From the IMG/VR virus record IMGVR_UViG_2541047788_000006: a DNA stretch of 48,822 bases. One strand, given 5' to 3'. Positions 1-48,822 of the stretch are shown piece by piece. The translations under genes and the position numbers were made by a program. How positions within the stretch are numbered: position 1 is the first letter of the stretch; every line of letters begins with the position of its first letter. This stretch comes from a virus (Duplodnaviria > Heunggongvirae > Uroviricota > Caudoviricetes). Below the pieces are notes generated by a model that ran no database searches, was not told where the DNA came from, and saw nothing but the letters and a program-made list of their open reading frames with translations.

Positions 1-1284
1 TTACAGACTTCTTGAAGGTTGCGCAGCTGTTACAACACGCGGTTGATCTTCCGCGGCATCTTCCAGTGCACTTAAATCACGGTCTCTCACTTCTGGCATT
101 TTCAGCGCAGAGATTAAACCAATCACTGAATATGCCATGATCATAATGGCGATCGGATACCAGGATTCCGTCATGGTGCAGAAAATACCCGCCAGGATAG
201 GACCAAAACCGGAAGCGATAAGACCACCAATTTCTTTAGAAATCGCCATCCGGGTAAAGCGGTTTTTACAGCCGAACATTTCTGCCATGGTAATGTTTTC
301 CAGAGCAAATAATCCCAGCACCGCACAGTTATGAATCACAATCAGTGCAACCATAATGGTGCTCGGGGCATAGCTTTTATCTACGATGATAGAAAGCATT
401 GGCCACGCCAGCACAATCGCAGAGGTATTCATAATAATATACGGGATCCGGCGACCTATTTTATCGGATAACCAACCAAGGAACGGAATGGTCATAAAGC
501 CGAGAATCGAACTGATCATCAATGCATCTGTTGGAATTGCTTTGTTAAACAATAACGTCTGCACTAAATAGCCTGCAAGGAAAGTCTGAATTAAACCGGA
601 GTTACCAGCCTGACCAAAACGCAGCCCTGTTGCCAGCCAGAAGGATTTGCTCTGGAACATGCTACCAGCAGGTGCAGGTTTTGCTGTCGGTTGGTTGCTG
701 TCGTTAACCTTCTCAAAGACCGGGCTTTCTTTCAGATTCATACGCAACCAGATAGCAAAGACCATCACGACAACGCTCGCCAGGAACGGTATACGCCATC
801 CCCACGCAAGCAGTTCCTCTTTACTGAGAATGAAGAACATAAAGGCCCAGATTGCCGTTGCGCTCAAGGTTCCGCAGTTAGTCCCCATAGCAACAAATGA
901 GGAGATAATTCCGCGCTTACCTTTTGGTGCATATTCCGCCAGCATCGTGCCGGCACCGGAAATTTCCGCGCCTGCCCCCAGCCCCTGAATAATACGCAGC
1001 GTCACCAGCAAAATTGGCGCAAACACACCAATTTGTGCATAGGTCGGCAGCACACCAATTAAGGTAGTACAGATCCCCATCATAGTGATGGTAATAAAGA
1101 GCACTTTTTTACGCCCGATTCTGTCGCCCATTTTGCCGAAAATAAATGCTCCGACAATACGCGCCACATAACCTGCACCGTAGGTTCCCATTGCCAGAAT
1201 TAACGCCATTGCCGTTGATGATTCAGGAAAAAATATTTCATGAAACACTAACGCTGCGCCGAGCGAATATAACTGGAAATCCAT
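1..1284 (-). CDS. ydfJ: MFS-family metabolite:H+ symporter, apparently 5'-truncated at the prophage junction
   Basis: 427-aa ORF with MFS signature (GDRIGRKK loop, multiple TM segments); the N-terminus begins inside the first TM helix when compared from memory with ShiA/KgtP-type transporters, suggesting ~25 codons are missing. Stop TAA at 1..3. Confidence 0.8.
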   Translation of the reverse strand: MDFQLYSLGAALVFHEIFFPESSTAMALILAMGTYGAGYVARIVGAFIFGKMGDRIGRKKVLFITITMMGICTTLIGVLPTYAQIGVFAPILLVTLRIIQGLGAGAEISGAGTMLAEYAPKGKRGIISSFVAMGTNCGTLSATAIWAFMFFILSKEELLAWGWRIPFLASVVVMVFAIWLRMNLKESPVFEKVNDSNQPTAKPAPAGSMFQSKSFWLATGLRFGQAGNSGLIQTFLAGYLVQTLLFNKAIPTDALMISSILGFMTIPFLGWLSDKIGRRIPYIIMNTSAIVLAWPMLSIIVDKSYAPSTIMVALIVIHNCAVLGLFALENITMAEMFGCKNRFTRMAISKEIGGLIASGFGPILAGIFCTMTESWYPIAIMIMAYSVIGLISALKMPEVRDRDLSALEDAAEDQPRVVTAAQPSRSL

Positions 1285-2036
1285 AATTCACAGGTGTTTT
1301 TTCCCATCCTGTGGTTTCCTTGGCGTTTTCTAGGTTTTTTCAGATAGTTGCATTTTTTAAAAAGCATCCTAAGTTCGATCTCAGTGTCTATCTGGGGCCT
1401 ATTTCTGTCCCATATATGCCCCAAAAAAACTCCCCAACAGATAAGTAGTTTTTTCATGGATTTATGCGTAAAATCAAGAACGGCTGGAAATCATTCAATA
1501 CTCACACTATCGAAAAATTTACCAGCCAACCGCAGCACGTTCTTGCATAAGGCGTGTCTGCGGTTTTTCAACTATTCAGATACATCACTCCCATCACATT
1601 CATTCCTCCGCATCAAAGGCATATAGGCTATATCACCTTGATATTTTTCTTCTTCAGATAAAAACTGTTATCTATGTATACTTTTAAACCCAATCCGTGT
1701 AGAGTCTCTGCATAAGATAGTTTGCAGTTGCCGCTTCAGCTTGCGCCATAAACCGCCTGATTTTTGCTGCCACCTGTTAGCATTCCTGTATACCTGAAAC
1801 GACAATGTTTATCTACGAACTTTAAGAACACCCAAGATAAAAATTGTCAACTATATCATATATAACACATTACTAATTCGAGGCTATATGAACAGCATAC
1901 TGATAATCACTTCTCTCCTTATCATATTCAGCATTTTTAGTCATGCCCTAATAAAATTAGGGATTGGCATATCCAATAACCCAGACAAAACCGATGTATA
2001 AGCCAACATATCCTGAATCAGACATACAATATCGCA

Positions 2037-2303
2037 ATGAAAATCAATAATATTTTAAGGAATATCTTCATGAAATCAAAAGACACCCTAAAGTGGTTCC
2101 CTGCGCAGCTTCCTGAAGTAAGAATTATCCTAGGGGATGCTGTAGTGGAAGTAGCAAAACAGGGAAGACCTATCAATACCAGAACATTGCTTGATTACAT
2201 TGAAGGAAACATAAAGAAAAAATCATGGCTGGATAACAAAGAATTATTACAAACAGCGATATCAGTTCTTAAAGACAACCAAAATTTAAATGGTAAAATG
2301 TAA
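2037..2303 (+). CDS. ydfK: small prophage cold-shock-associated protein YdfK-like
   Basis: 88-aa ORF; position between ydfJ and pin matches Qin gene order. Likely true start is the internal Met at 2070 (MKSKDTLKWF...), giving 77 aa. Confidence 0.6.
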   Translation: MKINNILRNIFMKSKDTLKWFPAQLPEVRIILGDAVVEVAKQGRPINTRTLLDYIEGNIKKKSWLDNKELLQTAISVLKDNQNLNGKM

Positions 2304-3076
2304 TATAATAAACTTACTTTTTTATCATTTTTCCACTTTAACAACATTTTGCTCCACTTTTCCACGACCAAACAACTTGAAATCTGGTTAAAATAACACG
2401 CAACACTATTCTTCTTCCTTGAGTCCGCCCGGAACTCGAAAAACAAACCGAGTTAAAGCCATTTTTCACAAAATCGATTTTGGGTCTCACCAAAATTACG
2501 GGGTTGCATACGCATTCGTTTATTTTCGAACGTGTACATACAAATATGTACAAAAATAATCAAAATTATTTTCTGAGATGCATTATGATATGAACACCAA
2601 TTTCGTATAGAATCTCACTATGTCTCGAATTTTTGCTTACTGTCGGATATCAACGCTGGATCAGACCACCGAAAATCAACGCCGGGAAATCGAAAGTGCA
2701 GGTTTTAAAATCAAACCTCAGCAAATAATCGAAGAACACATTAGCGGCTCAGCAGCAACCAGTGAGCGTCCTGGTTTTAACCGGTTGCTTGCTCGCCTGA
2801 AATGTGGTGATCAATTGATTGTGACAAAACTGGATCGCCTTGGTTGTAATGCAATGGATATCAGGAAAACAGTGGAACAACTGACCGAAACAGGTATCAG
2901 AGTGCATTGCTTAGCATTGGGGGGCATTGACCTGACCAGTCCAACAGGAAAAATGATGATGCAAGTAATTTCAGCAGTCGCTGAATTTGAACGAGACCTT
3001 TTACTTGAACGCACTCATTCCGGGATAGTAAGAGCCCGCGGCGCAGGGAAACGTTTTGGTCGACCACCTGTGTTAA

Positions 3077-4271
<1,195 letters not shown>

Positions 4272-4506
4272 TTAAATGAAGAACAGAAACAGGTGGTATT
4301 CGAACGAATTAAGTCAGGTGTAAGTATAAGTGCCATTGCCCGGGAATTCAAAACCTCGCGGCAAACCATTTTAAGAGCCAAAGCAAAACTTCAGACACCT
4401 GACATATAAAAAATAATCTCGGTGTGAGATGCTTTACGTCTTCCAAGCCCCCTTCCTTGCCGTAAATGGAAAGATACATCTAATTATAGAATTTATATGT
4501 TTTACC

Positions 4507-5082
4507 CTACGGCAGTGCTGGCCATTCAATATCCTGTGCAGTTGACGTATCAACACGGTTCAGCAATACCCGATACTTTTTCCATGCTTCCAGCAACGAG
4601 ATTTCTTCCTCCGTTGCAATTTCCAGATCTGCAGCATCCTGAAGCGGCGCAATATGCTCACTGGCTACCTGCATCAGGTTGTTTTTTGTTTCTTCCGCCT
4701 CCCGGATCCGGAACAGTTTTTCTGCTTCCGTATCCTTCACCCAGGCTGTGCCGTTCCACTTCTGAAACTCCCCTTCCGGGGATAACCAGGTGACATTTTC
4801 CGGTAATGGGCCAAGTTCAGAAATAAATAACGCGTCGCCGGAAGCCACGTCATAGACGGTTTTACCCCGATGATCTTCAACGAGATGCCACGATGCCTCA
4901 TCACTGTTGAAAACAGCCACGAAGCCAGCCGGAATATCTGGCGGTGCAATATCGGTACTGTTTGCTGGCAGACCTGTATGAGGCGGAATATATGCGTCAC
5001 CTTCACCAATAAATTCATTAGTTCCTGCCAGCAGATTATAAATTTTTATGGTCCGTGGTTGTTCACTCATTCTGAATGCCAT
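4507..5082 (-). CDS. tfa: tail fiber assembly protein (Tfa)
   Basis: 191-aa ORF with the Tfa-family N-terminus ([35 protein letters not shown]); immediately downstream of stf. Its first ATG overlaps the stf stop (TAATG), with an alternative ATG at 5070. Confidence 0.85.
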
Positions 5083-7997
5083 TATGCAAGCCTCACAATG
5101 TAGTTAAATGCGATGTTTTTGACAGTGTTTTCCGCGTTACCAGCAGCGTTAACGGTGATGGTGTGTCCATGTGAGCCAATCGCAACAGAGTGCGTATGAG
5201 CACCAATACCGACAGTATGTGCGTGAGCACCTGCAGATGCAGCTGTGCCGCTGACACTATGAGTGTGCGCTCCTGCAGCACTTGTATTCACACTGGCCGC
5301 AGACACTACCTTATGTACTGACCCATTTTGTGACCACTGGCTGACTGCTGATGCGCCTGTGACACTATGAGTATGGTTTCCGGCACTTGCGGCTGTACCG
5401 CTCACACTGTGCGTATGCGCCCCGGTGTTATTCGTGGATTTAGTGCCGTAATCAAACGACGATGTGGTTTTCGTCCCCAAATCCGTACTGGATGCACTGG
5501 CGCTGTGGGTGTGCGATTTAATGCCGTCCTGTTCCTGAGACAATACGGCCCGACCACTGGCAGGTTTGCCCTTAATCGTCCAGCCACGCATATCAGGGAT
5601 CACGCCTGACGGATAAGCGGTTGCAAGTTTCGGGTAAGCGGATTTGTCAAAAGTCTGCCCCTGCATCAGGGCATAACCAGACGGAACGGTATCTGATGGC
5701 CACGGGATTGGTGCGCCAGGCGGATAAAACTGCTCTGATGGCGTATAGAGTGAATAAACTGTACCGTCCGTTAACCCTTCCGGCTTATTAGCAGAATATG
5801 CTGGTGACGTATGAATAGTCACGCTGGCATTACTGGTATAATCCCATTGAATATTTACACCAGTCGCATAATTTCCGATTGCAACGTAAATATCGTAAGT
5901 ATCACCAGATGTATTGACCCAGGCAAAATTTGTAAACCCTGTCGATGTGCGCTGCCATAAAGCACCAGTAATCCCCTTCGGATTACCATTACCTGCACGC
6001 AAAACAAGTTCAGATATACCTGCCTGTTGAGGTGACCCCACGTTAAATCCCGCGCCACCAATCAACGTAATTGAAACAACAGAACTCGCCTGTGGCATGG
6101 TTACCGTTGCTAATTTGAACCAACCAGCACCACCGCTGAATGACATTGTTGTTGAGTTAAGCGTACCAATATCTTTCGGCGTCAGTGTTATATCCGCTGA
6201 AAGCGCCTTACCATTCACCTTACGGGCAGAAGGTACCCGACCATTCGCATTATCATTAGCTGCTTTCACTGCTTTCGGTGTCGCGGCAAGCGTTTCAGAT
6301 GCGCTGTTGGTTGCACTACTGAGCTGGACAATTCCTTTTTGTGCTGTCGTAGCGTCCTGAGCAGTATATTTCCCGTTAGCAAGGTCATAGGCTGCCTTTA
6401 CCGACTTTGGCGTTGCCGCCAGCATTTCAGATGTGCTGTTGGTCGCGCTGCTGAGCTGAACTATCCCTTTTTGTGCTGTCGTTGCATCCTGTGCGGTGTA
6501 TTTCCCGTTAGCCAGCTCATACGCGGCCTTAACGGCTTTTGGCGTTGCCGCCAGTGACTCGGAAGTGCTGTTAGTCGCACTGCTGAGCTGTACTATCCCC
6601 TTTTTCGTCGTGCTCGCATCCTCAAGCGCCACGGCGGATGCAATATCCTCTGCCCGTTTTGCCGCTGTCTCGGCGCGCGTTGCCGCGGATTCCGCCGTAC
6701 TTTTGCTCTGAGCTGCCGCCGTCGCACTGCCAGCTGCCTCTGTCGCCTTCGTGGATGCCGTCGTGGCGCTGCCCTTTGCTGCTGACGCCTGTCTGGTCGC
6801 CTCATCTTTTGAAGCAGACGCAGATGATGCCGATGACGCCGCCGAACTGGCGGACGATGCGGCAGCCGTTTTTGAGGATTCTGCGCTGGTTTCCGACGCT
6901 TTCGCGTTCGTCTCGGATGTCTTCGCTGCGGAAGCAGACCTCGCTGCTGCGCTGGCCTGTTCAGTGGCTTCGCCAGCCTTCGTTGTGGCTGTTGAAGCGG
7001 ACGATGCGGCGCTTTCTGCCGATTTTCCGGCAGCGGTGGCACTGGCTGAGGCCTGCCCGGCACTTGTTGACGCGGCACTGGCAGACGACGCAGCCGCTGT
7101 TTTTGAGCCTGCCGCAGCTGAGGCGCTCTGTCCCGCTGCCGTCTCAGAAGACCTGGCGTTCGTCTCGGACGTTTTTGCCGCCTTCGCGGAATTTGCTGCC
7201 GCCGTTGCCGAGGAAGCTGCGCTACTGGCGCTCGAGGATGCGTTCGTTTCTGATGATTTTGCCGCCTCTTTTGAAGCCGACGCATCCCGGGCTGAGGTGG
7301 CAGCTTCTGACGCTTTCGTGGTCGCGGTGGATGCAGAAGTGGCGGCTGATTGTTGTGACGCTGCAGCATTCGTTTCTGACGTTTTCGCGGCAGCGGCACT
7401 GGTAGCTGCCGCGCTTTTTGAGGACTCTGCAGCGGCAGCACTTTTTTCCGCTTCAGTGGCCTTTGTTGATGCCGTTCCTGCGCTGGAAGACGCTGACTGA
7501 GCCGACGAAGCGGCCTGTCCGGCTGACGTGCTGGCTGCACGTGCTGAATCTGCAGCATCAGTCGCATGGGTTGCCGCCTCACGGGCAGATGTGCCGGCAT
7601 CACTGGCTGACTTCTTCGCGGCTGCCGTGTTCTGTGCCACCACGGACGCGTTACGCGCCACCTCTTCCACCATCTGTTCAAAACGGCGCAGTGCCTCCGG
7701 ACGGGCATCATCCTCCGTCATGGCACCGAGAAAATCATTCAGCGTACCGGGTTGAGAATCTTCATACACGGTGATGGTCCCGGCATGTGACGGCGGGAAT
7801 CCTTCCACCAACAGAATAACGCTGTACTGCCCGTACTCAACGTCCATGCTGTAACGCCCGGCTTCATCCGGATTTTCTGAGGCCAGCGTGTTCACCACCA
7901 CCGTGGTGCTGTTACGTTTTGCTTTCAGCTGGATTGTGCAGTTCTGTACCGGTTTTCCTGTGCCGTCTTTCAGTACACCTGAAATCTTTACTGCCAT
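5082..7997 (-). CDS. stf: side tail fiber protein (Stf)
   Basis: N-terminus [26 protein letters not shown] resembles lambda Stf; long Ala/Ser/Thr-rich segment, three 44-aa tandem repeats and C-terminal His-x-His repeats. Start taken at ATG 7997 (the ORF track begins at the upstream GTG 8003). Confidence 0.9.
6250..6700. repeat. three in-frame tandem 132-bp repeats inside stf
   Basis: Repeat units begin at 6301, 6433 and 6565 (period 132 bp) and encode the 44-aa unit [44 protein letters not shown] three times. Confidence 0.75.
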
Positions 7998-8007
7998 ATT
8001 CACCCCA

Positions 8008-8036
8008 CAAAAAAGCCCGCCTGAACCGGCGGGCTG
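8008..8036 (-). terminator. rho-independent terminator downstream of lom
   Basis: Minus-strand GC stem AGCCCGCC / GGCGGGCT with 6-nt loop followed by a U6 run; sits between the lom stop and the stf start. Confidence 0.55.
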
Positions 8037-8061
8037 TCATAACACTGTGTTACCTGGCTAA

Positions 8062-8661
8062 TCAGAACTTATAACCGACACCCACGATGAAACCGTCAGT
8101 GCGCCAGTCGCCACTGCCGGAGCCTTCATAAGCAATATCAATGGCCACGGATTCGGTCGGGTTAAACTGCACGCCAGCTCCCCACGCCAGAGACGTGTTG
8201 CTGTGGCGACCGTCATCACTTCCGGTCAGCACGTCGTGCGTTTTCCCCTTGTTGTCAGTTACGCGGAGATAATCCCCGGAGAAAGTCGACACACGGCTGT
8301 AAGCCATACCCGCCATCGCATACGCGCTGAACCATTCATTCACGCGCACAGACGGCCCCACCATCACGCTGAACCAGCGGTTACGCACGGAATCTTCATG
8401 CCAGCGGGTATCGCTGTAACGGGTAAGCTGGCGATTCTTGTCTCCTGCATAGCTGAATGACGTCACCAGCCCCAGTGTGTCCGTAAACTCATAACGGTAT
8501 TTCACGTTAATCCCGTTCAGATCATCACTGCCGGGAACGTTCGTCCGGGCATGAAGATACCCCGCGCTCAGCGTGGACTGATGTTCAGACGCCCATGCAG
8601 GCGCACCGGATACGGCCAGACAAATGGCTGCGGACAAAATGGCGGCATAAAGTTTACGCAT
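8062..8661 (-). CDS. lom: Lom/Ail-family outer membrane beta-barrel protein
   Basis: 199-aa ORF with signal peptide ([24 protein letters not shown]) and C-terminal ...GVGYKF typical of the Ail/Lom/OmpX family; occupies the lambda lom position after J. Confidence 0.9.
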
Positions 8662-8684
8662 AATTACCTCTCGCTTTTCTGCAA

Positions 8685-8710
8685 TAAAAAAGGCGTCATT
8701 TCTGACGCCC
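8685..8710 (-). terminator. rho-independent terminator between J and lom
   Basis: Minus-strand stem GGCGTCA / TGACGCC with 4-nt loop followed by UUUUUUAUU. Confidence 0.55.
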
Positions 8711-8727
8711 GTTCTGGGTTATAAAAT

Positions 8728-12129
<3,402 letters not shown>

Positions 12130-12186
12130 TCACGCTCCATAAACGATAAAACCGCCCGGAGGCGGTTTCACATAAAACATTTTGCA

Positions 12187-12834
12187 TCAGCGACCAATCA
12201 CCACAACCTGACCACCATCCCCTTCGTCTGCCGTGCTGATCTCCTGAGAAACCACACGTGACCCCACGCGCATTTCACCGTACAGAACAGGCAGAACATT
12301 GCCCTGGGCAACCATGTTATCCAGTGAGGAGAAATAGGTGTTCTGTTTGCCGTTATCTGTACTGGCTGCCGTGGGCGTCCTGGCTTTCGGTGCCAGCATC
12401 TGCGCCACTCCGCCCAGGATCATACTGGCCCCTGCCGCATACATGCCCGATACAGCCGCGGCCCCCAGCCAGCCCACAGGGTTCCACCATGCCACCGCAA
12501 TCAGCGCCGCCCCAAGCACCACCTGAAACACACCGCCACTTTTAGCTCCCGCCAGACGCGGCACGATGTGGATCACGGCACCATTTGCCAGCGGCTCATT
12601 AAGACGGGCAGATAATTCATTTTCGCCTGCATCACGCCCGGCAATGCGCACCTGATACCAGCCCTCATTCAGTTTCTGACGAAACACCGGGAGCTGTGTG
12701 GCCAGTGCCCGGATGGCTTCAGCCCCCGTTTTCACACGAAGGTCGATACGGCGACCAAATCGTTGCAAATCCCCGTAAAGGCAGATGCGTGCCATGCCCG
12801 GTGACGCCAGAGGGAGTGTGTGCGTCGCTGCCAT
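12187..12834 (-). CDS. I: tail assembly protein I
   Basis: 215 aa, MAATHTLPLASPGMARICLYGDLQRFGRRIDLRV... with Gly/Ala-rich hydrophobic stretch; lambda gpI-like; overlaps the end of K as in lambda. Confidence 0.85.
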   Translation of the reverse strand: MAATHTLPLASPGMARICLYGDLQRFGRRIDLRVKTGAEAIRALATQLPVFRQKLNEGWYQVRIAGRDAGENELSARLNEPLANGAVIHIVPRLAGAKSGGVFQVVLGAALIAVAWWNPVGWLGAAAVSGMYAAGASMILGGVAQMLAPKARTPTAASTDNGKQNTYFSSLDNMVAQGNVLPVLYGEMRVGSRVVSQEISTADEGDGGQVVVIGR

Positions 12835-13484
12835 TTGTCGGTGTACCTCTCTCGTTTACTCAGTTGTTCAGGAATATGGTGCAGCAGCTCGCCGTCGCCA
12901 CAGTAAATGGCGGCATGATTCGGCACCGATGAACCAAAACAGCACAGCAGCACATCGCCCGGCTGGGCCGCTGACAACGGCACCTGATACAACCCCGTTG
13001 CCTCCATATTATCCAGATAGAGATTCTGGCCGTGACGCCACCAGTCATCCCCGCGATGAAAATCCGGCATCTCAATTCCCGCCAGATGGTAAGCGTCCCG
13101 GAACAGCGTGTAACAGTCCGTCACCCCGTGCTCAAAGCGCCGCCCGGTGAGATGCGGCACACAGCGGAATTTATGAATCGCCCCCCGGCAGACCAGCCAC
13201 CACGGCAAATCACTCTGCACCTGCAGCCGCCGGTCGGCCTCACTCAGCCAGGGCAGACCACCGGGGTGGCTGTGGACCAGCGCCACAATCTCTCCCTGCA
13301 TTTCTGCACTCAGCCAGTCCTCCGGCGACATCCGGAAATACGCCTCCGGCTCACCAGAGATATTCACGCAGGGAAAATATCTTTCCCCCTCCGGTGTTCT
13401 CACCACGAAGCCGCACGACTCCGCTGGCGCACATCGCCGGGCGTGCGCCAGAATCGCTGATTCTGTCTCTGTCATGGGATTCAC
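12732..13484 (-). CDS. K: tail assembly protein K (JAB/MPN + NlpC/P60-like)
   Basis: 250-aa ORF with HSHP...SEAD JAB-type metal-binding motif and a downstream Cys/His region; lambda gpK-like; start may be internal. Confidence 0.8.
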   Translation of the reverse strand: MNPMTETESAILAHARRCAPAESCGFVVRTPEGERYFPCVNISGEPEAYFRMSPEDWLSAEMQGEIVALVHSHPGGLPWLSEADRRLQVQSDLPWWLVCRGAIHKFRCVPHLTGRRFEHGVTDCYTLFRDAYHLAGIEMPDFHRGDDWWRHGQNLYLDNMEATGLYQVPLSAAQPGDVLLCCFGSSVPNHAAIYCGDGELLHHIPEQLSKRERYTDKWQRRTHSLWRHRAWHASAFTGICNDLVAVSTFV

Positions 13485-14179
13485 TGCGAAAGTTTGTTAA
13501 TGGAAAGGAAGCCGCCAAAGTTGCCGACGTTATTGCGAAACTTACAGCCGCTCAGGCATTTGCTGCATTTATCCTTCGTGATATCGGACGTCGGCTGATC
13601 ATATTCATCCGCGACCGCCGGACCGTGATAACCGCACTCGTCACCGCGATAGGTCCAGGTGCAGGTGTTGGCCAGCATGATGCGCCCCGGAAAAACGGCA
13701 CCGTCCGTTTCCGTCGGCGTGGACAGTACAAAAGAGGCACTCACCGCGCTCAGTTCGCTGCACTGCTCGATGCGCCAGCGGCTGATCACCTCCTGCTCAG
13801 GATCGGCGTCACTGTTTCCGTTGACGAAGTTCACCGCATCCAGAAAACGGGCGTAAACCTTACGCCTGACCACCGTTCCGCCGACCAGACTCTGCAGATC
13901 TTCCGCCATCCCGGTGACCATGCCGTGCAGGTTAGAAACCGTCAGTGTCGGACGGGCAGCACTGCCCTTGCCATTCAGTTCAAATCCCGTCCCCTGAATG
14001 GGGTATGCCTGATACTGCCGCCCCTGCCAGGTAACCGGCTCACCTTTTTCGTTCTGCTCATTACAGAAAAAATAACGTTCACCACCGACCTCTGTCAGAT
14101 CGATTTCCCAGAGCACCACCTGGGCTGACTGAGTGAGGCGTGTCGTCTCATGATGTGTTTCCTGTGGAATATCCTGCAT
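13481..14179 (-). CDS. L: minor tail protein L
   Basis: 232 aa, same length as lambda gpL; C-terminal Cys cluster (CSKCLSGCKF); position between M and K. Confidence 0.9.
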   Translation of the reverse strand: MQDIPQETHHETTRLTQSAQVVLWEIDLTEVGGERYFFCNEQNEKGEPVTWQGRQYQAYPIQGTGFELNGKGSAARPTLTVSNLHGMVTGMAEDLQSLVGGTVVRRKVYARFLDAVNFVNGNSDADPEQEVISRWRIEQCSELSAVSASFVLSTPTETDGAVFPGRIMLANTCTWTYRGDECGYHGPAVADEYDQPTSDITKDKCSKCLSGCKFRNNVGNFGGFLSINKLSQ

Positions 14180-14188
14180 CAGAGCCTC

Positions 14189-14518
14189 CTATGCCACGAC
14201 CTGTTCAAAATCTGCCGTTATGGTTACCCACAACGCCCCCACGCTTGCCGACCATTTACGACAAACCACCCTGATCGGCTTCCAGTCATAAGGTGGCGTC
14301 CACTGAAATGCGCGGACGCCACCGTGCCGTTCCAGAAAGGCTTTTAAAGATGGGTGTTCACATTTACGAACACGTATCGTCACGCTGTAAGTCGACAACT
14401 GGTTATTCAGTCCCGCCGCACGACGCTGTTCATAACCATCGCCAAGCTTCACTGTCACCACTTTCGGCTCTGATACCACATTCATATCCGGGCGCACTTT
14501 CCAGTGAAACGTCTCCAT
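14189..14518 (-). CDS. M: minor tail protein M
   Basis: 109 aa, lambda gpM-like sequence and position directly downstream of H. Confidence 0.9.
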   Translation of the reverse strand: METFHWKVRPDMNVVSEPKVVTVKLGDGYEQRRAAGLNNQLSTYSVTIRVRKCEHPSLKAFLERHGGVRAFQWTPPYDWKPIRVVCRKWSASVGALWVTITADFEQVVA

Positions 14519-17500
14519 TACCGATATGCTCCACTTAACCGACCACCATCACGGGCCTGCTGTTGCATAAAGTCCGCTGCCGCTTTTTTCCCGAGGTCAT
14601 AAACCGCCTTCAGGGCAGCCGGACCTATCTGCCCGTTCGTGCCATCGTTATTGATCTCGATGTTGTACTGCGGGGAAAACATCGCCATACCTGAACCCCC
14701 AATATCCGCCACAACCCCCAGCTTACCGTCAGCACCACGACGCAATGGCAGAATGGCTTCAGGTCCCGCTTCCCCCATCACACCCGCGCCTTTTGCAAAA
14801 GCAAAAAACGTCGGACGGTTAACCACCGTGCCACTGTAACGACTCAAATCAGCAGACTGATAAATCCCCCCATTGGCATTCAGGGAAAGGCTGCTGAGAT
14901 CAAATCCCAGCACACTGCCAATCCCTTTTATCGATTTCATCATGGTTGCCTGCGCCAGGATTTTCGCCATATCTGACAGCACAGAAGAGGTGAAGGATTT
15001 GAAATTGAGTTTGCCGGTAGTGACAAAAGTTGCCAGGCCATTTCCCATGTTGCTGAAGGCTGACGAGAACACCTGTTCTGCTGTTCCTGCCGTATTATCT
15101 GCATCCACGGTAAAATCCTGAAATGCACGCAGGACTCCGTTTTTCCAGTTACCCTGCACAACTTCAAGCTGTTGCCAGTAACGGCGATTCTCATTCAGTT
15201 GTCGGTTCAGGCTCTCCGTCAGCGCCTGCTCGGCCTTTCTGTAGTCATCCGTGTTATATGTTCCTTTCTGCTCACTATCCCGCCTCAACTGCTCCAGCTG
15301 TTGCTGGTATTTCTGGCGAAGACTCAGTTGTACCTGATATCGCTGCCGCTGCTGATCACCCATACCCACCGTGGCGATATCCAGGTCATGTTGCTGACGC
15401 TGAGCGCGCTCTTCTTCAGCCAGTTGACTGGTCAGCTGAATTGTTTTTTTCTTCAGCTCGTTGAGTGCCGTCTGTTTCTGAAGCTCCTGCTGTTTTACAT
15501 CCAGCAGCGTCAGTGCCTGAATCAGTTCATCTTTACGGGCCAGCACACTCTTTTCATCTGCCGTCAGTTTTTTCCCGTCCAGGTCGCTGATGCGCTGCTG
15601 CAGAGCCAGAAGCTGTTTATGCGCTTCTGTCATCCTTTCCGTGGCAATGCCTGCTGACTGTCTGGCAGCAGCAATCTGTCCTTCCACCTGTGCCTGTTGC
15701 TGACTGTACTGCAGCAATAACCGGGTGGCCTCATCATTACGGGGTTCGCGTGTTTTTTTCTTACCGGATGCCAGGGCTTTCTCGTAACGTTCATTTTCAC
15801 GTTGTATCGCTGCATCCCTGACAGCCTGATCGGCGTACTGCATGGAATTAATACGCGCAATTTCACGCTGATGTCGTGCTGCTTCCGTTTCATTCATCCG
15901 GTTCAGTGCAGCATTTTCAGCATTACGTCGTTTCTGTTGCTCCTGATAATTCCGCTCTGCCTGCTCTTTTGCATCCTGCAAATCCTTCTGGCGTTTTTTC
16001 TCCTGAAGATCGTTAAGACGCTGCTGATCGTATTCAACCTGAGAAGATGATGCCGTCCAGGGGAGTCTTTTCGCCCGCGACACTTTCTCCTGTAAAGCGG
16101 CAATCTGTTCATCCAGCGAGTCTTCACGACCAATATTCATGGCCGCATCCCAGAAACGACTCCACAAATCAGACAGATACTTCAGCGTACTGCCAAGCGC
16201 ATTGAGGTTATTATCAATATCCGCAGTACGCCGACCGGTTTCCTCTGCCAGTGCAGACATGGCTATCCGTGCAGCATCACTGGACCGTCCCTGATCCCCA
16301 AGGACACGTATCTGCTCAAGCTGAGTGGCAGTAAGAAAATGCAGCTCATTGTCCAGAGCCTTCGCGGCATTTACAGGATCATCCTTCAGCCGCTTAAACT
16401 GATTTATGGTATCGCTGACCGACTGGCCAACCGATCGCTCCATCTGTGCGGCAGCTCTCGCCACCATACCGATATCGTTTCCACGAAATGCACCACTCCC
16501 CACCACCTGAGCCAGCGCACCGGCTGCAGCATGTTGCGTGATACCATTCCCGGAAATAGCACGACTGAGCGTCCACAGCTGCCCGGCAGTGACTCCGGCA
16601 TAATGCCCCGTCAGCGACAACTGGCGGTTAAATTCTTCCCCCTCCTTCTGACCGTCATACCAGGCTTTACCCAGACCATAGACGGACGCGGCAATACCGC
16701 CAATAACCCCGCCAAGCATCATGCCTTTCGGTGACATCAGAGTGTCTATCCATCCGGCACGGTTAGCCAGCGTTATCCCGGATCCCCTCAGCGCCCCTAA
16801 ATTGCCGCGGGCCAGTTCACCTATCAGAACGCCAATCTCCTGGCGGGCCGCTGCACTTTTCAGACCCAGCGAATGCGTGGCTTTTCCTGCCTGCTCCATT
16901 TTGCGGATATACACTTCTGCAGCACTGCTTACCCCCAGCTGGGCAGCCTTAGCACGAAGCAACTCAGAAGAAGAAAGATTCTGGCGGGTTGCCTGCTCTT
17001 TAAGCTGACGGATAAACGCCACTTTCTGTCGGGTAGCCTCTTCCTCAGCCTGCGTAAGAACACGGGTTTTCGCCGTAACCTCAGAAATCAGCGCCAGATA
17101 ATCCTGCTGACCAATCCCGCCACTGTTTCTGGCCTGTCGGATCTGCTGCTGAATACGCTGTAATTCCTGCAGCCCCGCACTGGCCTGTTTCACACTGTCA
17201 ATCTGACGATAAAACGCGGCAGCCGCTTTATCCTGAGCCTCCGCCAGAGCCATGGCCTGCGCCTGTTCCTCGCGCATTTTCTGGCTCAGTGCCTCCATAC
17301 GCTGGCGGGTTTGCTCCACCTCGCGGGCCATGCGTTCATGAGCCTGTGCGCTCTTCTCCACCGTCTGCGCATGGACGGATGCGGCTGTTGCAGCCGAAGA
17401 AGCCGCCTGCATTGTCTGCCGGGCGGCCTGAGTCTGACGCTCCATAAAACGCTGCATACGGGCAGAAGACCGTTCTGCATCGCTGGCTGCACCATTCAGA

Positions 17501-17613
17501 AGGTTTTTGATACGGGGAATTTCATTTTTAAACTCTGCCGCATCAATCCCCAAATCAATGACCAGGTTGGCTATCTGGTCCATAACGCACACCTCCGGAA
17601 ATACCTTCCCCAA
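14518..17613 (-). CDS. H: tail tape measure protein H
   Basis: 1031-aa largely alpha-helical, Ala/Gln/Arg/Glu-rich protein between G/T and M; start may be 17583 (MDQIANLVIDLG...). Confidence 0.9.
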   Translation of the reverse strand: MGKVFPEVCVMDQIANLVIDLGIDAAEFKNEIPRIKNLLNGAASDAERSSARMQRFMERQTQAARQTMQAASSAATAASVHAQTVEKSAQAHERMAREVEQTRQRMEALSQKMREEQAQAMALAEAQDKAAAAFYRQIDSVKQASAGLQELQRIQQQIRQARNSGGIGQQDYLALISEVTAKTRVLTQAEEEATRQKVAFIRQLKEQATRQNLSSSELLRAKAAQLGVSSAAEVYIRKMEQAGKATHSLGLKSAAARQEIGVLIGELARGNLGALRGSGITLANRAGWIDTLMSPKGMMLGGVIGGIAASVYGLGKAWYDGQKEGEEFNRQLSLTGHYAGVTAGQLWTLSRAISGNGITQHAAAGALAQVVGSGAFRGNDIGMVARAAAQMERSVGQSVSDTINQFKRLKDDPVNAAKALDNELHFLTATQLEQIRVLGDQGRSSDAARIAMSALAEETGRRTADIDNNLNALGSTLKYLSDLWSRFWDAAMNIGREDSLDEQIAALQEKVSRAKRLPWTASSSQVEYDQQRLNDLQEKKRQKDLQDAKEQAERNYQEQQKRRNAENAALNRMNETEAARHQREIARINSMQYADQAVRDAAIQRENERYEKALASGKKKTREPRNDEATRLLLQYSQQQAQVEGQIAAARQSAGIATERMTEAHKQLLALQQRISDLDGKKLTADEKSVLARKDELIQALTLLDVKQQELQKQTALNELKKKTIQLTSQLAEEERAQRQQHDLDIATVGMGDQQRQRYQVQLSLRQKYQQQLEQLRRDSEQKGTYNTDDYRKAEQALTESLNRQLNENRRYWQQLEVVQGNWKNGVLRAFQDFTVDADNTAGTAEQVFSSAFSNMGNGLATFVTTGKLNFKSFTSSVLSDMAKILAQATMMKSIKGIGSVLGFDLSSLSLNANGGIYQSADLSRYSGTVVNRPTFFAFAKGAGVMGEAGPEAILPLRRGADGKLGVVADIGGSGMAMFSPQYNIEINNDGTNGQIGPAALKAVYDLGKKAAADFMQQQARDGGRLSGAYR

Positions 17614-17884
17614 GATGCATCAGTTCTTCGTCCGTTCGCTCCGGTATCCCGTTCTCTTCCGGTAAAAGGCTGAAATCAGCCACCGCAGCATCACTGCTAC
17701 CGGACACCATTCTCACGATCAATGCCTTCAGCGAGGCAAACTGCGCATCCATCCACACATCACTGAAGCTCTGCATCCGGAAATAATCGCCCCACTCACC
17801 AAGCTCAGTGGCCGACATTTCCGACAGCATCCGCCGCCAGTCTGCCCGCCGGAACTCCCGGGCAAGCCGCATGACAAACTGCAT
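17555..17884 (-). CDS. T: T segment of the tail assembly chaperone G-T fusion (reached by -1 frameshift from G)
   Basis: ORF in the -1 frame relative to G; this frame is open from 17917, overlapping the last 8 codons of G; lambda gpT-like. Confidence 0.7.
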   Translation of the reverse strand: MQFVMRLAREFRRADWRRMLSEMSATELGEWGDYFRMQSFSDVWMDAQFASLKALIVRMVSGSSDAAVADFSLLPEENGIPERTDEELMHLGEGISGGVRYGPDSQPGH

Positions 17885-17892
17885 TTCCCGCG

Positions 17893-18321
17893 TCAGGACT
17901 TTTCCGGCGTCAGCACCTCATGCTCCAAATCCCCGGCATTCTCAATGACTCCCATACCGCTCAGCGACAGAACCATCTCCGCCCCCGCTCCCAGGGCATC
18001 ATACGACCATGTTGTAATAACGGATGCGCAAAGCGTCTCAACATCCTGAGACTGTTCCGCATTCCACAGTGAGCGGGAAACCAGCCAGGCATTGATATCC
18101 ATCCCCATCCGCAGAAAAGCAATCTGTCGTTCAGCCTCCGGCAGTTCTCCCTCTTCGGCATCAAACTTTGCCGTTCGCTGCTGAACAAACGCCAGATATT
18201 CAATTCTCTGCAGCCCGGACAGCTCACTGAGCACCACGGACTGCTTTTCATAATTAAACGTGCCCTGTTTCAGAAACATCATGTTCTCCACCTGCAAAAA
18301 AGCCCCGGATAACCGGGGCAA
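17893..18321 (-). CDS. G: tail assembly chaperone G
   Basis: 142-aa ORF; segment MFLKQGTFNYEKQSVVLSELSGLQRIEYL resembles the lambda gpG N-terminus (likely true start near 18279); followed by the overlapping T frame. Confidence 0.8.
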   Translation of the reverse strand: MPRLSGAFLQVENMMFLKQGTFNYEKQSVVLSELSGLQRIEYLAFVQQRTAKFDAEEGELPEAERQIAFLRMGMDINAWLVSRSLWNAEQSQDVETLCASVITTWSYDALGAGAEMVLSLSGMGVIENAGDLEHEVLTPEKS

Positions 18322-18339
18322 ATGATGAGTATCGTCCTG

Positions 18340-19089
18340 TTAACCTGCGGCGCTGACAGCCACCGCAGCCACTGCCACAAAATCGCCGTCAGAAGTCATG
18401 CCCACAATGCTGACACTGCCCTGCTTCACGCCTTTCACCGTGGCCACAAGCCCGTTCAGGGTCACCGTGGCAGTCTGTGGATCTGTCGAATGCACACTGA
18501 TCGCTTTGTCACTGGCTCCGTCAGGTTTTACTGTAAAGGTCAGCGTGGTGGTTGCTCCCACTTTTACACTGGCAGATGCCGGTGCCACCGTCAGCCCGGT
18601 AACGCTCACTGTTTCAGTGCCTTCCTCTGCCAGATACGGACGCCCCACACCGCTGATTTTCACTGTGCGGGTCATCACGTCTTTTGAGGCAATGGTTTTA
18701 CCCAGTGAGCTCAGCCAGCCACGGAAAACATCAACAGTGCCGTTGGGATATTTGATACGAAACGCGCAGACTTCACCGGAGTCGAACAACTGAACCAGTT
18801 TTTTCTGCCCGCTGTCACCCGGACGCCAGGCCAGCGTCGCCGAAGTATCACCGACGGATTTCTGCCCCTGGGTTGTCGTTTTCCAGTCTGCATCTTCATC
18901 ATCGAGATAAGTGTCATCTTCTGCATCAGCGGTCATTTCGCCAGGTTGCAGATCCTTCACCATCGCAAGACGCAGCCAGTCAGTGTCCGATAAAGGGTTC
19001 GCAAACGCATCGCCCTTGCCGGTGTACATCCAGAACGTCGTTCCCGCACCTTTCGTTTTTGCCAGTGGATTTGGTGTGGTCATTGCCAC
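18340..19089 (-). CDS. V: major tail tube protein V
   Basis: 249 aa with C-terminal Ig-like (Big_2-type) segment, as in lambda gpV. Confidence 0.9.
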   Translation of the reverse strand: MAMTTPNPLAKTKGAGTTFWMYTGKGDAFANPLSDTDWLRLAMVKDLQPGEMTADAEDDTYLDDEDADWKTTTQGQKSVGDTSATLAWRPGDSGQKKLVQLFDSGEVCAFRIKYPNGTVDVFRGWLSSLGKTIASKDVMTRTVKISGVGRPYLAEEGTETVSVTGLTVAPASASVKVGATTTLTFTVKPDGASDKAISVHSTDPQTATVTLNGLVATVKGVKQGSVSIVGMTSDGDFVAVAAVAVSAAG

Positions 19090-19094
19090 CTCCT

Positions 19095-19496
19095 TTAATT
19101 CGTGTACGTGATCTGGTACGTGATTTCCGCCATCGCCCAGGTGGCCATCTCATTATCACGTTGATAGTTAAAACCGAGAGGGATCAGGGTGTCGATGAGT
19201 CCGGAAAGTGCCGGTATATCATTCAGGGCCGGGAAAATGGTGCTCTCCATCCACATATCCAGCTCTGAATCCGGTGCCTGTGCCCGGATGAAGACAGCAA
19301 TATGCAGAACAGCCTGCCAGTCATCTTCATCCGTCATTTTTCCGGTGTACTGAGCATCACTCAGCCACACCGCCACGGCAGGCAGTTCCTGCGCATCAAT
19401 AAATGCCGGAAGCCCGTCAAAAAACGTGGCGCTGTCTCCACACTGTTCCCGAAGGCGTGCCAGTACGGCCTGGCGGATTTGTGTATGTCGGTTCAT
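19095..19496 (-). CDS. U: tail terminator protein U
   Basis: lambda gpU-like; start chosen at MNRHTQ, giving an ATGA overlap with the Z stop (the ORF track extends to 19508). Confidence 0.8.
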   Translation of the reverse strand: MNRHTQIRQAVLARLREQCGDSATFFDGLPAFIDAQELPAVAVWLSDAQYTGKMTDEDDWQAVLHIAVFIRAQAPDSELDMWMESTIFPALNDIPALSGLIDTLIPLGFNYQRDNEMATWAMAEITYQITYTN

Positions 19497-20071
19497 CGGG
19501 TCAGCCATAACCTCAGTTGTTGTTTCAGTGCATACCCCAGCTGTTTCGGCATTTCCGCAGCAATAATGCGGTCGCGGGCATCTTCAAATGCCTGTGTCAG
19601 CGGTCCGGACAGCGGGACTTTCACCACATCAATGGGGTAACGATTTTTGCCATCAATACGCCGCATCACATGCCAGCGACCATTCGCCAGTTGCTGAATA
19701 AACGCATCCCGGAAAAGATATTTACCCACCTTCAGCACACTGCCACGGTACTGCAGTTTTCCACCACGCCGGGCCAGTCTGACCCGGGCTGTCCCCAGCT
19801 TAATAGCGGGCAGATTGCCCCGGTTAACGCGGATCCTGGCCGTCATTTTTCCTGACGGACTGGCTTTAAACACCCGGACACGCTGACGTACCAGTTTCAG
19901 GGGGATCCCTTTCACCTGGTTATCTCCCGCAACGGTATTCCCGGCAACCTGCCGGGTGGCGACCGAGACCGCTTTCTGTGCCACACGGTTTATCGCCCAT
20001 GCGCTGGCCTGTGGCACCATACGGGTATCAAGGCTGTTCAGATTACGGATGGCATTCTCAAGCCCCTTCAT
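19493..20071 (-). CDS. Z: tail completion protein Z
   Basis: 192 aa, same length as lambda gpZ; basic protein. Confidence 0.85.
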   Translation of the reverse strand: MKGLENAIRNLNSLDTRMVPQASAWAINRVAQKAVSVATRQVAGNTVAGDNQVKGIPLKLVRQRVRVFKASPSGKMTARIRVNRGNLPAIKLGTARVRLARRGGKLQYRGSVLKVGKYLFRDAFIQQLANGRWHVMRRIDGKNRYPIDVVKVPLSGPLTQAFEDARDRIIAAEMPKQLGYALKQQLRLWLTR

Positions 20072-20082
20072 CCCACACCTCT

Positions 20083-20358
20083 TTACTCAATAAAGATCAT
20101 TGGCTTACCGTTAAAACGTTCATGCCGTGTGACCGTCCATTGTTGTCCGTCATAAACAACGCGATCCCCGCGCCGTGGGCGGTATCCCGAAGAAAACACC
20201 ACCAGAGAGACCGCAGGTCCGGACAGAGCATTCAGCTCTGCCAGTGTTTCTCCCGGGATCACAGTCATATCGACATCATTAATCGAGGCTGTCTTTCCCA
20301 TCTTTCTGACCGTGATAGCATCCATACGCGCTGCCAGCCGGGAAAAGGGATCAGACAT
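20083..20358 (-). CDS. head-tail connector / tail attachment protein (FII-like position)
   Basis: 91-aa ORF between the head module and Z; assignment by position only. Confidence 0.5.
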   Translation of the reverse strand: MSDPFSRLAARMDAITVRKMGKTASINDVDMTVIPGETLAELNALSGPAVSLVVFSSGYRPRRGDRVVYDGQQWTVTRHERFNGKPMIFIE

Positions 20359-20674
20359 TGAGTTTTACCGGCACTTCTTCTGCACTGGTTCCGGCATCTG
20401 CCCAGACAACCCCGACCAGCGGATCAGAGCCGCTGTTAGTCAGCTGAACTTTTCCGGACTTCAGATAAACCTTCTTACCCGTTTTCATGTCATCCGTTTT
20501 CAGCTTAGGCAGCATAAACACACCTTCGGTCATGCCGTCGCCTGTTTCACCCTGTGGAATATCGGTCAGCGCCACCGCAAAAACATCGCCCACCTGCACC
20601 AGATCTCCGCTGCTGATGGCTGCACTGGCAACAATCGCCACCGTTTTTCCTTCTTCTACAAAATTCTTTGCCAT
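20351..20674 (-). CDS. small head-associated protein (DUF2190-like), function unknown
   Basis: ORF 20351..20719; likely start MAKNFVEEGKTV; immediately downstream of the capsid gene. Confidence 0.45.
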   Translation of the reverse strand: MAKNFVEEGKTVAIVASAAISSGDLVQVGDVFAVALTDIPQGETGDGMTEGVFMLPKLKTDDMKTGKKVYLKSGKVQLTNSGSDPLVGVVWADAGTSAEEVPVKLNV

Positions 20675-20760
20675 AACTGTCTCCGCACAGCCCCGTTCAG
20701 GGGCTGATTTCAGGTACAAAAAAAGCCCTTACGGGCCATCAGAGTTGTTGTCTGCGACGT

Positions 20761-22719
20761 TTACGCCGTACATTTCACCAGACCGCGGTGATCAACTGGC
20801 GCGACACCGGCGTCAATACGCACTTTCGTTGTCACGCCATCCACACTGAAGCCCTCCATCTGATCAATATATGGCGTATCCACACCGTTGAGATAAGCCA
20901 CTTCAATCGTATCGGAGCCTTTTGACGCAGCCAGGTAGAAGGTGGTCTGGCTGTTATCATCAAGACGAGGCTCTGCAATAACGGTCGCAAAATCTTTCAC
21001 CGGGTTAATAATACCGGCGTTAATGTCAGCCCCCTTGACACTTGAGGAGCGAATGACCTGGTTAGCAACAGACTCCATCGCCGTCGGTACCAGTACGAAC
21101 GCAGGACGAATATTCAGATGACGCTCCCCCTCTTTCTGAACGCGCATCAACTGGCGGGCTTTATCCAGCGATGCCACGTCCATTGCAGCGCTCTCCAGTA
21201 CGTTTGCATGTTTCGCTTTATCGAACAGACTTACATTATCTGTGGAGATTTTCGGGTTAGACGTCAGAATGGCATAAACCAGATCGGCAATAGTGGATTT
21301 CGCCGCACGGCCCAGTTTCATCGGGACATCGGTCAGCATATTCAGATCATCATTGATAATGGCCTGACGGGTGATACTGAACAGCTCGCCATAGGTCGCC
21401 AGTGCAATAGTGGCCTGTTTATCTCCGGTGGTGACGTATTTATATTCCGCCCCTTCACGCACCTGACGTAGAGCACTGAAGCCCCCCATACCCACACGAT
21501 GGGCAATTTTAAAATCAGACAACTGACCTTTCCGCGTCCACTGTTCATAGGTTTCAGGGGCATCTTCCCAGCCCTGCAGAATGGCTTTGTTCGCAACATC
21601 CAGCAGAATATTACCGAAGTCAGACGTACTGTGTGTGAACGCCGCACCGACCATCTGCATCGGGTTATAACCGGAAACCCCAATACCCCGTTCAGTTAGT
21701 GACATACGGGCATATTCACGCAGGGTCATCCCGTTGTAGACATTATCACGTTCGGTTTTTTCAAATCCGGCACGCGCCATCAGCGCCTGGCGAATCCCGT
21801 CCCCCACAAAATTACCGTTACCGGCATAAATATGAGCCGGGGTATTTTTATTGGATGGCGTGGACTCGCGCCCCATCTCGTTCAACAGCTTTTCACGGGC
21901 CTGCTCCAGCGAACATTCAGGATCGGCAAGACACTGGGCCTGCAGCGTCTGATAACGCCCGCCAAACATGGCAAACAGATCATTAATACCGTTTACACGC
22001 GCTTTTTGCTCTGCCAGTACCTGCGCACGGATACTGTTTTCATCCACCACGGGTGCTGCTGCCTGCACTGGCGTCCGGGAGGCTGCAGGTTCATCATCCT
22101 GTACGCGTGGAGCACTGTTGCGTGGCGGAGTAATCATGTTTCGAATGGATTCCGGCATCTTTTTAAATTCCTCTGTACGTTTTGACTGAATACATGCCAT
22201 TGCCTTAACGGCTGGTGTCACCTGATCAGCAAATCCCTGTGCCAGACATTCGGCACCGGACATCCAGGTCTCATCCGCCAGCATGGCAGCAATTTCATCG
22301 GTGGTTTTCCCGGTTTTCTGTGCATAAGCGGGTAACAGAACCGCCTCAACTTTATCGAGCAGGTCGGCATAGGTGCGCATGTCCTCCGCATCACCGCCCG
22401 TAAAGCCAAATGGTTTATGAATCATCATGAAGGAGTTTTCCGGCATAATGACCGGGTTTCCCACCATCGCAATGACCGACGCCATTGACGCCGCCACACC
22501 GTCGACATAAACGGTAATGGACGCACCATGTGTTTTCAGTGCATTAAAAATGGCGATGCCTTCAAAGACATCGCCACCCGGTGAATTAATATGGAGATTA
22601 ATGTGGGTGATATCGCCCAGTGCATTCAGATCACTGATAAACTGCTTCGCTGTAACACCCCAGAAACCAATCTCGTCATAAATATAAATATCCGCGTCAC
22701 TCTGGTGACCTGCCTGCAT
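20761..22719 (-). CDS. prohead protease (ClpP/S49-like) fused to major capsid protein
   Basis: N-terminal ClpP-like segment (IYIYDEIGFWGV...INSPGGDVFEGIAIFNAL...MASVIAMVG) followed by ~450 aa capsid-like region; start set at MQAGHQ (ATG 22719), overlapping the portal end by 14 nt; the ORF track's upstream extension overlaps portal and is unlikely coding. Confidence 0.75.
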   Translation of the reverse strand: MQAGHQSDADIYIYDEIGFWGVTAKQFISDLNALGDITHINLHINSPGGDVFEGIAIFNALKTHGASITVYVDGVAASMASVIAMVGNPVIMPENSFMMIHKPFGFTGGDAEDMRTYADLLDKVEAVLLPAYAQKTGKTTDEIAAMLADETWMSGAECLAQGFADQVTPAVKAMACIQSKRTEEFKKMPESIRNMITPPRNSAPRVQDDEPAASRTPVQAAAPVVDENSIRAQVLAEQKARVNGINDLFAMFGGRYQTLQAQCLADPECSLEQAREKLLNEMGRESTPSNKNTPAHIYAGNGNFVGDGIRQALMARAGFEKTERDNVYNGMTLREYARMSLTERGIGVSGYNPMQMVGAAFTHSTSDFGNILLDVANKAILQGWEDAPETYEQWTRKGQLSDFKIAHRVGMGGFSALRQVREGAEYKYVTTGDKQATIALATYGELFSITRQAIINDDLNMLTDVPMKLGRAAKSTIADLVYAILTSNPKISTDNVSLFDKAKHANVLESAAMDVASLDKARQLMRVQKEGERHLNIRPAFVLVPTAMESVANQVIRSSSVKGADINAGIINPVKDFATVIAEPRLDDNSQTTFYLAASKGSDTIEVAYLNGVDTPYIDQMEGFSVDGVTTKVRIDAGVAPVDHRGLVKCTA

Positions 22720-22732
22720 CCTGAACCAGGAA

Positions 22733-24241
22733 TTATTCTTCGGACTGGTCGTCGGTGTGCTGCGGCTCCTGTCGTTTCGTTGCGGCACTGCTGCCTCCTT
22801 TATCACTGGCCGGATCGGTATCAAATACCAGATCCAGCTTGCGGTTTTCATCAATTTCGGCCTTGCGCCGACGTTTGACATCATCCGGATTACGACCACC
22901 TGCACGTACCCAGTCTGATTCTGTCGCCGCTCCACCACGAATCTGAATTTTCCAGGCCTCAGCCTCCTTAACAGGGTCAATCCACGGCATCACCGGTCCG
23001 GAATACACCGCGGTATACAGTGAAGAACGATCAAGATCGCGGGGTAGCCTGATAACACCGGATGCCACAGCCTGTTTCAGCCAGGCACGATACATCGGGC
23101 GGGTGACGGCACCAATAAACCAGTCCTGCAGGATCAGGTAGCCATCAGTGGATTCAACCAGCTCCTGACGCTGGGCGCTGTAAGTGCCGTTATAGTTGCG
23201 TGCCGTACTGGAAAAACTCAGACGACTGCCCGCCGCCACGGCACGCAACTGACCATTACGAAAAGTTTCAAGGTTAGGATTGGGACGATCCGACTTCACC
23301 ATTCCGATTTCTTCGCCGGGTTTCAGATCGTCGTAAATAATGCCTGGCTGAATGGTAAGCTCGCGTTCATTCTCCTTGCTGCCATTACCATCCGGTTCAT
23401 AGCTCTGCCCGTCGCCTTTCCGGATGTACATCCCCAGAGCAGCGGCGATCCTTGCTGCAGTCAGCTCAGAATCTTCATACTCTTTCAGGGCACTGAGGCG
23501 GATCAGCACACCGGACAACAAAGACGTCCCGCGCATCTGGTGCAGACGGCGAACAAATTTAAGATGCAGCATTCGCTCTGCATCCACTTCTTTGGTTTCC
23601 ATCTGCCGCCCGGATACGGGACGGCTTTTATACACCAGATATTTTTCGGGACGCCCCCAGTCATCAACAAACACGCCCTGATTCAGCCTGTTGCTCTCAT
23701 CACTGGTCATGGGAATAAAGTCCGGCTCGAGCGCCTCCAGCCAGAAATGAACACCGGCAGAAGGCGTCAGGCTGTTTATGCGCCCGGAAACCATCTGGGC
23801 AAACACCTCACCATCGCGCAGCCAGGTACGCAGCATCAGACGTTCCAGCATCGGACGGGTAAACTGCCCGGTGACTTCCGGACTGACAGACCATTCACTC
23901 CATCGGGTGCGTATCTCCGCTGCCAGATCACGGGCAATGGCCCCATTGCGTAATACCGGATGTGGCTCGACAATAATCCCGTTTTTCCCCACCACCCGTT
24001 CTTCCAGCTTGTCAAATACACCAATAACCAGATCGTGGTTGTTATCAAGGTAACGGGCCTGCTCACGTAACGACACGGCCCCGTACTGGCTTAACTGGTC
24101 GGCAGTTCGGTTTTCCCGCCGGGCTTTGTGTGTCCGTGTCGTTTTTACGGCCTCATAAGCCTGGATCACCGCACGGGAACGCAGCCTTGCCGCTTTCCAT
24201 CCTGGTGAAAAAACGCCAATCACATCATCAAGAATTGCCAT
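22733..24241 (-). CDS. portal protein
   Basis: ~500-aa protein directly downstream of W-like and terL; acidic C-terminus; start set at MAILDDVIG, whose ATG overlaps the W stop by one nucleotide. Confidence 0.85.
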   Translation of the reverse strand: MAILDDVIGVFSPGWKAARLRSRAVIQAYEAVKTTRTHKARRENRTADQLSQYGAVSLREQARYLDNNHDLVIGVFDKLEERVVGKNGIIVEPHPVLRNGAIARDLAAEIRTRWSEWSVSPEVTGQFTRPMLERLMLRTWLRDGEVFAQMVSGRINSLTPSAGVHFWLEALEPDFIPMTSDESNRLNQGVFVDDWGRPEKYLVYKSRPVSGRQMETKEVDAERMLHLKFVRRLHQMRGTSLLSGVLIRLSALKEYEDSELTAARIAAALGMYIRKGDGQSYEPDGNGSKENERELTIQPGIIYDDLKPGEEIGMVKSDRPNPNLETFRNGQLRAVAAGSRLSFSSTARNYNGTYSAQRQELVESTDGYLILQDWFIGAVTRPMYRAWLKQAVASGVIRLPRDLDRSSLYTAVYSGPVMPWIDPVKEAEAWKIQIRGGAATESDWVRAGGRNPDDVKRRRKAEIDENRKLDLVFDTDPASDKGGSSAATKRQEPQHTDDQSEE

Positions 24242-24459
24242 CAGAACCTCGCCAGCCGGTACCCGGGATGCCCCCGTCGTCGTGTAATCAGAGCCGCAAG
24301 GCGGCGCTCCCACTCCTGCCGTCCCTGCCGGATCTCAGATAAGTTTTCCATGGTCATCTGCTGACCATTAAAGGTGACGGATTTTCCGTCCAGCACCGCC
24401 ATTTCAGCTTCCGTATAACGCTGAATCATGGCTTCGATATCATTCTGGTTCATAACCAT
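24241..24459 (-). CDS. gpW-like head-tail joining protein
   Basis: 72 aa; C-terminal ...RRRGHPGY resembles the lambda gpW C-terminus (...RRRGPAGFYV) as recalled; located between terL and portal as in lambda. Confidence 0.6.
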   Translation of the reverse strand: MVMNQNDIEAMIQRYTEAEMAVLDGKSVTFNGQQMTMENLSEIRQGRQEWERRLAALITRRRGHPGYRLARF

Positions 24460-26552
24460 CCTCCGGAAGTCAGCCAGGGGTTAACATCGTCAGTTACTGT
24501 TTTCTTCCGTTTTTGTTTTTTAACAGGCGTGGATACCGGTTCCGGTGTGGGTGACGGTTCGGTACTGTCCGGGACACACTCCAGCCAGGTTTCCCGGCTC
24601 GCCCACTCCGGTGCATCCGGCCAGCGGATCTTTTCGTATCCATGCAGAATGACCAGAGCCTCGGCATACACCATCAGGTCAAAAGCTTCGTTGGCACCGC
24701 GACCCGGCTTACTCCATTTCCCGTCACTGCTCCGCTCTTCATACGTCAGTTCGTCGTAAAACCAGCTCCCCAGCCAGTCAGGGAAATGCACATAGCCGGG
24801 ACCTGGCGAGTCACGCCATAACGCGTTATTCACCCGGTCTTTCAGGGCATCCGTCTGAAGAAGCCAGAGCGGCACATCACCTGCGGCCTGCGCCCGGCGG
24901 CCCGTTCGTCCGGTGTTATCAGGGAATGTACGGCTGATCAGTTTTGCGCGCCGGATGCTGTCACCCTTAAACAGGTAAATACGTTTACCAAGGCCATCAC
25001 GACGGCAACGACGCCAGAATTTATAGGCATTATCAGTGACCCCGTCTTCACCGCCGGAGTCCACCGCCATTGCCATCAGTCGCATTTGTTGAGAAGGATC
25101 GGAGGCCAGCGGCCAGCTTTTATGAAAAACATCCGTCAGCAGGACATCCCAGTCTTCCGGATAGCTGGCCGGATCAATTCGCTGGCTCTCCCCGTCGCTG
25201 TCACCGCGCAATGACTGCGTGATGTTGTAACGATCAATAATCCAGCGTTCGCCACGGCTGCCATAGCCCGTTACCTGAACCACAAAACGGCGATGACGTC
25301 CCGCCTGCACATCCACTGTCGCCACAAGGAAATTAACGCCATCCGGCACACTGCGGGAAGGAACTGGCTCTGCCCGCTGCTCAAGCAATTCACTTTTTCG
25401 TTGCTCCATGCTGGCGCGGGGAAGATAAGGTAATCCCCAGTCGGTATTGATAACCGTCTTGAGTGTCTCTTCACTTCCGGTTGTCTCGTATTCCTGTTCT
25501 GCAGTAAGCAGTTTGTAAACGAGTTGCGAGAGTGTCTGATAAGCAGCTGCCGGACCCTCCATCCAGAATGACGCAATACGTGAACGCCGGGGATCACCAT
25601 AACGACTGCCATCTGCATTGATGGATTCACCATCCCGTAACCAGACCCCACGTCCGTTCAGCTCGCGTTTTTGTTCAGGCAAAATCCGTCCTGAACAGGA
25701 AGGACACTGAATATAAGCCGCCTCACTTGCCAGCACAGGATCGGCAATATCACGGAAACCAGCAACCACATCGCCGCAGGGCTGAAAATACTCACCACAG
25801 TGTGGACAGGGCCAGTACCAGCGACGGCGATCGCCACGGTTATAGAGCGACAGGATCCCCGTGGTTGGTGGAGCCTCATGCGGTGAAGTCCGTCGCCATT
25901 TCACATCCTTCACATCCCTGCCGGGGGAACTCTCCACCAGCGTCATACCACTGGACATAAATGTGGTGGTACGTTTTGAGGCAAGAGAGAAGGCATCCCC
26001 CTCACCATCAATATCTTCCGGAAAACGGTCATAATCCGTCAGCGCCACGCATTTATAATCTGATGAAGACATGATATTGACTGACGGCCAGCCGATTTTC
26101 AGGTAGTTGCCAGCAAGGAATGTTCTGTCATAAACGTTGTTGTCATTTTTGTTCGGACTCAGGCGACTGACCACTTCCGGGCTGACGCGAAACGTTCTGG
26201 CGAGTCGTTTTTTGGAGTGTTCGCGGGCTTTTTCCTCCGTCATCTGAATGATCAGCATATCAGCAGGATCGCAAATCACGTTGTAAATCACCCAGCCGTC
26301 AATCAGGCCGATAGTCTTGCCGGTTCGTGCCGGGCCAACAAATATCACTGCGTCGTATTCACGCGAGGCCAGGCAGTTCATAGGCTCAATAACATACGGT
26401 GCCACCAGCGGATCCCACGGGACTGAGTTCCCTGCCCCCATAGGCACCCGCATATACTGAGCAACGGCATCAGCAACCCGCATTCGTCTCGGTGCGCGAA
26501 GGATATAACCTGAATCGGTTCGTGCTGCCTTTGCGGTTTCCTGATTCAGCAT
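24450..26552 (-). CDS. terL: terminase large subunit (lambda gpA-like)
   Basis: 700-aa ORF with Walker A-like VGPARTGKT and a C-terminal nuclease region; 1-nt overlap with terS. Confidence 0.9.
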   Translation of the reverse strand: MLNQETAKAARTDSGYILRAPRRMRVADAVAQYMRVPMGAGNSVPWDPLVAPYVIEPMNCLASREYDAVIFVGPARTGKTIGLIDGWVIYNVICDPADMLIIQMTEEKAREHSKKRLARTFRVSPEVVSRLSPNKNDNNVYDRTFLAGNYLKIGWPSVNIMSSSDYKCVALTDYDRFPEDIDGEGDAFSLASKRTTTFMSSGMTLVESSPGRDVKDVKWRRTSPHEAPPTTGILSLYNRGDRRRWYWPCPHCGEYFQPCGDVVAGFRDIADPVLASEAAYIQCPSCSGRILPEQKRELNGRGVWLRDGESINADGSRYGDPRRSRIASFWMEGPAAAYQTLSQLVYKLLTAEQEYETTGSEETLKTVINTDWGLPYLPRASMEQRKSELLEQRAEPVPSRSVPDGVNFLVATVDVQAGRHRRFVVQVTGYGSRGERWIIDRYNITQSLRGDSDGESQRIDPASYPEDWDVLLTDVFHKSWPLASDPSQQMRLMAMAVDSGGEDGVTDNAYKFWRRCRRDGLGKRIYLFKGDSIRRAKLISRTFPDNTGRTGRRAQAAGDVPLWLLQTDALKDRVNNALWRDSPGPGYVHFPDWLGSWFYDELTYEERSSDGKWSKPGRGANEAFDLMVYAEALVILHGYEKIRWPDAPEWASRETWLECVPDSTEPSPTPEPVSTPVKKQKRKKTVTDDVNPWLTSGGWL

Positions 26553-27046
26553 TACTCCTCCTGCTGTAATTCCTCCTCATCATCCGCACCTGCTTCAGTC
26601 ACCCGCAGGGCTATCTGATCGCGCAGATCATCAATAATGGACTGAACACGGCTCACAGCGGCAGGCTGCAGACCGCAGTCACGTTCAAGAATATCCGGTA
26701 ATGTCTCCAGCACCTGCACGACCGCTTTTGCCCAGATGGCAAACTCCCGTCTGACATCACTGGCCGGAATGAGTTGTGCCGTTTCCTGTTCGAACTTAAG
26801 ACGCTCACGTTCAGACTGATACCAGGCTTTGCGCTCATGCGCGTCCATTTCGCCTTCTGCAACCGGCGGTGGTAATGCCAGAAATGCCGACACAATATCA
26901 ACCACCCGATAAAGCTTGAGGTTGCTTTCATGCCCCCCTGCAACGGGTAGATTTTGCAGCCTTGCCGCAGCAGTCTGGCGATGTACACCTGACAATGCCG
27001 CCAGTTGACTGATATTCAGCGTCAGATTTTTTAACTCTCGATCCAT
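26552..27046 (-). CDS. terS: terminase small subunit (Nu1-like, N-terminal HTH)
   Basis: 164 aa; N-terminal HTH-like segment (LNISQLAALSGVHRQTAAARL), acidic C-terminus; directly upstream of terL and downstream of the cos-like site. Confidence 0.7.
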   Translation of the reverse strand: MDRELKNLTLNISQLAALSGVHRQTAAARLQNLPVAGGHESNLKLYRVVDIVSAFLALPPPVAEGEMDAHERKAWYQSERERLKFEQETAQLIPASDVRREFAIWAKAVVQVLETLPDILERDCGLQPAAVSRVQSIIDDLRDQIALRVTEAGADDEEELQQEE

Positions 27047-27209
27047 ACCCGCTCCAGAATGTTTTAAACATGCATCTTGCGAACAACTTTAGGCAAACGG
27101 TGTTAGTGATGAACAAAAAACAATCAGAATCGACACCATAAAAATAAATCCACTGTAATATCAATCAATTACAGTAGTGGTGATGACGAATAAAATTTCA
27201 AAAACTAGC

Positions 27210-27290
27210 CTTTTTCCGCGACGCTCCCGCCCCGTGGCAGGGGCCCCCACCGGGAGGACCCGACAGCCTGACAGCCTGACAGCCGTGACG
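27210..27290. promoter_or_regulatory. candidate cos site (cosN-like core plus flanking repeats)
   Basis: Minus-strand sequence ACGGGGCGGGAGCGTCGCGG closely resembles the lambda cosN cohesive-end sequence GGGCGGCGACCTCGCGG as recalled; located ~170 bp upstream of terS; adjacent triple tandem GACAGCCT at 27262..27285. Confidence 0.5.
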
Positions 27291-27608
27291 AGCATCTGAT
27301 ACAGCGCTTTACATAATGGCATAGGAATAATTCAGAAGGACATCACAGCATGCCCACACAAATTAGTGTGAGTGTCCTGTTTCTTCCTACGCACAGGACT
27401 GACGAGCATGAGGGGAAAATATGCGAACCATAAATGCCTCATCTTCAGCAATGCAGCCGGCATCCGAACAGGACGATATTGTAAATTCACCTAATTACGA
27501 GGACATTGCAGTAGTTGAATTGCAGCTCTGTATTAGCCTGACAGTGACAGAATGCGATATTGACTCTGTCACAGGTGAAATAGTTTGAATGATTAGCAGT
27601 TATGGTGC

Positions 27609-27815
27609 TCAGTCAACCACCAGGGAATAATCCTTCGAATTCTTATCGTGCTTCACCAACGCTGCCTCAATTGCCCTGAATGCTTCCAGAGACACCTGAT
27701 GTTCTATACATGCAATTACAACATCCGGGTAACTCATAGAAATGGTGCTATTAAGCATATTTTTTACACGAATCAGATCCAACGAGAGTTCATCAGCAGA
27801 TTGTTCTTTATTCAT
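27609..27815 (-). CDS. ynfO: small prophage protein YnfO-like
   Basis: 68-aa ORF; symbol from Qin gene order (terS/nohA - ynfO - ydfO - gnsB - ynfN - cspI) and remembered sequence. Confidence 0.5.
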
Positions 27816-28115
27816 TTTGTCGCTCCATGCGTTTGCTCGTCATCTAGCGGTTAAAATATTACTTCAAATCTTACTGCATAAAAGAGGAAAAGTATGAAAG
27901 TTTGAGTACATCGACCTTACATACATCTGTCGGTTGCATATCCCTCCTGGATGCCAGCAAGGCTCAATTTTGTTACGCAATCAACACTATTCATTAAAAA
28001 CAGGCTTAATATTTGACATAAATCATCAACAAAACACAAAGAGGTCAGACCAGATTAAAACAATAAACACGATAATGCAAACTACGCGCCATCGTATCAC
28101 ATGGAAGGTTTACCA

Positions 28116-28526
28116 ATGGCTCAGGCTGCCATTTTTAAAGAAATATTCGATCAAGTGCGTAAAGATTTAAACTGTGAATTATTTTATTCTGAGCTAAAAC
28201 GTCACAATATCTCACTTTATATTTACTATTTAGCCACAGATAATATTCACATTGTGTTAGAAAACGACAACATAGTGTTAGTAAAAGGACTCAAAAAGGT
28301 TGTAAATGTTAAATTCTCCAGAAACAAACATCTTATAGAGACCTCCTATAATAAGTTGAAATCAAAAGAAATCACATTTCAACAATACAGGGAAAATCTT
28401 GCTAAAGCAGGAGTTTTCCGATGGGTTACAAATATCCAGGAACACCAAAGATATTACTATGCCTTTGATAACTCATTACTATTTACTGAAAGCATCCAGA
28501 AAACTACACAGATCTTACCACGCTAA
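28116..28526 (+). CDS. ydfO: YdfO-like protein (DUF1398-type)
   Basis: Start at [31 protein letters not shown], matching the remembered YdfO N-terminus; plus strand, opposite to neighbours. Confidence 0.7.
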
Positions 28527-28677
28527 ACCATAACGTCCGGCTTCTCTCACTCCTGAGCCGGACTGCATTGGTTTAATAAAAACCATCAACAATTGTGATT
28601 TAGATATTCGGAACCATTCAAATATAACAAAACCCCGTAAAAACGAGGTTTATGGATAAATTTTATTATTGAATACA

Positions 28678-28851
28678 TCAGATTAAATTAATCTTGACAT
28701 CATAGCTTTCAAGACCCGTCATTTTTTCCCGTGCGGTAAACTGAATACTGGTAACTTCTTTCCCGGTCTTTTTCTTAAGTTCAATAATTTTTTTTGTTAT
28801 ATATTCAGAAATATCTGCTTCTGCTTTTGTTTTTAAGTTTTCAATATTCAT
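28678..28851 (-). CDS. gnsB: GnsB-like small protein
   Basis: 57-aa ORF (below the ORF-track cutoff) MNIENLKTKAEADISEYITKKIIELKKKTGKEVTSIQFTAREKMTGLESYDVKINLI; GAGGAA ribosome-binding site upstream; resembles GnsA/GnsB as recalled. Confidence 0.7.
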   Translation of the reverse strand: MNIENLKTKAEADISEYITKKIIELKKKTGKEVTSIQFTAREKMTGLESYDVKINLI

Positions 28852-29022
28852 CATTTCCTCTTTTAGTCTGTTATGACTTTCCAGTTACACAGTAAGTCGA
28901 TTATATGGTGCAAACGTGTAAAAGATAAGATGAAACATCGCAATAATCAACATACGATAGTCTAAATTTTACACAAACAGACAAAGAGAATTTTCCTGAA
29001 TTATCAATACAATAGCATCAAA

Positions 29023-29253
29023 TCAACTCAAGAGCCTTATTGCTGCTTCCAGAATTTCTTCTGAAGTAACATGTCGATCCGCGGCTACATAAATGACTTT
29101 ATGATCTCCGGTCAGAGATGGAAACCCTGCGGCCATTACAGTAAGGTGTGTTTTTTCGCCATTTGGATATTCACGCATGATGGTGTTAACTCCAGTCATC
29201 GCTGGCACTACCACTGCTGGTTCAGAGTTAAAAAAAACTATGATTTTTTTCAT
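29023..29253 (-). CDS. ynfN: small prophage protein YnfN-like
   Basis: ORF 29023..29295; likely start MKKIIVFFNSEPAVVVPAMTG; symbol by Qin gene order next to cspI. Confidence 0.45.
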   Translation of the reverse strand: MKKIIVFFNSEPAVVVPAMTGVNTIMREYPNGEKTHLTVMAAGFPSLTGDHKVIYVAADRHVTSEEILEAAIRLLS

Positions 29254-29295
29254 GATGTTACCGTAGTATGTGAGTATCCATCGAATAGATACCAA

Positions 29296-29320
29296 GCAAA
29301 AAAGCTCCCGAAGGAGCCTT
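29296..29320 (-). terminator. rho-independent terminator (minus strand)
   Basis: Minus-strand stem GCTCC / GGAGC with loop TTCG followed by UUUUUUG; lies downstream of cspI and upstream of ynfN. Confidence 0.5.
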
Positions 29321-29524
29321 CATTTTCACTTTTTTAAATCCAACGACAGACGGCTGGCATTTAAGTATTGTGAAATATTATCAAATGTAATCATCATTGA
29401 TTTACAAAAGATACATTTTGCCCCGAAAGGATTCATGTCAGAAACATCAAAAGATGATGTTCTATACTGGGAACCATGACAACACGGGCATCTAAAGTGA
29501 ATATGGTTTGTAATATTGTCTACC

Positions 29525-29737
29525 TCAAAGCGCCACTACATGAACAGCGGCAGGACCTTTAGGTCCGTTCTCAATACCAAATTCAACTTCCTGATTCTCA
29601 GTTAATGTTTTGAAATCGTTGCTCTGAATTGCTGAGAAATGGACAAACACATCTTTGCTGCCATCTTTCGGCGTGATGAAACCAAAACCTTTTTCAGGGT
29701 TAAACCATTTCACTAAACCAGTCATTTTGTTAGACAT
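29525..29737 (-). CDS. cspI: cold shock protein CspI
   Basis: 70 aa [38 protein letters not shown]... with RNP1/RNP2 motifs; long AT-rich 5' leader (29738..30100) typical of cold-shock genes. Confidence 0.9.
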
Positions 29738-30100
29738 AATTATTACCTTTTGAAGAAATTAGCCCTTGGGCAGAATGGTCCGAAAAAAAATATCAGAGAG
29801 AAAAACCAACAAGGAAATCTCAAGAGGTACAAATAATAAAATTATAACAATGACTGCTTCAGATAAATTTGTAACAAACCAGAACACCATTAACGCATGA
29901 TTAACCACCCATAGCAAGGATTACTTTTGTAAAGAAAAACACAGCAATGAAAGAATAGCTTTATTTATTAATAATAACGTGTCATTCTGATTAAGACCTT
30001 TTATCTTACCCTTAAGATTTCAGGAATTTTGGCTCATGGAAGAGTCCTTTTTATTTAAATTTTACATTCCGCGATGTAAATGTTCCGATTTAATATTACC

Positions 30101-31124
<1,024 letters not shown>

Positions 31125-31128
<4 letters not shown>

Positions 31129-31412
31129 ATATATTTATGATGAGGACGCTCGTGCTTATTGGCAGGATTTTCAATCTTAAAGGAGTACTGATGCTGCAGA
31201 TAAGACTCAACTTTTTCTGACAATTTTTCTGCTACTTCCAGGAAGACTTGCCGGACGCTCCTTCTGGCTGCTGCCTCATAAAACTCCAGCGCAGCTCCTT
31301 CAACACGGTCCATGGCGACATCCAGGTCAAAAATTTCACCGTCAAAGCGTTCTTTGTCCTGTAAGGCTACAGTTACCGTAACTTTATTCTCAAAATTACG
31401 GACTCCTTTCAC
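31125..31412 (-). CDS. ydfR: small protein inserted between holin and endolysin (YdfR-like)
   Basis: 95-aa ORF; ATGA-type overlap with the endolysin start; symbol from Qin order. Confidence 0.5.
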
Positions 31413-31440
31413 AACCAGTTCATAGTCTTGAGTCGTTGGA

Positions 31441-31656
31441 TTACTCTCCTCTCGCAGCCTTACGCCTGTCTTCTTTAATCTTGAAATAAAGATTTGTCAG
31501 ATACGTCAGCAGGCCAAAAACCAGGCTACCCAGCACACCGATTGCAGCCCACTGTGACGGAGTTACTTTATCGAGTAACTGCAATGCCCAGAAACCAGCA
31601 TTACCCGCCGATGTGCCATAGGCAACACCTGTTGTTAACTTATCCATTGATTTCAT
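31441..31656 (-). CDS. essQ: pinholin (phage 21 S21-type) with dual-start motif
   Basis: 71 aa [71 protein letters not shown]; two TM segments and a Met-Lys-Ser-Met dual start; the ORF track's longer upstream extension is probably not translated. Confidence 0.85.
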
Positions 31657-31875
31657 ATCCTCACCCCGATGTACACGGATGGTGCAATATGTTTGAAAAG
31701 ATCGGAGTCTACGGGGTAGTTTTGACAGCACACGTTGTTCTCAACGGCGCTAAAAAAACATACACATTAAAAATGTGGGTAATTATTTTGAAAGAAAGTC
31801 ATATATAAAATAATAATACGAGAAATGTTTTCATATTTAGTGTACTGTATACGGCCATTTATACAGGAAAAGCCT

Positions 31876-32046
31876 ATGTCAGAACGTAAAAACTCAAAAT
31901 CACGCCGTAATTATCTCGTTAAATGTTCCTGCCCAAACTGCACCCAAGAGTCAGAACACAGTTTTTCAAGAGTACAAAAAGGTGCCCTTTTGATCTGCCC
32001 TCATTGCAACAAAGTATTCCAGACAAATCTTAAAGCTGTAGCCTGA
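31876..32046 (+). CDS. ynfU: small zinc-ribbon protein (YnfU-like)
   Basis: 56-aa ORF MSERKNSKSRRNYLVKCSCPNCTQESEHSFSRVQKGALLICPHCNKVFQTNLKAVA with CxxC...CxxC; start at the internal ATG of ORF 31825..32046. Confidence 0.5.
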   Translation: MSERKNSKSRRNYLVKCSCPNCTQESEHSFSRVQKGALLICPHCNKVFQTNLKAVA

Positions 32047-32103
32047 TTGATTTTATTAGTAACAAGTATTTTTTATATTTTAATAATATATTTAAAGCAG
32101 ATA

Positions 32104-32127
32104 ATAAAAAACCCGCCTGAGCGGGTT
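32104..32127 (-). terminator. rho-independent terminator (better on the minus strand)
   Basis: Stem CCCGC / GCGGG with loop CTGA; a U6 run follows on the minus strand, only UUU on the plus strand. Confidence 0.5.
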
Positions 32128-32409
32128 TGAGATTGTGGTGCTTTTTGTGGGAGTCATCCACTTACGCACTTTGTTTTGCCATGCCAGCAGTTAGCTTCTG
32201 CTGTAAAACTATTCATGCAGCAAACCTGCACTTCACCACAATGGTTAGCATACTTTTCCTGATTAAGATTTTGCCAAATATGCTAGCCATTGTTTCATGT
32301 ATTGGACCTCCTTACTTTTTATTAAAGAGATCCAATATTCACTACTCTGTCCGTATCTCTACTCAGGCATCAGCCTTCTTCGTTATCGTATACAGACGAG
32401 CGATGAATT

Positions 32410-32625
32410 TTAATCAGTAATGATGACATTTGCTGCTGCAGGACCTTTAGCACCACTCTCTATAGAGAAGGTAACCTTTTGACCTTCAAATAAGGTTCGA
32501 TAATTATCATTCTGAATCGCAGAAAAATGCACAAACACATCTTTACTACCATCAACAGGAGAAATAAAGCCGAAACCTTTATCAGCGTTAAACCATTTTA
32601 CTAAACCAGTCATTTTATTTGACAT
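32410..32625 (-). CDS. cspB: cold shock protein CspB
   Basis: 71 aa [67 protein letters not shown]... Confidence 0.9.
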
Positions 32626-32925
32626 TCTACATTCCTTAACTTGAGCCTTTCGGCATAAATGGTTTGCATAACAGAAACGACTTCGTACTTAATTGGAGAG
32701 ACTCAAAGAAGGAATAAGTGAATAACACCTGAAATGAGAACTGCTTTAGTAAACTACTTCGTATATCGTCTGTTCTTCAAACCGACGCAATCATTAACGC
32801 ATAGTTGAACATATGAAGCAATGTTTATTTTAGACATCCAGCCATCTTCAACCCCATCAAAAAACTATAGCTTTCTTCAGGAACGTGTGTATAGTGCGCC
32901 AAGTTATCAGTATTAAGGAATTTTT

Positions 32926-33138
32926 TTGTCCCGTAAAATGACAGGAATTGTCAAAACCTTTGACGGCAAAAGCGGCAAGGGTCTTATCACCCCATCCGAT
33001 GGTCGTATCGATGTCCAGCTTCATGTTTCAGCGCTCAATCTCCGCGATGCAGAAGAAATTACCACCGGATTACGCGTGGAATTTTGCCGGATAAATGGTC
33101 TGCGTGGCCCTTCAGCTGCCAATGTTTACCTTTCATGA
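32926..33138 (+). CDS. cspF: cold-shock-domain protein CspF/CspH-type
   Basis: 70 aa [70 protein letters not shown]; divergent from cspB. Confidence 0.85.
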
Positions 33139-33431
33139 GCTATATTAAAGCTTTAATTTCAGGCCCCATCGGATCACACATGGAGAGTTTTTATGAATAA
33201 CCCCGTCTGTCTTGATGACTGGTTGATTGGCTTTAAAAGCTTATGCTGTACTTTGGCCGTAATAGCTCTGCTAATAATATAATAAGCAGACTCATTGTGT
33301 TTAGGGACATTGTACTGGAAGAAAATATTTTAAACATCAGGCAAATAACCAAGTCACCAGCTAAATAATAAGTTAACAGACATGAGTCCCGGGATGAGAT
33401 TCAACATTACCATTGCCCCATTTAAAGCACA

Positions 33432-33458
33432 AAACCCGCTCATCAGCGGGTTTTCTAC
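33432..33458. terminator. bidirectional rho-independent terminator (candidate tR' on the minus strand; cspF terminator on the plus strand)
   Basis: Stem CCCGCT / AGCGGG with loop CATC, U-rich runs on both strands; ~100 bp downstream of the quuQ stop. Confidence 0.55.
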
Positions 33459-33499
33459 TTTTTCTTAACGTCGGGTATACAAAGCCCATCGTTGAAAAA

Positions 33500-33528
33500 A
33501 TTTTATCCATATTTTTTGAAAAATGCAA
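33500..33528 (-). promoter_or_regulatory. candidate late promoter (PR'-like) downstream of Q
   Basis: Minus strand: -35 TTGCAT (33528..33523), 17-bp spacer, -10 TAAAAT (33505..33500); located between the quuQ stop and the terminator at 33432..33458. Confidence 0.4.
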
Positions 33529-33559
33529 ACATCATGTCGCCATCTTCAGCAAAAATCAT

Positions 33560-34312
33560 TTATCTCGTCACCTTCCTCAATTGCGCTTCCGCGTATGCTT
33601 CTTCCTGCCAGCACTTTGTTACCAGTTTATCAATGACGTCCGCATACCCCTTATACCACTGATAATCGGTCAGGTCTGGTACCAGCTTCTGGACATGACG
33701 TCGTGCCAGCGTGGTCGGTAAACGACTAAATCGGTTTCCATTACAACGCCCACAAATCTTATATACCGGTACGCCATGAAACCGGGTTCTTTTTTCATCC
33801 AGAACAATCCCTTTACCCTTACACCCTCTGCACGCTGTGCTGACTTCGCCCTTACCATGGCAATGCTGACATAGTTCCTTCACCCATTCTTCCTTGATTA
33901 CAGATTCCCCGCGTCTGTAGTGTTTCACCACTTCGCGCAATACATTATAAAATCCCGTACCTGAACAATGCTCACAGCGAGCCTTACTTGCCGCAGACCT
34001 GGAGTAATCAGCAAAGGCAAAATTCACAAGGTAAGGAATAATCTGTAACCGGATTTCTTCACTCAATTTGTTCAATGTCGGGTTATCCAGTGCCATCGCG
34101 TAATTTAGCAGGCCTTCAATCGCAAACTGAGGGTCCTGAACACCAACTTTTGCCAGAAATAAGGCCAACCCAAGTGGTGCTTTCGACTGCACCATCCCCT
34201 GCGCTGCCATTACATCCGTAATTGTTAAACAACCGGTGCCTGTCGCTGGAGCGTCATCGCTCAATTTTGGAGATTTTGGGGAGTAATATTTTGGTAAGGC
34301 TTCAAGGTTCAT
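33560..34312 (-). CDS. quuQ: late-gene antiterminator Q
   Basis: 250 aa with Cys-rich zinc-binding region (CEHCSGTGF...CQHCHGKGEVSTACRGCKGKG...CGRCNGN); sits upstream of the lysis cassette. Confidence 0.85.
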   Translation of the reverse strand: MNLEALPKYYSPKSPKLSDDAPATGTGCLTITDVMAAQGMVQSKAPLGLALFLAKVGVQDPQFAIEGLLNYAMALDNPTLNKLSEEIRLQIIPYLVNFAFADYSRSAASKARCEHCSGTGFYNVLREVVKHYRRGESVIKEEWVKELCQHCHGKGEVSTACRGCKGKGIVLDEKRTRFHGVPVYKICGRCNGNRFSRLPTTLARRHVQKLVPDLTDYQWYKGYADVIDKLVTKCWQEEAYAEAQLRKVTR

Positions 34313-34325
34313 GCTCGTTCTCCAC

Positions 34326-35414
34326 TTACGCCAGTACGCCAGTTGCCAGCGCGCGATCGATAAAACGAAATATCAGCTCCAGTTGGGAGCCATACTTCTC
34401 TTCAAATGCCACTGTATCCGTATGCAGCTCGTTGTGATGCTTTCTGCACAAAGGCAACACAAAGAGATCATGTGCTTTTGTTCCCATTCCGCCCTGCCCG
34501 TGACCAATCAGATGATGCGGATCGTCGGCTGGCATACCGCAGCAAGCACACGGCTGTGTCTTAACCCAACGAGTGTATTTCTCCTTAACCCAGCGGCGAC
34601 GTTTAGGCAGCTTCATGAAAGATTCCGGAGACTCTGGATCAACGGTGATGCTTACCACCGTCTTTTCCTGTGGTGGTTTTTGTTGCTGGTGGGCGTAAGG
34701 CAACGGTGCAAGATTTTCTGTGCGTTGTTTCAATATGCTGGTGGCGGTCTGCTCTCCCTGTACGATGTCGCTTTCGCGGTACACCGAGCAGATTTTTTCC
34801 GCTGGTAATCCCAGCGAACGACGCGATACAGCCTCAGGTAGTGCATCCACCACCTGATTGCAGACCGCCCACCAGGATAATTCAGCCAAAGATAATTCCC
34901 GCTCCTGCGTACCGCTTATTGCGTGACGGATGACGTCAATCACCCATGCTGTCAGATTTTGTTGAGCAAGCAGCTCCAGTGATTCCGATGTCTGGTCACG
35001 CAGTTGGTTGTCGCAGTGCCAGCACAACACCATTGCGCCGGTACCATAACGGTGAATGACTGTTTCAGTGTGATGGTAATCGCCATTAGGCCACTGGCAG
35101 GATGTAACATGACGTAATAGCCAGTCAGACAATGCGCCAACGCCGCCAGTAGCACGAATCACCCGTTCGTTACTAAAAAACGGCAGCAATGTTTTGTCTT
35201 CTGCCAGCGGCTGGCGAACGGCAGGAACGACTCCGGATGGCAGATTTCGCATGCTTTTTGGTTCCGGTTCCACCAGCACTCGAGGATTATGAAATATCTG
35301 TATGGATTCACGGCCCGGCTTAAGGACCACCAGCCCAAGCTCAGGCACCAGAACAGGTCTAAGTAATACCCGCACGTTACCTCCAGATCCGTTGCTGGAA
35401 AGTGCGGGACGCAC
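34326..35414 (-). CDS. ydfU: DUF968-type protein with C-terminal HNH-like motif (YdfU-like)
   Basis: 362-aa ORF; C-terminal CACCGMPADDPHHLIGHGQGGMGTKAHDLFVLPLCRKHHNELH resembles an HNH/Zn-finger nuclease motif; start uncertain (overlaps the upstream ORF). Confidence 0.6.
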   Translation of the reverse strand: MRPALSSNGSGGNVRVLLRPVLVPELGLVVLKPGRESIQIFHNPRVLVEPEPKSMRNLPSGVVPAVRQPLAEDKTLLPFFSNERVIRATGGVGALSDWLLRHVTSCQWPNGDYHHTETVIHRYGTGAMVLCWHCDNQLRDQTSESLELLAQQNLTAWVIDVIRHAISGTQERELSLAELSWWAVCNQVVDALPEAVSRRSLGLPAEKICSVYRESDIVQGEQTATSILKQRTENLAPLPYAHQQQKPPQEKTVVSITVDPESPESFMKLPKRRRWVKEKYTRWVKTQPCACCGMPADDPHHLIGHGQGGMGTKAHDLFVLPLCRKHHNELHTDTVAFEEKYGSQLELIFRFIDRALATGVLA

Positions 35415-35655
35415 GTGGTGGGCGTTCGGAATAAGGCAGCCTGACAGAGATTATCCAGTGCCGATAGTCGAGACTGAGAGCTTTCTTAACCTCGAACCCG
35501 CGCCTGCGGTAAGAATGAATCAGCCATTCGGCCTGTTCTGCAGTGCATGGAGGGTGCTGGAACCATTCAGACTTGAATGCGTGAGAATACCGCCCGTGCG
35601 TGCAGGCAAGAACGGGCGAATTATCAGAATTGTAATATTTTACGTTGCGTGCCAT
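35377..35655 (-). CDS. hypothetical protein (occupies the rem position of Qin)
   Basis: 92-aa ORF upstream of and overlapping ydfU; no recognisable motif. Confidence 0.4.
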   Translation of the reverse strand: MARNVKYYNSDNSPVLACTHGRYSHAFKSEWFQHPPCTAEQAEWLIHSYRRRGFEVKKALSLDYRHWIISVRLPYSERPPRASRTFQQRIWR

Positions 35656-35721
35656 CGGTTTTCTCCGGTGGCACGGTGTTACTCAGCGGGAGTTCAGCCC
35701 CGCGCAAGATTGTAGATGAGT

Positions 35722-35973
35722 TTATTCTTCTGCAAAAGCAGAAAAGCCAGCTTTTATTCCGATCTCTTTCAATGCCTGTAATGAAGTGACAAACTCACCT
35801 TCGCGCAAGATAAATCCGTCCGTGACCCGAGCATCCACAAAATTAATTAACGCAGCCCCATTCTTTCGCAAACACATAATGCGGTAATGACTAACAAGAT
35901 TTCCATTTTCAACGCACACAGCATAGAGGCCATCTTCACAAAAAATTTTACGCAGTTCTTCGATGTTCATCAT
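35722..35973 (-). CDS. hypothetical protein
   Basis: 83-aa ORF between the hok terminator and the rem-position ORF; no recognisable motif. Confidence 0.4.
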   Translation of the reverse strand: MMNIEELRKIFCEDGLYAVCVENGNLVSHYRIMCLRKNGAALINFVDARVTDGFILREGEFVTSLQALKEIGIKAGFSAFAEE

Positions 35974-36091
35974 CAGAATCCTTCCGGATAATTAGCTCTC
36001 CCCTTTAAGGGACCATCCCTCTTATCCCTGCGCGCTACTTAAGTATTTTTGATTCTATTCCGGCACCGTCCAGATCTTCAAACGCGTTGAA

Positions 36092-36121
36092 AATAAAAAC
36101 AAAAACCCGCCGAAGCGGGTT
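36092..36121 (-). terminator. rho-independent terminator downstream of hokD
   Basis: Minus-strand stem ACCCGC / GCGGGT with loop TTCG followed by UUUUUGUUUUU. Confidence 0.55.
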
Positions 36122-36189
36122 AAGTGCGGGTGCGTTGAGGATGCCTGCCACATCAGAGGTGGCGAGGGATTTCTCCCTCGCCGGGTCTC

Positions 36190-36345
36190 TTACTCCTCAG
36201 GTTCGTAAGCTGTGAAGACAGCGACCTCCGTCTGGCCGGTTCGGATTCGTACCTCGCAGAGGTCTTTCCTCGTTACCAGTGCCGTCACTATGACGGTTAA
36301 ACAGATGACGATCAGGGCGATTAACATCGCCTTTTGCTGCTTCAT
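36190..36345 (-). CDS. hokD: Hok-family type I toxin
   Basis: 51 aa MKQQKAMLIALIVICLTVIVTALVTRKDLCEVRIRTGQTEVAVFTAYEPEE; the ORF track's in-frame upstream extension (to 36402) would be mok-like leader. Confidence 0.9.
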   Translation of the reverse strand: MKQQKAMLIALIVICLTVIVTALVTRKDLCEVRIRTGQTEVAVFTAYEPEE

Positions 36346-37467
36346 AGCCTGCTTCTCCTTGCCTTTCGGCTCGTAAGAGGCTAACCTACATGTGTCTAGC
36401 ATGAAATTGGCCTCAGATTAATGTTAAGCGTCTTGCAGGACGCGTAATGTTAACTGGGGCTTTTCTCTATCTGCCTTTGGTGTTCATGCCCGAGGCAGAT
36501 AGCCTCAAGCACCCGCAGCCATTCTACTTAACTACCGTTACCTCGCCAATATGAAATCAGTCAGAAAGGCGATCCATAAGAACAATAGCAAGACAATAAA
36601 TCGCCATTACAGCCGTAATAGCCAGCGCACATTTGAGAACCAGCACCACAACCTCCTGTATTGGACGTAGACCAGTCCTGATGAATATGAGGCTGTCTCG
36701 TCAGTGATTCAATACAACTATTGGGTATAGTTTCTCTGATTTTTTCTGTGGAAATGGGGCACAACCACTAGTCACCACCAGCACTTCTTTTAATACGCAA
36801 AGTCCGACACAAGCTAACCTTCTAGTCCGCTTTGAGCGAAAAACAGCCATAATTTAGTGCCACGTATATAATGATAGAGCTATTCAAGCTAGCAATTCAC
36901 ATGTAAAAATTCAGAGGGTAGAAGCACATAGTTATAAATGTTGGCTCCATCGACAAATTGCGGTCTCAAGTACATTTATTAATGTTGCCCCCGCATTAAC
37001 AAATCATCAAGGTGACGACATGGACGATATTAATATCAGCCTCGACGAACTTAACACTATTGATTTATCCCCCTTAATCCAGAGTAAGCTGCCAGTTACC
37101 TGCTTTGATATCACAAAGTATCTTTCTAGCCTAGGTGATGGAAGAGCGGAGATAAGACTGCTAACCCATATTTGCGGTTTTCACTTTCGTCCCGAAAATC
37201 CACAGGTACCATTTGGTCCGTGCTTTCAAAGCAGCCAAGGTAGATCTGCAATTCCGGATGACATTAACGGGTTGTCGCTGGAGGTACTTTCTCAATTTTG
37301 CCCGACGATAGAGCTACCCGAACTTCAAGCTCGTATTGCTGATACACTTTGGGTTCGTAAAATTGGTGGAATCCGTTTTCCTTTGCTGGCAGTCCGTGCT
37401 TATTATGCGTCCAGTATAGCTATTATGACATCGCAAGGGACGTGGGTTAGTGCTTTAGAACGCCTAG

Positions 37468-38662
<1,195 letters not shown>

Positions 38663-40224
38663 CTAGAGCGTGCGCTTAGGCTGTGTTGTTTTTTTCGAAA
38701 GAATACTGATTTCAGGGATGAATTTGATCAGCTTTCGGCACATCTACTAGCAGAGTATGAACGTACCAGAGAACAAGGCGATTCACCTTATCCGCTGCGA
38801 CTCCTGCAACTCGATATCGACTGTAAAGTGAGTGAGCCATCTTTTATTGCCCAGGAACTCCTGTTTCTGACAAAAAACTATCTGGCTCAAAAATTATTTT
38901 CATTTGCCGTCGATGCCTGTAAAACCGCAATCACGATTGCGAATAGGTGCTGTGACAGAGATACACAGTTTGAATTCTGGCGGCTTCTTGCCGATACACA
39001 TCTGGAAGAGTCAAAATTCCAAGATGGCGGTATGATTTCGGCAGCCTGCATGCAGAATGCTATTGAAGCACTGGCTAATATTCCAGGAACCCGAATAGAA
39101 CGTCTTGCGCTGTATGAAGAAATGCGTGATTACCAAATCGAATCCCGTCACCAGATGTCTATCCTTCAGTCTCCCCCTCAAGATATTAGTGAGATTGTCC
39201 ATCAAGCCAAGAGTCGGGTAGTCGGAAGAGATATGTTTGATATGGTTTTCAGACTTGCGATGCTGGTCTGTCGGCCAACCAGCATTGAGAGACTTAAGGC
39301 TCAAGCAATAGAACAAAAGGCCAACAGCATAGCTTGGATGTTTGGATCAACACATATTGATCATGAGGGAATGACACTTGCTCGCATACCCGCAGGATTG
39401 GGGATTGATGATGCAAATGGGGCAGTTATTTGGCCCATAATGATGACGAGAATGCGTATCGACCATGAGTTGGCAGTAGCTGGGCAAATTATTCCTGCTA
39501 CAGATGAGATCACAATGAAATATCCAATCTCGGAGGCGTTTTTTCGCGATATGTTCATCAATCATCCCTTCATCCCGTTTGGGCATGAAGAGTTTTTCAT
39601 CAAGGGTATGGTTTGCGGTTTCAATGGAGATTTTATGACGGCATGCCACGTGTTGATTCCCCAGATCGAAAATAGTCTGAGATATGTGGCTAAAATTAAA
39701 GGTGAGGAACCATCGCAGCTTCACGGGGACGGTTCGCAAGAGCGAAATGGACTCAAGGGATTACTAGATAATCCACTGATTATTGAAGCTTTCGGCGTAG
39801 ACATAATTGGCAATCTTCAGGCCTTACTGGTAGATAAAATCTATGGTGATTTACGAAATCAACTAGCTCACGGATATGTGCCTGCCGGTTACTACAATCA
39901 ACCTCCCTGCATTTTTGCATGGTGGCTTGTATTGCACATTCTAATGAACCCTACGGCGAGATACTGGCAAGCCACTTATGGCCAAGAGAGTGAGGCTCAG
40001 ACTTAAAGTGAATAAGTTTACGAAGTTGGCACTTCCGGATGCATGTCCATATGAGTTGAGGCGATTTGGTTAATAAGGTTGAGTGCTGCTGAAATTATTC
40101 GATGTCCGCTTTTGGCACAAAGCGGACAACCACGCCAGATCTACCCTGTGCCATGAAAAATGAGAATGTCAATTCACTCCTGAACTAATGCTTTTTAATC
40201 TAGTAACGTCTAAAATACCTAACA

Positions 40225-40626
40225 TTATCCCTGATAAAATGCCAGTATGCGCTGCATAACTTCACTCATCCGGCACTCGCGACAGATTATGTTTAGGCGA
40301 CTGTCGTAGCGACGTATTTCTCCATCAGGTAACGACCAGATAAGGTCCGGATCAACCACAGCTGTTTTCTTCACCTTTGCCCTCGAGAGTTTTTTGCGGG
40401 CGTTTTGCCAGTCCTTACGCGCCTGTTCAGACGGGAATAACCCGTAGCCGGAGTTGTATACATCGCCACTGGCTACCAGCTCTCTGGCAAGAACGCTCAT
40501 CAGATATCTAGTCGCACCTGTTTTAGCTTCCAGTTGCCGTAACGTCTCACGACCGCTCTGGCGCACGAGTTCCACCACCTGCCCTTTAATTTTTTCCCGC
40601 TCTTCTTGTGTAAAAACTTTTGCCAC
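40225..40626 (-). CDS. hypothetical early-region protein
   Basis: 133-aa ORF downstream of the O-like replication gene; no recognisable motif. Confidence 0.4.
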   Translation of the reverse strand: MAKVFTQEEREKIKGQVVELVRQSGRETLRQLEAKTGATRYLMSVLARELVASGDVYNSGYGLFPSEQARKDWQNARKKLSRAKVKKTAVVDPDLIWSLPDGEIRRYDSRLNIICRECRMSEVMQRILAFYQG

Positions 40627-40666
40627 AAGTCCCCCTTAAAATTACCTCATGACCTGAAATCAAAAC

Positions 40667-41686
40667 TTATCCTCTGAAACCAGGCGGAATTTCTGTATCC
40701 GGTTCAGAAATATGATTAACACAACGCTGTACAGGTGAACGCCCCAGGCGGATGACCAGTTCGTCCCATTTTTCGCGGAGCTTTGACGGGCTCATGATGT
40801 TTTTTACCCAGAATGGATCCCGCTGTACCCGACCAAACATTTCACAAATTTGTCTGTGGCTTCTGCCATCCAGCATCCGCATTGTGCGCACATCATTGGC
40901 CCAGACAGTCCAGTTAGGCTCTTTTGGTCGCATGATCTCGCCATCATCACTGGCGGCCTGTTCGTAGAGACCCACGATCCGCCCCCATATCCACTGCGCA
41001 CACGCCAGATCCTCCTGGCTACCCCACTGGCGTTTTTTCGCACTAAACACAACTGCGCCAGGGTGCCGGATTAAAAAATCCTGTTCAGCCGTCTGCGGGT
41101 CCGGTTGCGAAGCTTCCGGACGAAAAGTGTTTTTATTCTCTGTAGTAATCTCTGTTGTATTCTCTGTAGGATCATCGGGCCATTTTGACCCGATGACATT
41201 GGGTCGTTTTGAACCAATGGAGCGTTTCATTTTGACCTCTTCCATCGTGTCATTTTGACCTGATGGAGCGGCGCATTTTGAACCGATGGATTCGCTCAAT
41301 TTGCCATCATCTAAAAGCTCGCTTCCATAGTTAATCGTGTAGAAATTGGTCATATCGCGCTTTGATTTATTGAGCTTTTCACAACGCAAAAGCCCCAGCG
41401 TTTTCAGACTTGCAAACGCGCGCTTTAACGTTGACTCTGACCAGAATGGGAACTGTTCCAGCCATTGTTCCGTTGTGTTGTAAATCCAGCGAACACCATC
41501 ACATTCCATGCCGGAATTGGTATCTCTCAACCAGTAATGCAACTGCTGCAACACAATGGCTTCATTTAAGCCAATCTTCATCGCAAGCTGTGTGTTTATA
41601 ACCAGTGGGCGTTCAGCAAAAAGAAGGCTCATAATTCCATCCAGCTTTTTGTTGGTATTGCTGTCGATACGCAAGTTTGAAAGCAA
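40667..41686 (-). CDS. replication initiator (lambda O-like) with internal origin iterons
   Basis: 339-aa ORF; five ~23-bp iterons lie inside the coding region and translate to repeated SIGSK/IGSK peptide motifs, as in lambda O/ori; start may be the internal Met near 41632. Confidence 0.65.
   Translation of the reverse strand: MLSNLRIDSNTNKKLDGIMSLLFAERPLVINTQLAMKIGLNEAIVLQQLHYWLRDTNSGMECDGVRWIYNTTEQWLEQFPFWSESTLKRAFASLKTLGLLRCEKLNKSKRDMTNFYTINYGSELLDDGKLSESIGSKCAAPSGQNDTMEEVKMKRSIGSKRPNVIGSKWPDDPTENTTEITTENKNTFRPEASQPDPQTAEQDFLIRHPGAVVFSAKKRQWGSQEDLACAQWIWGRIVGLYEQAASDDGEIMRPKEPNWTVWANDVRTMRMLDGRSHRQICEMFGRVQRDPFWVKNIMSPSKLREKWDELVIRLGRSPVQRCVNHISEPDTEIPPGFRG
41175..41300. repeat. origin-type iterons (5 copies, ~23-bp period)
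   Basis: CATTTTGACC-type repeats at 41181, 41205, 41228, 41251 and 41274, each followed by YGATGGA-like sequence; flanked at 41121..41160 by short ATTCTCTGTAG repeats. Confidence 0.6.
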
Positions 41687-42134
41687 TTGCTTTTTCTATA
41701 AGTTCGTCAGTTTCACGATCCACTACGGCAGGATCAGCAAAAAGCAGTCCGGACTCCACCACATCGCCATATTCTTTGTTTAACCCGGCGATCATGTACG
41801 TGATGCTTTTTCCGTCACTAATTTCACGATACAACCTGAAATCATTAATCCGGATAGCCTCCATAATTGCAGGCACTAGCGCCGTGAACTTTTCACGCTT
41901 ATCCCTGGTGTCGATAGCCTTCCAGCGTTCGAATATCTTCACTCGATTAACGCCAAGCGCTCGCTGATCAACCGCGCCACCTTCATCTGTGACACGCTGA
42001 ACATCGATGTTCGGGCGCTCTTTCAAAGCCCAGAATGCTTCAGTGATTAATATCGTCGCCTGCTCCTGTGTCATTCCTGGTCGACATATCCAGGCATCCA
42101 GAGCCTCACGAGCCTGTTCAGGAGTGATTTTCAT
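41613..42134 (-). CDS. hypothetical early regulator (occupies the cII position downstream of the cro-like gene)
   Basis: 173-aa ORF immediately downstream of dicC-like gene; assignment by position only. Confidence 0.4.
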   Translation of the reverse strand: MKITPEQAREALDAWICRPGMTQEQATILITEAFWALKERPNIDVQRVTDEGGAVDQRALGVNRVKIFERWKAIDTRDKREKFTALVPAIMEAIRINDFRLYREISDGKSITYMIAGLNKEYGDVVESGLLFADPAVVDRETDELIEKAIAFKLAYRQQYQQKAGWNYEPSFC

Positions 42135-42345
42135 TGTTCAACCGCCCCGCCCGCTTCGTCTTACGATATTCGTCATAAACCTTGGGATCATACAGAAGCT
42201 CGCCGCCAGATGCCTCCTGTAGACGCATCGCGCGACCTTCAGGAACCAGCTCTTGCCATTGAGAAACAGCAGATGGGTCAACGCCAGCAGCTTTCGCTAC
42301 TTTGGCTTTCGTACCGTAAAAATTAATTACGTCTGATTTAAACAT
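42118..42345 (-). CDS. dicC: Cro-like regulator DicC-type
   Basis: C-terminus ...VPEGRAMRLQEASGGELLYDPKVYDEYRKTKRAGRLNNENHS matches DicC as recalled; divergent from the dicA-like gene; start at MFKSDV (the ORF track extends to 42372). Confidence 0.75.
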   Translation of the reverse strand: MFKSDVINFYGTKAKVAKAAGVDPSAVSQWQELVPEGRAMRLQEASGGELLYDPKVYDEYRKTKRAGRLNNENHS

Positions 42346-42354
42346 CGCACCTCC

Positions 42355-42410
42355 AGTATTGAGTTTTCTCAATGCTAATCACTCAAGGAATCTCAAGTCA
42401 AGGGTTATTA
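42355..42410. promoter_or_regulatory. candidate operator region between divergent dicC-like and dicA-like genes
   Basis: Palindrome TTGAG-TTTT-CTCAA (42359..42372) and nearby direct CTCAAG repeats in the intergenic region. Confidence 0.35.
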
Positions 42411-42422
42411 AGATATCTAAAT

Positions 42423-42830
42423 ATGAACGAGAAAACTTTAGGTCAACGCATTAGAGAAAGACGTAAGCAGGTAGGTTTAAGTCAAAACGGTTTAAGCAAA
42501 GCTGCTGGCGTATCTGGCTCATCAATTTCATTATGGGAAAGTGACCATACAGCCCCGCGCGGGCAAAATTTGCATCGCCTCGCCGAGGTATTGCAATGTT
42601 CACCAACCTGGATACTGTTTGGCGACGAGGACAAAACACCAGCTCCCCCTGTTTCACTCGATAGTGCCTTAGACTTATCGGAAGATGAGTTAGAGATGCT
42701 GCGTTTGTATCGCGCACTTCCTAAATCAGAGCAACAAGCACAACTCAGCGAACTCCGCGCCCGCGTTGAGAATTTTAATCGCCTGTTCACCGAGCTATTA
42801 GAGGCTCGCAAACGCAACAAGCATCAATAA
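42423..42830 (+). CDS. dicA: HTH_XRE-family repressor (DicA/CI-like)
   Basis: 135 aa; N-terminal HTH (LGQRIRERRKQVGLSQNGLSKAAGVSGSSISLWE) and ...VLQCSPTWILFGDEDK... resembling DicA as recalled; start at the ATG 42423 inside ORF 42372..42830. Confidence 0.8.
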   Translation: MNEKTLGQRIRERRKQVGLSQNGLSKAAGVSGSSISLWESDHTAPRGQNLHRLAEVLQCSPTWILFGDEDKTPAPPVSLDSALDLSEDELEMLRLYRALPKSEQQAQLSELRARVENFNRLFTELLEARKRNKHQ

Positions 42831-43022
42831 TCATCCCTTCACAAAATTTTAAAGCCTTACATTTCAATGTATTGGCTTTATCTTGCGCCAATACTTGAGT
42901 TTTCTCATCAAAAAGCCTTGGCGAAAAATAATGAGAAAACTAAATTACCTCCATCAACACACCGCACGGTGTTCTCAGCAAACAGTTCCGCTACCCCGGC
43001 GTTAAGGGGAAATGAGGTCAGC

Positions 43023-43178
43023 ATGGATACTATCGATCTTGGCAACAACGAATCTCTGGTGTACGGCGTGTTTCCAAACCAGGACGGCACGTTCACCGCA
43101 ATGACGTATACCAAAAGCAAAACGTTTAAAACCGAAAATGGTGCCCGTCGCTGGCTGGAAAGAAACTCAGGTGAGTGA
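43023..43178 (+). CDS. ydfA: small protein YdfA-like
   Basis: 51 aa MDTIDLGNNESLVYGVFPNQDGTFTAMTYTKSKTFKTENGARRWLERNSGE; first gene of the dicB-type operon. Confidence 0.6.
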   Translation: MDTIDLGNNESLVYGVFPNQDGTFTAMTYTKSKTFKTENGARRWLERNSGE

Positions 43179-43179
43179 T

Positions 43180-43755
43180 ATGGATTTCGACACAATCATG
43201 GAAAAGGCTTACGAAGAATACTTCGAAGGCCTTGCCGAAGGCGAAGAAGCTCTCAGCTTCAGTGAGTTTAAACAGGCACTCAGAATAAGAATGCGCTCTC
43301 ACAATGACGCGGAGCACAAATATGAGAAGCAAAATCAGACCGCAGAAAATTTTGTTCTGGAACCCGGAGAAACGCTTTTCAAAATTCCCGTTACGTGCCC
43401 CATTTGCGGTTTTACATCAGAAGAACTTGACGACTCCTGTAACAATCAGGAAACAACCAAGTATGTCGAAGATGATACCGAGTGCGCACGAAGAACGATT
43501 ATATCCACGAGTCCAAACTCCAGGACCAATAAATCTCACTTTGAGAGGGTGATTAATCCACTCCCCCAAACCAATAAAAAAGATGCCGGAGGACAAAAAA
43601 ACCAATGGAACAACGGGATATCTGTCAAAAAAAGACGTTCCATTAAAGACAAACAACGCAGCGCCAACAACTGTAAGCGCTTTATACCAGTAATCAATTT
43701 TCATGTTCTTAAGCGGATTTATTGGTGGTTGCGACATTGCTTAATGAATCCTTAA
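43180..43755 (+). CDS. YdfB/YdfC-like protein (single 191-aa ORF)
   Basis: Starts MDFDTIMEKAYEEYFEGLAEGEE...; contains CPICGF; TGATATG junction with ydfA. Confidence 0.5.
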   Translation: MDFDTIMEKAYEEYFEGLAEGEEALSFSEFKQALRIRMRSHNDAEHKYEKQNQTAENFVLEPGETLFKIPVTCPICGFTSEELDDSCNNQETTKYVEDDTECARRTIISTSPNSRTNKSHFERVINPLPQTNKKDAGGQKNQWNNGISVKKRRSIKDKQRSANNCKRFIPVINFHVLKRIYWWLRHCLMNP

Positions 43756-44014
43756 AACTGTGGTGATTTTAAGGATACCACCTCGCCTGACGTGGTTAAA
43801 AGCAGGCACACAACACGAAAGCGCACGGCGAAGTTCGTCTCACTGTACGGTGTCGTCAAATTTAATTCGACCGTGCGCTTCCGGTTGTGGCAACCCGCGA
43901 AATGGCGCGGCGGTAAGTATGGCGGGGTTATTCCTTCCCCGTTGAGGACACCGAGTTGTCAGGTTGACCATACGCTTAAGCGACAACCCCGCTGCAACGC
44001 CCTCTGTTATCAAT

Positions 44015-44067
44015 TTTCTGGTGACGTTTGGCGGTATCAGTTTTACTCCGTGACTGCTCTGCCGCCG
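44015..44067 (+). ncRNA. dicF: DicF small RNA (ftsZ-targeting sRNA)
   Basis: Sequence TTTCTGGTGACGTTTGGCGGTATCAGTTTTACTCCGTGACTGCTCTGCCGCC matches the 53-nt DicF sRNA as recalled; followed by GTTTTT; located just upstream of dicB. Confidence 0.8.
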
Positions 44068-44241
44068 TTTTTAAAGTGAATTTTGTGATGCGGTGAATGC
44101 GGCTAAGCGCACGCGGAACAGTTAAAACCAAAAACAGTGTTATGGGTGGATTCTCTGTATCCGGCGTTAATTGTTAACTGGTTAACGTCACCTGGAGGCA
44201 CCAGGCACTGCATCACAAAATTCATTGTTGAGGACGCGATA

Positions 44242-44430
44242 ATGAAAACGTTATTACCAAACGTTAATACGTCTGAAGGTTGTTTTGAAATTGGTGTCAC
44301 TATCAGTAACCCTGTATTTACTGAAGATGCCATTAACAAGAGAAAACAAGAACGGGAGCTATTAAATAAAATATGCATTGTTTCAATGCTGGCTCGTTTA
44401 CGTCTGATGCCAAAAGGATGTGCACAATGA
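44242..44430 (+). CDS. dicB: cell division inhibitor DicB (MinC-dependent)
   Basis: 62 aa MKTLLPNVNTSEGCFEIGVTISNPVFTEDAINKRKQERELLNKICIVSMLARLRLMPKGCAQ. Confidence 0.9.
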   Translation: MKTLLPNVNTSEGCFEIGVTISNPVFTEDAINKRKQERELLNKICIVSMLARLRLMPKGCAQ

Positions 44431-44618
44431 ATTCAGCATTTGCGCTTGTTCTGACAGTTTTTCTTGTTTCCGGAGAGCCAGTTGATATTGCAGTCAGTGT
44501 TCACAGGACAATGCAGGAGTGTATGACTGCAGCAACCGAACAGAAAATTCCCGGTAACTGTTACCCGGTCGATAAAGTTATTCACCAGTATAATATCGAA
44601 ATCCCGGCAGGTCTTTAA
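44427..44618 (+). CDS. ydfD: small membrane protein YdfD
   Basis: 63 aa MNSAFALVLTVFLVSGEPVDIAVSVHRTMQECMTAATEQKIPGNCYPVDKVIHQYNIEIPAGL; ATGA overlap with dicB. Confidence 0.8.
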   Translation: MNSAFALVLTVFLVSGEPVDIAVSVHRTMQECMTAATEQKIPGNCYPVDKVIHQYNIEIPAGL

Positions 44619-44711
44619 AACAGTTCCGTAATAAATATCCGGTTTCATTCTTATATGCCAGCAATGGCAGGGATTTGTTCATCCTTAAATCTGTCATGAG
44701 GTTAAAACAAA

Positions 44712-47183
44712 ATGAGTAAAGTCTTTATTTGCGCCGCTATTCCTGACGAACTGGCAACAAGGGAAGAAGGCGCTGTGGCTGTAGCCACAGCCATTGAAGC
44801 TGGCGACGAACGCCGTGCTCGAGCAAAATTTCACTGGCAATTCCTGGAACATTATCCGGCTGCTCAGGACTGCGCTTATAAATTTATTGTCTGCGAGGAT
44901 AAACCTGGCATACCCCGCCCTGCCCTCGATTCATGGGATGCTGAATATATGCAGGAAAACCGCTGGGATGAGGAGTCTGCTTCTTTTGTCCCGGTTGAGA
45001 CTGAATCCGATCCGATGAACGTCACTTTTGACAAGCTGGCCCCTGAAGTACAGAACGCTGTCATGGTTAAGTTCGACACATGTGAAAACATCACCGTTGA
45101 TATGGTTATTAGCGCACAGGAATTGTTGCAGGAAGACATGGCAACATTCGACGGACATATCGTTGAAGCGTTGATGAAAATGCCAGAAGTTAACGCCATG
45201 TATCCGGAGCTTAAGTTGCACGCCATTGGGTGGGTTAAGCATAAATGTATTCCTGGTGCTAAATGGCCCGAAATTCAGGCAGAGATGCGCATCTGGAAAA
45301 AACGTCGCGAAGGTGAACGCAAGGAAACCGGAAAATACACGTCTGTTGTTGATCTCGCCCGCGCCAGAGCCAATCAACAGTACACTGAAAATTCAACAGG
45401 AAAAATCAGCCCGGTCATTGCTGCCATTCATCGCGAATACAAGCAGACATGGAAAACACTGGATGACGAACTGGCCTACGCTCTCTGGCCTGGTGATGTG
45501 GATGCCGGAAACATTGACGGCAGCATCCATCGCTGGGCAAAAAATGAAGTTATCGATAACGACCGCGAAGACTGGAAGCGTATCTCGGCATCAATGCGCA
45601 AACAGCCTGATGCCCTTCGCTACGACCGCCAAACTATTTTTGGCCTTGTCCGTGAACGTCCGATCGACATTCACAAAGATCCCGTAGCACTGAACAAATA
45701 TATCTGCGAATACCTGACGACAAAGGGCGTGTTTGAGAATGAAGAAACAGACCTGGGCACTGTTGATGTTCTCCAGTCATCAGAAACACAAACTGATGCA
45801 GTGGAAACTGAGGTATCTGATATCCCAAAAAATGAAACCGCGCCGGAAGCTGAACCATCTGTAGAGCGTGAGGGGCCGTTCTATTTCCTCTTCGCAGATA
45901 AGGACGGAGAAAAATACGGTCGCGCAAACAAACTTTCTGGTCTGGATAAGGCACTGGCTGCTGGCGCCACTGAAATCACAAAAGAAGAATATTTTGCCCG
46001 AAAAAATGGCACATACACGGGCTTACCGCAAAATGTAGATACCGCTGAAGATTCAGAACAACCAGAGCCGATAAAAGTTACCGCTGACGAAGTAAACAAA
46101 ATTATGCAGGCAGCCAATATCATCCAGCCTGACGCCGATAAGTTGCTTGCTGCATCACGTGGTGAATTTGTTGAAGGGATTAGTGACCCGAATGATCCGA
46201 AATGGGTTAAGGGGATCCAGACCCGCGATTCTGTGAACCAGAACCAGCATGAATCGGAACGGAACTACCAAAAAGCGGAACAAAACAGCCCAAATGCGTT
46301 ACAAAACGAGCCAGAAACGAAACAGCCTGAATCAGTGGCGCAACAGGAAGTGGAAAAAGTCTGCACCGCCTGCGGTCAGACCGGCGGCGGCAACTGCCCT
46401 GATTGTGGCGCGGTAATGGGCGACGCAACATACCAGGAAACATTCGATGAAGAGTATCAGGTTGAAGTTCAGGAAGATGATCCGGAGAAAATGGAAGGCG
46501 CTGAACATCCACACAAGGAGAACACTGGCGGCAATCAGCATCACGATAGCGATAATGAAACTGGCGAGACGGCAGATCACTCAATTAAGGTGAACGGTCA
46601 TCACGAAATCACATCCACCAGCAGGACGTGTGACCATCTAATGATCGACCTTGAAACCATGGGAAAAAATCCTGATGCCCCGATCATCTCAATAGGTGCA
46701 ATATTTTTCGATCCGCAAACCGGAGATATGGGACCGGAATTTATTAAGACTATCGATCTGGAAACTGCTGGCGGAGTCATTGATCGGGACACCATTAAAT
46801 GGTGGTTTAAGCAATCACGCGAAGCGCAATCTGCCATTATGACCGATGAAATCCCGTTAGATGATGCACTGTTACAATTGCGGGAATTTATCGACGAAAA
46901 CTCCGGTGAATTTTTTGTTCAGGTCTGGGGAAATGGAGCCAACTTCGACAACACGATTTTGCGCCGTTCATACGAACGGCAGGGGATCCCCTGCCCGTGG
47001 CGTTACTACAACGATCGCGATGTACGCACAATCGTTGAGCTGGGGAAAGCCATAGACTTCGATGCCAGAACGGCTATTCAATTCGAAGGTGAGCGCCATA
47101 ATGCACTTGATGACGCCCGTTACCAGGCAAAATACGTTTCAGTTATCTGGCAAAAACTGATCCCGAGTCAGGCTGATTCTTAA
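44712..47183 (+). CDS. ydfE: large early-region protein with C-terminal DnaQ-like (DEDDh) 3'-5' exonuclease domain
   Basis: 823 aa; C-terminal ~190 aa contains MIDLETMG (Exo I), a middle acidic motif, and HNALDDARYQAKY (Exo III with His); upstream CxxC...CxxC zinc-ribbon (CTACGQTGGGNCPDCG); occupies the exo/recombination position upstream of xis-int. Confidence 0.75.
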   Translation: MSKVFICAAIPDELATREEGAVAVATAIEAGDERRARAKFHWQFLEHYPAAQDCAYKFIVCEDKPGIPRPALDSWDAEYMQENRWDEESASFVPVETESDPMNVTFDKLAPEVQNAVMVKFDTCENITVDMVISAQELLQEDMATFDGHIVEALMKMPEVNAMYPELKLHAIGWVKHKCIPGAKWPEIQAEMRIWKKRREGERKETGKYTSVVDLARARANQQYTENSTGKISPVIAAIHREYKQTWKTLDDELAYALWPGDVDAGNIDGSIHRWAKNEVIDNDREDWKRISASMRKQPDALRYDRQTIFGLVRERPIDIHKDPVALNKYICEYLTTKGVFENEETDLGTVDVLQSSETQTDAVETEVSDIPKNETAPEAEPSVEREGPFYFLFADKDGEKYGRANKLSGLDKALAAGATEITKEEYFARKNGTYTGLPQNVDTAEDSEQPEPIKVTADEVNKIMQAANIIQPDADKLLAASRGEFVEGISDPNDPKWVKGIQTRDSVNQNQHESERNYQKAEQNSPNALQNEPETKQPESVAQQEVEKVCTACGQTGGGNCPDCGAVMGDATYQETFDEEYQVEVQEDDPEKMEGAEHPHKENTGGNQHHDSDNETGETADHSIKVNGHHEITSTSRTCDHLMIDLETMGKNPDAPIISIGAIFFDPQTGDMGPEFIKTIDLETAGGVIDRDTIKWWFKQSREAQSAIMTDEIPLDDALLQLREFIDENSGEFFVQVWGNGANFDNTILRRSYERQGIPCPWRYYNDRDVRTIVELGKAIDFDARTAIQFEGERHNALDDARYQAKYVSVIWQKLIPSQADS

Positions 47184-47255
47184 TGTTCAACTGTCGCCGG
47201 TTGTGACTGGTATTCTGCAACCGGCGCTCGTCTAATATAAGAGATAAAGAAATCG

Positions 47256-47507
47256 ATGAGCGAAGTAATCATGATTGTCTCTCCCGGCAAATGGGTATCC
47301 GAAGAGCAGTTAATTGCGCTGAAAGGAATAAAAAAAGGTACGTTAAAAAAGGCCCGGGAAAAATCGTTTATGGAAGGAAGGGAATATAAGCATGTCGCTC
47401 ATGACGGTATGCCATGGGATAACAGTCCATGCTTTTACAACCTGGAAGAAATTGATCGCTGGATTGAGCGCCAGGCATCAGCAAGACCAAGACGTCATCT
47501 TACTTGA
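47256..47507 (+). CDS. xis: excisionase-like protein
   Basis: 83-aa basic protein immediately upstream of the integrase; assignment mainly by position. Confidence 0.55.
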   Translation: MSEVIMIVSPGKWVSEEQLIALKGIKKGTLKKAREKSFMEGREYKHVAHDGMPWDNSPCFYNLEEIDRWIERQASARPRRHLT

Positions 47508-47526
47508 CTAAAAGCCACACTAACTA

Positions 47527-48822
47527 ATGAGAGAAGTTGAAATGAAATATCCGACAGGCGTGGAAAACCATGGAGGGAAATTACGTATCTGGTTTGTTTA
47601 TAAAGGCGTAAGAGTCAGGGAAAACCTGGGGGTTCCTGACACAGCAAAAAACAGGCGCGTTGCAGGTGAGCTACGCGCCTCTGTTTGTTACGCAATAAAA
47701 ACTGGTGTTTTCGACTATGCAAAACAGTTTCCCTCCTCACGCAATCTGGAAAAATTTGGTGAGGCCCGACAAGATTTAACCATAAAAGAACTGGCTGAAA
47801 AATTTCTGGCACTGAAAGAAACTGAAGTCGCAAAAACATCACTCAACACATACCGTGCCGTCATCAAAAATATCCTGAGCATAATCGGTGAAAAAAATCT
47901 TGCCTCATCGATTAATAAAGAAAAATTACTGGAGGTTCGTAAAGAGCTACTGACTGGATACCAGATCCCCAAAAGTAACTATATTGTTACACAACCAGGG
48001 AGATCGGCTGTAACTGTAAATAATTACATGACAAATCTTAACGCCGTGTTCCAGTTTGGTGTTGATAACGGTTACCTGGTAGATAACCCGTTTAAGGGGA
48101 TCTCGCCATTAAAGGAATCAAGAACCATTCCGGATCCTCTTTCGCGGGAGGAATTCATCCGTCTTATCGATGCGTGCAGAAATCAGCAAGCCAAAAATTT
48201 ATGGTGTGTTTCTGTTTATACTGGCGTTCGCCCTGGTGAGCTGTGTGCACTTGGATGGGAGGACATAGATCTGAAAAATGGAACAATGATGATCAGGAGA
48301 AATTTAGCAAAAGACCGTTTCACGGTACCAAAAACACAGGCGGGAACCAATCGGGTCATTCATCTTATTAAGCCAGCAATCGACGCTCTCCGGAGTCAGA
48401 TGACATTAACGAGACTGAGCAAAGAGCATATCATTGATGTTCACCTCAGAGAGTATGGCAGAACAGAAAAACAAAAATGCACCTTTGTTTTTCAACCTGA
48501 AGTGTCAGCGAGAGTAAAAAATTATGGTGACCATTTTACCGTTGACTCAATAAGGCAGATGTGGGACGCAGCGATAAAACGTGCCGGACTCCGCCATCGA
48601 AAATCATATCAGTCGAGACATACTTATGCCTGCTGGTCGCTGACAGCTGGTGCTAACCCGGCATTTATAGCAAACCAGATGGGCCATGCAGATGCGCAAA
48701 TGGTATTTCAGGTATACGGAAAATGGATGTCTGAAAACAATAATGCACAGGTAGCTTTGTTAAATACACAGTTAAGCGAGTTTGCCCCAACCATGCCCCA
48801 TAACGAAGCAATGAAAAATTAA
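47527..48822 (+). CDS. int: tyrosine-type phage integrase
   Basis: 431-aa ORF; C-terminal catalytic region with R...HxxR...Y pattern (SRHTYACWSL...HADAQMVFQVYGKWM); stop TAA at the window end; start may be 47542 (MKYPTG...). Confidence 0.9.
   Translation: MREVEMKYPTGVENHGGKLRIWFVYKGVRVRENLGVPDTAKNRRVAGELRASVCYAIKTGVFDYAKQFPSSRNLEKFGEARQDLTIKELAEKFLALKETEVAKTSLNTYRAVIKNILSIIGEKNLASSINKEKLLEVRKELLTGYQIPKSNYIVTQPGRSAVTVNNYMTNLNAVFQFGVDNGYLVDNPFKGISPLKESRTIPDPLSREEFIRLIDACRNQQAKNLWCVSVYTGVRPGELCALGWEDIDLKNGTMMIRRNLAKDRFTVPKTQAGTNRVIHLIKPAIDALRSQMTLTRLSKEHIIDVHLREYGRTEKQKCTFVFQPEVSARVKNYGDHFTVDSIRQMWDAAIKRAGLRHRKSYQSRHTYACWSLTAGANPAFIANQMGHADAQMVFQVYGKWMSENNNAQVALLNTQLSEFAPTMPHNEAMKN

Follow-up and report, generated by a model that had tools for sequence, protein, structure and literature searches.

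A nearly full-length lambda-like relative of the Qin prophage splits the transporter gene ydfJ at an attachment site already known from Escherichia coli

Among the lambdoid prophages of Escherichia coli K-12, e14 (at icd) and Rac (at ttcA) integrate site-specifically near one end of a host gene, and both supply a replacement coding sequence by which the host ORF is kept complete (PMC6379469). The integration of Qin at the 5′ end of ydfJ was described in a 2019 paper as causing the loss of the promoter and a truncation of 28 codons (PMC6379469), ydfJ has been reported as the Qin insertion site in the strains W, K-12, B and Crooks (PMC3032704), and a 46.8-kb lambda-like prophage of strain SE11 was located 'between ydfJ and rspB' (PMC2608844). 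In the annotation of MG1655, the 'cryptic prophage Qin' occupies positions 1632277..1652745, the first of which is the equivalent of position 1276 of the window analysed here (the whole stretch of 48,822 nucleotides, IMG/VR record IMGVR_UViG_2541047788_000006). The ydfJ gene of this strain (b1543) is listed as encoding 427 aa, whereas a 36-aa ORF named ynfP (b4534), which maps between the intQ pseudogene and rspB, is made of 28 ydfJ codons followed by MDF and five phage codons.

The locus in the window follows this described arrangement closely. The attL (ctgGAAATCCATAATTCAcaggtg) and attR (cttGAAATCCATAAATTCAagcg) of K-12 Qin are identical to the sites reported here, the K-12 attL matching window positions 1232-1330 across the junction with no difference, so that ydfJ is cut at the same nucleotide. 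K-12 also shares the 427-aa ydfJ remnant and the 5′ fragment adjoining rspB, together with the left-end genes ynfT, ydfK, pinQ and tfaQ and the 3′ end of int. On the other hand, the K-12 prophage is a remnant of 20.5 kb with an intQ pseudogene broken by IS2, whereas the element in the window spans about 47.6 kb; it carries genes for terminase, portal, capsid, tail and tail fibre as well as J, with head, tail and terminase genes complete, and int and xis are intact, but pinQ and a DUF4209 gene are each interrupted by an IS5 copy. The first IS5 copy (3077-4271) lies within the pinQ invertase gene and is flanked by the target duplication TTAA (3073-3076 and 4272-4275), the 164-aa ORF at 2620-3114 being the truncated 5′ part of pinQ, a gene of 591 bp in relatives lacking the IS. 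The second copy (37468-38662), inverted with respect to the first and flanked by the target duplication CTAG (37464-37467 and 38663-38666), splits the DUF4209-domain gene, which encodes 595 aa in strain FDAARGOS_1289. Since these inverted copies of 1.2 kb each, 33 kb apart, flank the entire late region, homologous recombination between them could invert it. The prophage, whose int and xis are intact, is a nearly full-length lambda-like relative of Qin; that a member of the Qin family truncates ydfJ is correct but already known, an ordinary event at a well-documented site. We regard it as practically certain that positions 1276-1290 are the attL of a temperate Qin/mEp460-type phage, integrated by its Int into an attB inside ydfJ and splitting this gene.

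The host part of the junction is a minus-strand ORF at 1..1284 (hereafter ydfJ′), which begins MDFQLYSLGAALVF in the ORF list. Protein alignment identifies it as the 3′ 427 codons of ydfJ, with 100%/99% identity to residues 29-455 of the intact protein. The product is an MHS-family MFS transporter, and the host gene is chromosomal, parted in the window from the upstream rspAB. In prophage-free E. coli (HS30-1, an ST131 strain and WP8-S18-ESBL-07), intact ydfJ has 1368 bp and encodes 455 aa, and it starts 57 bp downstream of rspB within the co-directional run rspA-rspB-ydfJ-ydfI. Alignment with this intact protein reveals that 28 codons, MTIEKHERSTKDLVKAAVSGWLGTALEF, are absent from ydfJ′. The ORF is clearly homologous to MFS/MHS transporters, with Pfam assignments to MFS_1 (E = 2e-37) and Sugar_tr, and BLASTP aligns intact YdfJ to K-12 ShiA with 33% identity over 417 residues (E = 2e-76), pairing ShiA DWYDFLLYGITAALVF with YdfJ EFMDFQLYSLGAALVF and extending upstream to YdfJ residue 15. 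ShiA, itself an MHS-family MFS protein, has in common with YdfJ the motif (D/E)-(W/F)-x-D-F of the first transmembrane helix (TM1). The MFS_1 profile begins, at profile position 2, on residue 21 of intact YdfJ, which indicates that ydfJ′ starts in the middle of TM1; Met29 falls about nine positions into that helix according to the profile, and the hydropathy of YdfJ is positive from residue ~12 to 50. A PDB sequence search with intact YdfJ, run to anchor TM1, gave no match at E <= 1e-5. Compared with ShiA-type MHS transporters, the window copy lacks the first half of the TM1 helix, and a complete TM1 with its conserved motif is missing from the ORF, as residues 1-28 include SGWLGTALEF. An earlier note on this DNA had proposed an ORF start inside the first helix by alignment to ShiA, which BLASTP, Pfam and hydropathy agree in supporting, and a loss of about 25 N-terminal codons, close to the 28 counted here. 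It had also suggested that the ATG may be junction-derived, and this part does not hold: the start codon (1282..1284, minus strand) is the native Met29 codon of intact YdfJ and sits in the core shared by both recombination partners, being found in attB and also in attP, so it was not made by the junction.

Whether this remnant retains any activity is a further question. Two codons before the ATG, the phage arm provides an in-frame TGA (1288..1290, minus strand; cac ctg TGA att ATG), a layout repeated at the interrupted loci of E. coli and E. ruysiae, and because of this stop the ORF could not be extended upstream. Unlike in e14 and Rac, the phage arm thus supplies a stop in frame, and the N-terminus of YdfJ is not replaced. 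It could nonetheless be thought that translation of ydfJ′ starts at Met29 and yields a working transporter, with 11 helices or altered in another way, in which case the gene would be modified rather than inactivated. In favour of this idea are the open ORF, the 99-100% conservation of the protein with respect to intact alleles and the annotation of ydfJ′ as a CDS in K-12, although such conservation would be equally expected from recent or recurrent integration. The phage-supplied sequence upstream of the ATG (AGGATGGGAAAAAACACCTGTGAATT) presents no Shine-Dalgarno motif at normal spacing, its purine-rich stretches at -26 and -21 being too distant, and a consensus scan of the minus strand found no sigma-70-like promoter within ~770 bp upstream of the ORF. 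Moreover, half of the invariant TM1 motif is gone. An altered but working transporter seems to us very unlikely. From the loss of half of the conserved TM1, the lack of a normally spaced Shine-Dalgarno and of a nearby promoter-like site, and the separation from the rspAB promoter, we infer that ydfJ′ is non-functional, although the 427-aa ORF is still listed as an ordinary CDS in MG1655 and many RefSeq records, which counts against this reading of the sequence. The annotation of the remnant is inconsistent: MG1655 has it as a CDS without qualification ('MHS family MFS transporter YdfJ') and FDAARGOS_1289 as a PGAP pseudogene, the 100%-identical ydfJ′ being flagged 'incomplete; missing N-terminus', and the product names in RefSeq match lists do not show which of the two states applies to the other records.

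The conservation of the gene across bacteria bears on a second alternative, namely that the native protein has 427 aa and starts MDFQ, the 455-aa form being a lineage-specific extension, with no truncation at all. The annotation of the 427-aa ORF as a normal CDS in MG1655, and by PGAP in many genomes, would speak for it. However, in a scan that took one genome per bacterial species (80 loci), 77 loci match YdfJ from residues 1-7, with proteins of about 455 aa and SGWLGTALEF invariant immediately before MDFQLYSLG. These loci come from many Enterobacteriaceae, and their genera include Citrobacter, Enterobacter, Leclercia, Klebsiella, Raoultella, Kosakonia, Serratia, Buttiauxella and Salmonella. 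A start at residue 29 was seen in only three of the 80 (E. coli, E. ruysiae and a Caldithrix-labelled contig), and in all three phage DNA adjoins the ATG. The uninterrupted 455-aa gene is present in 2,009 complete E. coli genomes, the homology to ShiA and the MFS_1 profile both extend upstream of Met29, and the DNA adjoining the ATG is phage DNA that brings a stop in frame. Alignment with intact YdfJ and the species-wide loci refute a native 427-aa protein, to which we leave hardly any probability; intact orthologues are of about 455 aa rather than the ~427 aa that would have undermined the earlier note. As for the Caldithrix-labelled contig (SMXE01000224.1, 'MAG: Caldithrix sp.'), it bears a ydfJ′ 100% identical to that of E. 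coli and a Qin-type attL junction, and contaminating E. coli DNA in this metagenome-assembled genome is almost certainly its origin. In E. ruysiae (NZ_CABVLQ010000001.1), a second Escherichia species, ydfJ is interrupted by the same prophage junction, indicating that the ydfJ integration site is used beyond E. coli. In summary of these comparisons, the 427-aa ORF is a truncated form of ydfJ that starts exactly at an internal methionine codon by coincidence.

The boundaries of the attachment site emerge from an alignment of attB, attL and attR with the attP of four phages. The attL core region, GAAATCCATAATTCA, occupies 1276..1290 and occurs only once in the window. It comprises a block of 11 bp, GAAATCCATAA (1276-1286), identical in attP, attB, attL and attR, followed by the phage version of a stretch of imperfect homology, TTCA (1287-1290), which attB and attR read as ATTCA. 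The empty site (attB) reads ataactgGAAATCCATAAATTCAagcgcag, the attL of the window and of K-12 ataactgGAAATCCATAA-TTCAcaggtgt, the attR of GN05505, FDAARGOS_1289 and K-12 gactcttGAAATCCATAAATTCAagcgcag, and the attP of the four free phages cttGAAATCCATAA-TTCAcagg. In other words, attP and attL have AA-TTCA whereas attB and attR have AAATTCA, and since the phage version of this AA/AAA difference is found in attL and the host version in attR, strand exchange must have taken place to the left of the difference, within the 11-bp block. At the first position of the block, the attL of E. ruysiae has A in place of G, and if this A is the host allele of that species the exchange region narrows to 10 bp, as judged from this one locus. 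The attB itself lies within codons 27-32 of ydfJ. When a query of 301 nt centred on attB was compared with 5,426 complete E. coli genomes, the site was uninterrupted in 2,009 of them (37%) and the query was broken in most of the others. The break point is identical in the large majority of genomes without an uninterrupted site, and in an evenly spaced sample all 18 core-side partial matches stop at position 162 of the query, with which the core ends. Positions 1-2400 of the window were matched in all 5,426 genomes, many of which lose similarity at base 1290, about six bases past the ATG. All interrupted genomes sampled lose their similarity to the empty site at one and the same base, which argues that the truncation is no chance feature.

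At the opposite end, the window carries an excisionase gene, xis (47256..47507, plus strand; PGAP coordinates transferred from the collinear FDAARGOS_1289), directly upstream of a full-length tyrosine integrase gene of 426 aa (47542..48822, plus strand; identified by Pfam and by its match to mEp460_ev081), which figures in the ORF list in a longer version of 431 aa starting at 47527. The integrase shows the lambda-type (heterobivalent) architecture, with an N-terminal arm-DNA-binding domain (Arm-DNA-bind_2, E = 5.5e-24) and a C-terminal tyrosine recombinase catalytic domain (Phage_integrase, E = 3.9e-18), and it shares 99% identity over 426 aa with that of phage mEp460_ev081. It is predicted to catalyse integration and excision at the ydfJ att site, as indicated indirectly by the break point common to the large majority of genomes without an uninterrupted site and by the uninterrupted attP of four sequenced phages. 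The window ends exactly at the int stop codon, so attR falls outside and was read in relatives. Along its whole length, the window is collinear with FDAARGOS_1289, from which it differs, once its two IS5 copies are set aside, by 4 mismatches in 46.4 kb, and both FDAARGOS_1289 and GN05505 match the window ends at 100% identity. In both strains the attR core starts 38 nt past the int stop and is followed by an 84-nt ydfJ 5′ fragment and then by rspB, the 84-nt piece reading on into phage DNA as a 36-aa ORF, MTIEKHERSTKDLVKAAVSGWLGTALEFMDFKSHEC. Given the 100% identity of the ends in these relatives, we infer that attR and the ydfJ 5′ piece would likewise lie beyond the int gene of the window, and the sequence expected past 48822 is tttaatatttatcaaatagttaacac(t/g)catgactctt GAAATCCATAAATTCA agcgcagtgccc..., with the ydfJ start codon in reverse complement some 76 nt beyond it and rspB thereafter. 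The comparison with prophage-free E. coli proposed in the earlier note has thus identified both the intact ydfJ and the att core. The core is found at 1276-1290, where that note had placed an att boundary (near 1285), and not elsewhere, and the missing 5′ segment turns up in FDAARGOS_1289 and GN05505 beyond the integrase, as it had predicted.

A synthetic attP was then built by joining the phage arm of attR, the core and the phage arm of attL (184 nt in total), the latter arm being the non-coding, phage-derived stretch at 1291..1389, which is contiguous with the integrase-side arm in free phages. This predicted attP proved to be uninterrupted, with an identity of 97.8-99.5% along the entire 184 nt, in the sequenced genomes of four phages, mEp460_ev081 (LR597641.1), PhiR42_1 (PV340562.1), HannyBb (PP925841.1) and Tritos (OV696610.1), which share the same core and arms, and also in three IMG/VR contigs. 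The four are free phage genomes, whereas the window holds the integrated form with its IS5 insertions; mEp460_ev081 covers 90% of window positions 1291-25000 (the left half) with 97.7% identity. Around the attP core, the search for arm-type sites gave only one weak pair of 21-nt direct repeats with 76% identity, one on each side, which are candidate arm-type integrase binding sites. Their sequences are TGCCCCAACCATGCCCCATAA and TGTCCCATATATGCCCCAAAA (1408-1433 in the window; 1995-2015 and 2202-2222 in locus L010). A junction produced by an IS-mediated rearrangement or by illegitimate recombination ending in ydfJ, an origin that the IS elements carried by these prophages (two IS5 here, IS1 in GN05505, IS2 in K-12) might suggest, has almost no likelihood, since all interrupted genomes sampled share the breakpoint base, including those in which the neighbouring prophage sequence is different, int and xis adjoin attR, no IS end lies at the junction and, decisively, the two arms are contiguous across the same core in the four free phages, which refutes it.

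Integration by site-specific recombination is therefore the reading we retain. On this reading, a lambda-like phage of the Qin/mEp460 type integrated through Int-mediated recombination into an intragenic attB, the exchange taking place inside the 11-bp identity GAAATCCATAA of attP and attB. The ydfJ gene was split into a promoterless 3′ part of 427 codons and an 84-nt 5′ part, the latter now some 47.6 kb away, just past int and adjoining rspB (the ynfP ORF of K-12), and the rspAB promoter came to lie ~47.6 kb from ydfJ′. Regarding the transcription of the intact gene, consensus scans of the uninterrupted locus found neither a promoter-like nor a terminator-like site in the interval from rspB to ydfJ, and a hairpin resembling a terminator, with a 12-bp stem, lies directly after the ydfJ stop, before ydfI (3967-3994 in locus L001). 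The absence of signals on one side and the hairpin on the other fit a co-transcription of ydfJ with rspAB from the rspAB promoter; the hairpin also suggests that rspA-rspB-ydfJ may be transcribed as a unit of its own, without ydfI. The position of the hairpin corresponds to just beyond the left end of the window. A literature search on the function of rspAB-ydfJ-ydfI (L-gulonate) found nothing citable. Wichelecki et al. reportedly assigned, in 2014, the cluster of E. coli CFT073 to L-gulonate catabolism.

A last question to be addressed is whether the split is permanent. As deduced from the att sequences, precise excision by Int and Xis would restore attB and an intact ydfJ. Since int and xis are intact, and attL and attR keep the bases needed to rebuild attB (attR with the host AAATTCA), the prophage might even act as a reversible switch ('active lysogeny'), its excision rejoining ydfJ to rspAB and restoring an operon for sugar-acid uptake and catabolism under particular conditions. 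This is a speculative and very improbable scenario, in which, if true, the insertion would not be a dead-end gene disruption.

In any case, the present analysis adds little to a documented integration site, namely a block of 11 bp for the strand exchange, an AA/AAA difference limiting the crossover on one flank, and the free phages with a matching attP. For genome annotation, the split means that what many E. coli records, among them that of K-12, list as an ordinary transporter, the 427-aa 'YdfJ', is the tail of a prophage-split gene, and 'YnfP' its orphaned head. Studies on rspAB-ydfJ-ydfI should consequently use a strain with an empty site, for which about 37% of the complete genomes qualify.

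What the first reader, a model, noticed from the sequence alone, without database searches (positions are those of the whole stretch)
17893..17920. G-T tail chaperone frameshift window lacks the canonical GGGAAAG slippery heptamer
The T frame (-1 relative to G) opens only 8 codons before the G stop (T-frame TGA at 17918..17920; G stop 17893..17895), so the programmed frameshift must occur within 17896..17917. The only slip-prone sequence there is CCG-GAA-AAG (heptamer G-GAA-AAG, 17899..17905) rather than lambda's G-GGA-AAG, implying a variant slippery site with A-site Lys tRNA slipping AAG to AAA.
Basis: partly seen in the sequence, partly recalled or inferred. Interest (0 to 1): 0.45.

Follow-up and report, generated by a model that had tools for sequence, protein, structure and literature searches.

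The report
Known GGAAAAG tail-chaperone frameshift site
This is the usual ribosomal frameshift site that lets a lambda-like E. coli phage make a small amount of a fused tail-assembly protein (GT); its G-GAA-AAG sequence differs from phage lambda's textbook G-GGA-AAG, but it is the commonest form in this gene family and is already annotated in phages N15 and LLS, so it is ordinary.

Summary
On the minus strand, gene G (18282..17893) ends ...CTG ACG CCG GAA AAG TCC TGA. The -1 (T) frame is closed by a TGA at 17920..17918. It is therefore open for only 22 nt (17917..17896) before the G stop. GGAAAAG (17905..17899) is the only re-pairable sequence in that stretch.

Pfam and NCBIfam identify G and T as lambda gpG and gpT equivalogs, placed between the tail tube gene and the tape measure gene. 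The window is an mEp460-like lambdoid phage. The G-T segment occurs in 1848 of 5426 complete E. coli genomes.

The heptamer is not unusual. Among 37 diverged lineages of lambda-type G-T, 31 use GGAAAAG and only 3 use lambda's GGGAAAG. The N15 record marks GGAAAAG as the "slippery sequence for -1 translational frameshift", and phage LLS annotates it too.

In all 31 GGAAAAG lineages the codon before GAA ends in G, although it encodes five different amino acids. GAA and AAG are also invariant. This points to a two-tRNA slip: tRNA-Glu moves GAA->GGA with a central G·U pair, and tRNA-Lys moves AAG->AAA.

I found no conserved downstream RNA structure. A dnaX-like GAGG lies 10 nt upstream, but only in some lineages. 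There are no protein data.

The parts
17893..18282 (-). Gene G, the tail assembly chaperone (129 aa; PGAP starts it one codon later, at 18279). The stop TGA is at 17895..17893.
   Evidence: Pfam PF06894 Phage_TAC_2, 7e-40. NCBIfam TIGR01674 phage_lambda_G equivalog, 186.6 bits against a cut-off of 74.45. Good RBS, GGTGGAGAAC-ATG.
17899..17905 (-). Slippery heptamer G_GAA_AAG (0 frame CCG GAA AAG; -1 frame GGA AAA).
   Evidence: Sequence. Conserved in 31 of 37 lineages. The same heptamer is annotated as the -1 slip site in N15 and LLS.
17896..17917 (-). The only stretch where both the G frame and the -1 (T) frame are open.
17918..17920 (-). TGA in the -1 frame, which closes the T frame upstream.
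17555..17899 (-). T-frame segment read after the shift (VLTREMQFVMRLAREF...GH, 114 aa plus stop). The predicted GT fusion is 242 aa, with the junction ...LTPEK|VLTRE...
   Evidence: Pfam PF06223 Phage_tail_T, 5e-15. TIGR01715 phage_lam_T equivalog, 134.1 bits against 77.35, and phrog_32165 spanning residues 2-238 of the fusion.
17882..17884 (-). The ATG that most database records use as an independent start for T. It is probably not a real start.
   Evidence: The only upstream match is GGGAA, 0 nt before the ATG by the string (CGCGGGAA|ATG), so there is no usable spacing. This ATG is replaced by CTG or CTT in Gifsy-1, Fels-1 and Gifsy-2, while the T-frame residues before it are conserved.
17914..17919 (-). 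Shine-Dalgarno-like GAGGTG. The GAGG core ends 10 nt 5' of the heptamer. It is a possible lineage-specific stimulator and is unverified.
   Evidence: It is the best anti-SD duplex in the 60 nt upstream (-9.2 kcal/mol). An AGG at this distance is kept in all 10 distinct contexts of the window/Gifsy/Fels clade although the amino acids differ. It is present in only about a quarter of all lineages.
18340..19089 (-). Major tail tube gene (V-like), immediately upstream of G.
   Evidence: Pfam PF16461 Phage_TTP_12, 6e-67, plus Big_2.
14518..17583 (-). Tape measure gene (H-like). Its start overlaps the end of T by 29 nt.
   Evidence: Pfam TMP_2, Tape_meas_lam_C and TMP_4. Start inferred from the mEp460 and PGAP annotation. 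RBS GGAGG.
18302..18319 (-). Intrinsic terminator hairpin between V and G. It sets the context for how much G/GT/H is expressed.
   Evidence: A terminator is annotated at the same place in mEp460, Ayreon and N15.

Best explanation
This is the programmed -1 ribosomal frameshift site of the lambda-type tail assembly chaperone pair G/GT, in an mEp460-like lambdoid phage of E. coli. Most ribosomes translate G to its stop and make the 129-aa gpG. A minority slip back one base on G_GAA_AAG (17905..17899) and continue in the T frame. That gives a 242-aa GT fusion with the junction ...LTPEK|VLTRE.... As in lambda, the G part would bind the tape measure protein and the T part would recruit the tail tube protein. 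The favoured mechanism (about 2:1 over the single-tRNA version) is a two-tRNA slip. The A-site tRNA-Lys moves from AAG to the better-paired AAA. The P-site tRNA-Glu moves from GAA to GGA and keeps G:C, a central G·U and A:U. What the data show: the gene identities, the geometry of the frames, and the conservation of the heptamer. What is inferred: that the shift happens at all, its efficiency, and the two-tRNA route.
For: 1. G and T are gpG and gpT equivalogs lying between the V-like and H-like genes.
2. The two frames overlap for only 22 nt, and GGAAAAG is the only re-pairable site there.
3. Gifsy-1, Gifsy-2 and Fels-1 are only 68-70% identical in DNA, yet all keep ACN CCG GAA AAG YCC TGA.
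4. Across phage records, IMG/VR contigs and one-genome-per-species GTDB loci there are 73 distinct contexts. The counts are GGAAAAG 62, GGGAAAG 8 and others 3. After clustering into 37 lineages the counts are 31, 3 and 3.
5. The heptamer is fixed while the G stop lies 0, +3 or +15 nt after it. The 30 nt upstream are poorly conserved.
6. T-frame residues are conserved from the heptamer onward (GK-V/A-L...EL.FV..LAREF). This starts before any ATG.
7. Synonymous choices are frozen in 31 of 31 GGAAAAG lineages. The preceding codon is GCG, CCG, CTG, GTG or ACG and always ends in G, where the background is 0.31-0.59. GAA is always used (background 0.59), and so is AAG (background 0.35).
8. The N15 record marks GGAAAAG as 'slippery sequence for -1 translational frameshift'. 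LLS marks a 'minus-one programmed translational frameshift site GGAAAAG' with a joined CDS. The Gifsy-1 and Gifsy-2 records describe T as made by translational frameshifting.
9. A PHROG family of full-length fusions (phrog_32165) covers residues 2-238 of the predicted GT.
10. A_AAG is the best -1 tetramer in E. coli, and cognate A-site re-pairing ZZN->ZZZ is the main rule there (PMC4066793, PMC5009743).
Against: There is no protein evidence for GT from this phage or from any GGAAAAG phage in the sources I could read. In a reconstituted E. coli system, AUG GAA AAG was used as the 'less slippery' control and gave mainly 0-frame product (PMC6924986). Tetramers without a stimulator were barely above background in vivo (0.147% against 0.112%; PMC4066793). 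I found no conserved downstream structure. The efficiency could therefore be well below lambda's ~4%. The statistics on the position-1 G treat lineages as independent, which they are not. That G is also the first base of the T-frame Gly codon, although that codon should not be translated.
Confidence: 0.87

Rival explanations
1. The site and the product are the same, but only tRNA-Lys slips, as on an A_AAG tetramer or an NNA_AAG hexamer (IS1222 G_CGA_AAG is an example). The slip happens in the A site or, after translocation, in the P site. tRNA-Glu does not re-pair usefully. This is nested inside the main explanation, and its confidence is conditional on the frameshift occurring here.
For: A_AAG alone supports -1 shifting in E. 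coli, and its efficiency depends on the two 5' bases (PMC5009743). Peng et al. regard GAA->GGA as a non-cognate second-position mismatch. Two lineages lack the GG (AGAAAAG in Morganella, GGCAAAA in Kluyvera), yet they keep the A_AAR and the same T-frame entry point.
Against: The G at heptamer position 1 is invariant in 31 of 31 lineages, across five different preceding codons. A tetramer mechanism does not need that G. Both lineages without GG have a stop codon directly after the heptamer, which suggests they need a compensating pause. Tetramers without stimulators are near background, and no conserved stimulator was found.
Confidence: 0.3
2. T is an independent gene translated from the ATG at 17884, as most database records annotate it (109 aa). 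No frameshift is needed.
For: mEp460, cdtI, Tritos and RefSeq PGAP (WP_001161009.1) all annotate a stand-alone T ORF starting at this ATG.
Against: The only Shine-Dalgarno-like match before this ATG is a weak GGGAA that abuts the ATG with no usable spacing. The ATG is not conserved: it is CTG or CTT in Gifsy-1, Fels-1 and Gifsy-2. T-frame residues upstream of it (VLTRE, VLNRE, ALTRE) are conserved. The heptamer and its synonymous sites are frozen. In lambda only gpGT is made, not free gpT (Levin et al. 1993, as summarised in PMC5009743).
Confidence: 0.05
3. RNA polymerase slips on the A run and makes a -1 mRNA. The shift is transcriptional, not ribosomal.
For: Transcriptional slippage is used in some phage and IS genes that have long A or T runs (PMC5009743).
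Against: The run here is only four A's. Known slippage sites need about 7-9 or more identical bases (PMC3711429). The conserved G at position 7 (AAG rather than AAA) and the GG at positions 1-2 fit tRNA re-pairing, not polymerase slippage.
Confidence: 0.02

Closest known systems
Phage lambda G/GT -1 programmed frameshift at G_GGA_AAG (Levin, Hendrix & Casjens 1993; Xu, Hendrix & Duda 2004, 2013, 2014)
   Same: The genes are homologous (TIGR01674 and TIGR01715 equivalogs). The order V-G-T-H is the same. T is in the -1 frame in both. The slip site sits a few codons before the G stop in both. The A-site codon is the same (A_AAG), and so is the T-frame entry (GK-V...). Neither has a conserved downstream stimulator.
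   Different: Heptamer position 3 is A, not G. The P-site codon is therefore GAA (Glu), not GGA (Gly), and P-site re-pairing needs a central G·U pair. The G stop is 3 nt after the heptamer here and 15 nt after it in lambda. The GT proteins are only ~37% identical.
Phage N15 genes 14/15 (NC_001901) and phage LLS genes 11/12 (PQ299149)
   Same: Both records explicitly annotate the identical heptamer GGAAAAG as the -1 slippery sequence at the homologous position.
   Different: They belong to different lineages of the family (~34-38% identity to the window). The preceding codon is GCG or GTG rather than CCG. The G stop is 15 nt downstream. Neither has the upstream GAGG.
Gifsy-1, Gifsy-2 and Fels-1 prophages of Salmonella
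   Same: This is the same sub-clade (G ~55% identical). All share ACN CCG GAA AAG YCC TGA. The Gifsy records already call T a frameshift product.
   Different: The acidic tail of G and the first residues of T differ, and there is no ATG at the window's '17884' position.
NNA_AAG hexanucleotide / A_AAG tetranucleotide -1 sites (IS1222 G_CGA_AAG; Licznar et al. 2003; Sharma et al. 2014)
   Same: The slip rests on tRNA-Lys moving AAG->AAA, with a P-site codon that is not XXY.
   Different: Here positions 1-2 (GG) are conserved and allow near-cognate re-pairing of tRNA-Glu. The IS sites also rely on strong downstream structures, and none is seen here.
E. coli dnaX A_AAA_AAG with an upstream SD and a downstream hairpin
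   Same: The A-site codon is the same. The window also has an SD-like GAGG 10 nt upstream, which is the dnaX spacing.
   Different: There is no downstream hairpin. The SD-like element is present in only some lineages and is untested. The expected efficiency is a few percent or less, not ~50%.

Membership tests
Lambda-type G/GT tail assembly chaperone with conserved -1 frameshift (Xu et al. 2004) | Two overlapping ORFs lie between the major tail gene and the tape measure gene. | tested here: met
   V-like 19089..18340, G 18282..17893, T frame 17917..17555, H-like 17583..14518.
Lambda-type G/GT tail assembly chaperone with conserved -1 frameshift (Xu et al. 2004) | The upstream ORF is homologous to gpG and the downstream ORF to gpT. 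| tested here: met
   PF06894 7e-40 and PF06223 5e-15. TIGR01674 and TIGR01715 equivalogs are both above their cut-offs.
Lambda-type G/GT tail assembly chaperone with conserved -1 frameshift (Xu et al. 2004) | The downstream ORF is in the -1 frame, has no convincing start of its own, and is conserved in that frame from the overlap onward. | tested here: met
   Frames. Poor RBS. The ATG is not conserved, while the T-frame residues before it are.
Lambda-type G/GT tail assembly chaperone with conserved -1 frameshift (Xu et al. 2004) | A slip-prone sequence in the overlap is conserved among homologues. | tested here: met
   GGAAAAG in 31 of 37 lineages, and a slip-capable A_AAR in all 37.
Lambda-type G/GT tail assembly chaperone with conserved -1 frameshift (Xu et al. 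2004) | A GT fusion protein is made at a low percentage of G and is needed for tail assembly. | not testable with these tools
   This needs a Western blot, mass spectrometry or genetics. No published data for a GGAAAAG phage turned up in the searchable library.
Canonical X_XXY_YYZ tandem-slip heptamer | The P-site codon XXY re-pairs with XXX, with only the wobble position changing. | tested here: not met
   The P-site codon is GAA and the -1 codon is GGA. The change is at the second codon position, where U35 of tRNA-Glu could form only a G·U pair (sequence; noted as a mismatch in PMC6924986).
Canonical X_XXY_YYZ tandem-slip heptamer | The A-site codon YYZ re-pairs with YYY. | tested here: met
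   AAG->AAA, read by the single E. coli tRNA-Lys (sequence; PMC5009743).
Z_ZZN tetramer / NNA_AAG hexamer -1 sites | An in-frame A_AAG is present. | tested here: met
   GAA AAG in the G frame.
Z_ZZN tetramer / NNA_AAG hexamer -1 sites | A strong flanking stimulator (pseudoknot or hairpin) is present. Tetramers need one to rise above background. | tested here: not met
   The downstream fold has z = -1.33. RNAalifold on the 37 lineages finds no shared helix, and the per-lineage z-scores centre on 0.
dnaX-type stimulated -1 frameshift | An SD-like sequence lies ~10 nt 5' of the heptamer. | tested here: inconclusive
   The window has GAGG with a 10-nt spacer (-9.2 kcal/mol). There is some enrichment at 6-10 nt, but only in about 25% of lineages, and it is confounded by a conserved Glu codon.

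The most novel reading that the evidence does not exclude
G_GAA_AAG, not lambda's G_GGA_AAG, is the standard slip site of lambda-type tail chaperones. Biochemists have used this sequence as a 'non-slippery' control. In vivo it may nevertheless work as a true two-tRNA site with a second-position G·U re-pairing of tRNA-Glu. Its efficiency may be set lower than lambda's, or raised in some lineages (including this one) by a dnaX-like SD element 10 nt upstream. Both slipping tRNAs carry mnm5s2U34. The G:GT ratio of these very common E. coli prophages would then be doubly sensitive to the host thiolation pathway.
Probability: 0.3. Interest if true: 0.35.

Novelty: already known. Interest (0 to 1): 0.12.

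Why it matters
It matters little for discovery. The G/GT frameshift is a textbook recoding event, and this exact heptamer is already marked as the slip site in N15 and LLS. There is a practical point: most records, including RefSeq PGAP annotation, still list T as a stand-alone gene without the joined GT product (every record inspected here), and this segment occurs in about a third of complete E. coli genomes. There is also a minor point for specialists. The family's preferred site is one that in-vitro work classes as poorly slippery. Its real efficiency, and any stimulators, have not been reported in the literature I could search.

Tried and rejected
1. The IMG/VR scan with the window's G protein returned 80 loci that were all 99-100% identical. 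It confirmed invariance but gave no diversity. I replaced it with tblastn against phage records and a profile scan of GTDB species representatives.
2. Downstream stimulator: a single-sequence fold (z = -1.33), RNAalifold and per-lineage z-scores showed nothing conserved. Rejected.
3. Upstream SD-like stimulator: the signal is real in the window's clade but is not family-wide, and it is confounded by coding. I kept it only as a possibility.
4. Independent T start: rejected on the RBS and on conservation.
5. Transcriptional slippage: rejected, because the run is only four A's.
6. Other slip sites in the 22-nt overlap: none can re-pair.
7. Literature: Xu et al. 2004 (Mol Cell) and Licznar et al. 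2003 (EMBO J) are not held. I could not check whether they list or measured GGAAAAG / GAA_AAG. Full-text searches for GGAAAAG with frameshift, tail and phage found only Peng et al. 2019 to be relevant. The GeneTack tail-chaperone cluster tested at 6-7% is HK97-like, not this family.

Full report
**1. What is at the coordinates**

All the genes concerned are on the minus strand. The sequence read from 17960 downward is ...GAG CAT GAG GTG CTG ACG CCG GAA AAG TCC TGA CGC GGG AAA TGC AG.... The 0 frame belongs to a 129-aa ORF (18282..17893), and its TGA is at 17895..17893. One base back, the -1 frame has TGA at 17920..17918. It then reads GGT GCT GAC GCC GGA AAA GTC CTG ACG CGG GAA ATG CAG..., open down to 17555.

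Both frames are therefore open only in 17917..17896. GGAAAAG occupies 17905..17899. None of the other 0-frame codons in the overlap (GUG, CUG, ACG, CCG, UCC) could re-pair one base 5'.

GGAAAAG occurs 12 times on the two strands of the window, against 7.5 expected. An in-frame copy inside a pre-specified 22-nt stretch is therefore unlikely by chance, with a prior of roughly 4e-4.

**2. What the genes are**

- The upstream ORF matches Pfam Phage_TAC_2, the lambda gpG family (7e-40).
- The -1 ORF matches Phage_tail_T (5e-15).
- The gene before them is a lambda-type tail tube protein with a Big_2 domain.
- The gene after them is a tape measure protein.

The conceptual fusion is 242 aa, with the junction ...LTPEK|VLTREMQ.... 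It hits the NCBIfam equivalogs TIGR01674 (phage_lambda_G) and TIGR01715 (phage_lam_T), both well above their cut-offs. It also hits a PHROG family of full-length fusions across residues 2-238.

The window is an mEp460-like lambdoid phage. Positions 1276-25000 match mEp460_ev081 at 97.7% identity, covering 85% of the 25-kb query. The 841-bp G-T segment is 97.6-99.6% identical to Ayreon, cdtI, Tritos, mEp460 and others. It is present in 1848 of 5426 complete E. coli genomes.

**3. How databases treat it**

Most records, including RefSeq PGAP, annotate T as a separate 109-aa ORF starting at the ATG at 17884. Ayreon calls it 'GpGT-like'. The Gifsy-1 and Gifsy-2 records describe T as made by translational frameshifting from G.

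Two records settle the question of novelty. The N15 record (NC_001901) carries a misc_feature 'slippery sequence for -1 translational frameshift' at 10027..10033, and that sequence is GGAAAAG. Phage LLS (PQ299149) annotates a 'minus-one programmed translational frameshift site GGAAAAG' together with a joined CDS. The 'variant' heptamer is therefore already recognised at the homologous position.

**4. Comparative survey**

Gifsy-1, Gifsy-2 and Fels-1 share only 68-70% DNA identity with the window. All three keep ACN CCG GAA AAG YCC TGA, while the acidic tail of G just upstream is unalignable.

Representative phage records gave these sites:

| Phage | Codons at the site | Heptamer |
|---|---|---|
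| lambda | GCG GGA AAG | GGGAAAG |
| a Stx2a phage | GCG GGA AAG | GGGAAAG |
| a Stx1a phage | TCA AAA AAG | AAAAAAG |
| Providencia PSTCR8lys | CTG GAA AAG | GGAAAAG |
| an Enterobacter Ravinvirus | GCG GAA AAG | GGAAAAG |
| mEp043 | GCG GAA AAG | GGAAAAG |
| Eeyore | GCG GAA AAG | GGAAAAG |
| Kp4865-4 | GCG GAA AAG | GGAAAAG |
| LLS | GTG GAA AAG | GGAAAAG |

A profile scan of one genome per GTDB species added 76 loci, mostly from Enterobacterales. Pooled, 157 loci gave 73 distinct sequence contexts: GGAAAAG 62, GGGAAAG 8, AAAAAAG 1, AGAAAAG 1, GGCAAAA 1. Clustering by G protein left 37 lineages: GGAAAAG 31, GGGAAAG 3, others 3.

GT fusions of GGAAAAG lineages are as little as 31-38% identical to each other. 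GGGAAAG appears in two unrelated lineages: lambda/Stx2a, and Symbiopectobacterium/Serratia. GGAAAAG is thus the family norm and lambda's site is the minority.

The heptamer stays in register while the G stop lies 0, 3 or 15 nt after it. Information content peaks on the heptamer and is low for the 30 nt before it. After the heptamer, conservation follows the T frame (GK-V/A-L...EL.F(V/A)..LAREF), beginning before any ATG.

**5. Which tRNAs slip**

In the 31 GGAAAAG lineages the codon before GAA is GCG (15), CCG (9), CTG (5), GTG (1) or ACG (1). These encode five different amino acids, and every one ends in G. The background frequency of G-ending codons for those amino acids in the same genes is 0.31-0.59. 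GAA is used 31 of 31 times (background 0.59) and AAG 31 of 31 times (background 0.35).

The lineages are not independent, so the nominal probabilities (about 1e-12, 1e-7 and 1e-14) overstate the case. The pattern is still clear: every synonymous position inside the heptamer is frozen, including position 1.

A pure A_AAG tetramer mechanism needs only positions 4-7. A conserved G at position 1 is what tRNA-Glu (anticodon mnm5s2U-U-C) needs in order to re-pair on G-G-A with G:C, a central G·U and A:U. I therefore favour a tandem slip with near-cognate P-site re-pairing. PRFect's authors invoke the same kind of G·U rescue for GGGGGAA sites in actinophage chaperones, and they list an XXYYYY ('twofour') class among recurrent chaperone motifs (PMC10885494).

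Two lineages lack the GG: Morganella (GCA GAA AAG TAA) and Kluyvera (CTG GCA AAA TAG). Both have a stop codon immediately after the heptamer. That fits a compensating pause, but with n = 2 it is only a hint.

**6. Stimulators**

The 106 nt from the heptamer onward fold no better than shuffles (z = -1.33). RNAalifold on the 37 lineages finds no shared helix, and per-lineage z-scores for the 60 nt downstream scatter around zero. Lambda's site likewise needs no known stimulator (Levin et al. 1993, from my own knowledge).

Upstream, the window has GAGGTG (17919..17914). Its GAGG core ends 10 nt before the heptamer. This is the strongest anti-SD match in the 60 nt upstream (-9.2 kcal/mol), and the spacing is the one used by dnaX. 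Within the window/Gifsy/Fels clade an AGG is kept at this distance in all 10 distinct contexts, although the amino acids differ: GAG GTG, GAG GCG, AAG GAC, CAG GAC, GAG GAC and CAG GAA.

Family-wide, SD-like pairing is enriched 6-10 nt upstream, but only about a quarter of lineages reach -5 kcal/mol. A conserved Glu codon also contributes to the signal. I treat this as a possible lineage-specific enhancer, untested.

**7. Tension with biochemistry**

Peng et al. 2019 used AUG GAA AAG as the 'less slippery' comparison to G GGA AAG. They saw mainly 0-frame product with wild-type EF-G (PMC6924986). Sharma et al. 2014 found tetramers without stimulators barely above background in vivo (0.147% against 0.112%; PMC4066793).

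Atkins et al. 2016 note that A_AAG efficiency depends on the two 5' bases. They cite IS1222 G_CGA_AAG as a utilised case (PMC5009743).

Lambda needs only ~4% GT, and too much is harmful (PMC5009743; PMC3296357). A weak site is therefore plausible. The actual efficiency for GGAAAAG phages was not found in any source I could read.

Both slipping tRNAs here carry mnm5s2U34, the modification shown to tune lambda's G:GT ratio (PMC3296357). That they would be doubly sensitive is my inference.

**8. Rivals**

- Independent initiation of T. The only SD-like match before the ATG is a weak GGGAA with no usable spacing, whereas G and H have clear GGAG/GGAGG sites. The ATG is not conserved, while the residues before it are.
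- Transcriptional slippage. This is implausible on a run of four A's.
- A single-tRNA slip at the same site. This remains a live sub-alternative. It predicts the same protein.

**9. Verdict**

The site is a member of the lambda G/GT recoding family in every feature I could test, except the strict X_XXY_YYZ form. The heptamer is the family's majority form and is already annotated as such in N15 and LLS. It is already known and of low interest. The small open questions are its efficiency and the possible upstream SD-like enhancer.

Noticed in passing
window 17555..17884 (-); RefSeq loci such as L004: Most records, including RefSeq PGAP (WP_001161009.1), annotate T as a stand-alone 109-aa gene from a weak ATG, with no joined GT CDS. 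The segment is present in 1848 of 5426 complete E. coli genomes, so this annotation gap is probably widespread.
   Followed up: partly
window 18302..18319 (-): A strong intrinsic terminator hairpin (GCCCCGG-TTAT-CCGGGGC followed by T6) sits between the tail tube gene and G. It is also annotated in mEp460, Ayreon and N15. It would lower G/GT/H transcription relative to V.
   Followed up: partly
L113 (Morganella morganii), L116 (Kluyvera), L090 (Providencia phage), L106-L108 and L111 (Proteus): In some lineages the G stop codon follows the heptamer directly (…GAA AAG TAG/TAA). The only two lineages that lack GG at heptamer positions 1-2 (AGAAAAG and GGCAAAA) are both of this type. This suggests that a stop-codon pause can substitute for P-site re-pairing.
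   Followed up: partly
L143-L155 (GTDB genome contigs): Lambda-identical G-T loci appear on short contigs, several with low coverage (~1x where a cov_ value is shown), in assemblies labelled Neobacillus, Kitasatospora, Shewanella, Leeuwenhoekiella, Oceanobacillus, Pseudoxanthomonas and others. This is almost certainly lambda DNA contamination. An E. coli-prophage-type locus (98% identical) also sits in a 'Bacillota bacterium' MAG (L097).
   Followed up: no
window 20761..22980 (-): A 739-aa ORF lies upstream of the tail genes. Related phages annotate it variously as a ClpP-like protease/scaffold and a major head protein, so it appears to be a fused protease-scaffold-capsid gene. I did not examine it.
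   Followed up: no
window 17555..17583 (-): The tape measure gene start (ATG at 17583, good GGAGG RBS) overlaps the end of the T frame by 29 nt. The same arrangement is seen in mEp460, Gifsy-1 and N15.
   Followed up: no
window 17899..17905 (-): Both tRNAs on this heptamer (Glu-UUC and Lys-UUU) carry mnm5s2U34. In lambda only the Lys tRNA does. The G:GT ratio of GGAAAAG phages might therefore respond more strongly to the host TusA/MnmA thiolation pathway. This is an inference from PMC3296357.
   Followed up: no

Follow-up and report, generated by a model that had tools for sequence, protein, structure and literature searches.

A Gifsy-2-type protease-scaffold-capsid fusion gene with a conserved candidate internal start in a cdtI/mEp460-type lambdoid prophage

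In phage Mu (I/Z) and in herpesviruses (UL26/UL26.5), a protease-scaffold product and a scaffold product arise from nested in-frame genes, and the capsid protein (T in Mu) is encoded by a separate gene. The protease of phage lambda, gpC, is a member of the S49 peptidase family. The tripartite capsid gene of Gifsy-2, STM1034.3n.Gifsy2, was reportedly studied by Effantin et al. (2010, Virology 402:355). A T=7 capsid and a trimeric cement protein are described for Gifsy-2 in two papers (PMC8814770, PMC8538268). For this orthologue, the fusion of protease and coat protein is likewise established, and its precursor is known to be processed by the protease it carries, so that the capsid consists of the cleaved protein. 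The architecture considered here is thus already known, both from an orthologue studied experimentally in Gifsy-2 and as a family curated by NCBI, NF045540 ('ClpP-like prohead protease/major capsid protein fusion protein'; 652 positions, curated cutoff 475 bits). Automated capsid finders can miss the gene, since it frequently carries the name 'Clp protease'. For Gifsy-2, a published pipeline did not recover any capsid protein.

The window, i.e. the whole stretch of 48,822 nt that was analysed, contains the following gene of this type:

20761-22788, minus strand: fusion CDS for protease, scaffold and major capsid protein, assigned by NF045540, by identity to Gifsy-2 and by the identical RefSeq CDS WP_001136587.1

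The predicted protein comprises 675 aa (73.5 kDa) from a GTG at 22788 to the stop codon at 20763-20761. It lies in an uninterrupted maximal open reading frame on the minus strand (20761-22980; 739 codons counted from the first TTG), in which 64 codons precede GTG 22788; residue numbers of the maximal frame are marked below as ORF residues. With 986 bits, the 652-aa form of the protein matched NF045540 from residue 9 to 651 (profile positions 2-651 of 652), and the 100%-identical protein in RefSeq carries the name of this family. Since the protein is collinear over its whole length with NF045540 and with the PHROG 133 profile (668 positions), no frameshift is needed or hidden. Pfam placed CLP_protease (PF00574) at ORF residues 95-255 (E 3.4e-36) and, in the same frame, Phage_capsid_4 at ORF residues 441-736 (E 8e-55). 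An earlier sequence-only reading, which had proposed a ClpP-like protease fused in-frame to a capsid-sized C-terminal region in one polypeptide of about 650 aa, was therefore right about the single fused gene, while a length of 675 aa is favoured.

The DNA is 99% identical to the phages cdtI, mEp460 and Ayreon. The gene is an orthologue of the tripartite capsid gene of Gifsy-2, and the element that carries it is a lambdoid prophage of the cdtI/mEp460 type. Among 5,426 complete E. coli genomes, about 39% (2,125) carry the fusion gene, counted under its RefSeq name. The arrangement is an ordinary one, belonging to a curated family and being found very often in prophages of enterobacteria and Pseudomonas.

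Compared to Gifsy-2, the protein showed 69% identity over 668 aligned aa, the parts from the protease through linker and scaffold-like region to the capsid domain being arranged alike. Both loci comprise a terminase, a gpW-like gene and a lambda-family portal gene overlapping the start of the fusion gene, followed downstream by a DUF2190 decoration gene and lambda-like Z/U/V tail genes. Collinear orthology and the shared flanking portal and decoration genes thus place the locus with the Gifsy-2 module. The Gifsy-2 protein differs in the sequence and length of the N-terminal extension before an invariant Ser-Trp, in an Ile at the position of Met24 of the window and in a longer linker (696 aa in total compared to 675 aa). 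Directly downstream of the fusion gene, two elements were found:

20714-20737, minus strand: terminator-like hairpin GGCCCGTAAGGGC with a T-run behind it, located between the genes for capsid and decoration protein
20351-20674, minus strand: head decoration ('cement') gene, 107 aa, DUF2190/Phage_cement_2, ATG at 20674 with GGAG ahead

In phage Ayreon, the hairpin GGCCCGTAAGGGC carries a terminator annotation. The decoration protein matched PF09956 (E 1.4e-20) and PHROG 122 ('head decoration'), is 61% identical to its Gifsy-2 counterpart and corresponds to a RefSeq CDS of 324 nt.

The N-terminal part of the fusion protein is a ClpP-like protease, with the following features:

22204-22731, minus strand: ClpP-like (MEROPS S14-type) prohead protease domain, residues 20-195, from Pfam, NF045542 and ClpP structures in the PDB
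22488-22486, minus strand: catalytic Ser101, aligned to the catalytic Ser of ClpP
22419-22417, minus strand: catalytic His124, aligned to the catalytic His of ClpP
22272-22270, minus strand: Glu173, which occupies the position of the ClpP Asp

The domain scored 217 bits on NF045542 (cutoff 120) and matched ClpP chains in the PDB with an E of 8e-16, the motifs AASM and MIH(K/Q)P being aligned. Ser101 and His124 are invariant among 50 distant relatives, and Glu173 at the triad Asp position is invariant within the gamma clade. Since the scores lie far under the cutoffs of the cellular ClpP equivalog profiles (e.g. TIGR00493, 60 compared to 308.6 bits), the domain is to be called ClpP-like and not ClpP. 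The Pfam matches of the protease part comprised only ClpP-fold families of the ClpP, SDH and NfeD types; no S49 peptidase domain was matched by Pfam at E < 0.01 in the fusion protein, and the sole relative of the S49 family was a weak SppA-domain match far under its cutoff.

The rest of the gene can be divided as follows:

22042-22203, minus strand: junction and linker, residues 196-249, of variable length and sequence in the alignment and disordered in the AlphaFold model
21811-22041, minus strand: helical scaffold-like (Delta-domain-like) region, residues 250-326, from AlphaFold helices
20764-21810, minus strand: major capsid protein region of the HK97 fold (about 38 kDa), residues 327-675
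20773-21660, minus strand: Phage_capsid_4 core, residues 377-672, from Pfam

The linker consists of a short conserved helix (…SKRTEEFKKMPESIRNMI) and a tether rich in Pro, Ala, Thr and Gln, the length of which varies; in the AlphaFold model it is disordered (pLDDT < 50 at model residues 26-51). Whether a Delta-domain-like or scaffold-like linker is present had been raised as a check in the sequence-only reading. The model predicts three confident helices ahead of the capsid core (model residues 56-79, 86-94 and 100-114, pLDDT 94-97), followed by disorder at 119-128, whereas Pfam showed nothing significant for the middle region (residues 195-376). Residues 250-326 may have a scaffold role. The flexible conserved segment behind the three helices (…TPSNKNTPAHIYAGNGN) is a plausible maturation cleavage zone.

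For the C-terminal major capsid domain, the HK97 fold was confirmed. A single-sequence search of the PDB returned nothing for the capsid half and just ClpP chains for the N-terminus; a profile search was required to reach the solved capsids of the Mu-GpT type, which were matched with an E of 4e-10. PF10124 (Mu gpT family) was matched as well and is the capsid family detected here.

Beyond the start at GTG 22788, the gene comprises a second candidate start at the junction of protease and scaffold:

22156-22173, minus strand: candidate internal start, GAGGA (22173-22169), 10 nt and ATG codon 211 (22158-22156)

The product predicted from codon 211 would comprise 465 aa (50.7 kDa) with linker, scaffold and capsid but no protease. 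An internal in-frame ribosome binding site with a start codon, as in lambda C/Nu3, is thus present at the level of sequence. ATG211 was found in 78 of 78 gammaproteobacterial homologues and the AGGA in 77 of them. All 78 have G as the third base of codon 206, although the residue varies between Glu, Lys and Gln; among 25 columns with these three residues it is the only one with xAG at 100% (mean 0.50), and the codon context shows no bias. The internal ATG is found together with GAGGAG in the Gifsy-2 version, too.

In the mRNA, codons 203-216 form the least-structured stretch of the gene, with -4 compared to -9.8±2.0 kcal/mol in 56 homologues (z about +3), and in the gene of the window itself the lack of structure lies at the 98th percentile. 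Relative to synonymous shuffles, the site showed less structure in 71-86% of the homologues, and control positions did so in 32-57%. Much of the low structure originates, however, from the Lys/Glu-rich amino-acid composition.

A similar design is observed in more distant relatives. Of the sister family NF045541, whose protease is a different one, 95 of 97 sequences have Met in the corresponding column, and in 9 of 9 DNA loci a Shine-Dalgarno sequence lies 4-7 nt ahead of the junction ATG, with differing residues. Among 41 distant fusions, 28 of 74 linker ATGs qualify as starts compared to 10 of 681 ATGs elsewhere; this corresponds to an odds ratio of 41 and a Fisher p of 6.5e-23, which ignores shared ancestry. 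As the homologues are phylogenetically related, p-values of this kind overstate their independence. No qualifying linker ATG is present in 13 of the 41. In the protein sequences, 76 of 118 representatives contain the linker motif (22 expected). In the alignment of the 50%-cluster representatives, residue 211 can also be Ala, Val, Ile, Pro or Thr, and lineages without Met at this position have a Met and SD-coding residues further into the linker. Furthermore, a natural variant with a deletion of 2 nt, found in several assemblies, splits the protease from the scaffold-capsid part, so that the capsid gene of this variant can start only at the internal ATG. The split variant could itself originate from a faulty assembly or from a dead prophage.

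Altogether, we lean towards the view that the 'fusion' gene represents two nested in-frame genes, one for the full-length protein and one for a scaffold-capsid subunit of 465 aa. In the literature searched, which covered the primary Gifsy-2 work through papers citing it, no description of an internal start in such fusions was found.

A competing explanation starts from the same tripartite gene at GTG 22788 and assumes that only the full-length polyprotein of 675 aa is made. The AGGA-N10-ATG at the junction would then reflect a needed Met, an SD-like pause aiding the co-translational folding of the protease, or a relic of separate genes. This is a possibility to be taken seriously, though we do not expect it to hold. 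It agrees with the literature searched, which calls the Gifsy-2 gene simply a fusion, with the modest internal Shine-Dalgarno sequence of the window (-6.0 kcal/mol, at a rather long spacing of 9-10 nt) and with the share of amino-acid composition in the low mRNA structure. In addition, the wider family conserves the residues Pro212 and Phe208, which indicates a constraint at the protein level, too. On the other hand, a relic would neither fix the third base of codon 206 in every gammaproteobacterial homologue while the residue changes, nor recur as Shine-Dalgarno sequence plus ATG with non-conserved residues in the sister family and in fusions of 31-48% identity. A pause site requires no ATG at a fixed distance, and variants exist that are split at exactly this junction.

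Two features are relevant to the start of the full-length protein:

22794-22800, minus strand: Shine-Dalgarno sequence AAGGAGG of the fusion gene, about 4-5 nt ahead of GTG 22788
22733-22788, minus strand: overlap of portal and fusion gene, 56 nt in different frames (portal CDS 22733-24241)

The sequence-only reading had placed the start at ATG 22719 (MQAGHQ…, 652 aa), which is very probably wrong by 23 codons. That translation begins at this ATG, with the stretch from the portal stop to the ATG as an untranslated spacer, is very unlikely in our estimation, even though the ATG lies only 14 nt past the portal stop, where re-initiation is conceivable, is annotated in some GenBank phage records (e.g. 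Ayreon, 652 aa) and fits the 652 positions of NF045540. The anti-SD duplex there amounts to -2.6 kcal/mol, essentially no Shine-Dalgarno sequence, and the AGGA beside the ATG is buried in a hairpin. For GTG 22788, by comparison, -11.6 kcal/mol was calculated, which places it among the best 1% of all windows of this gene. The AAGGAGG sits within Lys-Gly-Gly codons at the 3' end of the portal gene and is kept in mEp213 and an Stx2d phage. Most enterobacterial loci show a strong Shine-Dalgarno sequence with GTG or ATG about 19-24 codons ahead of the invariant Trp, and a Pseudomonas phage shares this design with GGAGG, 5 nt and ATG. The RefSeq CDS in a 100%-identical E. coli chromosome extends exactly from 20761 to 22788, and most NCBI records likewise have GTG 22788.

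The protein comparison points in the same direction. Residues 2-23 of the 675-aa form are PQRNDRSRSTPTTSPKNNSWFR. Ser20-Trp21, upstream of ATG 22719, is invariant across 29 aligned fusions, and in distant relatives W-[YF] lies right at the N-terminus (e.g. MKKWYDIKA and MSKKSWFHMQ). In the codons upstream of Met24, relatives switch between synonymous families (Ser TCN and AGY, Arg23 AGG and CGN), which indicates selection at the protein level in the supposed non-coding spacer. Many lineages, Gifsy-2 and Pseudomonas phages among them, have Ile, Leu or Phe at the position of Met24 itself. Residues 23-26 were modelled as a beta-strand of the protease domain with low to moderate confidence, the full-length AlphaFold model from a shallow alignment of 28 sequences being poor (pLDDT 48). 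That the N-terminal part of the maximal frame overlapping the portal gene is probably untranslated, as the sequence-only reading had it, agrees with GTG 22788 for the first 64 codons, not for the 87 proposed.

An upstream ATG-ATG (ORF codons 33-34, nt 22884-22879), which gives the 707-aa form of phage Tritos, was rejected as start. Its Shine-Dalgarno sequence is weaker (-6.6 compared to -11.6 kcal/mol at GTG 22788) with a poorer spacing of 9 compared to 4 nt, the ATG-ATG stems from the conserved Asp-Asp codons of the portal, and distant relatives begin just 2-10 residues ahead of the conserved Trp. Annotated starts thus disagree in public records (652, 675 and 707 aa), and the comparison made here supports 675 aa.

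That the fusion is an artefact of two genes with an overlooked frameshift or sequencing error, or that its C-terminal half is not a capsid protein, is practically excluded as far as sequence data reach, and the two-gene reading was rejected: although a sister family contains rare split versions, the frame is intact in the window, in over 2,000 genomes of E. coli, in 80 genome-contig loci and in 80 viral contigs, more than 100 of the best 150 representatives of 50%-identity clusters align in one stretch over both domains, and the C-terminal half has the HK97 fold.

Taken together, the known tripartite gene from GTG 22788, probably with a nested protease-less product of 465 aa, is the best explanation for the whole locus, and we hold it to be fairly probable. 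Full-length translation would begin at GTG 22788 with a Shine-Dalgarno sequence inside the last portal codons, yielding a polyprotein of ClpP-like serine protease (Ser101/His124), Pro/Ala-rich tether, helical scaffold-like domain and HK97-fold capsid domain. The capsid domains would assemble around the portal into a T=7 procapsid shell that keeps scaffold and protease tethered inside. The protease might then cut off everything N-terminal of the capsid domain at a putative site, the shell would expand during DNA packaging, and the mature head would be stabilised by trimers of the downstream DUF2190 'cement' protein. A second in-frame initiation at GAGGA-N10-ATG (nt 22158) probably yields the protease-less subunit, as judged from sequence conservation. 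If this start is used, the protease-carrying full-length form need not be present once per capsid subunit, a parallel to lambda C/Nu3, Mu I/Z and herpesvirus UL26/UL26.5. The 'protease-capsid fusion' genes, which form a very large class, would then encode two products each, and a nested product, if true, would settle how protease dosage is controlled and how these phages avoid one protease per capsid subunit.

The family NF045541 ('prohead protease/major capsid protein fusion protein'; Ralstonia, Burkholderiales and others) shares the order of portal, fusion and cement genes and the junction Met with its Shine-Dalgarno sequence. Its scaffold and capsid parts are homologous (28-35% identity, matching residues 197-649 of the 652-aa form), while its protease is a different, not ClpP-like domain, one member being named 'peptidase U35' by its source. 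The protein of the window scored 402 bits on this profile, under the cutoff of 525 bits.

With lambda, the locus has in common a trimeric-type decoration gene downstream of the capsid gene and, provided that the internal start is active, a nesting of in-frame genes as in C/Nu3, the long form carrying the protease and the short form the scaffold. The contrast that the sequence-only reading had drawn to the separate or nested genes of lambda is probably overstated, as the conserved internal Shine-Dalgarno sequence and ATG suggest a nesting here as well. The capsid protein of the window is covalently joined to the scaffold, whereas E of lambda is encoded separately. Further differences are the S14 ClpP-like protease without a Pfam S49 match, the capsid protein of the Mu-gpT/Phage_capsid_4 type and the decoration protein, which belongs to DUF2190 and not to the gpD family.

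HK97 gp5 carries a scaffold function N-terminal to a capsid protein of the HK97 fold, which the phage protease removes, and a similar arrangement is predicted for the gene of the window. In HK97, this protease (gp4) is encoded by a separate gene and belongs to a different family (U35/S78), and a covalent chainmail takes the place of a cement protein; the cement gene in the window suggests a non-covalent stabilisation of the capsid. The predicted internal product of 465 aa would be a direct analogue of HK97 gp5, and the strategies of lambda (C/Nu3) and HK97 (Delta-capsid) would, if the nested product is true, be united in one gene.

The minus strand of the window carries at 20761-22980 a single unbroken open reading frame (ORF), 739 codons long if the first TTG is taken as its beginning, in which a Clp protease domain (residues 95-255, E 3.4e-36) and a Phage_capsid_4 domain (residues 441-736, E 8e-55) were found by Pfam in the same frame. 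Moreover, the fusion protein matched the PHROG 133 profile (668 positions) and NF045540 (652 positions), the NCBIfam family of ClpP-like prohead protease/major capsid fusions, from end to end, the latter with 986 bits compared to a curated cutoff of 475. Since both domains lie in one frame and both profiles are matched over their full length, protease and capsid are fused in frame, as the sequence-only reading had proposed, and no overlooked frameshift, which it had considered, is hidden between them. The features of this region are as follows:

22733-24313, minus strand: longest portal ORF, 526 aa with a GTG start, exceeding the likely gene (RefSeq portal start at ATG 24241, 502 aa, MAILDDV…)
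20761-22788, minus strand: fusion gene for protease, scaffold and major capsid protein
22719-22731, minus strand: 5-bp hairpin UCCUGGUUCAGGA directly 5' of ATG 22719, which would sequester the only Shine-Dalgarno (SD)-like bases (AGGA) adjoining this ATG
22173-22169, minus strand: GAGGA, ten nucleotides 5' of the ATG of codon 211
22158-22156, minus strand: ATG of codon 211, at the protease/linker junction
20714-20737, minus strand: terminator-like GC hairpin with T-run between the capsid and decoration genes, carried as a terminator in the annotation of phage Ayreon; provided that Q antitermination does not override it, the hairpin might adjust capsid transcript levels relative to downstream ones

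The gene neighbourhood is a standard lambdoid late operon, comprising in order the small and large terminase subunits, a gpW-like protein, a lambda-family portal, the fusion gene, a DUF2190/Phage_cement_2 decoration protein and FII/Z/U/V-like proteins. At the DNA level, 20300-24400 shares 99% identity with phages cdtI, mEp460, Ayreon, Tritos and others. Compared to Salmonella phage Gifsy-2, the fusion protein showed 69% identity to STM1034.3n over 668 aligned residues, and the decoration protein 61% to its counterpart. Effantin et al. reportedly devoted a study to the Gifsy-2 gene. In PMC8814770 the Gifsy-2 capsid is given as T=7, and PMC8538268 counts Gifsy-2 among the phages whose three-fold axes are occupied by a trimeric cement protein. 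Among 5,426 complete E. coli genomes, 2,125 carry the gene under a RefSeq name that describes this same fusion. Homologues occur by the thousand in Enterobacterales, Pseudomonas, Shewanella and other groups, and one continuous alignment spans both domains in more than 100 of the 150 best cluster representatives (50% identity). With very high confidence the gene is the known tripartite capsid gene of the Gifsy-2 type; the protease-capsid fusion is real but already known.

The window represents an integrated prophage: its left end carries an MFS transporter gene of the host, its right end an integrase. Further observations within it are:

3074-4274 and 37465-38665: two 100% identical, inverted copies of 1,201 nt, 33 kb apart inside the prophage, presumably IS5-like, each encoding a 338-aa DDE transposase (DDE_Tnp_1 and DUF772); they could invert the segment between them and suggest that the prophage may be defective
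2620-3114, plus strand: ORF for a serine recombinase/invertase carrying a Resolvase N-terminal domain; since the left IS copy starts within its 3' end (at 3074), it appears truncated, apparently lacking the C-terminal DNA-binding domain, and since it adjoins tail-fibre and tail-fibre-assembly genes, it suggests a disabled tail-fibre inversion switch
6241-6636, within the 973-aa tail-fibre ORF 5082-8003, minus strand: three tandem 132-nt (44-aa) Phage_fiber_2 repeats, copies 2 and 3 being 77% and 62% identical to copy 1
28000-30000: low-GC stretch (0.35, the remainder being at about 0.5) that separates the terminase from the lysis genes, with a DUF1398 gene on the opposite strand (28101-28526, plus strand); it looks like a moron/cargo insertion
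29538-29737 and 32426-32625: direct repeat of 200 nt, 73% identical, 2.9 kb apart, flanking the lysis region

The start of the full-length product had previously been placed at ATG 22719 (MQAGHQ, 652 aa), a placement that several independent observations speak against. Ser20-Trp21, located upstream of this ATG, is invariant in 29 aligned fusions including those of Pseudomonas and Gifsy-2, and in distant relatives the W-[YF] motif at this position follows the protein start after only a few residues (e.g. MKKWYDIKA…, MSKKSWFHMQ…). Across lineages, the Ser codon in this supposed spacer of 14 nt alternates between TCN and AGY and that of Arg23 between AGG and CGN, a signature of selection at the protein level. 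The Met itself is replaced by Ile, Leu or Phe in Gifsy-2, in Pseudomonas phages and in about half of the family, and its SD pairing is virtually absent (-2.6 kcal/mol). GTG 22788 is preceded by AAGGAGG at a distance of 5 nt (-11.6 kcal/mol, top 1% of the windows of the gene), an arrangement kept in mEp213 and an Stx2d phage. In most enterobacterial loci a start with a strong SD lies about 19-24 codons ahead of the Trp. A Pseudomonas phage likewise has its GGAGG concealed in Gly-Gly codons of the portal gene. For an E. coli chromosome whose DNA is 100% identical, the RefSeq CDS comprises exactly 20761-22788. Based on these comparisons, we assign the start with high confidence to GTG 22788, resulting in a 56-nt overlap with the portal gene and a protein of 675 aa (73.5 kDa, beginning (M)PQRNDRS…), to which the residue numbers below refer. 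Public phage records give inconsistent lengths of 652, 675 and 707 aa; the 707-aa start was rejected, since its SD match is weaker and less well spaced and the start itself is a by-product of Asp-Asp codons of the portal gene.

The protease half aligned with cellular ClpP structures (E about 1e-15), including the AASM and MIH(K/Q)P motifs. Relatives with no more than 34-52% identity still share Ser101 and His124 without exception, and Glu173 sits at the position of the ClpP Asp. Scores for the true ClpP equivalogs were far below the cutoffs; the domain is ClpP-like, not ClpP. For residues 195-675 an AlphaFold2 model was calculated from an alignment of 97 sequences (mean pLDDT 82.5). In a Foldseek search against the PDB, this model matched encapsulins and phage capsid proteins at probability 1.0, and a sequence profile reached solved Mu-GpT-domain capsid proteins at E 4e-10. 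Model and profile agree that the C-terminal half is a capsid protein. N-terminal to this fold, the model is disordered along a Pro/Ala-rich tether (residues ~220-249), then forms three confidently modelled helices (~250-308) and reaches the fold through a segment that is flexible yet conserved (~309-326, …TPSNKNTPAHIYAGNGN). Since the middle part between protease and capsid fold matched no Pfam family, a Delta-domain-like scaffold role of residues 250-326 is putative. Maturation cleavage is predicted at residues ~309-330, within the conserved flexible segment.

A conserved initiation signal inside the gene is the only part that may be new. Among 78 non-identical gammaproteobacterial homologues (48-99% identical), the ATG of codon 211 is present in all and AGGA in 77. 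At codon 206 the third position is invariably G (78 of 78), with a varying residue (Glu 49, Lys 15, Gln 14). Over 25 alignment columns with at least 90% Glu/Lys/Gln, the share of xAG averages 0.50, and codon 206 is the sole column at 100%. No codon-context bias was found that explains this G. In the average of 56 homologues that share less than 90% identity, the least structured mRNA stretch of the entire gene is formed by codons 203-216, with a 45-nt window MFE of about -4 kcal/mol compared to -9.8±2.0 (z about +3), even lower in structure than the annotated start. The site in the window itself lies at the 98th percentile of unstructured windows. According to the main rival explanation, only the full-length protein is produced and the conserved signal has another role. 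Amino-acid composition accounts for much of the low structure at codons 203-216; compared to their own synonymous shuffles, 71-86% of the homologues are less structured at the internal site and 32-57% at control positions.

The same design was observed outside this clade. In NF045541, a sister family of prohead protease/major capsid protein fusions, the scaffold and capsid part is shared (28-35% identity) and the protease is different; it seems from these sequences that one capsid module has had its preceding protease exchanged. This family (loci L008 and L090-L098) is widespread and shows the portal-fusion-cement order of the window. A Met occupies the alignment column of the internal start in 95 of 97 sequences, and all nine DNA loci examined carry a purine-rich SD (GAGG, AGGA or GGAG) followed after 4-7 nt by ATG, with differing encoded residues and at the 91st-100th percentile of unstructured windows. 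For a set of 41 distant fusion genes, in-frame ATGs with an SD pairing of -5.4 kcal/mol or stronger, a spacing of 4-10 nt and at least the 85th percentile of unstructured windows amounted to 28 of 74 in the linker compared to 10 of 681 elsewhere (odds ratio 41, Fisher p 6.5e-23, which overstates independence because the sequences are related). The linker motif [EKGRQ][EDG]-x(2-4)-M was found in 76 of 118 cluster representatives, compared to 22 expected from shuffling. Occasionally, gene callers report stand-alone proteins of 443-471 aa starting exactly at the internal Met. In a Ralstonia-phage lineage (L179/L180, several assemblies; split variants in runs DRR667446 and DRR667502), the loss of 2 nt immediately 5' of the internal SD leaves two overlapping genes in place of the fusion, so that the scaffold-capsid part is translatable only from the internal ATG.

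Altogether, we lean slightly towards a nested, protease-less scaffold-capsid product of 465 aa (50.7 kDa, beginning MPESIRNM…) from ATG 22158. The use of the internal start, the cleavage position and the scaffold role of residues 250-326 are all inferred. Most of the shell would then be built from protease-less subunits resembling HK97 gp5, and a fraction of full-length subunits would bring the protease inside. Such a nested product would match the protease/scaffold principle known from lambda C/Nu3, Mu I/Z and herpesvirus UL26/UL26.5.

Follow-up and report, generated by a model that had tools for sequence, protein, structure and literature searches.

Does the DNA upstream of the small terminase gene of this prophage hold a cos site, and if so, which of the sequence elements found there belong to it? 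The stretch that we analysed, here called the window, is 48,822 nt long and corresponds to positions 1813063-1861884 of E. coli 118UI; it contains a full-length, mEp460-like lambdoid prophage at the Qin (ydfJ) site, with the late genes on the minus strand. We consider it very likely that the region is the cos of this prophage, arranged as cosQ-cosN-cosB-terS-terL on the minus strand and acting, by analogy, through a lambda-like mechanism. Positions within cos are given as bp, counted from the cohesive end towards terS on the minus strand. The comparison set comprised about 150 related loci; variability of the upstream region was scored on 72 distinct variants, which include loci with identical terS, while the wider cosB layout was followed in 80 loci from many genera, with the tally of IHF sites made on 31 type representatives.

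An earlier note on this DNA had proposed a cos site next to terS, with a core resembling the lambda cosN. Indeed, a lambda-type cos is present 186 nt ahead of terS. The cosN of the note (27216-27235) is correct to the base, as is the lambda sequence given there for comparison, GGGCGGCGACCTCGCGG (bases 1-17 of NC_001416). Three elements were assigned in this part of the site:

27255-27261, minus strand: cosQ, GGGTCCT, identical to the lambda 7-mer; packaging-termination signal
27219-27234, minus strand: cosN, CG/GGGCGGGAGCGT/CG, with a predicted 12-nt 5' cohesive end at 27221-27232
27200-27220, minus strand: cosN-proximal box, CGCGGAAAAAGGCTAGTTTTT, bp 13-33, kept in all phages with a DUF1441 terS, whatever the terS type

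The earlier note had overlooked cosQ, which separates the cosN core from a set of tandem repeats. It is located 22 nt upstream of the predicted top-strand nick (23 nt in lambda), and after this spacer the minus strand reads in the frame ACG/GGGCGGGAGCGT/CGCGG. The nicks are predicted at 27233/27232 on the minus strand and at 27221/27220 on the plus strand, and CG dinucleotides are present on both nick flanks (27219-27234). Alignment with the lambda cos, which had been suggested as a check, gave an identical cosQ and the same frame around the 12-mer; the 12-mer itself agrees with that of lambda (GGGCGGCGACCT) at 8/12 positions, with 6/6 matches at bp 1-6 and mismatches only at bp 7, 8, 9 and 11. 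Feiss reports that selection in lambda-like phages acts on cosQ, on the CG flanks and on the left half of the end, and leaves bp 7-12 free to vary (PMC4669245); the differences in the window's 12-mer, all of which fall in the right half, conform to this pattern. cosQ is highly conserved across lambda-like phages (Feiss, PMC4669245), and we found it retained in 71 of the 72 distinct upstream variants. The two-fold symmetry of the 16-bp cosN extends to 8/16 positions, compared to 10/16 in lambda, and the cosQ-cosN region, folded as a single strand, is no better than shuffles. The cosN-proximal box probably serves to position TerL or as a bendable spacer; identity of the window with the related Tritos and cdtI sequences stops just beyond it, at bp 34.

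The 13/17 match to the lambda cosN is not significant alone because ∼1.2 such matches are expected by chance per window. The chance expectation is 0.04 for the 20-mer match (16/20), and it is 1.4e-4 for the composite of cosQ GGGTCCT, the correct spacing and ACGGGGCGG. The sequence ACGGGGCGGGAGCGTCGCGG occurs a single time on the minus strand, at 27216-27235. These features are real, and their weight comes from their position and from relatives, not from the motifs alone. If the resemblance to lambda were fortuitous and the phage used headful (pac) packaging instead, we would expect a cosN match of this quality about once per window, as is seen; however, the composite with cosQ would not be expected, dozens of genera show this architecture ahead of terS, TerL is a gpA-family enzyme rather than a headful type and is accompanied by both cosQ and cosN, and related records open at the predicted nicks. 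We give the headful reading next to no chance and regard it as already effectively refuted.

The records of relatives bear on where the ends lie. The GenBank records of cdtI (AB285204) and Tritos (OV696610) open at GGGCGGGAGCGT and close at ...CCACG, and the annotation of LLS gives a 12-nt 5' cohesive site, GGGCGGCGCGCT; the starts chosen for Tritos (a prophage that was re-annotated, with no end mapping in its paper) and for LLS (inferred) are curators' placements rather than mapped ends. The yong2 record closes with its own 12-mer and opens at CGCGG, which is the other predicted nick, exactly 12 nt on. In Cr-LKS3, another phage with a DUF1441 terS, 5' cohesive ends were determined experimentally (PMC9303873). 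The mEp460_4F5 record begins 5 nt before the nick and has a 3-nt gap in the cohesive-end sequence, a hint of an assembly break at cos that is unusable as end mapping. From these sequences, we infer that the physical ends of the window's phage are at the predicted nicks. A full-text literature search for the 12-mer or its complement returned one unrelated paper (the original papers on cdtI and on the natural history of cosN fall outside that search), and a full-text search for DUF1441 returned passing mentions alone.

The two genes that follow cos encode the terminase:

26552-27046, minus strand: terS, 164 aa; Pfam DUF1441 (PF07278); PHROG 141 'terminase small subunit'
24450-26552, minus strand: terL, 700 aa; lambda gpA family, ATPase and endonuclease

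TerL matches the Pfam families GpA_ATPase (PF05876, 1.6e-71) and GpA_nuclease (PF20454, 1.1e-85) and is the enzyme predicted to nick cosN. For TerS, a model from a 36-sequence alignment (pLDDT 79) predicts an N-terminal beta-alpha-alpha-wing-beta-alpha arrangement, that is, a winged HTH; the model from the single sequence was poor (pLDDT 66). We obtained no Pfam match of TerS to Phage_Nu1 (PF07471) even at E ≤10, a weak match to the lambda Nu1 profile (hhalign probability 13%, E 0.002), and no significant match in fold searches. The site would work like the lambda system, yet its TerS is of a different sequence family.

Between cosN and terS, the earlier note had described an 8-bp inverted repeat as a candidate element for binding the small terminase. 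The repeat and the features in and beside it are as follows:

27152-27175, no strand assigned: palindrome, ACTGTAAT (27152-27159)-N8-ATTACAGT (27168-27175), 8/8 complementary, bp 58-81
27159-27171, plus strand: IHF core, TATCAATCAATTA, with 0 mismatches to the consensus WATCAANNNNTTR, bp 62-74, inside the palindrome
27139-27149, no strand assigned: A/T tract with the plus-strand sequence TAAAAATAAAT, located 5' to the IHF core on the consensus strand

The two arms do pair at all eight positions, but the spacer is 8 nt rather than 9 and the repeat ends at 27175, not 27176. Inverted repeats of this kind (8/8, spacer ≤20 nt) are expected ∼15.6 times per window and 0.06 times within the 186-bp cosB. 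The palindrome encloses TATCAATCAATTA, the only perfect IHF core in the window; this single match is not significant window-wide because 2.4 core matches are expected by chance. Among the 31 type representatives, a core with ≤1 mismatch is found in 18, compared to 2.5 expected, mostly at bp 61-65 and on the same strand, and the core at bp 61-65 is conserved in 15/31, in combination with unrelated terS types. An A-tract is expected beside an IHF core, after the lambda attP H' site, and the A/T tract TAAAAATAAAT lies in such a place. Judged from these comparisons, the palindrome is most likely part of an I1-type bending site for host IHF.

The proposal that the palindrome is the site in cosB to which a TerS dimer binds would account for a perfect 8/8 repeat located between cosN and terS, where so few are expected, and for the fair conservation of the arms among loci with identical terS; moreover, dimeric HTH proteins often bind palindromes. 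However, one locus with a 100% identical terS (L099) has lost the palindrome and kept a perfect IHF core, CP-1639 and other HRQT-type relatives similarly retain the core and not the arms, and changes in a single arm are uncompensated. The two hypervariable positions of the palindrome fall in the N4 of the IHF consensus, and variation is confined there. If TerS recognized this element, we would expect it to be specific to the terS type, but the conserved core fits the consensus of a host protein and keeps its position across unrelated terS types, whereas the repeats that are type-specific, and that co-vary with the TerS HTH, flank the palindrome on both sides. Its location at bp 58-81 is also that of the lambda I1 and not that of R3 (bp 48-65). 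These observations argue against a TerS dimer site, which we consider improbable.

Alternatively, the palindrome and its T-rich run might form an RNA hairpin or intrinsic terminator in the part of the late transcript that separates cos from terS. A terminator scan does find a match on the coding (minus) strand, a stem of 10 pairs with a loop of 8 nt and the tail ATTTATTTTT, and shuffled sequences fold less well than this hairpin (z -3.7). The stem, however, is AT-rich and weak (3/10 G-C pairs, -5.1 kcal/mol), about one such match is expected by chance (0.7 ± 0.9), and the T-run is interrupted and is supplied by the A/T tract TAAAAATAAAT, which is equally explained as the A-tract of the IHF site. 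Furthermore, the palindrome is lost in L099 and absent from relatives, no Rfam match was found in 26500-28200, and a terminator placed before the terminase genes would oppose late expression. We consider a terminator very improbable.

The sites of TerS are expected to be type-specific, and three candidates surround the IHF site:

27177-27189, minus strand: candidate R3, main TerS site, TCGTCATCACCAC, bp 44-56
27129-27139, minus strand: candidate R2, ATGGTGTCGAT, bp 94-104, inverted relative to R3
27102-27114, minus strand: candidate R1, GTTCATCACTAAC, bp 119-131, in the orientation of R3

In lambda and N15, R3 is found at bp 48-65 (PMC4669245, PMC9026076), and the candidate R3 sits there. A (CAY)n tract occupies this position in all HRQT-type relatives, and the R3 tract co-varies with the TerS HTH motif (kinship ignored). 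R3 resembles an inverted element at bp 85-114 in a type-specific manner (permutation p<5e-5, kinship ignored), and the reverse-only and complement-only controls gave p values of 0.16-0.39. Similarly, the zone at bp 111-135 holds a type-specific direct match, R1 (p<5e-5, kinship ignored), whose GTTCAYCAYC is conserved across the HRQT-type relatives. The window's own R2 agrees with R3 at only 7-8/12 positions. Most of the 80 loci, which come from many genera, have the layout R3-I1-R2(inverted)-R1 ahead of terS. On these patterns, the CAY-rich R3, R2 and R1 are likelier TerS sites than the palindrome.

On the other side of cosN, the earlier note had counted three tandem 8-bp units as part of the packaging site:

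27262-27285, no strand assigned: GACAGCC(T/G) repeat, three units (GACAGCCT, GACAGCCT, GACAGCCG), abutting cosQ on its outer side

The units are present, although the third (GACAGCCG) is imperfect, and TRF reports a period of 8 with 3.4 copies and a score of 47. Across loci, the copy number varies from 0 to 4, and loci with identical terS have 2, 3 or 4 copies or unrelated sequence instead. A role as an accessory to cosQ, for instance in termination efficiency or factor binding, would fit with the repeat directly abutting cosQ and with the occurrence of related units (AGCTGTCA-GGCTGAC) at the same place in many relatives. Such a role is nevertheless very unlikely: the number of copies is not fixed, many loci in which both terS and cosQ are identical carry unrelated sequence there, lambda and other relatives have a different element, and the repeat has no special fold (z -0.5 vs shuffles). 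Its assignment to the packaging site was not supported, since it lies outside cosQ and is often replaced despite identical terS. The repeat appears to be a slippage-prone, variable-number sequence outside the conserved cos, and dispensable.

These elements suggest how the site would operate. TerS (DUF1441, predicted N-terminal winged HTH) would bind the CAY-rich R3 (bp 44-56), the inverted R2 (bp 94-104) and the direct R1 (bp 119-131), while host IHF would bind the core at bp 62-74 inside the palindrome, and the resulting bend would bring R3 and R2 face to face. This arrangement would then anchor the gpA-type TerL, and cosN would be nicked 12 nt apart to leave the 5' overhang GGGCGGGAGCGT. Packaging would run rightward through terS, and cosQ GGGTCCT at the next cos would signal the terminating cut. 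Binding by TerS and by IHF is assigned to this phage by analogy with lambda.

The earlier note had also taken the site as a sign of a packaging-competent prophage. Competence is plausible: each module is intact, and the virion module shows ∼98% identity to plaque-forming phages. The gene set includes int, xis, immunity, replication, Q, lysis, terS/terL, portal, head and tail genes. Compared to the plaque-forming mEp460, Ayreon and phi458, identity in the virion module amounts to 96-98%. It is possible, although we think it rather doubtful, that this copy is defective and grounded, with a cos that is genuine in kind and never used. The prophage might be defective because IS200C is inserted in the tail-fibre region (7407-7865) and att sites were not identified; a search between the prophage ends gave just one 10-mer. 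Sequence resembling an integrase remnant is apparent beyond int, judged by eye only, and in K-12 a decayed prophage occupies the Qin locus. Against a defect, PGAP annotates zero pseudogenes within the prophage, the IS is intergenic, and identity to plaque-forming phages is 96-100% across cos, both terminase genes and the head and tail genes. At roughly 45 kb, the prophage is also comparable in length to mEp460, Ayreon and Tritos (44.5-46.4 kb).

The site is an ordinary lambda-type cos, essentially known, and our picture of cosB extends the textbook mechanism and does not challenge it. Its value is mostly one of annotation: cos sites are almost never annotated. The cos sequence is present in 2113 of 5426 complete E. 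coli genomes, and no feature is annotated under the site among the RefSeq matches listed. With an exact cos, prophage genomes can be opened correctly and virion ends predicted, and it becomes easier to match terminases to the prophages or hijacking islands that they could package. The comparison of cosB regions of the DUF1441 type likewise provides testable candidates for TerS sites and specificity cassettes.

Compared to lambda, the window has the same cosQ GGGTCCT, the same ACG/12 nt/CGCGG frame, and an identical left half (GGGCGG) and CG flanks; it also has a TerL of the same gpA family, the candidate elements of its cosB follow the lambda order (R3, IHF site, inverted R2, direct R1) with similar spacing, and the terS ATG is 186 nt from the end, compared to 190 in lambda. 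It differs from lambda in the cohesive end at bp 7, 8, 9 and 11, in the cosQ-cosN spacer (22 nt, not 23) and cosN symmetry (8/16, not 10/16), in its CAY-rich R elements, which are unrelated to the lambda R sequence, and in its TerS, which is Pfam DUF1441 rather than Phage_Nu1 (21% identity). The 'simple' cosB of N15 has R3 at a similar position (bp 48-59 in N15) but is without I1, R2 and R1, whereas the window appears to have the complex arrangement.

Among closer relatives, mEp460, Ayreon, phi458 and vB_EcoS-569R4 have terS genes that are 99-100% identical to that of the window, and cosB is 85-97% identical where their records cover it; their records, however, were opened arbitrarily near terS, and in the Ayreon paper cos was only predicted, somewhere upstream. 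Because relatives with near-identical copies form plaques, this terS and cosB are very probably functional. LLS/mEp213 and the cyanophage Cr-LKS3 have a DUF1441 terS and a gpA-type TerL as well. In LLS, the 12-nt end GGGCGGCGCGCT (inferred) is followed by the same cosN-proximal box and CATCATCAT tract, while Cr-LKS3 differs in its 9-nt overhang (mapped) and in a terS that is only 40% identical.

cdtI and Tritos have cosQ, cosN and the bulk of TerL in common with the window: cosQ, the spacer, the 12-mer and the next 22 nt show few or no differences. The three GGCTGTCA units are present in Tritos as well, whereas cdtI has no repeat. Both differ from the window in a cassette at about 26453-27199, which spans cosB, terS and ∼33 codons at the start of terL and in which they have another cosB/terS type, with R3 = GGCGGCGGCA, the HTH motif HRDT and a TerS that is 42% identical to the window's, both being DUF1441. 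We see an about even chance that DUF1441 TerS forms a large lineage parallel to Nu1, with R elements resembling triplet repeats, (CAY)n here and (CAG)n or GGC elsewhere, arranged as R3-IHF-R2-R1, and defining swappable specificity cassettes (cosB, terS and the N-terminal tip of terL) among phages with a common cosQ/cosN and TerL. Lambda and 21 have cosQ and cosN in common and differ in cosB and TerS specificity (PMC4669245); the window differs from Tritos and cdtI in the same manner, as known here from sequence. If the proposal is true, the cassettes of the window and of Tritos/cdtI would form a natural pair equivalent to that of lambda and 21 in packaging specificity.

The packaging region contains a genuine, ordinary cos site of the lambda type, read on the minus strand in the order cosQ, cosN, cosB, terS and terL. 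The features discussed here, with bp positions counted from the start of the cosN 12-mer, are:

24450-26552, minus strand, gpA-family TerL, both gpA domains found
26552-27046, minus strand, terS, a DUF1441 protein (PHROG 141 'terminase small subunit', 7e-74)
27102-27114 (bp 119-131), R1 candidate GTTCATCACTAAC
27129-27139 (bp 94-104), R2 candidate ATGGTGTCGAT
27159-27171, plus strand, IHF core TATCAATCAATTA, the sole perfect WATCAANNNNTTR in 48.8 kb
27177-27189 (bp 44-56), R3 candidate TCGTCATCACCAC
27255-27261, minus strand, cosQ, GGGTCCT, the same as in lambda
27262-27285, tandem repeat GACAGCCT, GACAGCCT, GACAGCCG (TRF period 8, 3.4 copies, score 47)

The minus-strand 20-mer ACGGGGCGGGAGCGTCGCGG, in which an earlier note had seen a resemblance to lambda cosN, occurs once, at 27216-27235. 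When the joined ends of lambda (CGGGTCCTTTCCGGTGATCCGACAGGTTACG, GGGCGGCGACCT and CGCGGGTTTTCGC in succession) are aligned from cosQ to cosN with the minus strand of the window (CGGGTCCTCCCGGTGGGGGCCCCTGCCACG, GGGCGGGAGCGT and CGCGGAAAAAGGC), the flanks ACG and CGCGG are common to both, the cosQ-cosN spacer is 22 nt in the window but 23 nt in lambda, and the 12-mer is changed only at bp 7, 8, 9 and 11. Natural lambda-like cos sites show the same pattern (Feiss and co-workers, PMC4669245), with 12-mer differences at bp 9 and 12 in N15 and at 8, 9 and 11 in Gifsy-1; the variants we saw are 12-mers ending in GCGG or GCAT, and GGGCGGCAGCGG. Singly these motifs are weak evidence, and about 1.2 matches of 13/17 to lambda cosN are expected per window by chance. 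The improbable part is the combination: cosQ, the right spacing and ACGGGGCGG together have a chance expectation of 1.4e-4. The cosN call was right, as was the lambda sequence given with it. The same cos sequence recurs across 2113 of 5426 complete E. coli genomes and is already the origin chosen by the depositors of phages cdtI and Tritos. Headful packaging is excluded because of the TerL family and the presence of cosQ and cosN.

The distance from ACG to CGCGG, usually 12 nt, is 11 in VT1-Sakai, 10 in CP-1639 and 14 in Gifsy-2; the sites may be defective, the G runs may hold sequencing errors, or the overhangs may differ in length. In lambda (48440-48470) and in 14 of 70 loci, a palindrome resembling a Fur box, GATAATCATTATC, is found 4-10 bp upstream of cosQ; in the window the GACAGCC repeat takes its place.

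The records of relatives bear on the ends. Those of cdtI and Tritos begin with GGGCGGGAGCGT and end in CCACG, the start of the Tritos record carrying the caveat that Tritos is a re-annotated prophage. LLS (terS 58% identical) is annotated with a '5' extended single-strand cohesive site GGGCGGCGCGCT' at 1-12, an end inferred with the help of M. Feiss, the virion reads not crossing cos. The record of Hafnia phage yong2 (57% identical) closes with its own 12-mer and opens with CGCGG, which places its opening 12 nt further on, at the second of the predicted nicks. The Ayreon cos is a prediction only. Cyanophage Cr-LKS3, the one DUF1441-terS phage for which we consulted an experimental mapping, has 9-nt 5' extensions with lambda-like flanks. 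Together, these ends give very good support to the identification of cos here; where exactly the DNA of this phage ends, we infer. The mEp460_4F5 record (LR595868.1) opens 5 nt ahead of the predicted nick, on its upstream side, reads GGGCGGGAGCG-CGG and is 3 nt short in the cohesive-end region; the assembly may have gone wrong here because virion reads stop at cos.

The one modestly new element is the comparison of cosB layouts among phages with a DUF1441 terS. We compared phage relatives and, as a second set, 80 loci from one-genome-per-species contigs (Enterobacterales, Pasteurellaceae, Marinobacter and Halomonadaceae), with terS 35-100% identical. Most share one order: cosQ (GGGTCCT or GGTACTC), a spacer of ~22 nt, ACG, 12 nt, CGCGG, the box RAAACGGCTAGTTTT, a repeat-like short tract at ~bp 44-57, TAAnnnnTTGAT at ~bp 62-74, the tract again, first inverted (~bp 90-105) and then direct (~bp 116-131), and the terS ATG. 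In layout this corresponds to the 'complex cosB' known from lambda, 21, phi80 and Gifsy-1, namely R3, I1, inverted R2 and R1, with R3 near bp 48-65 (PMC4669245, PMC9026076). The box, CGCGG-RAAAMGGCTAGTTTT (A5-N6-T5; 27200-27220), lies immediately right of cosN; it is kept in phages of every terS type and many genera, and is the most conserved part of cosB. Candidate roles are a TerL contact, a bend or a spacer.

Between R3 and R2 lies the inverted repeat that the earlier note had proposed as a small-terminase binding element. The repeat is present, with arms ACTGTAAT (27152-27159) and ATTACAGT (27168-27175), but its spacer is 8 nt, not 9, and the end given for it, 27176, was likewise off by one. 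About 15.6 such 8/8 palindromes with a spacer of ≤20 nt are expected per window, and 0.06 inside the 186-bp cosB. The IHF core occupies the spacer and the inner arm bases, and has an A/T tract on its 5' side, as is usual in well-studied IHF sites. A core with ≤1 mismatch is found at bp 53-95 in 18 of 31 type representatives (shuffled mean 2.5, maximum 8), 15 of these on the same strand at bp 61-65; the element between R3 and R2 is independent of type and fits a host-protein consensus. Among 72 variants with identical terS, both hypervariable positions fall within the N4 of the core, and single-arm changes have no compensating change. The terminase reading was an over-reading. Most telling is a locus with 100% identical terS (L099), which reads CAATGCAACTAATTGATATTCCAGAT, losing the palindrome and keeping a perfect core, TATCAATTAGTTG. 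CP-1639 also has a perfect core without the arms. On this evidence the palindrome is probably a local elaboration of I1 and not a TerS site. A terminator-like match coincides with it on the coding strand, so that it might be a hairpin of that kind, but its AT-rich stem is weak, chance would produce about one match of this sort, and the element lacks conservation. Returning to the I1 reading, we consider it reasonably probable that IHF binds here.

The type-specific elements are the R3, R2 and R1 candidates. Across the 31 representatives, with kinship ignored, the R3 tract fits the inverted element (bp 85-114) and the direct element (bp 111-135) better when they come from its own locus than when they are taken from others (permutation p<5e-5 for each), and in the low-GC subset the same tests give p of 0.01 and 1e-4. 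Reverse-only and complement-only probes in these representatives give no own-locus excess (p 0.16-0.39). The tract type also follows the predicted TerS recognition helix across the compared loci, common descent being uncorrected: HRQT goes with (CAY)n, NRGTVKKR with TGTCAGCAGCAGG, HRDT with GGCGGCGGC or CGGCAGCAGC, and NRNxVARR with GTGCAGCAGCA. On these patterns we lean towards the assignment of R3, R2 and R1 as TerS sites.

The tandem repeat, which had been taken as part of the packaging site, lies on the outer side of cosQ, beyond the conserved cos, and that claim went too far. Its minus-strand unit GGCTGTCA occurs in 2, 3 or 4 copies, some degenerate, in loci with identical terS; Tritos has the same three as the window and cdtI none, and in many other loci wholly different sequence adjoins cosQ. 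The region has no special structure on folding. It behaves like a variable repeat prone to slippage, and packaging is very unlikely to depend on it.

The whole window has an identical counterpart in the E. coli 118UI chromosome at 1813063-1861884. It holds a full-length lambdoid prophage at the Qin site, between a truncated ydfJ and rspB. The PGAP annotation lists int, xis, exo, dicB, cI/cro-like, replication, Q-like antiterminator and lysis genes, cold-shock and gnsB morons and ybcV/ybcW, followed by the minus-strand late genes. Beyond the terminase these encode a head-tail adaptor, lambda-family portal, protease/capsid fusion, tail proteins, J and lom, ending with IS200C, tail fibres and pinQ. 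With the isolated phages mEp460, Ayreon, phi458 and relatives the virion module shares 96-98% identity, and terS 99-100%. It is plausible that this copy of the prophage is active: no pseudogene is annotated inside it and its size is right. It may yet be inactive, given that IS200C is present, that a search for att sites gave none, and that decayed prophages are familiar from the Qin locus.

Several other features were noted. The IS200C transposase is inserted at 7407-7865, between the lom-like and tail-fibre genes, and pinQ adjoins tfaQ and a tail-fibre gene (3108-7286), which suggests an invertible host-range segment. Flanked by hokD and the replication/DUF977 genes is a DUF4209 gene (595 aa, 37020-38807, plus strand) that runs against its neighbours; it may be a moron or serve in defence. 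Past the intact integrase (46343-47623), positions 47700-47830 seem, on visual inspection, to code for the N-terminal portion of a second integrase-like protein; the stretch has no PGAP annotation and could be a remnant of an older Qin-site prophage. Chi (GCTGGTGG) occurs on the minus strand at 25934, 26402, 30703, 35270, 35327, 36775 and 46615 and on the plus strand at 34685 and 34737, a window-wide bias of 7:2 favouring the strand of the late genes and cos, which recalls the Chi-rich lambdoid phages, the Tritos class among them (PMC12315714).

The window, Tritos and cdtI have in common cosQ, cosN, the next 22 nt and nearly all of terL. Identity runs from upstream of cosQ through bp 34, is lost, and returns 33 codons into terL (~26453), so that the swapped stretch (minus strand, 26453-27199) comprises cosB, terS and the N-terminal tip of TerL. 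The N-terminus of lambda gpA binds Nu1, and by analogy the exchanged tip would be the part contacting TerS. TerS itself is not a Pfam Nu1 protein in a Pfam search; when it is aligned to Nu1 the HTH is in register and identity is 21%, a comparison of profiles gives a weak match (probability 13%, E 0.002), and by sequence TerS falls outside the Nu1 family. The packaging system would, by analogy, work like that of lambda. Lambda and 21 have the same cosQ and cosN and differ in cosB and TerS specificity, a pairing mirrored by the window against Tritos and cdtI, and the cassette has the look of a swapped module for packaging specificity, as in the lambda/21 pair.

Follow-up and report, generated by a model that had tools for sequence, protein, structure and literature searches.

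A predicted Q-dependent late-gene switch downstream of the Q gene in a Qin-type lambdoid prophage of Escherichia coli

What is encoded between the Q antiterminator gene of Qin-type prophages and the neighbouring ynfS and cspF genes, where RefSeq has no annotation and where Term-seq of Escherichia coli K-12 has placed an 'orphan' RNA 3′ end? We address this question in a stretch of DNA of 48,822 nucleotides (IMG/VR record IMGVR_UViG_2541047788_000006; here called the window), which appears to be a complete lambdoid prophage of E. coli, of the Qin type. An initial annotation had proposed that a lambdoid PR′/qut/tR′ arrangement follows the Q gene, and the presence of a Q-lambda-family gene, the promoter geometry, the position of the terminator and the order of the late genes all agree with this proposal. 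We conclude that the locus is very probably the late-gene switch of the prophage, built on the lambda plan of Q, pR′, qut and tR′ and working in the same way. Literature searches on quuQ/ydfT or on a Qin late promoter returned nothing specific to it.

The prophage is present at full length in the window and is 96–98% identical to the isolated phages PhiR42_1, HannyBb, Tritos and mEp460_ev081, each of which has this Q and pR′ module. The K-12 copy of the sequence is annotated inside a cryptic, truncated prophage. Over the Q/pR′/tR′ stretch, MG1655 and the window are 100% identical, and 1628 of the 5426 complete E. coli genomes, among them K-12, contain this stretch.

The Q gene and the genes of the late strand

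The Q antiterminator gene, of the ydfT/quuQ type, occupies positions 33560..34312 on the minus strand as an intact reading frame of 250 amino acids, and 31 nt separate its stop codon from the −35 hexamer on the same strand. The family of its product was observed directly. The protein matches PF03589 (Pfam, E = 7.7e-55), with an additional DnaJ_CXXCXGXG match, and its best match among solved structures is Q-lambda (PDB 7ubm, E = 5.7e-37); in Pfam, neither PF06530 (Q21-type) nor PF06323 (Q82-type) matches it, the assignment of families to Q types being taken from PMC9388147. The 'Q21' type of the STEC literature was rejected as a label for this protein, since Pfam groups it with Q-lambda. Within that family it represents the long form, with four CxxC motifs, and it is 95–99% identical to the Q proteins of the isolated phages PhiR42_1 and mEp460 and of Stx2c phages. 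Residues 1–40, the N-terminal segment that forms the nozzle in lambda (PMC9388147), are well conserved. Compared with lambda Q, the protein has an insert of about 40 amino acids, bearing two additional CxxC motifs, in the zinc DNA-binding 'arm', and the geometry of the lambda binding site is therefore not simply transferable.

The order of the downstream genes was likewise observed directly. All reading frames of the late operon (1276..31656), which is expected to be under pR′/Q control, lie on the minus strand. The order runs from the holin gene (31441..31656) through a ydfR homologue, the lysozyme gene (30595..31128) and the spanin genes to the terminase, portal, head, tail and tail-fibre genes, the lysis genes being annotated in K-12; the structural genes are 97% identical to those of the isolated phages mEp460_ev081, Tritos and HannyBb. 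On the same strand, the lysis and virion genes downstream of the terminator extend over about 32 kb.

Cold-shock genes are found along this path. The late-strand gene cspB (32410..32625, minus strand; open reading frame and K-12 annotation) is inserted between tR′ and the lysis genes, its cold-shock 5′ UTR being recognised by the Rfam cspA thermoregulator model (32394..32786, 158.8 bits), and a scan found a second intrinsic terminator on the late path downstream of it (32109..32128, minus strand), with an 8-bp stem followed by TTTATTAT. On the plus strand lie cspF (32926..33138; open reading frame and K-12 annotation, offset 27070) and ynfS (33193..33282; coordinates from PMC6001520). Both are transcribed towards the terminator, so that a late transcript would be antisense to both genes. 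This would place cspB and cspF inside a Q-controlled late transcription path, cspB in the sense and cspF in the antisense orientation.

Predicted promoter, pause element and terminator

The promoter elements and their register are read directly from the DNA. The minus-strand TTGCAT, 17-bp spacer and TAAAAT of the initial annotation lie exactly at the coordinates given there, 33528..33500, with the −35 hexamer at 33523..33528, the spacer TTTTCAAAAAATATGGA at 33506..33522 and the −10 hexamer at 33500..33505. Their description as near-consensus holds for the −10 hexamer (5/6 positions) and fails for the −35, which matches at 3/6 in that register; a promoter scan favours TTTGCA with an 18-bp spacer (4/6) over the TTGCAT register. 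Promoter-like sites number 11 in the surrounding 4-kb region, against 7.3 ± 2.6 in shuffled sequences, and the hexamers alone are within chance and not significant.

It is the sequence AACGATGGG, in the register of lambda, that raises the site above chance. It occurs at 33493..33485 as the only copy on either strand of the 48.8-kb window (0.37 expected by chance), begins exactly 6 bp past the −10 hexamer, and is in both sequence and register the lambda pR′ segment from +1 to +9. Written out, the window reads TTGCAT-17-TAAAAT-TTTTTC-AACGATGGG and lambda reads TTGACT-17-TAAATT-TGACTC-AACGATGGG, such that the TTGCAT of the window occupies the position of the lambda −35 hexamer TTGACT. In lambda, AACGAT forms positions +1 to +6, the following GGG strengthens sigma binding, and the polymerase pauses at +16 (PMC4005639). 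By the lambda register, transcription in the window is predicted to start at 33493, with AACGAT as pause element (+1..+6) and a discriminator-like GGG (+7..+9) together spanning 33485..33493 on the minus strand, and to pause near +13..+17 (33481..33477). The genome-wide sigma70-pause data that were searched list no entry for the locus. The AACGATGGG pause element was not among the observations of the initial annotation.

The qut site lies partly between the −35 and −10 elements (PMC6266700), and the predicted Q binding element (QBE) is expected in the promoter spacer of the window. This spacer is identical to that of lambda, TATTGAATAAAATTGGG, at 11/17 positions and differs at 6/17, and the five closest relatives of the Q protein from other genera have spacers with a related TTC(A/G)(A/G)AAA...TGG pattern. 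One lambda feature is absent. From the work of Nickels et al. in 2002, a −35-like TTGACT one base upstream of the lambda pause element reportedly positions sigma region 4; in the window this slot reads TTTTTT, and the step of positioning sigma region 4 may therefore differ from lambda. Most members of the family also lack TTGACT, which is therefore a peculiarity of lambda and P22 and not a family feature.

The strong hairpin that had been reported at 33432..33458 was recovered close to that position, with its stem at 33454..33431. Folding gives an intrinsic terminator, the tR′ equivalent, at 33427..33454 on the minus strand, with a 10-bp stem whose arms AAAACCCGCU and AGCGGGUUUU (33454..33445 and 33440..33431) enclose a GAUG loop and are followed by UUUUGUGC (GUGCUUU next to the stem). 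At this terminator, an RNA 3′ end has been observed directly in vivo. Among the entries of the Term-seq data for K-12, a dominant minus-strand 3′ end is given at 1642356 (PMC7815308, Supplementary file 1), which corresponds to window position 33427 (coordinate mapping checked), 8 nt after the stem. The position has three entries in this file; two carry scores of 103591 and 55368, which are at or above the scores of 44933 and 48771 listed beside them for the hokD mRNA 3′ end.

The cassette accounts for this 'orphan' 3′ end. Taken with the predicted start at 33493, the end at 33427 delimits a predicted 67-nt RNA (33493..33427), for which a folding energy of −26.2 kcal/mol is calculated (z = −5.6; 0/200 shuffled sequences fold as well). 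Some of the RNAs with this 3′ end could have entered through the Q gene instead of starting at pR′. The terminator may be leaky because its U tract is interrupted (UUUUGUGCUUU), and a further 3′ end at window position 33259, given in one Term-seq entry, fits some read-through.

The same hairpin had also been assigned to cspF as a terminator on the opposite strand. A consensus scan does flag it as terminator-like on the plus strand, and such service is plausible from the sequence; the entries listed in the Term-seq table include no plus-strand RNA 3′ end at the hairpin. The hairpin is kept in phages with other downstream genes and hence is part of the Q cassette and not of cspF: it is primarily the terminator of the cassette itself, and any service to cspF is secondary. 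An Rfam search of 30000..37000 at a permissive threshold gave no match at the site, and returned only the cspB 5′ UTR, sok and weak matches at chance level. Taken as a whole, the sequence supports a cassette of Q gene, pR′, pause element and tR′ in which all defining sequence-level features appear to be present and correctly placed, and a late promoter, a pause element, a terminator and a 67-nt RNA are thereby added to the annotation as predicted features.

Conservation, leader structure and alternative readings

Conservation of the elements as a unit is directly observed. Neither the −35 hexamer, invariant in seven related phages and prophages, nor the spacer nor the pause element changes across K-12 Qin, PhiR42_1, 2H10, mEp460, Stx2c_EH0430 and phiSTEC1575-Stx2k (alignment A1), and the −10 hexamer varies by a single base, being TAAGAT in place of TAAAAT in mEp460 and the Stx2c and Stx2k variants. 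The mEp460, Stx2c and Stx2k phages, which are without cspF, keep the terminator stem but have another loop and an extended T tract, and in phages with other downstream genes the similarity stops just past the terminator. The same layout is found downstream of about 70 other Q genes of the family, in many Enterobacterales, with AANNNT at the place of the pause element, usually followed by GG. The terminator stem ends between +51 and +73 in 58 of about 68 unique family leaders (median +64), and its end at +63 in the window is typical of the family.

In the minimum-free-energy fold, the predicted transcript would start with a 5′-terminal hairpin (33467..33493, minus strand), in which AACG (33493–33490) pairs with CGUU (33470–33467) in the outer stem and UGGG (33488–33485) with CCCG (33475–33472) in the inner stem. 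Between this hairpin and the terminator lies the A-rich linker AAGAAAAAGUAG (33455..33466), mostly unpaired, with its last three bases, GUA, pairing weakly with the 3′ tail; A-rich linkers occur at the same place in most family leaders. The outer stem covaries within the family. Leaders that begin with AACG have a downstream CGTT in 25/28 cases, those with AACA a TGTT in 11/11 and those with AATG a CATT in 7/9, and a matching tetramer is present in 44/57 leaders, compared with 20.4 ± 3.0 when partners are permuted. Double-change cells number 14 in the model-fitted alignment and 2.8 ± 1.3 in shuffles, where the alignments used for covariation are based on covariance models and lean towards structure, the window sequence being itself a row (alignment A6). 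In a plain MAFFT alignment of the leaders, the 3′ arms were not in register, and pairs could not be counted from it. The exact-complement and covariation tests replaced a score of the longest stem including G-U pairs, which failed to tell true and mismatched partners apart (5.5 and 5.3, respectively).

We advance tentatively, as a possible but rather doubtful proposal, that late transcripts of the Q-lambda family start with a conserved, functional hairpin, whose 5′ arm is the pause element (+1..+5) and whose 3′ arm lies at about +19..+27, with the terminator at a tightly constrained distance. If it does more than stabilise the RNA, the hairpin could fold once it has threaded the Q nozzle and so fix Q on the transcript. 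Formed instead in non-template DNA, within the extended scrunched bubble, it could assist in displacing sigma from the pause element, or it could shield the long late message from 5′-end-dependent decay. In either case the textbook switch would contain a component that has escaped notice; the literature searched, with older lambda work lying outside that search, does not mention it. The family survey points to two questions about lambda itself, namely the covarying hairpin of the pause element and the narrow window of terminator positions. A separate idea, that the 3′ arm is a mere elemental pause sequence (a pyrimidine followed by G), was rejected, as the TCATT arm of the AATGAT class does not contain this dinucleotide.

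The locus can also be read in other ways, of which an additional role for the short RNA survives best. Like StxS, the 67-nt RNA would in this case act in trans in lysogens as an Hfq-binding small RNA. StxS is just such a by-product of termination between pR′ and tR′ (PMC7547250), and the predicted RNA, with structure at its 5′ end, an A-rich linker that is single-stranded and a U-tailed terminator, would suit such a role, as would the abundance of the 3′ end in the Term-seq conditions listed. We nevertheless regard it as unlikely, given that no Rfam family matches the site, that StxS stems from phages with a different type of Q, and that the A-rich linker may be merely spacer sequence.

It is considerably less probable that the cassette is real in sequence but dead as a switch, for instance through an inactive Q or an inactive binding site, and yields the short RNA only. 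The cryptic, truncated prophage that harbours the K-12 copy would be in keeping with decay of this kind, but the prophage in the window has retained its full length, an intact Q frame and close identity to isolated phages that share its Q and pR′ module. The least probable reading holds that the hexamers are accidental and that the hairpin is a bidirectional terminator for the Q (ydfT) and cspF–ynfS messages, with no late promoter: it draws on the lack of enrichment of hexamer pairs, on the weak −35 (3/6 or 4/6), on the terminator-like character of the hairpin on the plus strand and on a listed Term-seq 3′ end that is by itself silent on the origin of the RNA, but it is opposed by the unique AACGATGGG in the exact lambda register, by an invariant −35, spacer and pause element with a one-base change of the −10 across phages without cspF, by the recurrence of the layout after about 70 other family Q genes, and by listed Term-seq scores at least as high as those of hokD although the cryptic Q gene is, by inference, nearly silent.

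Proposed working and relation to known systems

For the preferred reading, a late-gene switch on the lambda plan, we infer by homology the start site, the pause, the binding of Q in the spacer, and the Q- and NusA-dependent read-through. Without Q, sigma70 RNA polymerase would start at or beside 33493 on the minus strand, and sigma region 2 would re-bind the −10-like AACGAT at +1..+6, aided by the GGG. The complex would pause at about +13 to +17, resume, and stop at the hairpin terminator, with release of the 67-nt RNA. With Q, the 250-amino-acid protein would bind its site in the spacer and join the paused complex, and Q and NusA would form a nozzle on the RNA exit channel. Polymerase modified in this way would pass both the tR′ equivalent and the terminator after cspB, and transcribe the late genes over about 32 kb, crossing cspF and ynfS in the antisense and cspB in the sense orientation. 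As such, the cassette is an ordinary member of the textbook lambda system, and its mechanism adds nothing to the lambda paradigm.

Lambda shares with the window a Q protein of PF03589, the order of Q gene, promoter elements, pause element, terminator and lysis genes, the 17-bp spacer, the 6-bp gap between −10 and +1, and an identical AACGATGGG. It differs in the position of its terminator, which at +194 yields the 194-nt '6S' RNA, whereas the stem ends at about +63 here, and cold-shock genes are inserted in the window between the terminator and the holin gene. Gene 23 of P22 also encodes a member of the Q-lambda family and is associated with the pause element AACGATGG and with a short leader RNA, the first terminator stem ending at +57; in contrast to the Q protein of the window, gp23 is short and lambda-like, and its promoter and spacer almost match the lambda sequences.

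Phages 21 and 82 follow the same logic, in which a Q gene is combined with a terminator and with a promoter subject to a sigma-dependent pause (PMC9388147; PMC5001585), but their Q proteins belong to the unrelated families PF06530 and PF06323, respectively; in phage 82, the pause occurs at +25 and the pause element lies further downstream (PMC5001585). A likeness of another kind exists with StxS of Stx1 and Stx2a phages, a short RNA that ends at tR′ and is made constitutively from pR′ in lysogens; it is processed from a 258-nt transcript and was shown to bind Hfq (PMC7547250). The production of a short RNA by termination at tR′ has its counterpart here in the 3′ end listed by Term-seq and in the predicted 67-nt product, whose 5′ end is placed by the lambda register.

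A close likeness is found in mEp460 and in the converting phages for Stx2c and Stx2k, in whose modules Q is 94–95% identical and the −35 hexamer, the spacer, the pause element and the terminator stem are the same. They differ in the TAAGAT form of the −10 hexamer, in the loop and in the longer T tract, and also in their cargo, which consists of a methylase, or of tRNAs and stx2, in place of the cspF and cspB found here. In toxin-converting phages, stx2c and stx2k are driven by the same Q-pR′ module.

A predicted promoter, pause element and terminator downstream of Q

On its sequence features, the site is a Q-lambda-type late switch. Downstream of the Q stop codon (33562..33560, minus strand) the same strand carries a −35 hexamer, TTGCAT (33528..33523), a 17-bp spacer and a −10 hexamer, TAAAAT (33505..33500), followed by TTTTTC and the sigma70-dependent pause element AACGATGGG (33493..33485). 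The hexamer coordinates of the initial annotation, which had proposed a PR′-type promoter here, are exact. The −10 hexamer matches the consensus at five of six positions, and the −35 hexamer at three of six in that register, or at four of six if TTTGCA, spaced by 18 bp, is taken instead. The scanned region has no excess of promoter-like hexamer pairs (11 found, against 7.3 ± 2.6 in shuffled sequences), and the hexamers alone are insufficient to support a late promoter.

The strongest single sequence evidence is the pause element, which the initial annotation overlooked. The nonamer is present as a single copy in the 48.8-kb window, in the lambda register, against a chance expectation of 0.37 anywhere. 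In lambda, AACGAT occupies +1 to +6 and is a −10-like sequence re-bound by sigma70, the GGG that follows it is a discriminator-like enhancer, and the pause falls at +16 (PMC4005639). The lambda region reads TTGACT, 17 bp, TAAATT, TGACTC and AACGATGGG; the spacings in the window equal those of lambda throughout, and the nine-base pause element is identical. By this homology, transcription is predicted to start at ~33493.

Two further features of this stretch were observed. A 51-aa ORF with a TTG start (33373..33528, minus strand; 3285..3440 in the PhiR42_1 locus, L003) spans the promoter, leader and terminator, and carries the label ‘hypothetical protein’ in the annotation of phage PhiR42_1; because the regulatory elements lie within its span, the gene call is probably spurious. 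A short inverted repeat separates the Q stop codon from the −35 hexamer in lambda and several family members, reading TTGCCA CGGA TGGCAA (~719..734 of the lambda locus, L004) or, in others, CGCCACGGATGGCG. The RNA of the window counterpart (33531..33546, minus strand), UUGCUG AAGA UGGCGA, could still pair, though not without G-U pairs.

The strong hairpin reported by the initial annotation is real. Its minus-strand stem (33454..33445 with 33440..33431) has a GAUG loop and the tail GUGCUUU, and the hairpin region folds far better than shuffled sequences (z = −6.4). In a curated MG1655 Term-seq table covering three growth conditions (Adams et al., 2021, PMC7815308, Supplementary file 1), a dominant 3′ end lies at 1642356 on the minus strand, which is window position 33427, 8 nt past the stem and at the C of UUUUGUGC. 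Window positions are those of locus L001 with 27070 added, and NC_000913.3 position 1642349 is window position 33420. The 3′ end is classed as ‘orphan’, with the flanking sequence TACCCGACGTTAAGAAAAAGTAGAAAACCCGCTGATGAGCGGGTTTTGTGCTTTAAATGGG. Two of its three entries have scores of 103591 and 55368, which equal or exceed those given next to them in the table for the hokD mRNA 3′ end (44933 and 48771). A share of this signal could come from transcripts entering out of the Q gene. An RNA from the predicted start at 33493 to 33427 would be 67 nt long; its fold comprises a hairpin at the 5′ end, then an A-rich linker and finally the terminator (z = −5.6). One entry records an additional 3′ end at 1642188 (33259, minus strand), in antisense orientation to ynfS and preceded by a hairpin rich in A and U (UCUGCUUAUUAUAUUAUUAGCAGA); it may reflect some read-through of the terminator at 33427.

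Inheritance of the module and its wider family

Many E. coli chromosomes match the stretch around the putative late promoter with 100% identity, and its counterpart in the K-12 prophage Qin is the cspB–cspF–ydfT(quuQ)–ydfU part. The prophage in the window looks complete, in contrast to the truncated Qin of K-12: integrase, recombination, replication and Q genes occupy ~27000..48822, and terminase, portal, head, tail and tail-fibre genes 1276..24000. Both blocks are 96–98% identical to isolated phages (HannyBb, PhiR42_1, Tritos and mEp460_ev081), and the late genes are all on the minus strand. RefSeq has no annotation at the late-promoter/terminator stretch, and the literature search did not find the pR′ of Qin or mEp460 as the specific subject of any paper.

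We aligned the window with K-12 Qin, PhiR42_1, 2H10, mEp460, one Stx2c phage and one Stx2k phage (alignment A1). The −35 hexamer, spacer and pause element are invariant, and the −10 hexamer varies at one base (TAAAAT or TAAGAT). The stem of the terminator, CCCGC/GCGGG, persists with loops GATG, CCCT, CACT and CGCT, while the T tract lengthens, and similarity ends right after the terminator in the three phages with other downstream genes. Because the stem is kept and similarity ends past it in those phages, the alignment indicates that the hairpin belongs to the Q cassette and is not present on account of cspF. A consensus scan also flagged it as terminator-like on the plus strand, and it may well end cspF–ynfS transcripts too. 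A mosaic (recombination) boundary against the mEp460, Stx2c and Stx2k phages lies at ~33430 (A1 columns ~150 onward); since similarity stops past the terminator stem, this boundary is the end of the Q–pR′–tR′ module.

For a survey of Q-lambda-family loci from ten further phages and 80 genome contigs of many different Enterobacterales, the sequence that follows every Q stop codon was parsed. About 70 loci follow one plan: a −35 hexamer, 16–18 bp, a −10 hexamer, 4–7 bp and an AANNNT −10-like hexamer, mostly with GG after it. The five nearest relatives of Q (64–73% identical; Enterobacter, Mangrovibacter, Kosakonia and Phytobacter) carry TTGCAA, the spacer pattern TTC(A/G)(A/G)AAA...TGG and AACGATGGGC, and are very like the window. 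Of the 68 unique leaders, 61 gave a hairpin with a T tract in a simple terminator search. The first terminator stem ends at +51 to +73 in 58 of the 68 (median +64; +63, position 33431, in the window and +57 in P22), the exceptions being lambda (+194) and a few ‘GGCGGCGC’-type leaders. This narrow range suggests a constraint on distance. A short RNA as in the window is the family norm, and the 194-nt leader of lambda is the exception.

A covarying hairpin at the 5′ end of the leader

The first 27 nt of the predicted leader (33467..33493, minus strand) fold into a 5′-terminal hairpin, in which AACG (+1 to +4) pairs with CGUU (+24 to +27) around an inner UGGG/CCCG helix. Family-wide comparison shows complementarity between the five bases that begin the transcript, themselves pause-element sequence, and a segment at ~+19 to +27, and both sides change together. 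CGTT is found downstream in 25 of 28 leaders starting with AACG, TGTT in all 11 starting with AACA and CATT in seven of nine starting with AATG, against a cross-class rate of 12.5%. Permuting the partners gave 20.4 ± 3.0 matches (maximum 31 in 10000 permutations), against 44 observed. All three classes are dispersed across the tree of Q proteins, and clean double changes separate close leaders (for example L047/L075, L041/L065 and the P22-like L097/L033).

Covariance-model alignments of the leaders gave 97% paired cells (A5, 27 sequences) and 92.8% (A6, 42 sequences including the window), percentages that are inflated by fitting to the structure, a bias of which the alignment-free tests are free. 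Pair 3 is C-G in 32 sequences and U-A in nine, and pair 4 is G-C in 37 and A-U in four. Double-change cells number 14; shuffling gave 2.8 ± 1.3 (0 of 500). In slid controls the paired fraction drops to 17–53%. An elemental pause dinucleotide was rejected as the cause of the covariation, as the AATGAT class reads TCATT. RNA and non-template DNA share their sequence, and therefore the covariation fits folding of either strand. No mention of the 5′ hairpin was found in the Q literature examined, a search whose scope excluded the older lambda literature. For specialists, interest might be confined to this family-wide hairpin and to the constraint on terminator distance.

The predicted late path and its relation to lambda

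The initial annotation had read the site as a lambdoid PR′/qut/tR′ arrangement, and every defining feature of it that can be tested in sequence is present. Established points are the elements with their register and their joint inheritance as a module, the family to which Q belongs, the 3′ end in vivo and the gene order. Following the lambda paradigm, sigma70 holoenzyme would start at ~33493, sigma region 2 would bind AACGAT and the complex would pause at ~+13 to +17; without Q, transcription would stop at 33427. Q would bind in the promoter spacer and then join the paused complex with NusA, and the modified polymerase would ignore both the tR′ hairpin and the next terminator after cspB (32128..32109), and would go on through the holin gene (31656) into virion genes spanning ~30 kb. 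Along this path, ynfS and cspF would be read in the antisense direction and cspB in the sense direction.

Located between minus-strand cspB and plus-strand ynfU, the second terminator is a bidirectional hairpin, and the flanking sequence of one Term-seq 3′ end reads as its plus-strand version. The cspB 5′ UTR (32394..32786, minus strand) strongly matches the cspA thermoregulator (Rfam RF01766, 158.8 bits), so that the gene keeps its own cold-shock leader, and in K-12 both 3′ ends and a region of Rho termination map inside cspB or a short way upstream; thus, an attenuated cold-regulated gene lies inside the predicted Q-controlled late path. Elsewhere, a weak, below-threshold Rfam match to isrK (36100..36181, minus strand; 25.7 bits, gathering score 50, E = 0.019) adjoins the hokD/sok locus, in which sok scores 116 bits at 36340..36514. 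IsrK of Salmonella Gifsy-1 is linked to control of a prophage antiterminator.

The best solved relative of Q (33560..34312, minus strand) is Q-lambda (7ubm, E = 5.7e-37), and the cassette is not of the Q21 or Q82 type. The N-terminal 40 residues are well conserved; in lambda they refold into an RNA-exit nozzle (PMC9388147). The zinc ‘arm’, a single zinc ribbon in Q-lambda, has a ~40-aa insert in Q (around residues ~115–160) that adds two CxxC motifs, making four, and Q matches the DnaJ CXXCXGXG domain. Most family members share this long form, whereas lambda and P22 have the short form. Because of the insert, the geometry of DNA recognition by such a two-zinc arm may differ from that of lambda. 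Spacer sequences differ between the window and lambda at six of 17 positions. A −35-like TTGACT adjoins the lambda pause element, whereas the window has TTTTTT there and most family members also lack TTGACT. Finally, the terminator lies at +194 in lambda but at +63 in the window.

Follow-up and report, generated by a model that had tools for sequence, protein, structure and literature searches.

In Escherichia coli K-12, the toxin gene hokD (relF) of the Qin prophage is the third gene of relBEF. The window analyzed here, a stretch of viral DNA of 48,822 nucleotides (IMGVR_UViG_2541047788_000006), carries hokD without relB or relE. This raises the question of whether hokD is here an orphan toxin or part of a free-standing hok/sok-type module, and which of the two arrangements is the derived one. 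The sequence features and predicted RNA folds described below point, with a probability that we put at about 0.88, to a complete, free-standing hok/sok-type type I module at positions 36098..36549, which would represent the intact form of hokD and a close relative of hokW-sokW, with the K-12 arrangement being derived. The locus is ordinary, already annotated and already explained, and the integration of relBE into an ancestral hokD locus is already the published view.

RESULTS

The toxin gene, the mok frame and the terminator

The hok gene (36190..36345, minus strand) is intact and is preceded by a Shine-Dalgarno (SD) sequence, AAGGAG, at 36360..36355. It encodes the 51-residue peptide MKQQKAMLIALIVICLTVIVTALVTRKDLCEVRIRTGQTEVAVFTAYEPEE, which is 100% identical to K-12 HokD over all 51 residues and belongs to the Hok/Gef family, with a match to Pfam PF01848 (HOK_GEF) of 81.6 bits against a cutoff of 22; identical DNA elsewhere is annotated as hokD by PGAP. 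The ORF list contains a longer frame of 70 codons (36190..36402, minus strand) that is in frame with hok and ends at the same stop codon. We assign it to mok: its ATG lies at 36402 (start codon 36402..36400), and the ORF matches PHROG 251, "MokW-like host killing" (E = 8e-33). The mok SD, GAGG (36411..36414, minus strand), falls within the Rfam match described below and is paired with the ucb element in the full-length fold and with the dcb element in the truncated fold. This layout is that of the annotated mokW and hokW genes of VT2-Sakai, where mokW overlaps hokW. The overlapping mok frame thus has an SD of its own, and coupling of hok translation to it is predicted.

Downstream of hok, the terminator scan located an intrinsic terminator of the hok mRNA at 36098..36121 (minus strand), with a 7-bp stem containing five G-C pairs; the G+C-rich hairpin, AACCCGCTTCGGCGGGTT, is followed by a T-run (36121..36098). 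The claim of the sequence-only reading that hokD is intact, with its own terminator and an in-frame upstream leader, is therefore borne out by the 51-codon ORF, the hairpin with its T-run and the 70-codon frame.

Promoter, leader and predicted folding of the hok mRNA

A sigma-70-type promoter for the hok/mok mRNA is predicted at 36521..36549 on the minus strand, with a -35 hexamer TTGGCG (36549..36544), a 17-nt spacer and a -10 hexamer TAGAAT (36526..36521). It had 9 of 12 matches in the promoter scan, and its -10 is kept in hokW and in phage HannyBb. The predicted mRNA start is the G at 36514, 7 nt past the -10, which is also where position 1 of the Rfam model falls. This model, RF01794, represents the hok-sense leader, although it is called "sok"; it matches 36340..36514 (minus strand) over all 157 model positions, with 116 bits against a gathering score of 59 (E = 3e-27). 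The conserved leader structure, comprising the tac stem, ucb and the hairpin between the mok SD and dcb, is found both in this match and in the fold of the truncated RNA.

The individual elements all lie on the minus strand. The tac element, GGGUGCUUGAGG, forms the mRNA 5' end (36503..36514) and pairs with fbi in the full-length RNA and with ucb when the 3' end is absent. It is followed by a 5' stem-loop (36467..36502) that belongs to the RF01794 consensus structure and is present in both the full-length and truncated folds; an upstream hairpin at 36469..36500, which had been proposed to belong to a mok/sok-type regulatory region, proved to be this stem-loop. The upstream complementary box, or anti-SD (ucb, AAGCCCCAG, 36454..36462), pairs with the mok SD region in the full-length RNA and with tac in the 3'-truncated RNA. 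The downstream complementary box (dcb, AGCCUC, 36377..36382) is the partner of the mok SD both in the RNA lacking its 3' end and in the Rfam consensus; the sok -10, on the other strand, overlaps it. Finally, the fold-back inhibition element (fbi, CCUCAACGCACCC) lies at 36128..36140 and is complementary to tac.

The predicted full-length mRNA of 417 nt (36514 to 36098) has a minimum free energy (MFE) of -175 kcal/mol, with a z-score of -7.5 relative to shuffled sequences. In this fold, positions 1 to 12 (tac) pair with positions 375 to 387 (fbi), and ucb pairs with the mok SD region. The long-range tac/fbi duplex comprises 12 bp with one bulge, at -21.5 kcal/mol, and only 3 of 1,000 shuffled 5' ends paired with fbi as well as the real tac did. 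Together with the Rfam E value, these figures place the features well outside what chance would produce. The 5'/3' pairing elements of hok mRNAs, for which a search had been recommended, were thus located in tac (36514..36503) and its complement fbi (36140..36128). When the RNA was cut in silico at positions 360 to 372, so that fbi was removed, the MFE fold contained tac/ucb and mok SD/dcb pairing instead. The hairpin loop of this open form reads CUAGACA (mRNA positions 116 to 122); from the R1 literature, we take it to bear a YUNR-type motif facing the 5' end of Sok. Both the closed-to-open switch and the tac/fbi/ucb/dcb model are known for the hok mRNA of plasmid R1 (PMC9841398).

Conservation of the tac/fbi pairing

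Ten loci were compared: that of the window, hokW, HannyBb, a P1-like plasmid locus, K-12 hokB and hokC, and four divergent plasmid loci, from Klebsiella, Salmonella, E. coli and Photobacterium. A cognate tac/fbi duplex, with an energy between -15.6 and -24 kcal/mol, was found in all nine intact loci, and an fbi equivalent lies 47 to 69 nt past the hok stop codon in each of the eight intact loci other than that of the window. The tenth locus, K-12 hokC, gave an apparent duplex that was rejected, its presumed fbi falling inside IS186 sequence.

R1-like plasmid loci have GGCGC/GCGCC in place of GGGUGC/GCACCC, with a compensatory change from U-A to C-G, and hokB has GAGA/UCUC in place of GAGG/CCUC. 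Over the nine loci, 90% of cells were paired in register, compared with 30 to 57% when the partner was slid. Only one pair showed a compensatory change, and the covariation did not exceed the shuffle control; this control is uninformative because the helix is nearly invariant among the loci collected, and the weight therefore falls on the slid-register control and on the cognate duplex energies. What supports tac/fbi is conservation of the pairing more than covariation, which is weak.

The sok antisense gene

The sequence-only reading had advised looking for a sok-like antisense promoter upstream of hok, and one was found on the plus strand at 36359..36387, with a -35 hexamer TTGCCT (36359..36364), a 17-nt spacer and a -10 hexamer TAACCT (36382..36387). 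Both hexamers are those of sokW, with one difference in the spacer. The hexamers are weak, TAACCT matching the consensus at three of six positions, and the promoter fell below detection in the generic sigma-70 scan.

A Sok-type antisense RNA of about 71 nt is predicted at 36394..36464 (plus strand), its coordinates having been transferred by alignment from the sokW misc_RNA of AP000422.1. In its predicted fold (-30.3 kcal/mol; z-score, -5.5), an unpaired 5' tail precedes a long terminator hairpin and a U-tract, and the RNA is perfectly complementary to the mok translation-initiation region (SD, 36414..36411; start codon, 36402..36400). At the level of sequence features, the locus thus contains a predicted antisense Sok with its own promoter and with complementarity to the site of mok initiation. 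Rfam matches below the gathering score, to isrK, rsmX, ceN48 and a plus-strand "sok" (18 bits), were set aside as chance or as generic likeness to a hairpin plus terminator.

Substitutions between the window and hokW cluster in the Sok 5' tail and its target loop (6 of 23 nt, compared with 19 of 367 elsewhere; Fisher p = 0.002, for a region picked after the alignment had been seen). These substitutions may reflect selection that insulates paralogous hok/sok modules of co-resident prophages from one another.

Relatives of the locus

At the DNA level, hokW-sokW of VT2-Sakai/Sp5 (E. coli O157:H7 Sakai) is 93.8% identical to the window locus from the hok -10 through fbi, and mokW, hokW and a "SokW antisense RNA" are annotated in the VT2-Sakai region homologous to the window. 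The homology to hokW ends at the hok -10 on one side and just past fbi on the other, and a discrete module is thereby delimited. Like the window locus, hokW lies in a lambdoid prophage; however, its Hok differs from the window HokD at four C-terminal residues, and it has other neighbors in Sp5, whereas the window locus lies between replication genes and rem-ydfU-Q. Furthermore, the window locus has an intrinsic terminator right past fbi and is preceded by a conserved 29-codon ORF, and hokW has neither.

The functional data on hokW-sokW come from Takada et al. (PMC8621323). HokW is toxic and is neutralized by sokW expressed from its own promoter, and mutation of the sokW -10, by primers YO-421/422 that alter the sequence corresponding to TAACCT, abolishes antitoxin activity. 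The system is of type I and is partly RNase III and Hfq dependent. Treatment with mitomycin C reduces the level of sokW RNA and increases that of HokW in a way that depends on RecA, and Sp5 release falls by half when the locus is deleted.

A 99.4% identical locus with the same neighbors is carried by the free phage HannyBb, where it lies between replication genes and homologues of rem, a 92-residue ORF, ydfU and Q. From promoter through fbi, the module is kept across phages, prophages and P1-like plasmids, and a recent survey found hok to be enriched in prophages (bioRxiv 10.1101/2025.08.07.668861).

The mechanistic prototype, hok/sok (parB) of plasmid R1, has the same elements, namely, tac, fbi, ucb, dcb, mok and a Sok antisense RNA, and undergoes the same switch on 3' truncation that folding predicts for the window locus. 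However, outside a stretch of about 80 nt at the sok promoter and mok region, their DNA shows no detectable similarity, and the two loci differ in that mok is in frame with hok in the window and in that one is carried by a prophage and the other by a plasmid. HokW has 44% protein identity to R1 Hok (PMC8621323). Relative to the Rfam consensus, the window leader has an extra 16 nt in the region encoding the Sok hairpin. Slow 3' processing, duplex cleavage by RNase III once Sok has bound hok mRNA, and killing upon Sok decay are known for R1 (PMC9841398).

Two loci of the K-12 chromosome, hokC (gef)/mokC/sokC and hokB/mokB/sokB, belong to the same Rfam leader family (118 and 110 bits, respectively). 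As in the window, mokC is in frame with hokC, and the annotated sok RNAs overlap the mok start; hokB retains a cognate tac/fbi duplex. In hokC, IS186 lies 20 nt past the stop codon and has removed fbi. Unlike the window locus, both are chromosomal and lie outside prophages, and their Hok sequences diverge from that of the window.

Search for relBE

K-12 RelE and RelB were searched by tblastn against all six frames of the 48.8-kb window at permissive settings (word size 2, E values up to 100). No RelE homologue was detected anywhere in the window (best E value, 1.1), and no RelB homologue either (best E value, 0.017, for 39 residues at 6511..6621, about 30 kb from hokD). Two weak, near-full-length RelE alignments, at 18607..18849 (E = 1.1) and 41685..41969 (E = 6.5), were rejected as chance matches, each lying within a longer ORF of the same strand; the second coincides in part with an ORF that matches a gene annotated in strain 118UI as "toxin YdaT family protein." Within 36346..37020, no stop-to-stop frame exceeds 68 codons. 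The earlier statement that no RelE- or RelB-like ORF lies upstream of hokD therefore holds, and so it does for short or unlisted ORFs, where the discovery of such a pair would have overturned it. The accompanying description of the upstream DNA as AT-rich was a mild overstatement, the G+C content being 39 to 46% over 36500..37100. In summary, the relBEF arrangement, in which relB and relE lie directly upstream of a hokD devoid of promoter and leader, is not that of the window locus.

The relBE junction in K-12 Qin

K-12 Qin encodes the same HokD protein and shares the Q-side prophage neighborhood with the window, ydfT, ydfU, rem and hokD being common to both; the hok SD, 3' untranslated region, fbi, terminator and downstream rem are nearly identical. 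Identity between the two begins at AGGAGAAGCAGGCTATG, 14 nt before the hok ATG, and runs through fbi and the terminator into rem. Upstream of this junction, K-12 has an unrelated spacer of 71 nt, followed by relE and relB. The breakpoint lies at the edge of the sok -35, and K-12 Qin lacks the hok promoter, tac, the 5' hairpin, ucb, the mok SD and start codon, dcb and the whole of sok. A search of 12 kb of K-12 Qin with RF01794 gave no match, whereas the identical search detected hokB, hokC and hokE, and the model also matches hokW and the plasmid hok loci. What is left in K-12 includes an fbi and a terminator that are themselves orphans, and because its fbi has no tac partner, K-12 hokD is a remnant.

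In K-12, relF/hokD is cotranscribed with relBE from the relB promoter (PMC3598666; cotranscription is also reported in PMC5120126). A passage of PMC6379469, quoting Ramisetty and Santhosh (2016), describes the ancestral hokD ORF as having about 70 codons, reduced to 51 in K-12 through relBE integration. The homology, together with this literature, suggests that the K-12 relB-relE-hokD arrangement is derived and that it arose by replacement rather than simple insertion. Annotation suggests that homology beyond relBE resumes around dicA/ydfA.

Frequency of the two forms in E. coli

In 5,426 complete E. coli genomes, each counted when it held at least 80% of the query, the K-12 junction from relE to hokD was present in 1,167, and the promoter, leader and 5' part of hok of the window locus were present in 4,036, about 3.5 times as many. 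In genomes that matched the leader query at all, the median number of matching places was two. A 951-bp stretch of the window (35950..36900) was present in 785 of the 5,426 genomes; all 30 of the matches listed were 100% identical, and the features beneath them were hokD and rem. Strain 118UI carries this 951-bp locus in identical form. The lack of relBE, on which the sequence-only reading had focused, is thus the commoner state in E. coli; it is no anomaly, because the K-12 arrangement is the rearranged exception.

Prophage context and neighboring ORFs

The window is a Qin-like lambdoid prophage, and the hok module lies in its nin region, with replication genes on one side and rem-ydfU-Q on the other. 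The layout of the ORFs is compatible with genes for tail, head and terminase upstream, and with an ORF of integrase size at the end of the window. From 29950 on, the window is colinear with a region of strain 118UI annotated, in order, with lysis genes, Q (ydfT), ydfU, rem, hokD, a divergent gene, replication genes and a cro/cI-type immunity region. Q, the replication genes and hok share one strand. The only difference from 118UI in this region is an IS5 element (37468..38662), inserted at a distance of about 0.9 kb upstream from the promoter of hok. The gene that it splits matches the PADLOC candidate defense family PDC-S39 (E = 8e-103).

Upstream of the module lies the 29-codon ORF already mentioned (36557..36646, minus strand), which encodes the hydrophobic peptide VLVLKCALAITAVMAIYCLAIVLMDRLSD, starts with GTG behind a GGAGG SD and stops 8 nt short of the hok -35. 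In six copies, with DNA identity as low as 82%, the frame stays open at an unchanged length. Third codon positions account for 12 of the 25 variable sites in it, whereas the upstream flank varies in 40 of 60 columns. No Pfam, PHROG or NCBIfam family matches it, and it is an annotated feature in none of the 16 RefSeq matches listed, although it appears in a few GenBank records as a hypothetical or membrane protein. YnfS, a 29-residue Qin small protein, was considered and rejected, since the two sequences are unrelated. This ORF could encode a genuine small membrane protein of the phage nin region that accompanies hokD-type modules and may cooperate with Hok or act upon it; we regard this suggestion and that of insulation through the Sok tail, taken jointly, as speculative and rather unlikely to hold. 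A 67-codon ORF at 36561..36764, which the sequence-only reading correctly described as being of no recognizable family, has no Pfam match, overlaps the conserved 29-codon ORF in another frame and is probably not a gene.

DISCUSSION

Our analysis favors the first of the two readings left open by the sequence-only reading, a free-standing module, since promoter, leader and sok are all present; the second, an orphan toxin, is excluded. By its predicted features, the module would operate as follows. The sigma-70-type promoter would start an hok mRNA of about 417 nt at 36514. In the full-length RNA, tac would be paired with fbi and ucb would cover the mok SD, so that the message should be translationally silent. 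Removal of fbi from the 3' end would allow tac/ucb and mok SD/dcb pairing, giving a translatable, Sok-accessible form as in R1. The plus-strand antisense promoter should in turn produce the Sok RNA of about 71 nt (36394..36464). By comparison with R1 and hokW, this unstable RNA would block translation of mok and hence the coupled translation of hok and would direct cleavage of the duplex by RNase III; when the supply of Sok falls, the stable processed mRNA would be translated, and Hok would depolarize the inner membrane. In K-12, relBE would have taken the place of the promoter, tac, ucb, the mok start and sok, so that the hok SD, ORF, fbi and terminator would be all that is left.

A complete sequence is no proof of activity, because the chromosomal loci hokA, hokB and hokC gave no postsegregational killing; the Sok RNA, the mRNA ends and the 3' processing described here are predictions. 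The alternative that fares best is a locus that is structurally complete but inert, a decaying hok locus of the kind proposed for the chromosomal hok loci of K-12. The summary in bioRxiv 10.1101/2025.08.07.668861, in which hokA, hokB and hokC show neither postsegregational killing nor rifampin activation, is in keeping with this, as are two IS5 insertions in the host prophage, which may itself be decaying. However, every element of the window locus is intact, and it shows 94% identity with hokW-sokW, which is functional (PMC8621323). Overexpression of the HokD coding sequence is toxic, according to a statement in the same preprint (bioRxiv 10.1101/2025.08.07.668861). Moreover, the module is conserved across phages, prophages and P1-like plasmids, and a free phage, HannyBb, carries its 99.4% identical copy. 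We therefore consider inertness improbable.

It is less probable still, indeed very unlikely, that hokD is here a toxin without an antitoxin, silent or controlled by mRNA structure alone. Such a toxin would account for the lack of a protein antitoxin and of RelBE, and for the failure of the generic sigma-70 scan to report a sok promoter. Yet the antisense hexamers are those of sokW, in which mutation of the -10 abolishes antitoxin activity, the predicted RNA is built like Sok and folds with a z-score of -5.5, and a full hok leader is present at twice the Rfam gathering score. That relBE was instead lost by deletion from an ancestral K-12-type operon can be dismissed: ydfT, ydfU, rem and hokD flank the site in both prophages and the DNA downstream of the junction is nearly identical, but the position of relBE is occupied in the window by a canonical hok leader and sok, homologous to those of hokB, hokC, hokW and the plasmid loci, the K-12 fbi without a tac partner makes sense only as a remnant, the published analysis as quoted in PMC6379469 gives the same polarity, and the leader-bearing form is about 3.5 times more frequent.

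With regard to the role of a complete hokD module, the most likely one, by analogy with hokW-sokW, would be the release of Hok on prophage induction, assisting lysis and phage release; this is the least certain part of our interpretation, and prophage stabilization ranks second. It can be envisioned that, once the prophage is induced, antiterminated early transcription in the rightward direction would pass through the locus and run counter to the sok promoter, which would fit the observed fall in sokW RNA.

The main value of these findings lies in correcting annotation and interpretation; the locus itself reveals no new biology. The relBEF operon of K-12, often used as the reference form of hokD, would be a truncated remnant without its antitoxin RNA, whereas most E. 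coli genomes carry the complete module. In other strains, one should expect an independently transcribed, Sok-controlled toxin and not a hokD that is cotranscribed with relBE or affected by its deletion. Since hokW-sokW is the only prophage hok/sok system with a demonstrated role, in lysis and phage release, the same role is a reasonable hypothesis for the modules of Qin-like prophages.

A conserved small ORF beside hok

A conserved, hydrophobic small ORF of 29 codons (VLVLKCALAITAVMAIYCLAIVLMDRLSD) with a GTG start lies at 36557..36646 on the minus strand, preceded by a GGAGG SD sequence (36656..36652, minus strand), and the -35 element of the hok promoter begins 8 nt past its end. In six copies, with DNA identity as low as 82%, the frame remained open and its length was constant; codon position 3 accounted for 12 of the 25 variable sites, and the flank upstream of the ORF varied far more than the ORF itself. 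Among the RefSeq matches listed, it was an annotated feature in none of 16, and searches of Pfam, PHROG, and NCBIfam returned no family. A few GenBank records label it a hypothetical or membrane protein, for example, ACT39199.1 of REL606. Unlike the hok locus of the window, hokW, the related module of phage VT2-Sakai/Sp5, has no counterpart of this ORF upstream.

Escherichia coli S21 (NZ_CP010230.1, 870746..870900) carries a 92% identical copy of the small ORF plus upstream flank with no hok/sok module after it; homology to the window ends at approximately the position of the hok -35 element, and the neighboring genes encode an MFS transporter and a DUF1971 protein. This break may be the boundary of a prophage remnant.

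IS5 insertions in the prophage

Transcribed divergently from hok is a DUF7380/DUF4209 gene in two parts (37020..37467 and 38663..40006, plus strand), separated by an IS5 element (37468..38662) that duplicated its CTAG target on insertion. The unsplit 595-amino-acid protein of E. coli 118UI (7071..8858 of the 118UI region compared) matches PDC-S39 (E = 8e-103), a candidate antiphage defense family in PADLOC. A second IS5 copy (3074..4271), 99.9% identical to the first and inverted relative to it, sits in the tail fibre end of the prophage; this inverted pair, 33 kb apart, could mediate an inversion of the prophage segment between them.

Regulatory elements of the hok module

The match to Rfam family RF01794, labeled as the sok antitoxin, falls on the hok-sense strand (36340..36514, minus strand), with the hok AUG as its end point; therefore, the family models the leader of hok mRNA and not Sok RNA. 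An annotation pipeline that uses RF01794 would assign "sok" to the strand opposite the true one and make it over twice as long as Sok. The hok Tyr47 codon falls within a UACG motif (GCUUACGAA; 36204..36207, minus strand), which is conserved in the window. At hokD of the K-12 Qin prophage, the 3' element fbi and the terminator (5040..5120 of the Qin sequence compared, minus strand) are identical to those of the window, and tac, the partner of fbi at the mRNA 5' end, has been lost; fbi in the K-12 relBEF transcript is an orphan element.

Substitutions between the hok locus of the window and its paralogues were concentrated at 36394..36416 (mRNA positions 99 to 121), which comprises the 5' tail of the predicted antisense RNA Sok and the target loop. 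In this region, which was chosen after the alignment had been inspected, the window differed from hokW at 6 of 23 nt, compared with 19 of 367 nt in the rest of the module (Fisher P = 0.002, post hoc), and from a P1-like plasmid copy at 7 of 23 nt, compared with 49 of 367 nt in the rest (P = 0.03, likewise post hoc). Such clustering would fit selection against cross-talk among coresident hok/sok copies.

Follow-up and report, generated by a model that had tools for sequence, protein, structure and literature searches.

The placing of a phage replication origin inside the gene of its own initiator, as in the ori-in-O architecture of lambda, is already well known. Iteron arrays are also found on plasmids, where they have control functions too. 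The unwinding elements of iteron plasmids are short tandem repeats, AT-rich, and their exact sequence matters (PMC5043065). Among O-like proteins, DopC carries a DnaT C-terminal motif, and no iterons were detected at the dopC locus (Brezellec et al. 2017, PMC5509034). Here we analyzed a viral sequence (IMGVR_UViG_2541047788_000006, of which the window is the whole stretch of 48,822 nucleotides) where an O-like initiator gene contains an array of this kind. We consider it highly probable that a lambdoid E. coli prophage has its vegetative replication origin at this array, in the part of its initiator gene that codes for the linker. The DNA-binding domain of this initiator comes from an unstudied family: in the literature searched, we found no member whose binding, opening or replication had been tested experimentally, and nothing specific on the ori of this family or on mEp460 replication.

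The initiator gene (Table 1) matched the PHROG 391 profile "replication initiation O-like" over its full length (E 3.5e-92; long-ORF residues 35-339 against profile positions 11-298 of 298). At equal length, the protein is 97% identical to the initiator annotated in phage HannyBb, and the label given by PGAP to this initiator in E. coli genomes is "hypothetical protein". The longest ORF reaches a TTG at 41686; the ATG at 41632 is most likely the start, as 321 aa is also the length of the initiators of phage relatives. Just upstream is a cII-like gene, overlapping the initiator start by 20 bp, and further upstream a candidate pR-like promoter, called purely on its match to the consensus (42401-42372), would give a transcript crossing the cro-like gene, the cII-like gene and then the O-like gene with its ori. 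Directly downstream of the initiator, where lambda has P after O, there is instead a DUF977/Ren-like gene. Pfam, PHROG and the gene layout revealed no replication helicase or loader (P-, DnaC- or DnaB-like) between the initiator and the Q-like gene; the locus is not a lambda-type O-P module, in which such a gene adjoins the initiator. An Rfam search of 39.9-43.3 kb gave no match.

Table 1. Features of the initiator gene, its candidate origin and the neighboring genes. Positions are those of the window; iteron sequences are given on the + strand.
Feature	Position	Strand	Sequence	Remarks
DUF977 / Ren-like gene	40225..40626	-		Pfam PF06163, E 6e-27; PHROG 142 "Ren-like exclusion protein"
O-like replication initiator gene	40667..41632	-		321 aa, ATG at 41632; ORF list, PHROG 391
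C-terminal tail, coding part	40670..40720	-	VNHISEPDTEIPPGFRG	nearly identical to E. coli DnaT C-terminal tail
C-terminal domain, coding part	40748..41086	-		aa 183-295; homologous to lambda O C-terminal domain
Inverted repeat	41099..41121		GTCCGG-(11)-CCGGAC	arms 41099-41104 / 41116-41121; just beyond the 12-mers
Three tandem 12-mers	41134..41169		TATTCTCTGTAG / TAATCTCTGTTG / TATTCTCTGTAG	proposed DNA-unwinding element
Iteron, next to the 12-mers, last in transcription direction	41173-41195		CATCGGGCCATTTTGACCCGATG	22/23 to consensus, dyad 9/10
Iteron	41197-41219		CATTGGGTCGTTTTGAACCAATG	19/23 to consensus, dyad 8/10; read SIGSKRPNV
Iteron	41220-41242		GAGCGTTTCATTTTGACCTCTTC	15/23 to consensus; third frame, read EEVKMKRS
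Iteron	41243-41265		CATCGTGTCATTTTGACCTGATG	21/23 to consensus, dyad 8/10; other frame, read PSGQNDTM
Iteron, first strong one in transcription direction	41266-41288		GAGCGGCGCATTTTGAACCGATG	18/23 to consensus; read SIGSKCAAP
Degenerate sixth iteron, promoter-proximal	41289..41311		GATTCGCTCAATTTGCCATCATC	13/23 to consensus, CAnnnTG core retained
N-terminal DNA-binding domain, coding part	41309..41632	-		aa 1-108; Ser67 codon 41432-41434
cII-like / YdaT-family gene	41613..42134	-		Pfam PF06254; PHROG 163 "CII-like transcriptional activator"
pR-like promoter (candidate)	42372..42401	-		consensus scan TTGACT-18-TAGCAT; upstream of cro-like gene

A sequence-only reading of this DNA had described five iterons at about 23-bp spacing inside the O-like coding sequence. 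These are indeed present, with start-to-start distances of 24, 23, 23 and 23 bp (41173-41288) and a consensus, CATCGGGTCA-TTT-TGACCCGATG, made of 10-bp inverted arms around a 3-bp center. In the order of Table 1, 9, 8, 5, 8 and 6 of the 10 arm positions match, and the unit at 41173-41195 is a near-perfect palindrome. The degenerate unit at 41289-41311 is in 23-bp phase with the array, and in relatives from Citrobacter, Klebsiella and Enterobacter, with 6 copies each, a good iteron occupies its position. The five iterons are the coding segment for residues 115-154 (aa 108-154 including the sixth), after the N-domain, which extends to about aa 108, and before the C-domain, which starts at about aa 183; the inter-domain part of the initiator ORF thus holds at least four dyad-symmetric repeats of the initiator-binding type. 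As single-motif counts over the window are uninformative (9 matches of the 10-mer alone against 5.2 expected, and 16 of the 11-mer against 9.2), we used a clustering statistic, searching zones of 160 bp with the 11-mer and up to 2 mismatches. Among the 1217 zones of the window this array alone had a 5-copy cluster, and dinucleotide-preserving shuffles of the gene never reached even 4 copies (0 of 300). A chance origin of the iteron array is therefore excluded.

The same reading had the iterons translated as repeated SIGSK motifs. This holds for three of the five, as (S/V)IGSK, and fails for two, which, since 23 is not a multiple of 3, fall into the other two frames and encode SGQND and EVKMK. 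As the motif is read in all three frames, the array is no peptide repeat, and selection on the iterons acts at the level of DNA, not of the peptide. In the AlphaFold2 (AF2) model, residues 84-175, containing the ori-coded segment, have pLDDT <50, so that this segment is probably a disordered linker. No DnaA box (TTWTNCACA) was found within 40667-41632, and the count over the whole window was at chance level.

The gene being on the minus strand, transcription passes the iterons first and the 12-mers after them, where short repeats had also been reported. On the coding strand they read (T/A)ACAGAGAnTAC, encoding TENTTEITTENK. Theirs is the least stable of all 40-bp stretches in the gene (dG -45.9 vs a mean of -56.4, sd 3.6), at the 98th percentile of the window, with a GC content of 32%. 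An AT-rich, easily melted and strand-asymmetric region thus follows the iterons directly: 41121-41172 is 67% AT and 60% purine on the coding strand, a weaker asymmetry than that of the AT-rich region of lambda (74% AT, 67% purine). No single-strand structure was found in the 12-mers on either strand, and the 12-mer used as a text string in a literature search returned unrelated primers only. Beyond this AT-rich region is the inverted repeat 41099-41121 (hairpin of -9.4 kcal/mol, z = -2.2). Relatives have an inverted repeat at the equivalent place with other stem sequences; a perfect stem of at least 6 was present beyond the 12-mers in 29 of 55 loci, compared to 36 of 720 control segments.

The 12-mers were found in 55 of the 76 related loci, across phyla, and their synonymous sites are frozen. 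The Glu codon is GAG in 122 cases out of 122, compared to 46% elsewhere in the same genes, and the Thr codon is ACA in 110 out of 110, compared to 24%; on the contrary, invariant residues of the N-domain use all their codons. The 12-mers are always in one frame, reading TE(N/I/T)T. We rejected this constancy of frame as proof of a purely peptide-level constraint, because the synonymous sites are frozen; a peptide- or mRNA-level constraint may act in addition. One could still argue that the repeats merely encode a linker peptide, or are a recombination linker at a module boundary, with no role in cis in replication, considering that single frame and its TE(N/I/T)T repeat and that the 12-mers sit exactly at the point where C-terminal domains are exchanged between phages. 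We give this explanation hardly any credit: the iterons have a 23-bp period, use three frames and form palindromes that covary with an N-domain residue (see below), the 12-mer synonymous sites are invariant across phyla while the sites of invariant residues elsewhere are saturated, and recombination linkers would not persist between Firmicutes and Proteobacteria.

We also asked what is known about the domain expected to recognize the iterons. The initiator had no Pfam match even at E<=10 (lambda O itself scores 5.7e-36). In the PDB, neither the protein nor a profile of its N-domain had any sequence relative except for the DnaT tail. The N-domain is thus not of the PF04492 Phage_rep_O type represented by lambda O residues 1-120; kinship with the lambda O N-terminus was rejected, with an hhalign probability of 0.1% and no N-terminal similarity by BLASTP. 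The family itself is large, with 10,285 cluster representatives at E<=1e-3. AF2 predicted a helical N-domain with a hairpin, in a model of low confidence (mean pLDDT 54.8), and Foldseek against PDB gave weak matches (E>0.1), all of them winged-helix domains. The model being poor, we take these matches as a hint only, that the N-domain is probably a winged-helix.

Across the family the iteron core is NNN-CA-NNN-TG-NNN, and its flank triplet tracks residue 67 of the initiator: GGT goes with Ser (18/19), GGG or GTG with Asp (13/13), GGA with Lys (6/6) and TAT with Met (2/2). As the related loci are not phylogenetically independent, Fisher p-values overstate significance. Switches of residue and triplet recur independently, also between close relatives: L020 (Lys, GGA) and L029 (Asp, GGG) are 89% identical despite the switch, as are L056 (Ser, GGT) and L066 (Met, TAT) at 77%. 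Residue 67 and the iteron flank triplet therefore show protein-DNA covariation.

What recurs among relatives is a cassette made of the N-domain, 3-6 iterons at 22-24 bp and 2-5 12-mers. It was found in Enterobacterales, Pseudomonas, Acinetobacter, Staphylococcus, Bacillus and lactobacilli, that is, in Proteobacteria and Firmicutes, and is kept irrespective of the C-domain or the helicase genes after it. From E. coli to Staphylococcus, the 12-mers adjoin iterons that are lineage specific. A scan of viral contigs returned only sequences with an identical N-domain and added no diversity. Since covariation shows binding and not initiation, the initiator-bound array might be mainly a regulatory or titration site (autoregulation, handcuffing/copy control, exclusion), with replication starting elsewhere in the prophage. 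The absence of an encoded helicase loader would fit such a role, as would the control functions that iteron arrays also have in plasmids (PMC5043065). Nevertheless, this is in our view very improbable, as array, least stable DNA and inverted repeat are linked in a fixed order, exactly that of the proven origin of lambda, the window holds no other iteron-like cluster of the motif, and other phages carry the cassette together with helicase and primase genes of diverse kinds.

The C-domain is homologous to the C-terminal, P-interacting domain of lambda O (BLASTP, 34% identity over 148 aa, E 3e-27), and AF2 predicted it as helical (pLDDT 65-83). Klebsiella and Pantoea phages with the same N-domain and ori have a Phg_2220_C domain in its place. 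Moreover, the last 17 residues, VNxxSEPDxxIPPGFRG, match the C-terminus of DnaT, and the tail aligns to PDB 2ru8, 6aep and 9zbt_D. This is not a full-length DnaT equivalog: NCBIfam DnaT NF002770 scored 16.2 bits against a cut-off of 201, with the last 20 residues alone aligning. The ..P.GFRG ending is common to many Enterobacterales relatives, whatever their C-domain. In a 2026 paper on the preprimosome structure, we found no stated role for the extreme C-terminal tail of DnaT.

The lack of a helicase or loader gene means that the module could be incomplete. An intact origin architecture inside a crippled module, in a prophage that is a cryptic remnant, would account for the absence of any P, DnaC or DnaB homologue from the stretch that separates the initiator from the Q-like gene and for the two IS5 insertions (3223-4239 and 37500-38516). 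However, the initiator ORF is full length, and the IS5 copy at 37.5 kb is inside an opposite-strand accessory gene, outside the replication genes. In addition, the phages HannyBb, mEp460_ev081 and PhiR42_1, all isolated as virions, have a gene and repeats 97-98% identical to those described here, including the ori DNA, and share the initiator-only layout, in which a Ren-like gene follows. We therefore regard a crippled module as unlikely. The repeats are present in these relatives, and in distant ones as well, whereas their absence from functional relatives would have refuted the sequence-only reading. Its claim of an intact replication module is plausible, considering by analogy that functional phages share the initiator-only layout.

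The anatomy of the array, its non-randomness, the selection at the DNA level, the conservation together with the N-domain and the covariation of protein and DNA are direct results of the computation, and from them we infer that the origin is active in replication. Transcription from the pR-like promoter (42401-42372) would lead to expression of the cro-like, cII-like and O-like genes. Dimers of the initiator N-domain would then occupy the five or six dyad-symmetric iterons (41173-41311), and this nucleoprotein array would strain the adjoining least stable DNA, so that the 12-mers at 41134-41169, the presumed site of DNA opening, would melt. The lambda-O-like C-domain and the DnaT-type tail would recruit the host helicase machinery, a mode of recruitment that we propose because the phage encodes no P, DnaC or DnaB. 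How the open complex would pass to helicase loading is a conjecture of ours.

A broader idea is that the 12-mers are a sequence-specific origin element and, with the residue-67 code, define a large origin-recognition cassette with interchangeable helicase-recruitment ends; we put this forward tentatively, as a possibility that is rather doubtful at present. For instance, the conserved part of the initiator family could bind the 12-mers as single strands or in a second mode, or they could be a loading signal, and the DnaT-mimicking tail could channel the origin into the PriA/DnaT primosome pathway of the host. Such a cassette would comprise about 10,000 protein clusters.

These results locate the origin of the prophage and, with initiator and ori intact, bear on its capacity to replicate after induction. 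For an N-domain without Pfam model or solved structure, comparing the family yields four predictions: the sequence bound, the specificity residue, the site of DNA opening and the conserved 12-mer as part of the origin. Moreover, with its initiator-only layout and DnaT-type tail, the locus is a simple system in which to study how the host helicase is recruited without a phage loader.

Compared to lambda ori, the locus repeats all three parts, in unchanged order and at the same place in O, and the resemblance claimed from the sequence holds for position, dyads, spacing, AT-rich stretch, inverted repeat and C-domain homology. In both cases dyad-symmetric iterons with a TCAAAA-type center lie inside the initiator ORF, at a similar relative place (residues 117-145 in lambda O, aa 115-154 here) and with similar spacing (20, 24 and 23 in lambda; 24, 23, 23 and 23 here). 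They are followed by an AT-rich, purine-skewed stretch and then by an inverted repeat, which in lambda ori has 12-nt arms (counterpart at L002 1163-1190). Both origins are downstream of cro- and cII-like genes and of a pR or pR-like promoter, and the C-terminal domains of both initiators are homologous. On the contrary, the N-terminal iteron-binding domains are unrelated in sequence, lambda has four iterons of 18-19 bp instead of five or six of 23 bp, and its AT-rich zone is an irregular purine run whereas here there are three conserved 12-mers. Also, here no P gene follows the initiator, and the protein ends in a DnaT-type tail.

Iteron plasmids (RK2 oriV/TrfA, F/RepE, pSC101, R6K) have repeated 13-mers in the unwinding element. 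As in those origins, phased iterons here adjoin AT-rich short repeats, and the 12-mers are sequence-constrained too. However, plasmid iterons are non-palindromic and bind monomers while these are palindromic, plasmid origins usually have DnaA boxes while this ori has none, and they are not inside the coding sequence of the initiator, where this one is embedded. The locus is therefore not an origin of the iteron-plasmid type, with its DnaA boxes and non-palindromic monomer-binding iterons.

Closer in the N-domain are the initiators of Firmicutes phages annotated as "DnaD-like helicase loader" or "replication initiation protein", such as S. aureus phiIPLA88 gp17, with about 50% identity. In their genes, 3 iterons spaced 22-23 bp apart share a GGACAAAATG core, and degenerate CAGAGA-type 12-mers come next. 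Their C-terminal domain and tail differ from those described here, and these phages encode their own helicase loader and a DnaB-type helicase immediately downstream, whereas here there is none. With E. coli DnaT (primosomal protein I), only the tail of the initiator matches. Finally, no iterons were detected at the DopC locus, whereas here the full ori is in the gene.

The O-like initiator gene is part of the early-right operon of a complete lambdoid E. coli prophage. The minus-strand order, reading from the immunity region, is cro-like, cII-like/YdaT, O-like, DUF977/Ren-like and later Q-like, and after the Q-like gene come the lysis, terminase, head and tail genes; the integrase and exonuclease genes lie at the opposite end of the window. 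The same 5 kb is shared by 143 complete E. coli genomes. PHROGs labels the O-like protein 'replication initiation O-like' (E 3.5e-92), a Pfam search with it gave no match, and its NCBI name is 'hypothetical protein'. We also noticed that the cII-like and O-like genes overlap by 20 bp (41613-41632), and that three 448-aa database entries (P0002-P0004) with a YdaT/cII-like Pfam domain, 97-98% identical over 99% of the initiator, look from their sequences like fusions of these two genes, for which frameshifts, sequencing errors or faulty gene calling may account.

Features of the predicted origin region and other annotated elements of the window
Feature	Position	Strand	Remarks
IS5 copy	3223-4239	minus	338-aa transposase ORF
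MokW/hok-like host-killing small ORF	36190-36402	minus	PHROG 251, E 7.6e-33
Accessory-gene piece	37020-37490	opposite to IS5	156 aa
IS5 copy	37500-38516	plus	338-aa transposase ORF
Accessory-gene piece, DUF4209	38828-40006		PHROG 5183 covered in its C-terminal half only
DUF977/Ren-like gene	40225-40626	minus	next after O-like gene
O-like initiator gene	40667-41632	minus	321 codons
DnaT-like C-terminal end	40670-40720	minus	VNHISEPDTEIPPGFRG
Inverted repeat	41099-41121		beyond the 12-mers, as in lambda
Three tandem 12-mers	41134-41169
Five iterons	41173-41288		spacing 24, 23, 23, 23
Sixth iteron, degenerate	41289-41311		in phase with the array
cII-like/YdaT gene	41613-42134	minus
cI-like repressor	42372-42830	plus

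The sequence-only reading had proposed five iterons at about 23-bp spacing inside this gene, followed in the direction of transcription by short repeats, and both were located. The iteron consensus, CATCGGGTCA-TTT-TGACCCGATG, has a 3-bp centre between two 10-bp inverted arms. The array is the sole 5-copy cluster among the window's 1217 zones, and 4 copies were reached in 0/300 dinucleotide-preserving shuffles of the O-like gene. Concerning the repeated SIGSK motif said to be encoded there, (S/V)IGSK was found in one frame, but the other frames give SGQND and EVKMK. Because a 23-bp unit does not divide into whole codons, every frame is used across the array; therefore, the repeat is selected as DNA and not as peptide. 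This spread over three frames, together with the palindromic form of the iterons, contradicts the explanation that the repeats are purely a coding repeat or a recombination linker.

We also looked at codon usage in the 12-mers, a repeat found via its peptide alone, the codons being tallied afterwards. Results showed that the Glu codon was GAG in 122/122 cases, versus 46% elsewhere in the same genes, and the first Thr codon ACA in 110/110, versus 24% elsewhere. Because the invariant residues of the N-terminal domain of the initiator (N-domain) use every synonymous codon (e.g., Glu24, GAA 53 and GAG 21), synonymous sites are saturated in the sample except in the 12-mers, a plain contrast even though its p-values are inflated by relatedness. 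This is evidence, at the level of codon comparison, for a nucleic-acid constraint on the 12-mers, and their frozen synonymous sites also speak against the coding or linker explanation. The peptide may have a role as well, because the frame of the 12-mers, TE(N/I/T)T, is constant throughout. In many lineages, a short hairpin-capable inverted repeat follows the 12-mers, with stems that differ by lineage (GGTTGC/GCAACC, GGTTTC/GAAACC, GGTTCC/GGAACC, GGCTCA/TGAGCC; Firmicutes stems are unrelated); a perfect stem of at least 6 was found in 29/55 loci versus 36/720 control segments of the same genes. Duplex stability in the O-like gene is lowest over the 40 bp at 41123-41163 (dG -45.9 kcal/mol; gene mean -56.4, sd 3.6; 98th percentile of the window), a stretch with no structure as single strands. 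It is unlikely that the iterons form an array for regulation or titration while the origin lies somewhere else, since they are coupled in a fixed way to both melting zone and inverted repeat and the window has no second such cluster.

The repeats are kept in functional relatives, as the virion isolates HannyBb, mEp460_ev081 and PhiR42_1 carry gene and repeats at 97-98% identity; the mEp460_4F5 initiator has 71% protein identity. Klebsiella phages keep N-domain, iterons and 12-mers with a different C-domain (Pfam Phg_2220_C), and Pantoea phage AH07 (39% protein identity) keeps the 12-mers exactly, with altered iterons (GGGCAATTTGCCC) and a different C-terminal domain. Scanning a single genome from each species yielded 80 loci, of which 76 were analysed. 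The N-domain is present in Enterobacterales, Pseudomonas, Acinetobacter and Comamonas; versions in Staphylococcus, Bacillus and lactobacilli are about 50% identical to it. With E<=1e-3 as the limit, its family counts 10,285 cluster representatives, and it also includes 139 phage records. Most loci have 3-6 palindromic repeats at 22-24 bp inside the gene, after the N-domain, with 2-5 tandem 12-mers, (T/A)ACAGAGAnTAC, coming next in 55/76. The genes after the initiator encode a loader and DnaB in S. aureus phage phiIPLA88 and a primase-helicase in Pseudomonas phage AF, and none of these in our prophage. As downstream genes vary among phages, N-domain, iterons and 12-mers behave, by this comparison, as one origin-recognition cassette with interchangeable recruitment ends. 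Many longer proteins (400-880 aa; e.g., P0125, P0130, P0147) have two N-domain-matching stretches each and may thus be tandem-domain initiators, perhaps encoded by plasmids or integrative elements. In addition, contigs binned as Veillonella parvula, Bacillota and Collinsella MAGs (L007, L008, L055) carry an N-domain 100% identical to the prophage's and are most likely mis-binned E. coli prophage DNA.

The iteron core shared by the loci, NNN-CA-NNN-TG-NNN, has flank triplets that differ by lineage, and the alignment column with the top mutual information with triplet class is residue 67 (1.81 bits), at the start of helix 66-78 (FPFWSESTLKR). The GGT triplet goes with Ser67 in 18/19 cases and Ala in the remaining one, Asp67 with GGG or GTG (13/13), Lys67 with GGA (6/6) and Met67 with TAT (2/2). 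This covariation, as judged from the alignment, is more than shared ancestry, since close proteins cross classes: L020 (Lys, GGA) and L029 (Asp, GGG) are 89% identical, L056 (Ser, GGT) and L066 (Met, TAT) 77%, and L077 (Lys, GGA) is nearer to other-class proteins than to the remaining Lys/GGA ones. We take it as evidence that the N-domain may read the iterons, with residue 67 tracking specificity; a purely coding repeat or linker is contradicted here as well. No relative of the N-domain turned up in the PDB. The AF2 model of the initiator is weak (mean pLDDT 54.8), with N-domain and C-domain both helical, and the fold matches of the N-domain model are winged-helix DNA-binding domains only, all weak. 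As residues 84-175 have pLDDT <50, the stretch coded by iterons and 12-mers (aa 115-167) probably lies within a disordered linker.

Anatomy, its conservation and protein-DNA covariation, as seen in the sequences compared, support the replication-origin reading of the repeats. If the origin works like those of lambda and of iteron plasmids (review PMC5043065), initiator dimers would fill the iterons, the distorted array would open the adjoining 12-mer zone, and helicase would be loaded there, this last being the weakest step; transcription from a pR-like promoter would cross the origin, as in lambda. Genes for P, DnaC and DnaB are all missing from the replication module. The module may be crippled, but functional phages have this initiator-only layout too. 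The C-terminal end of the initiator is almost identical to the last 17 residues of E. coli DnaT; an O-like protein with this motif was already reported (Brezellec et al. 2017, PMC5509034). Many Enterobacterales relatives share the ..P.GFRG ending irrespective of C-domain, and Bacillus relatives have acidic-aromatic tails instead (e.g., FRFDDET). As the literature searched gave no binding partner of the DnaT tail, recruitment of host DnaB-DnaC via a primosome partner is a hypothesis only.

Elsewhere in the window, the plus-strand IS5 appears, from the sequence, to split an opposite-strand accessory gene within 37020-40006, a region found without the IS in some E. coli genomes. The MokW/hok-like ORF lies between the replication genes and the Q-like gene. 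The window-wide repeat scan also gave 4-copy 11-mer clusters at 6659-6776, 7248-7374, 46647-46782 and 47796-47889. The first two, inside a 973-aa tail-fibre-like ORF, are probably coding repeats because their spacings are multiples of 21 or 3; of the others, one is within the exonuclease gene and one (TCAAAAATATC, spacing 34, 34, 25) at the integrase ORF start.

Origins that lie within a lambdoid initiator gene are a well-known kind of element. Four features go beyond the textbook, and the literature searched gave no paper on them: a putative iteron-binding domain from a large family without Pfam model or solved structure, a predicted melting zone whose 12-mer unit is conserved across phyla, one residue that seems to track iteron specificity, and a module without loader yet with a DnaT-type tail. 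We retrieved lambda's own sequence for comparison. Lambda has four annotated iterons (O residues 117-145, spacing 20, 24, 23 bp), palindromic with a TCAAAA centre, then an AT-rich purine-skewed stretch and an inverted repeat; these three parts recur in the window in identical order, as the proposed ori-in-O architecture implied, with iterons at aa 115-154. The C-terminal domains are homologous (34% identity, E 3e-27), whereas the N-terminal domains are unrelated in sequence: for the initiator N-domain, BLASTP gave no similarity to lambda O, PF04492 did not match, and hhalign against the lambda O N-terminus gave a probability of 0.1%. In Edwardsiella and Scandinavium relatives (L018, 3480-3530; L047), the DNA after the 12-mers, CGTC..GGAATTCTGGCGAATCC..GAC, closely resembles lambda's ori inverted repeat (GTCAGAGAATTCTGGCGAATCCTCTGAC), thus linking a lambda-type C-domain junction directly to the N-domain/iteron/12-mer cassette.
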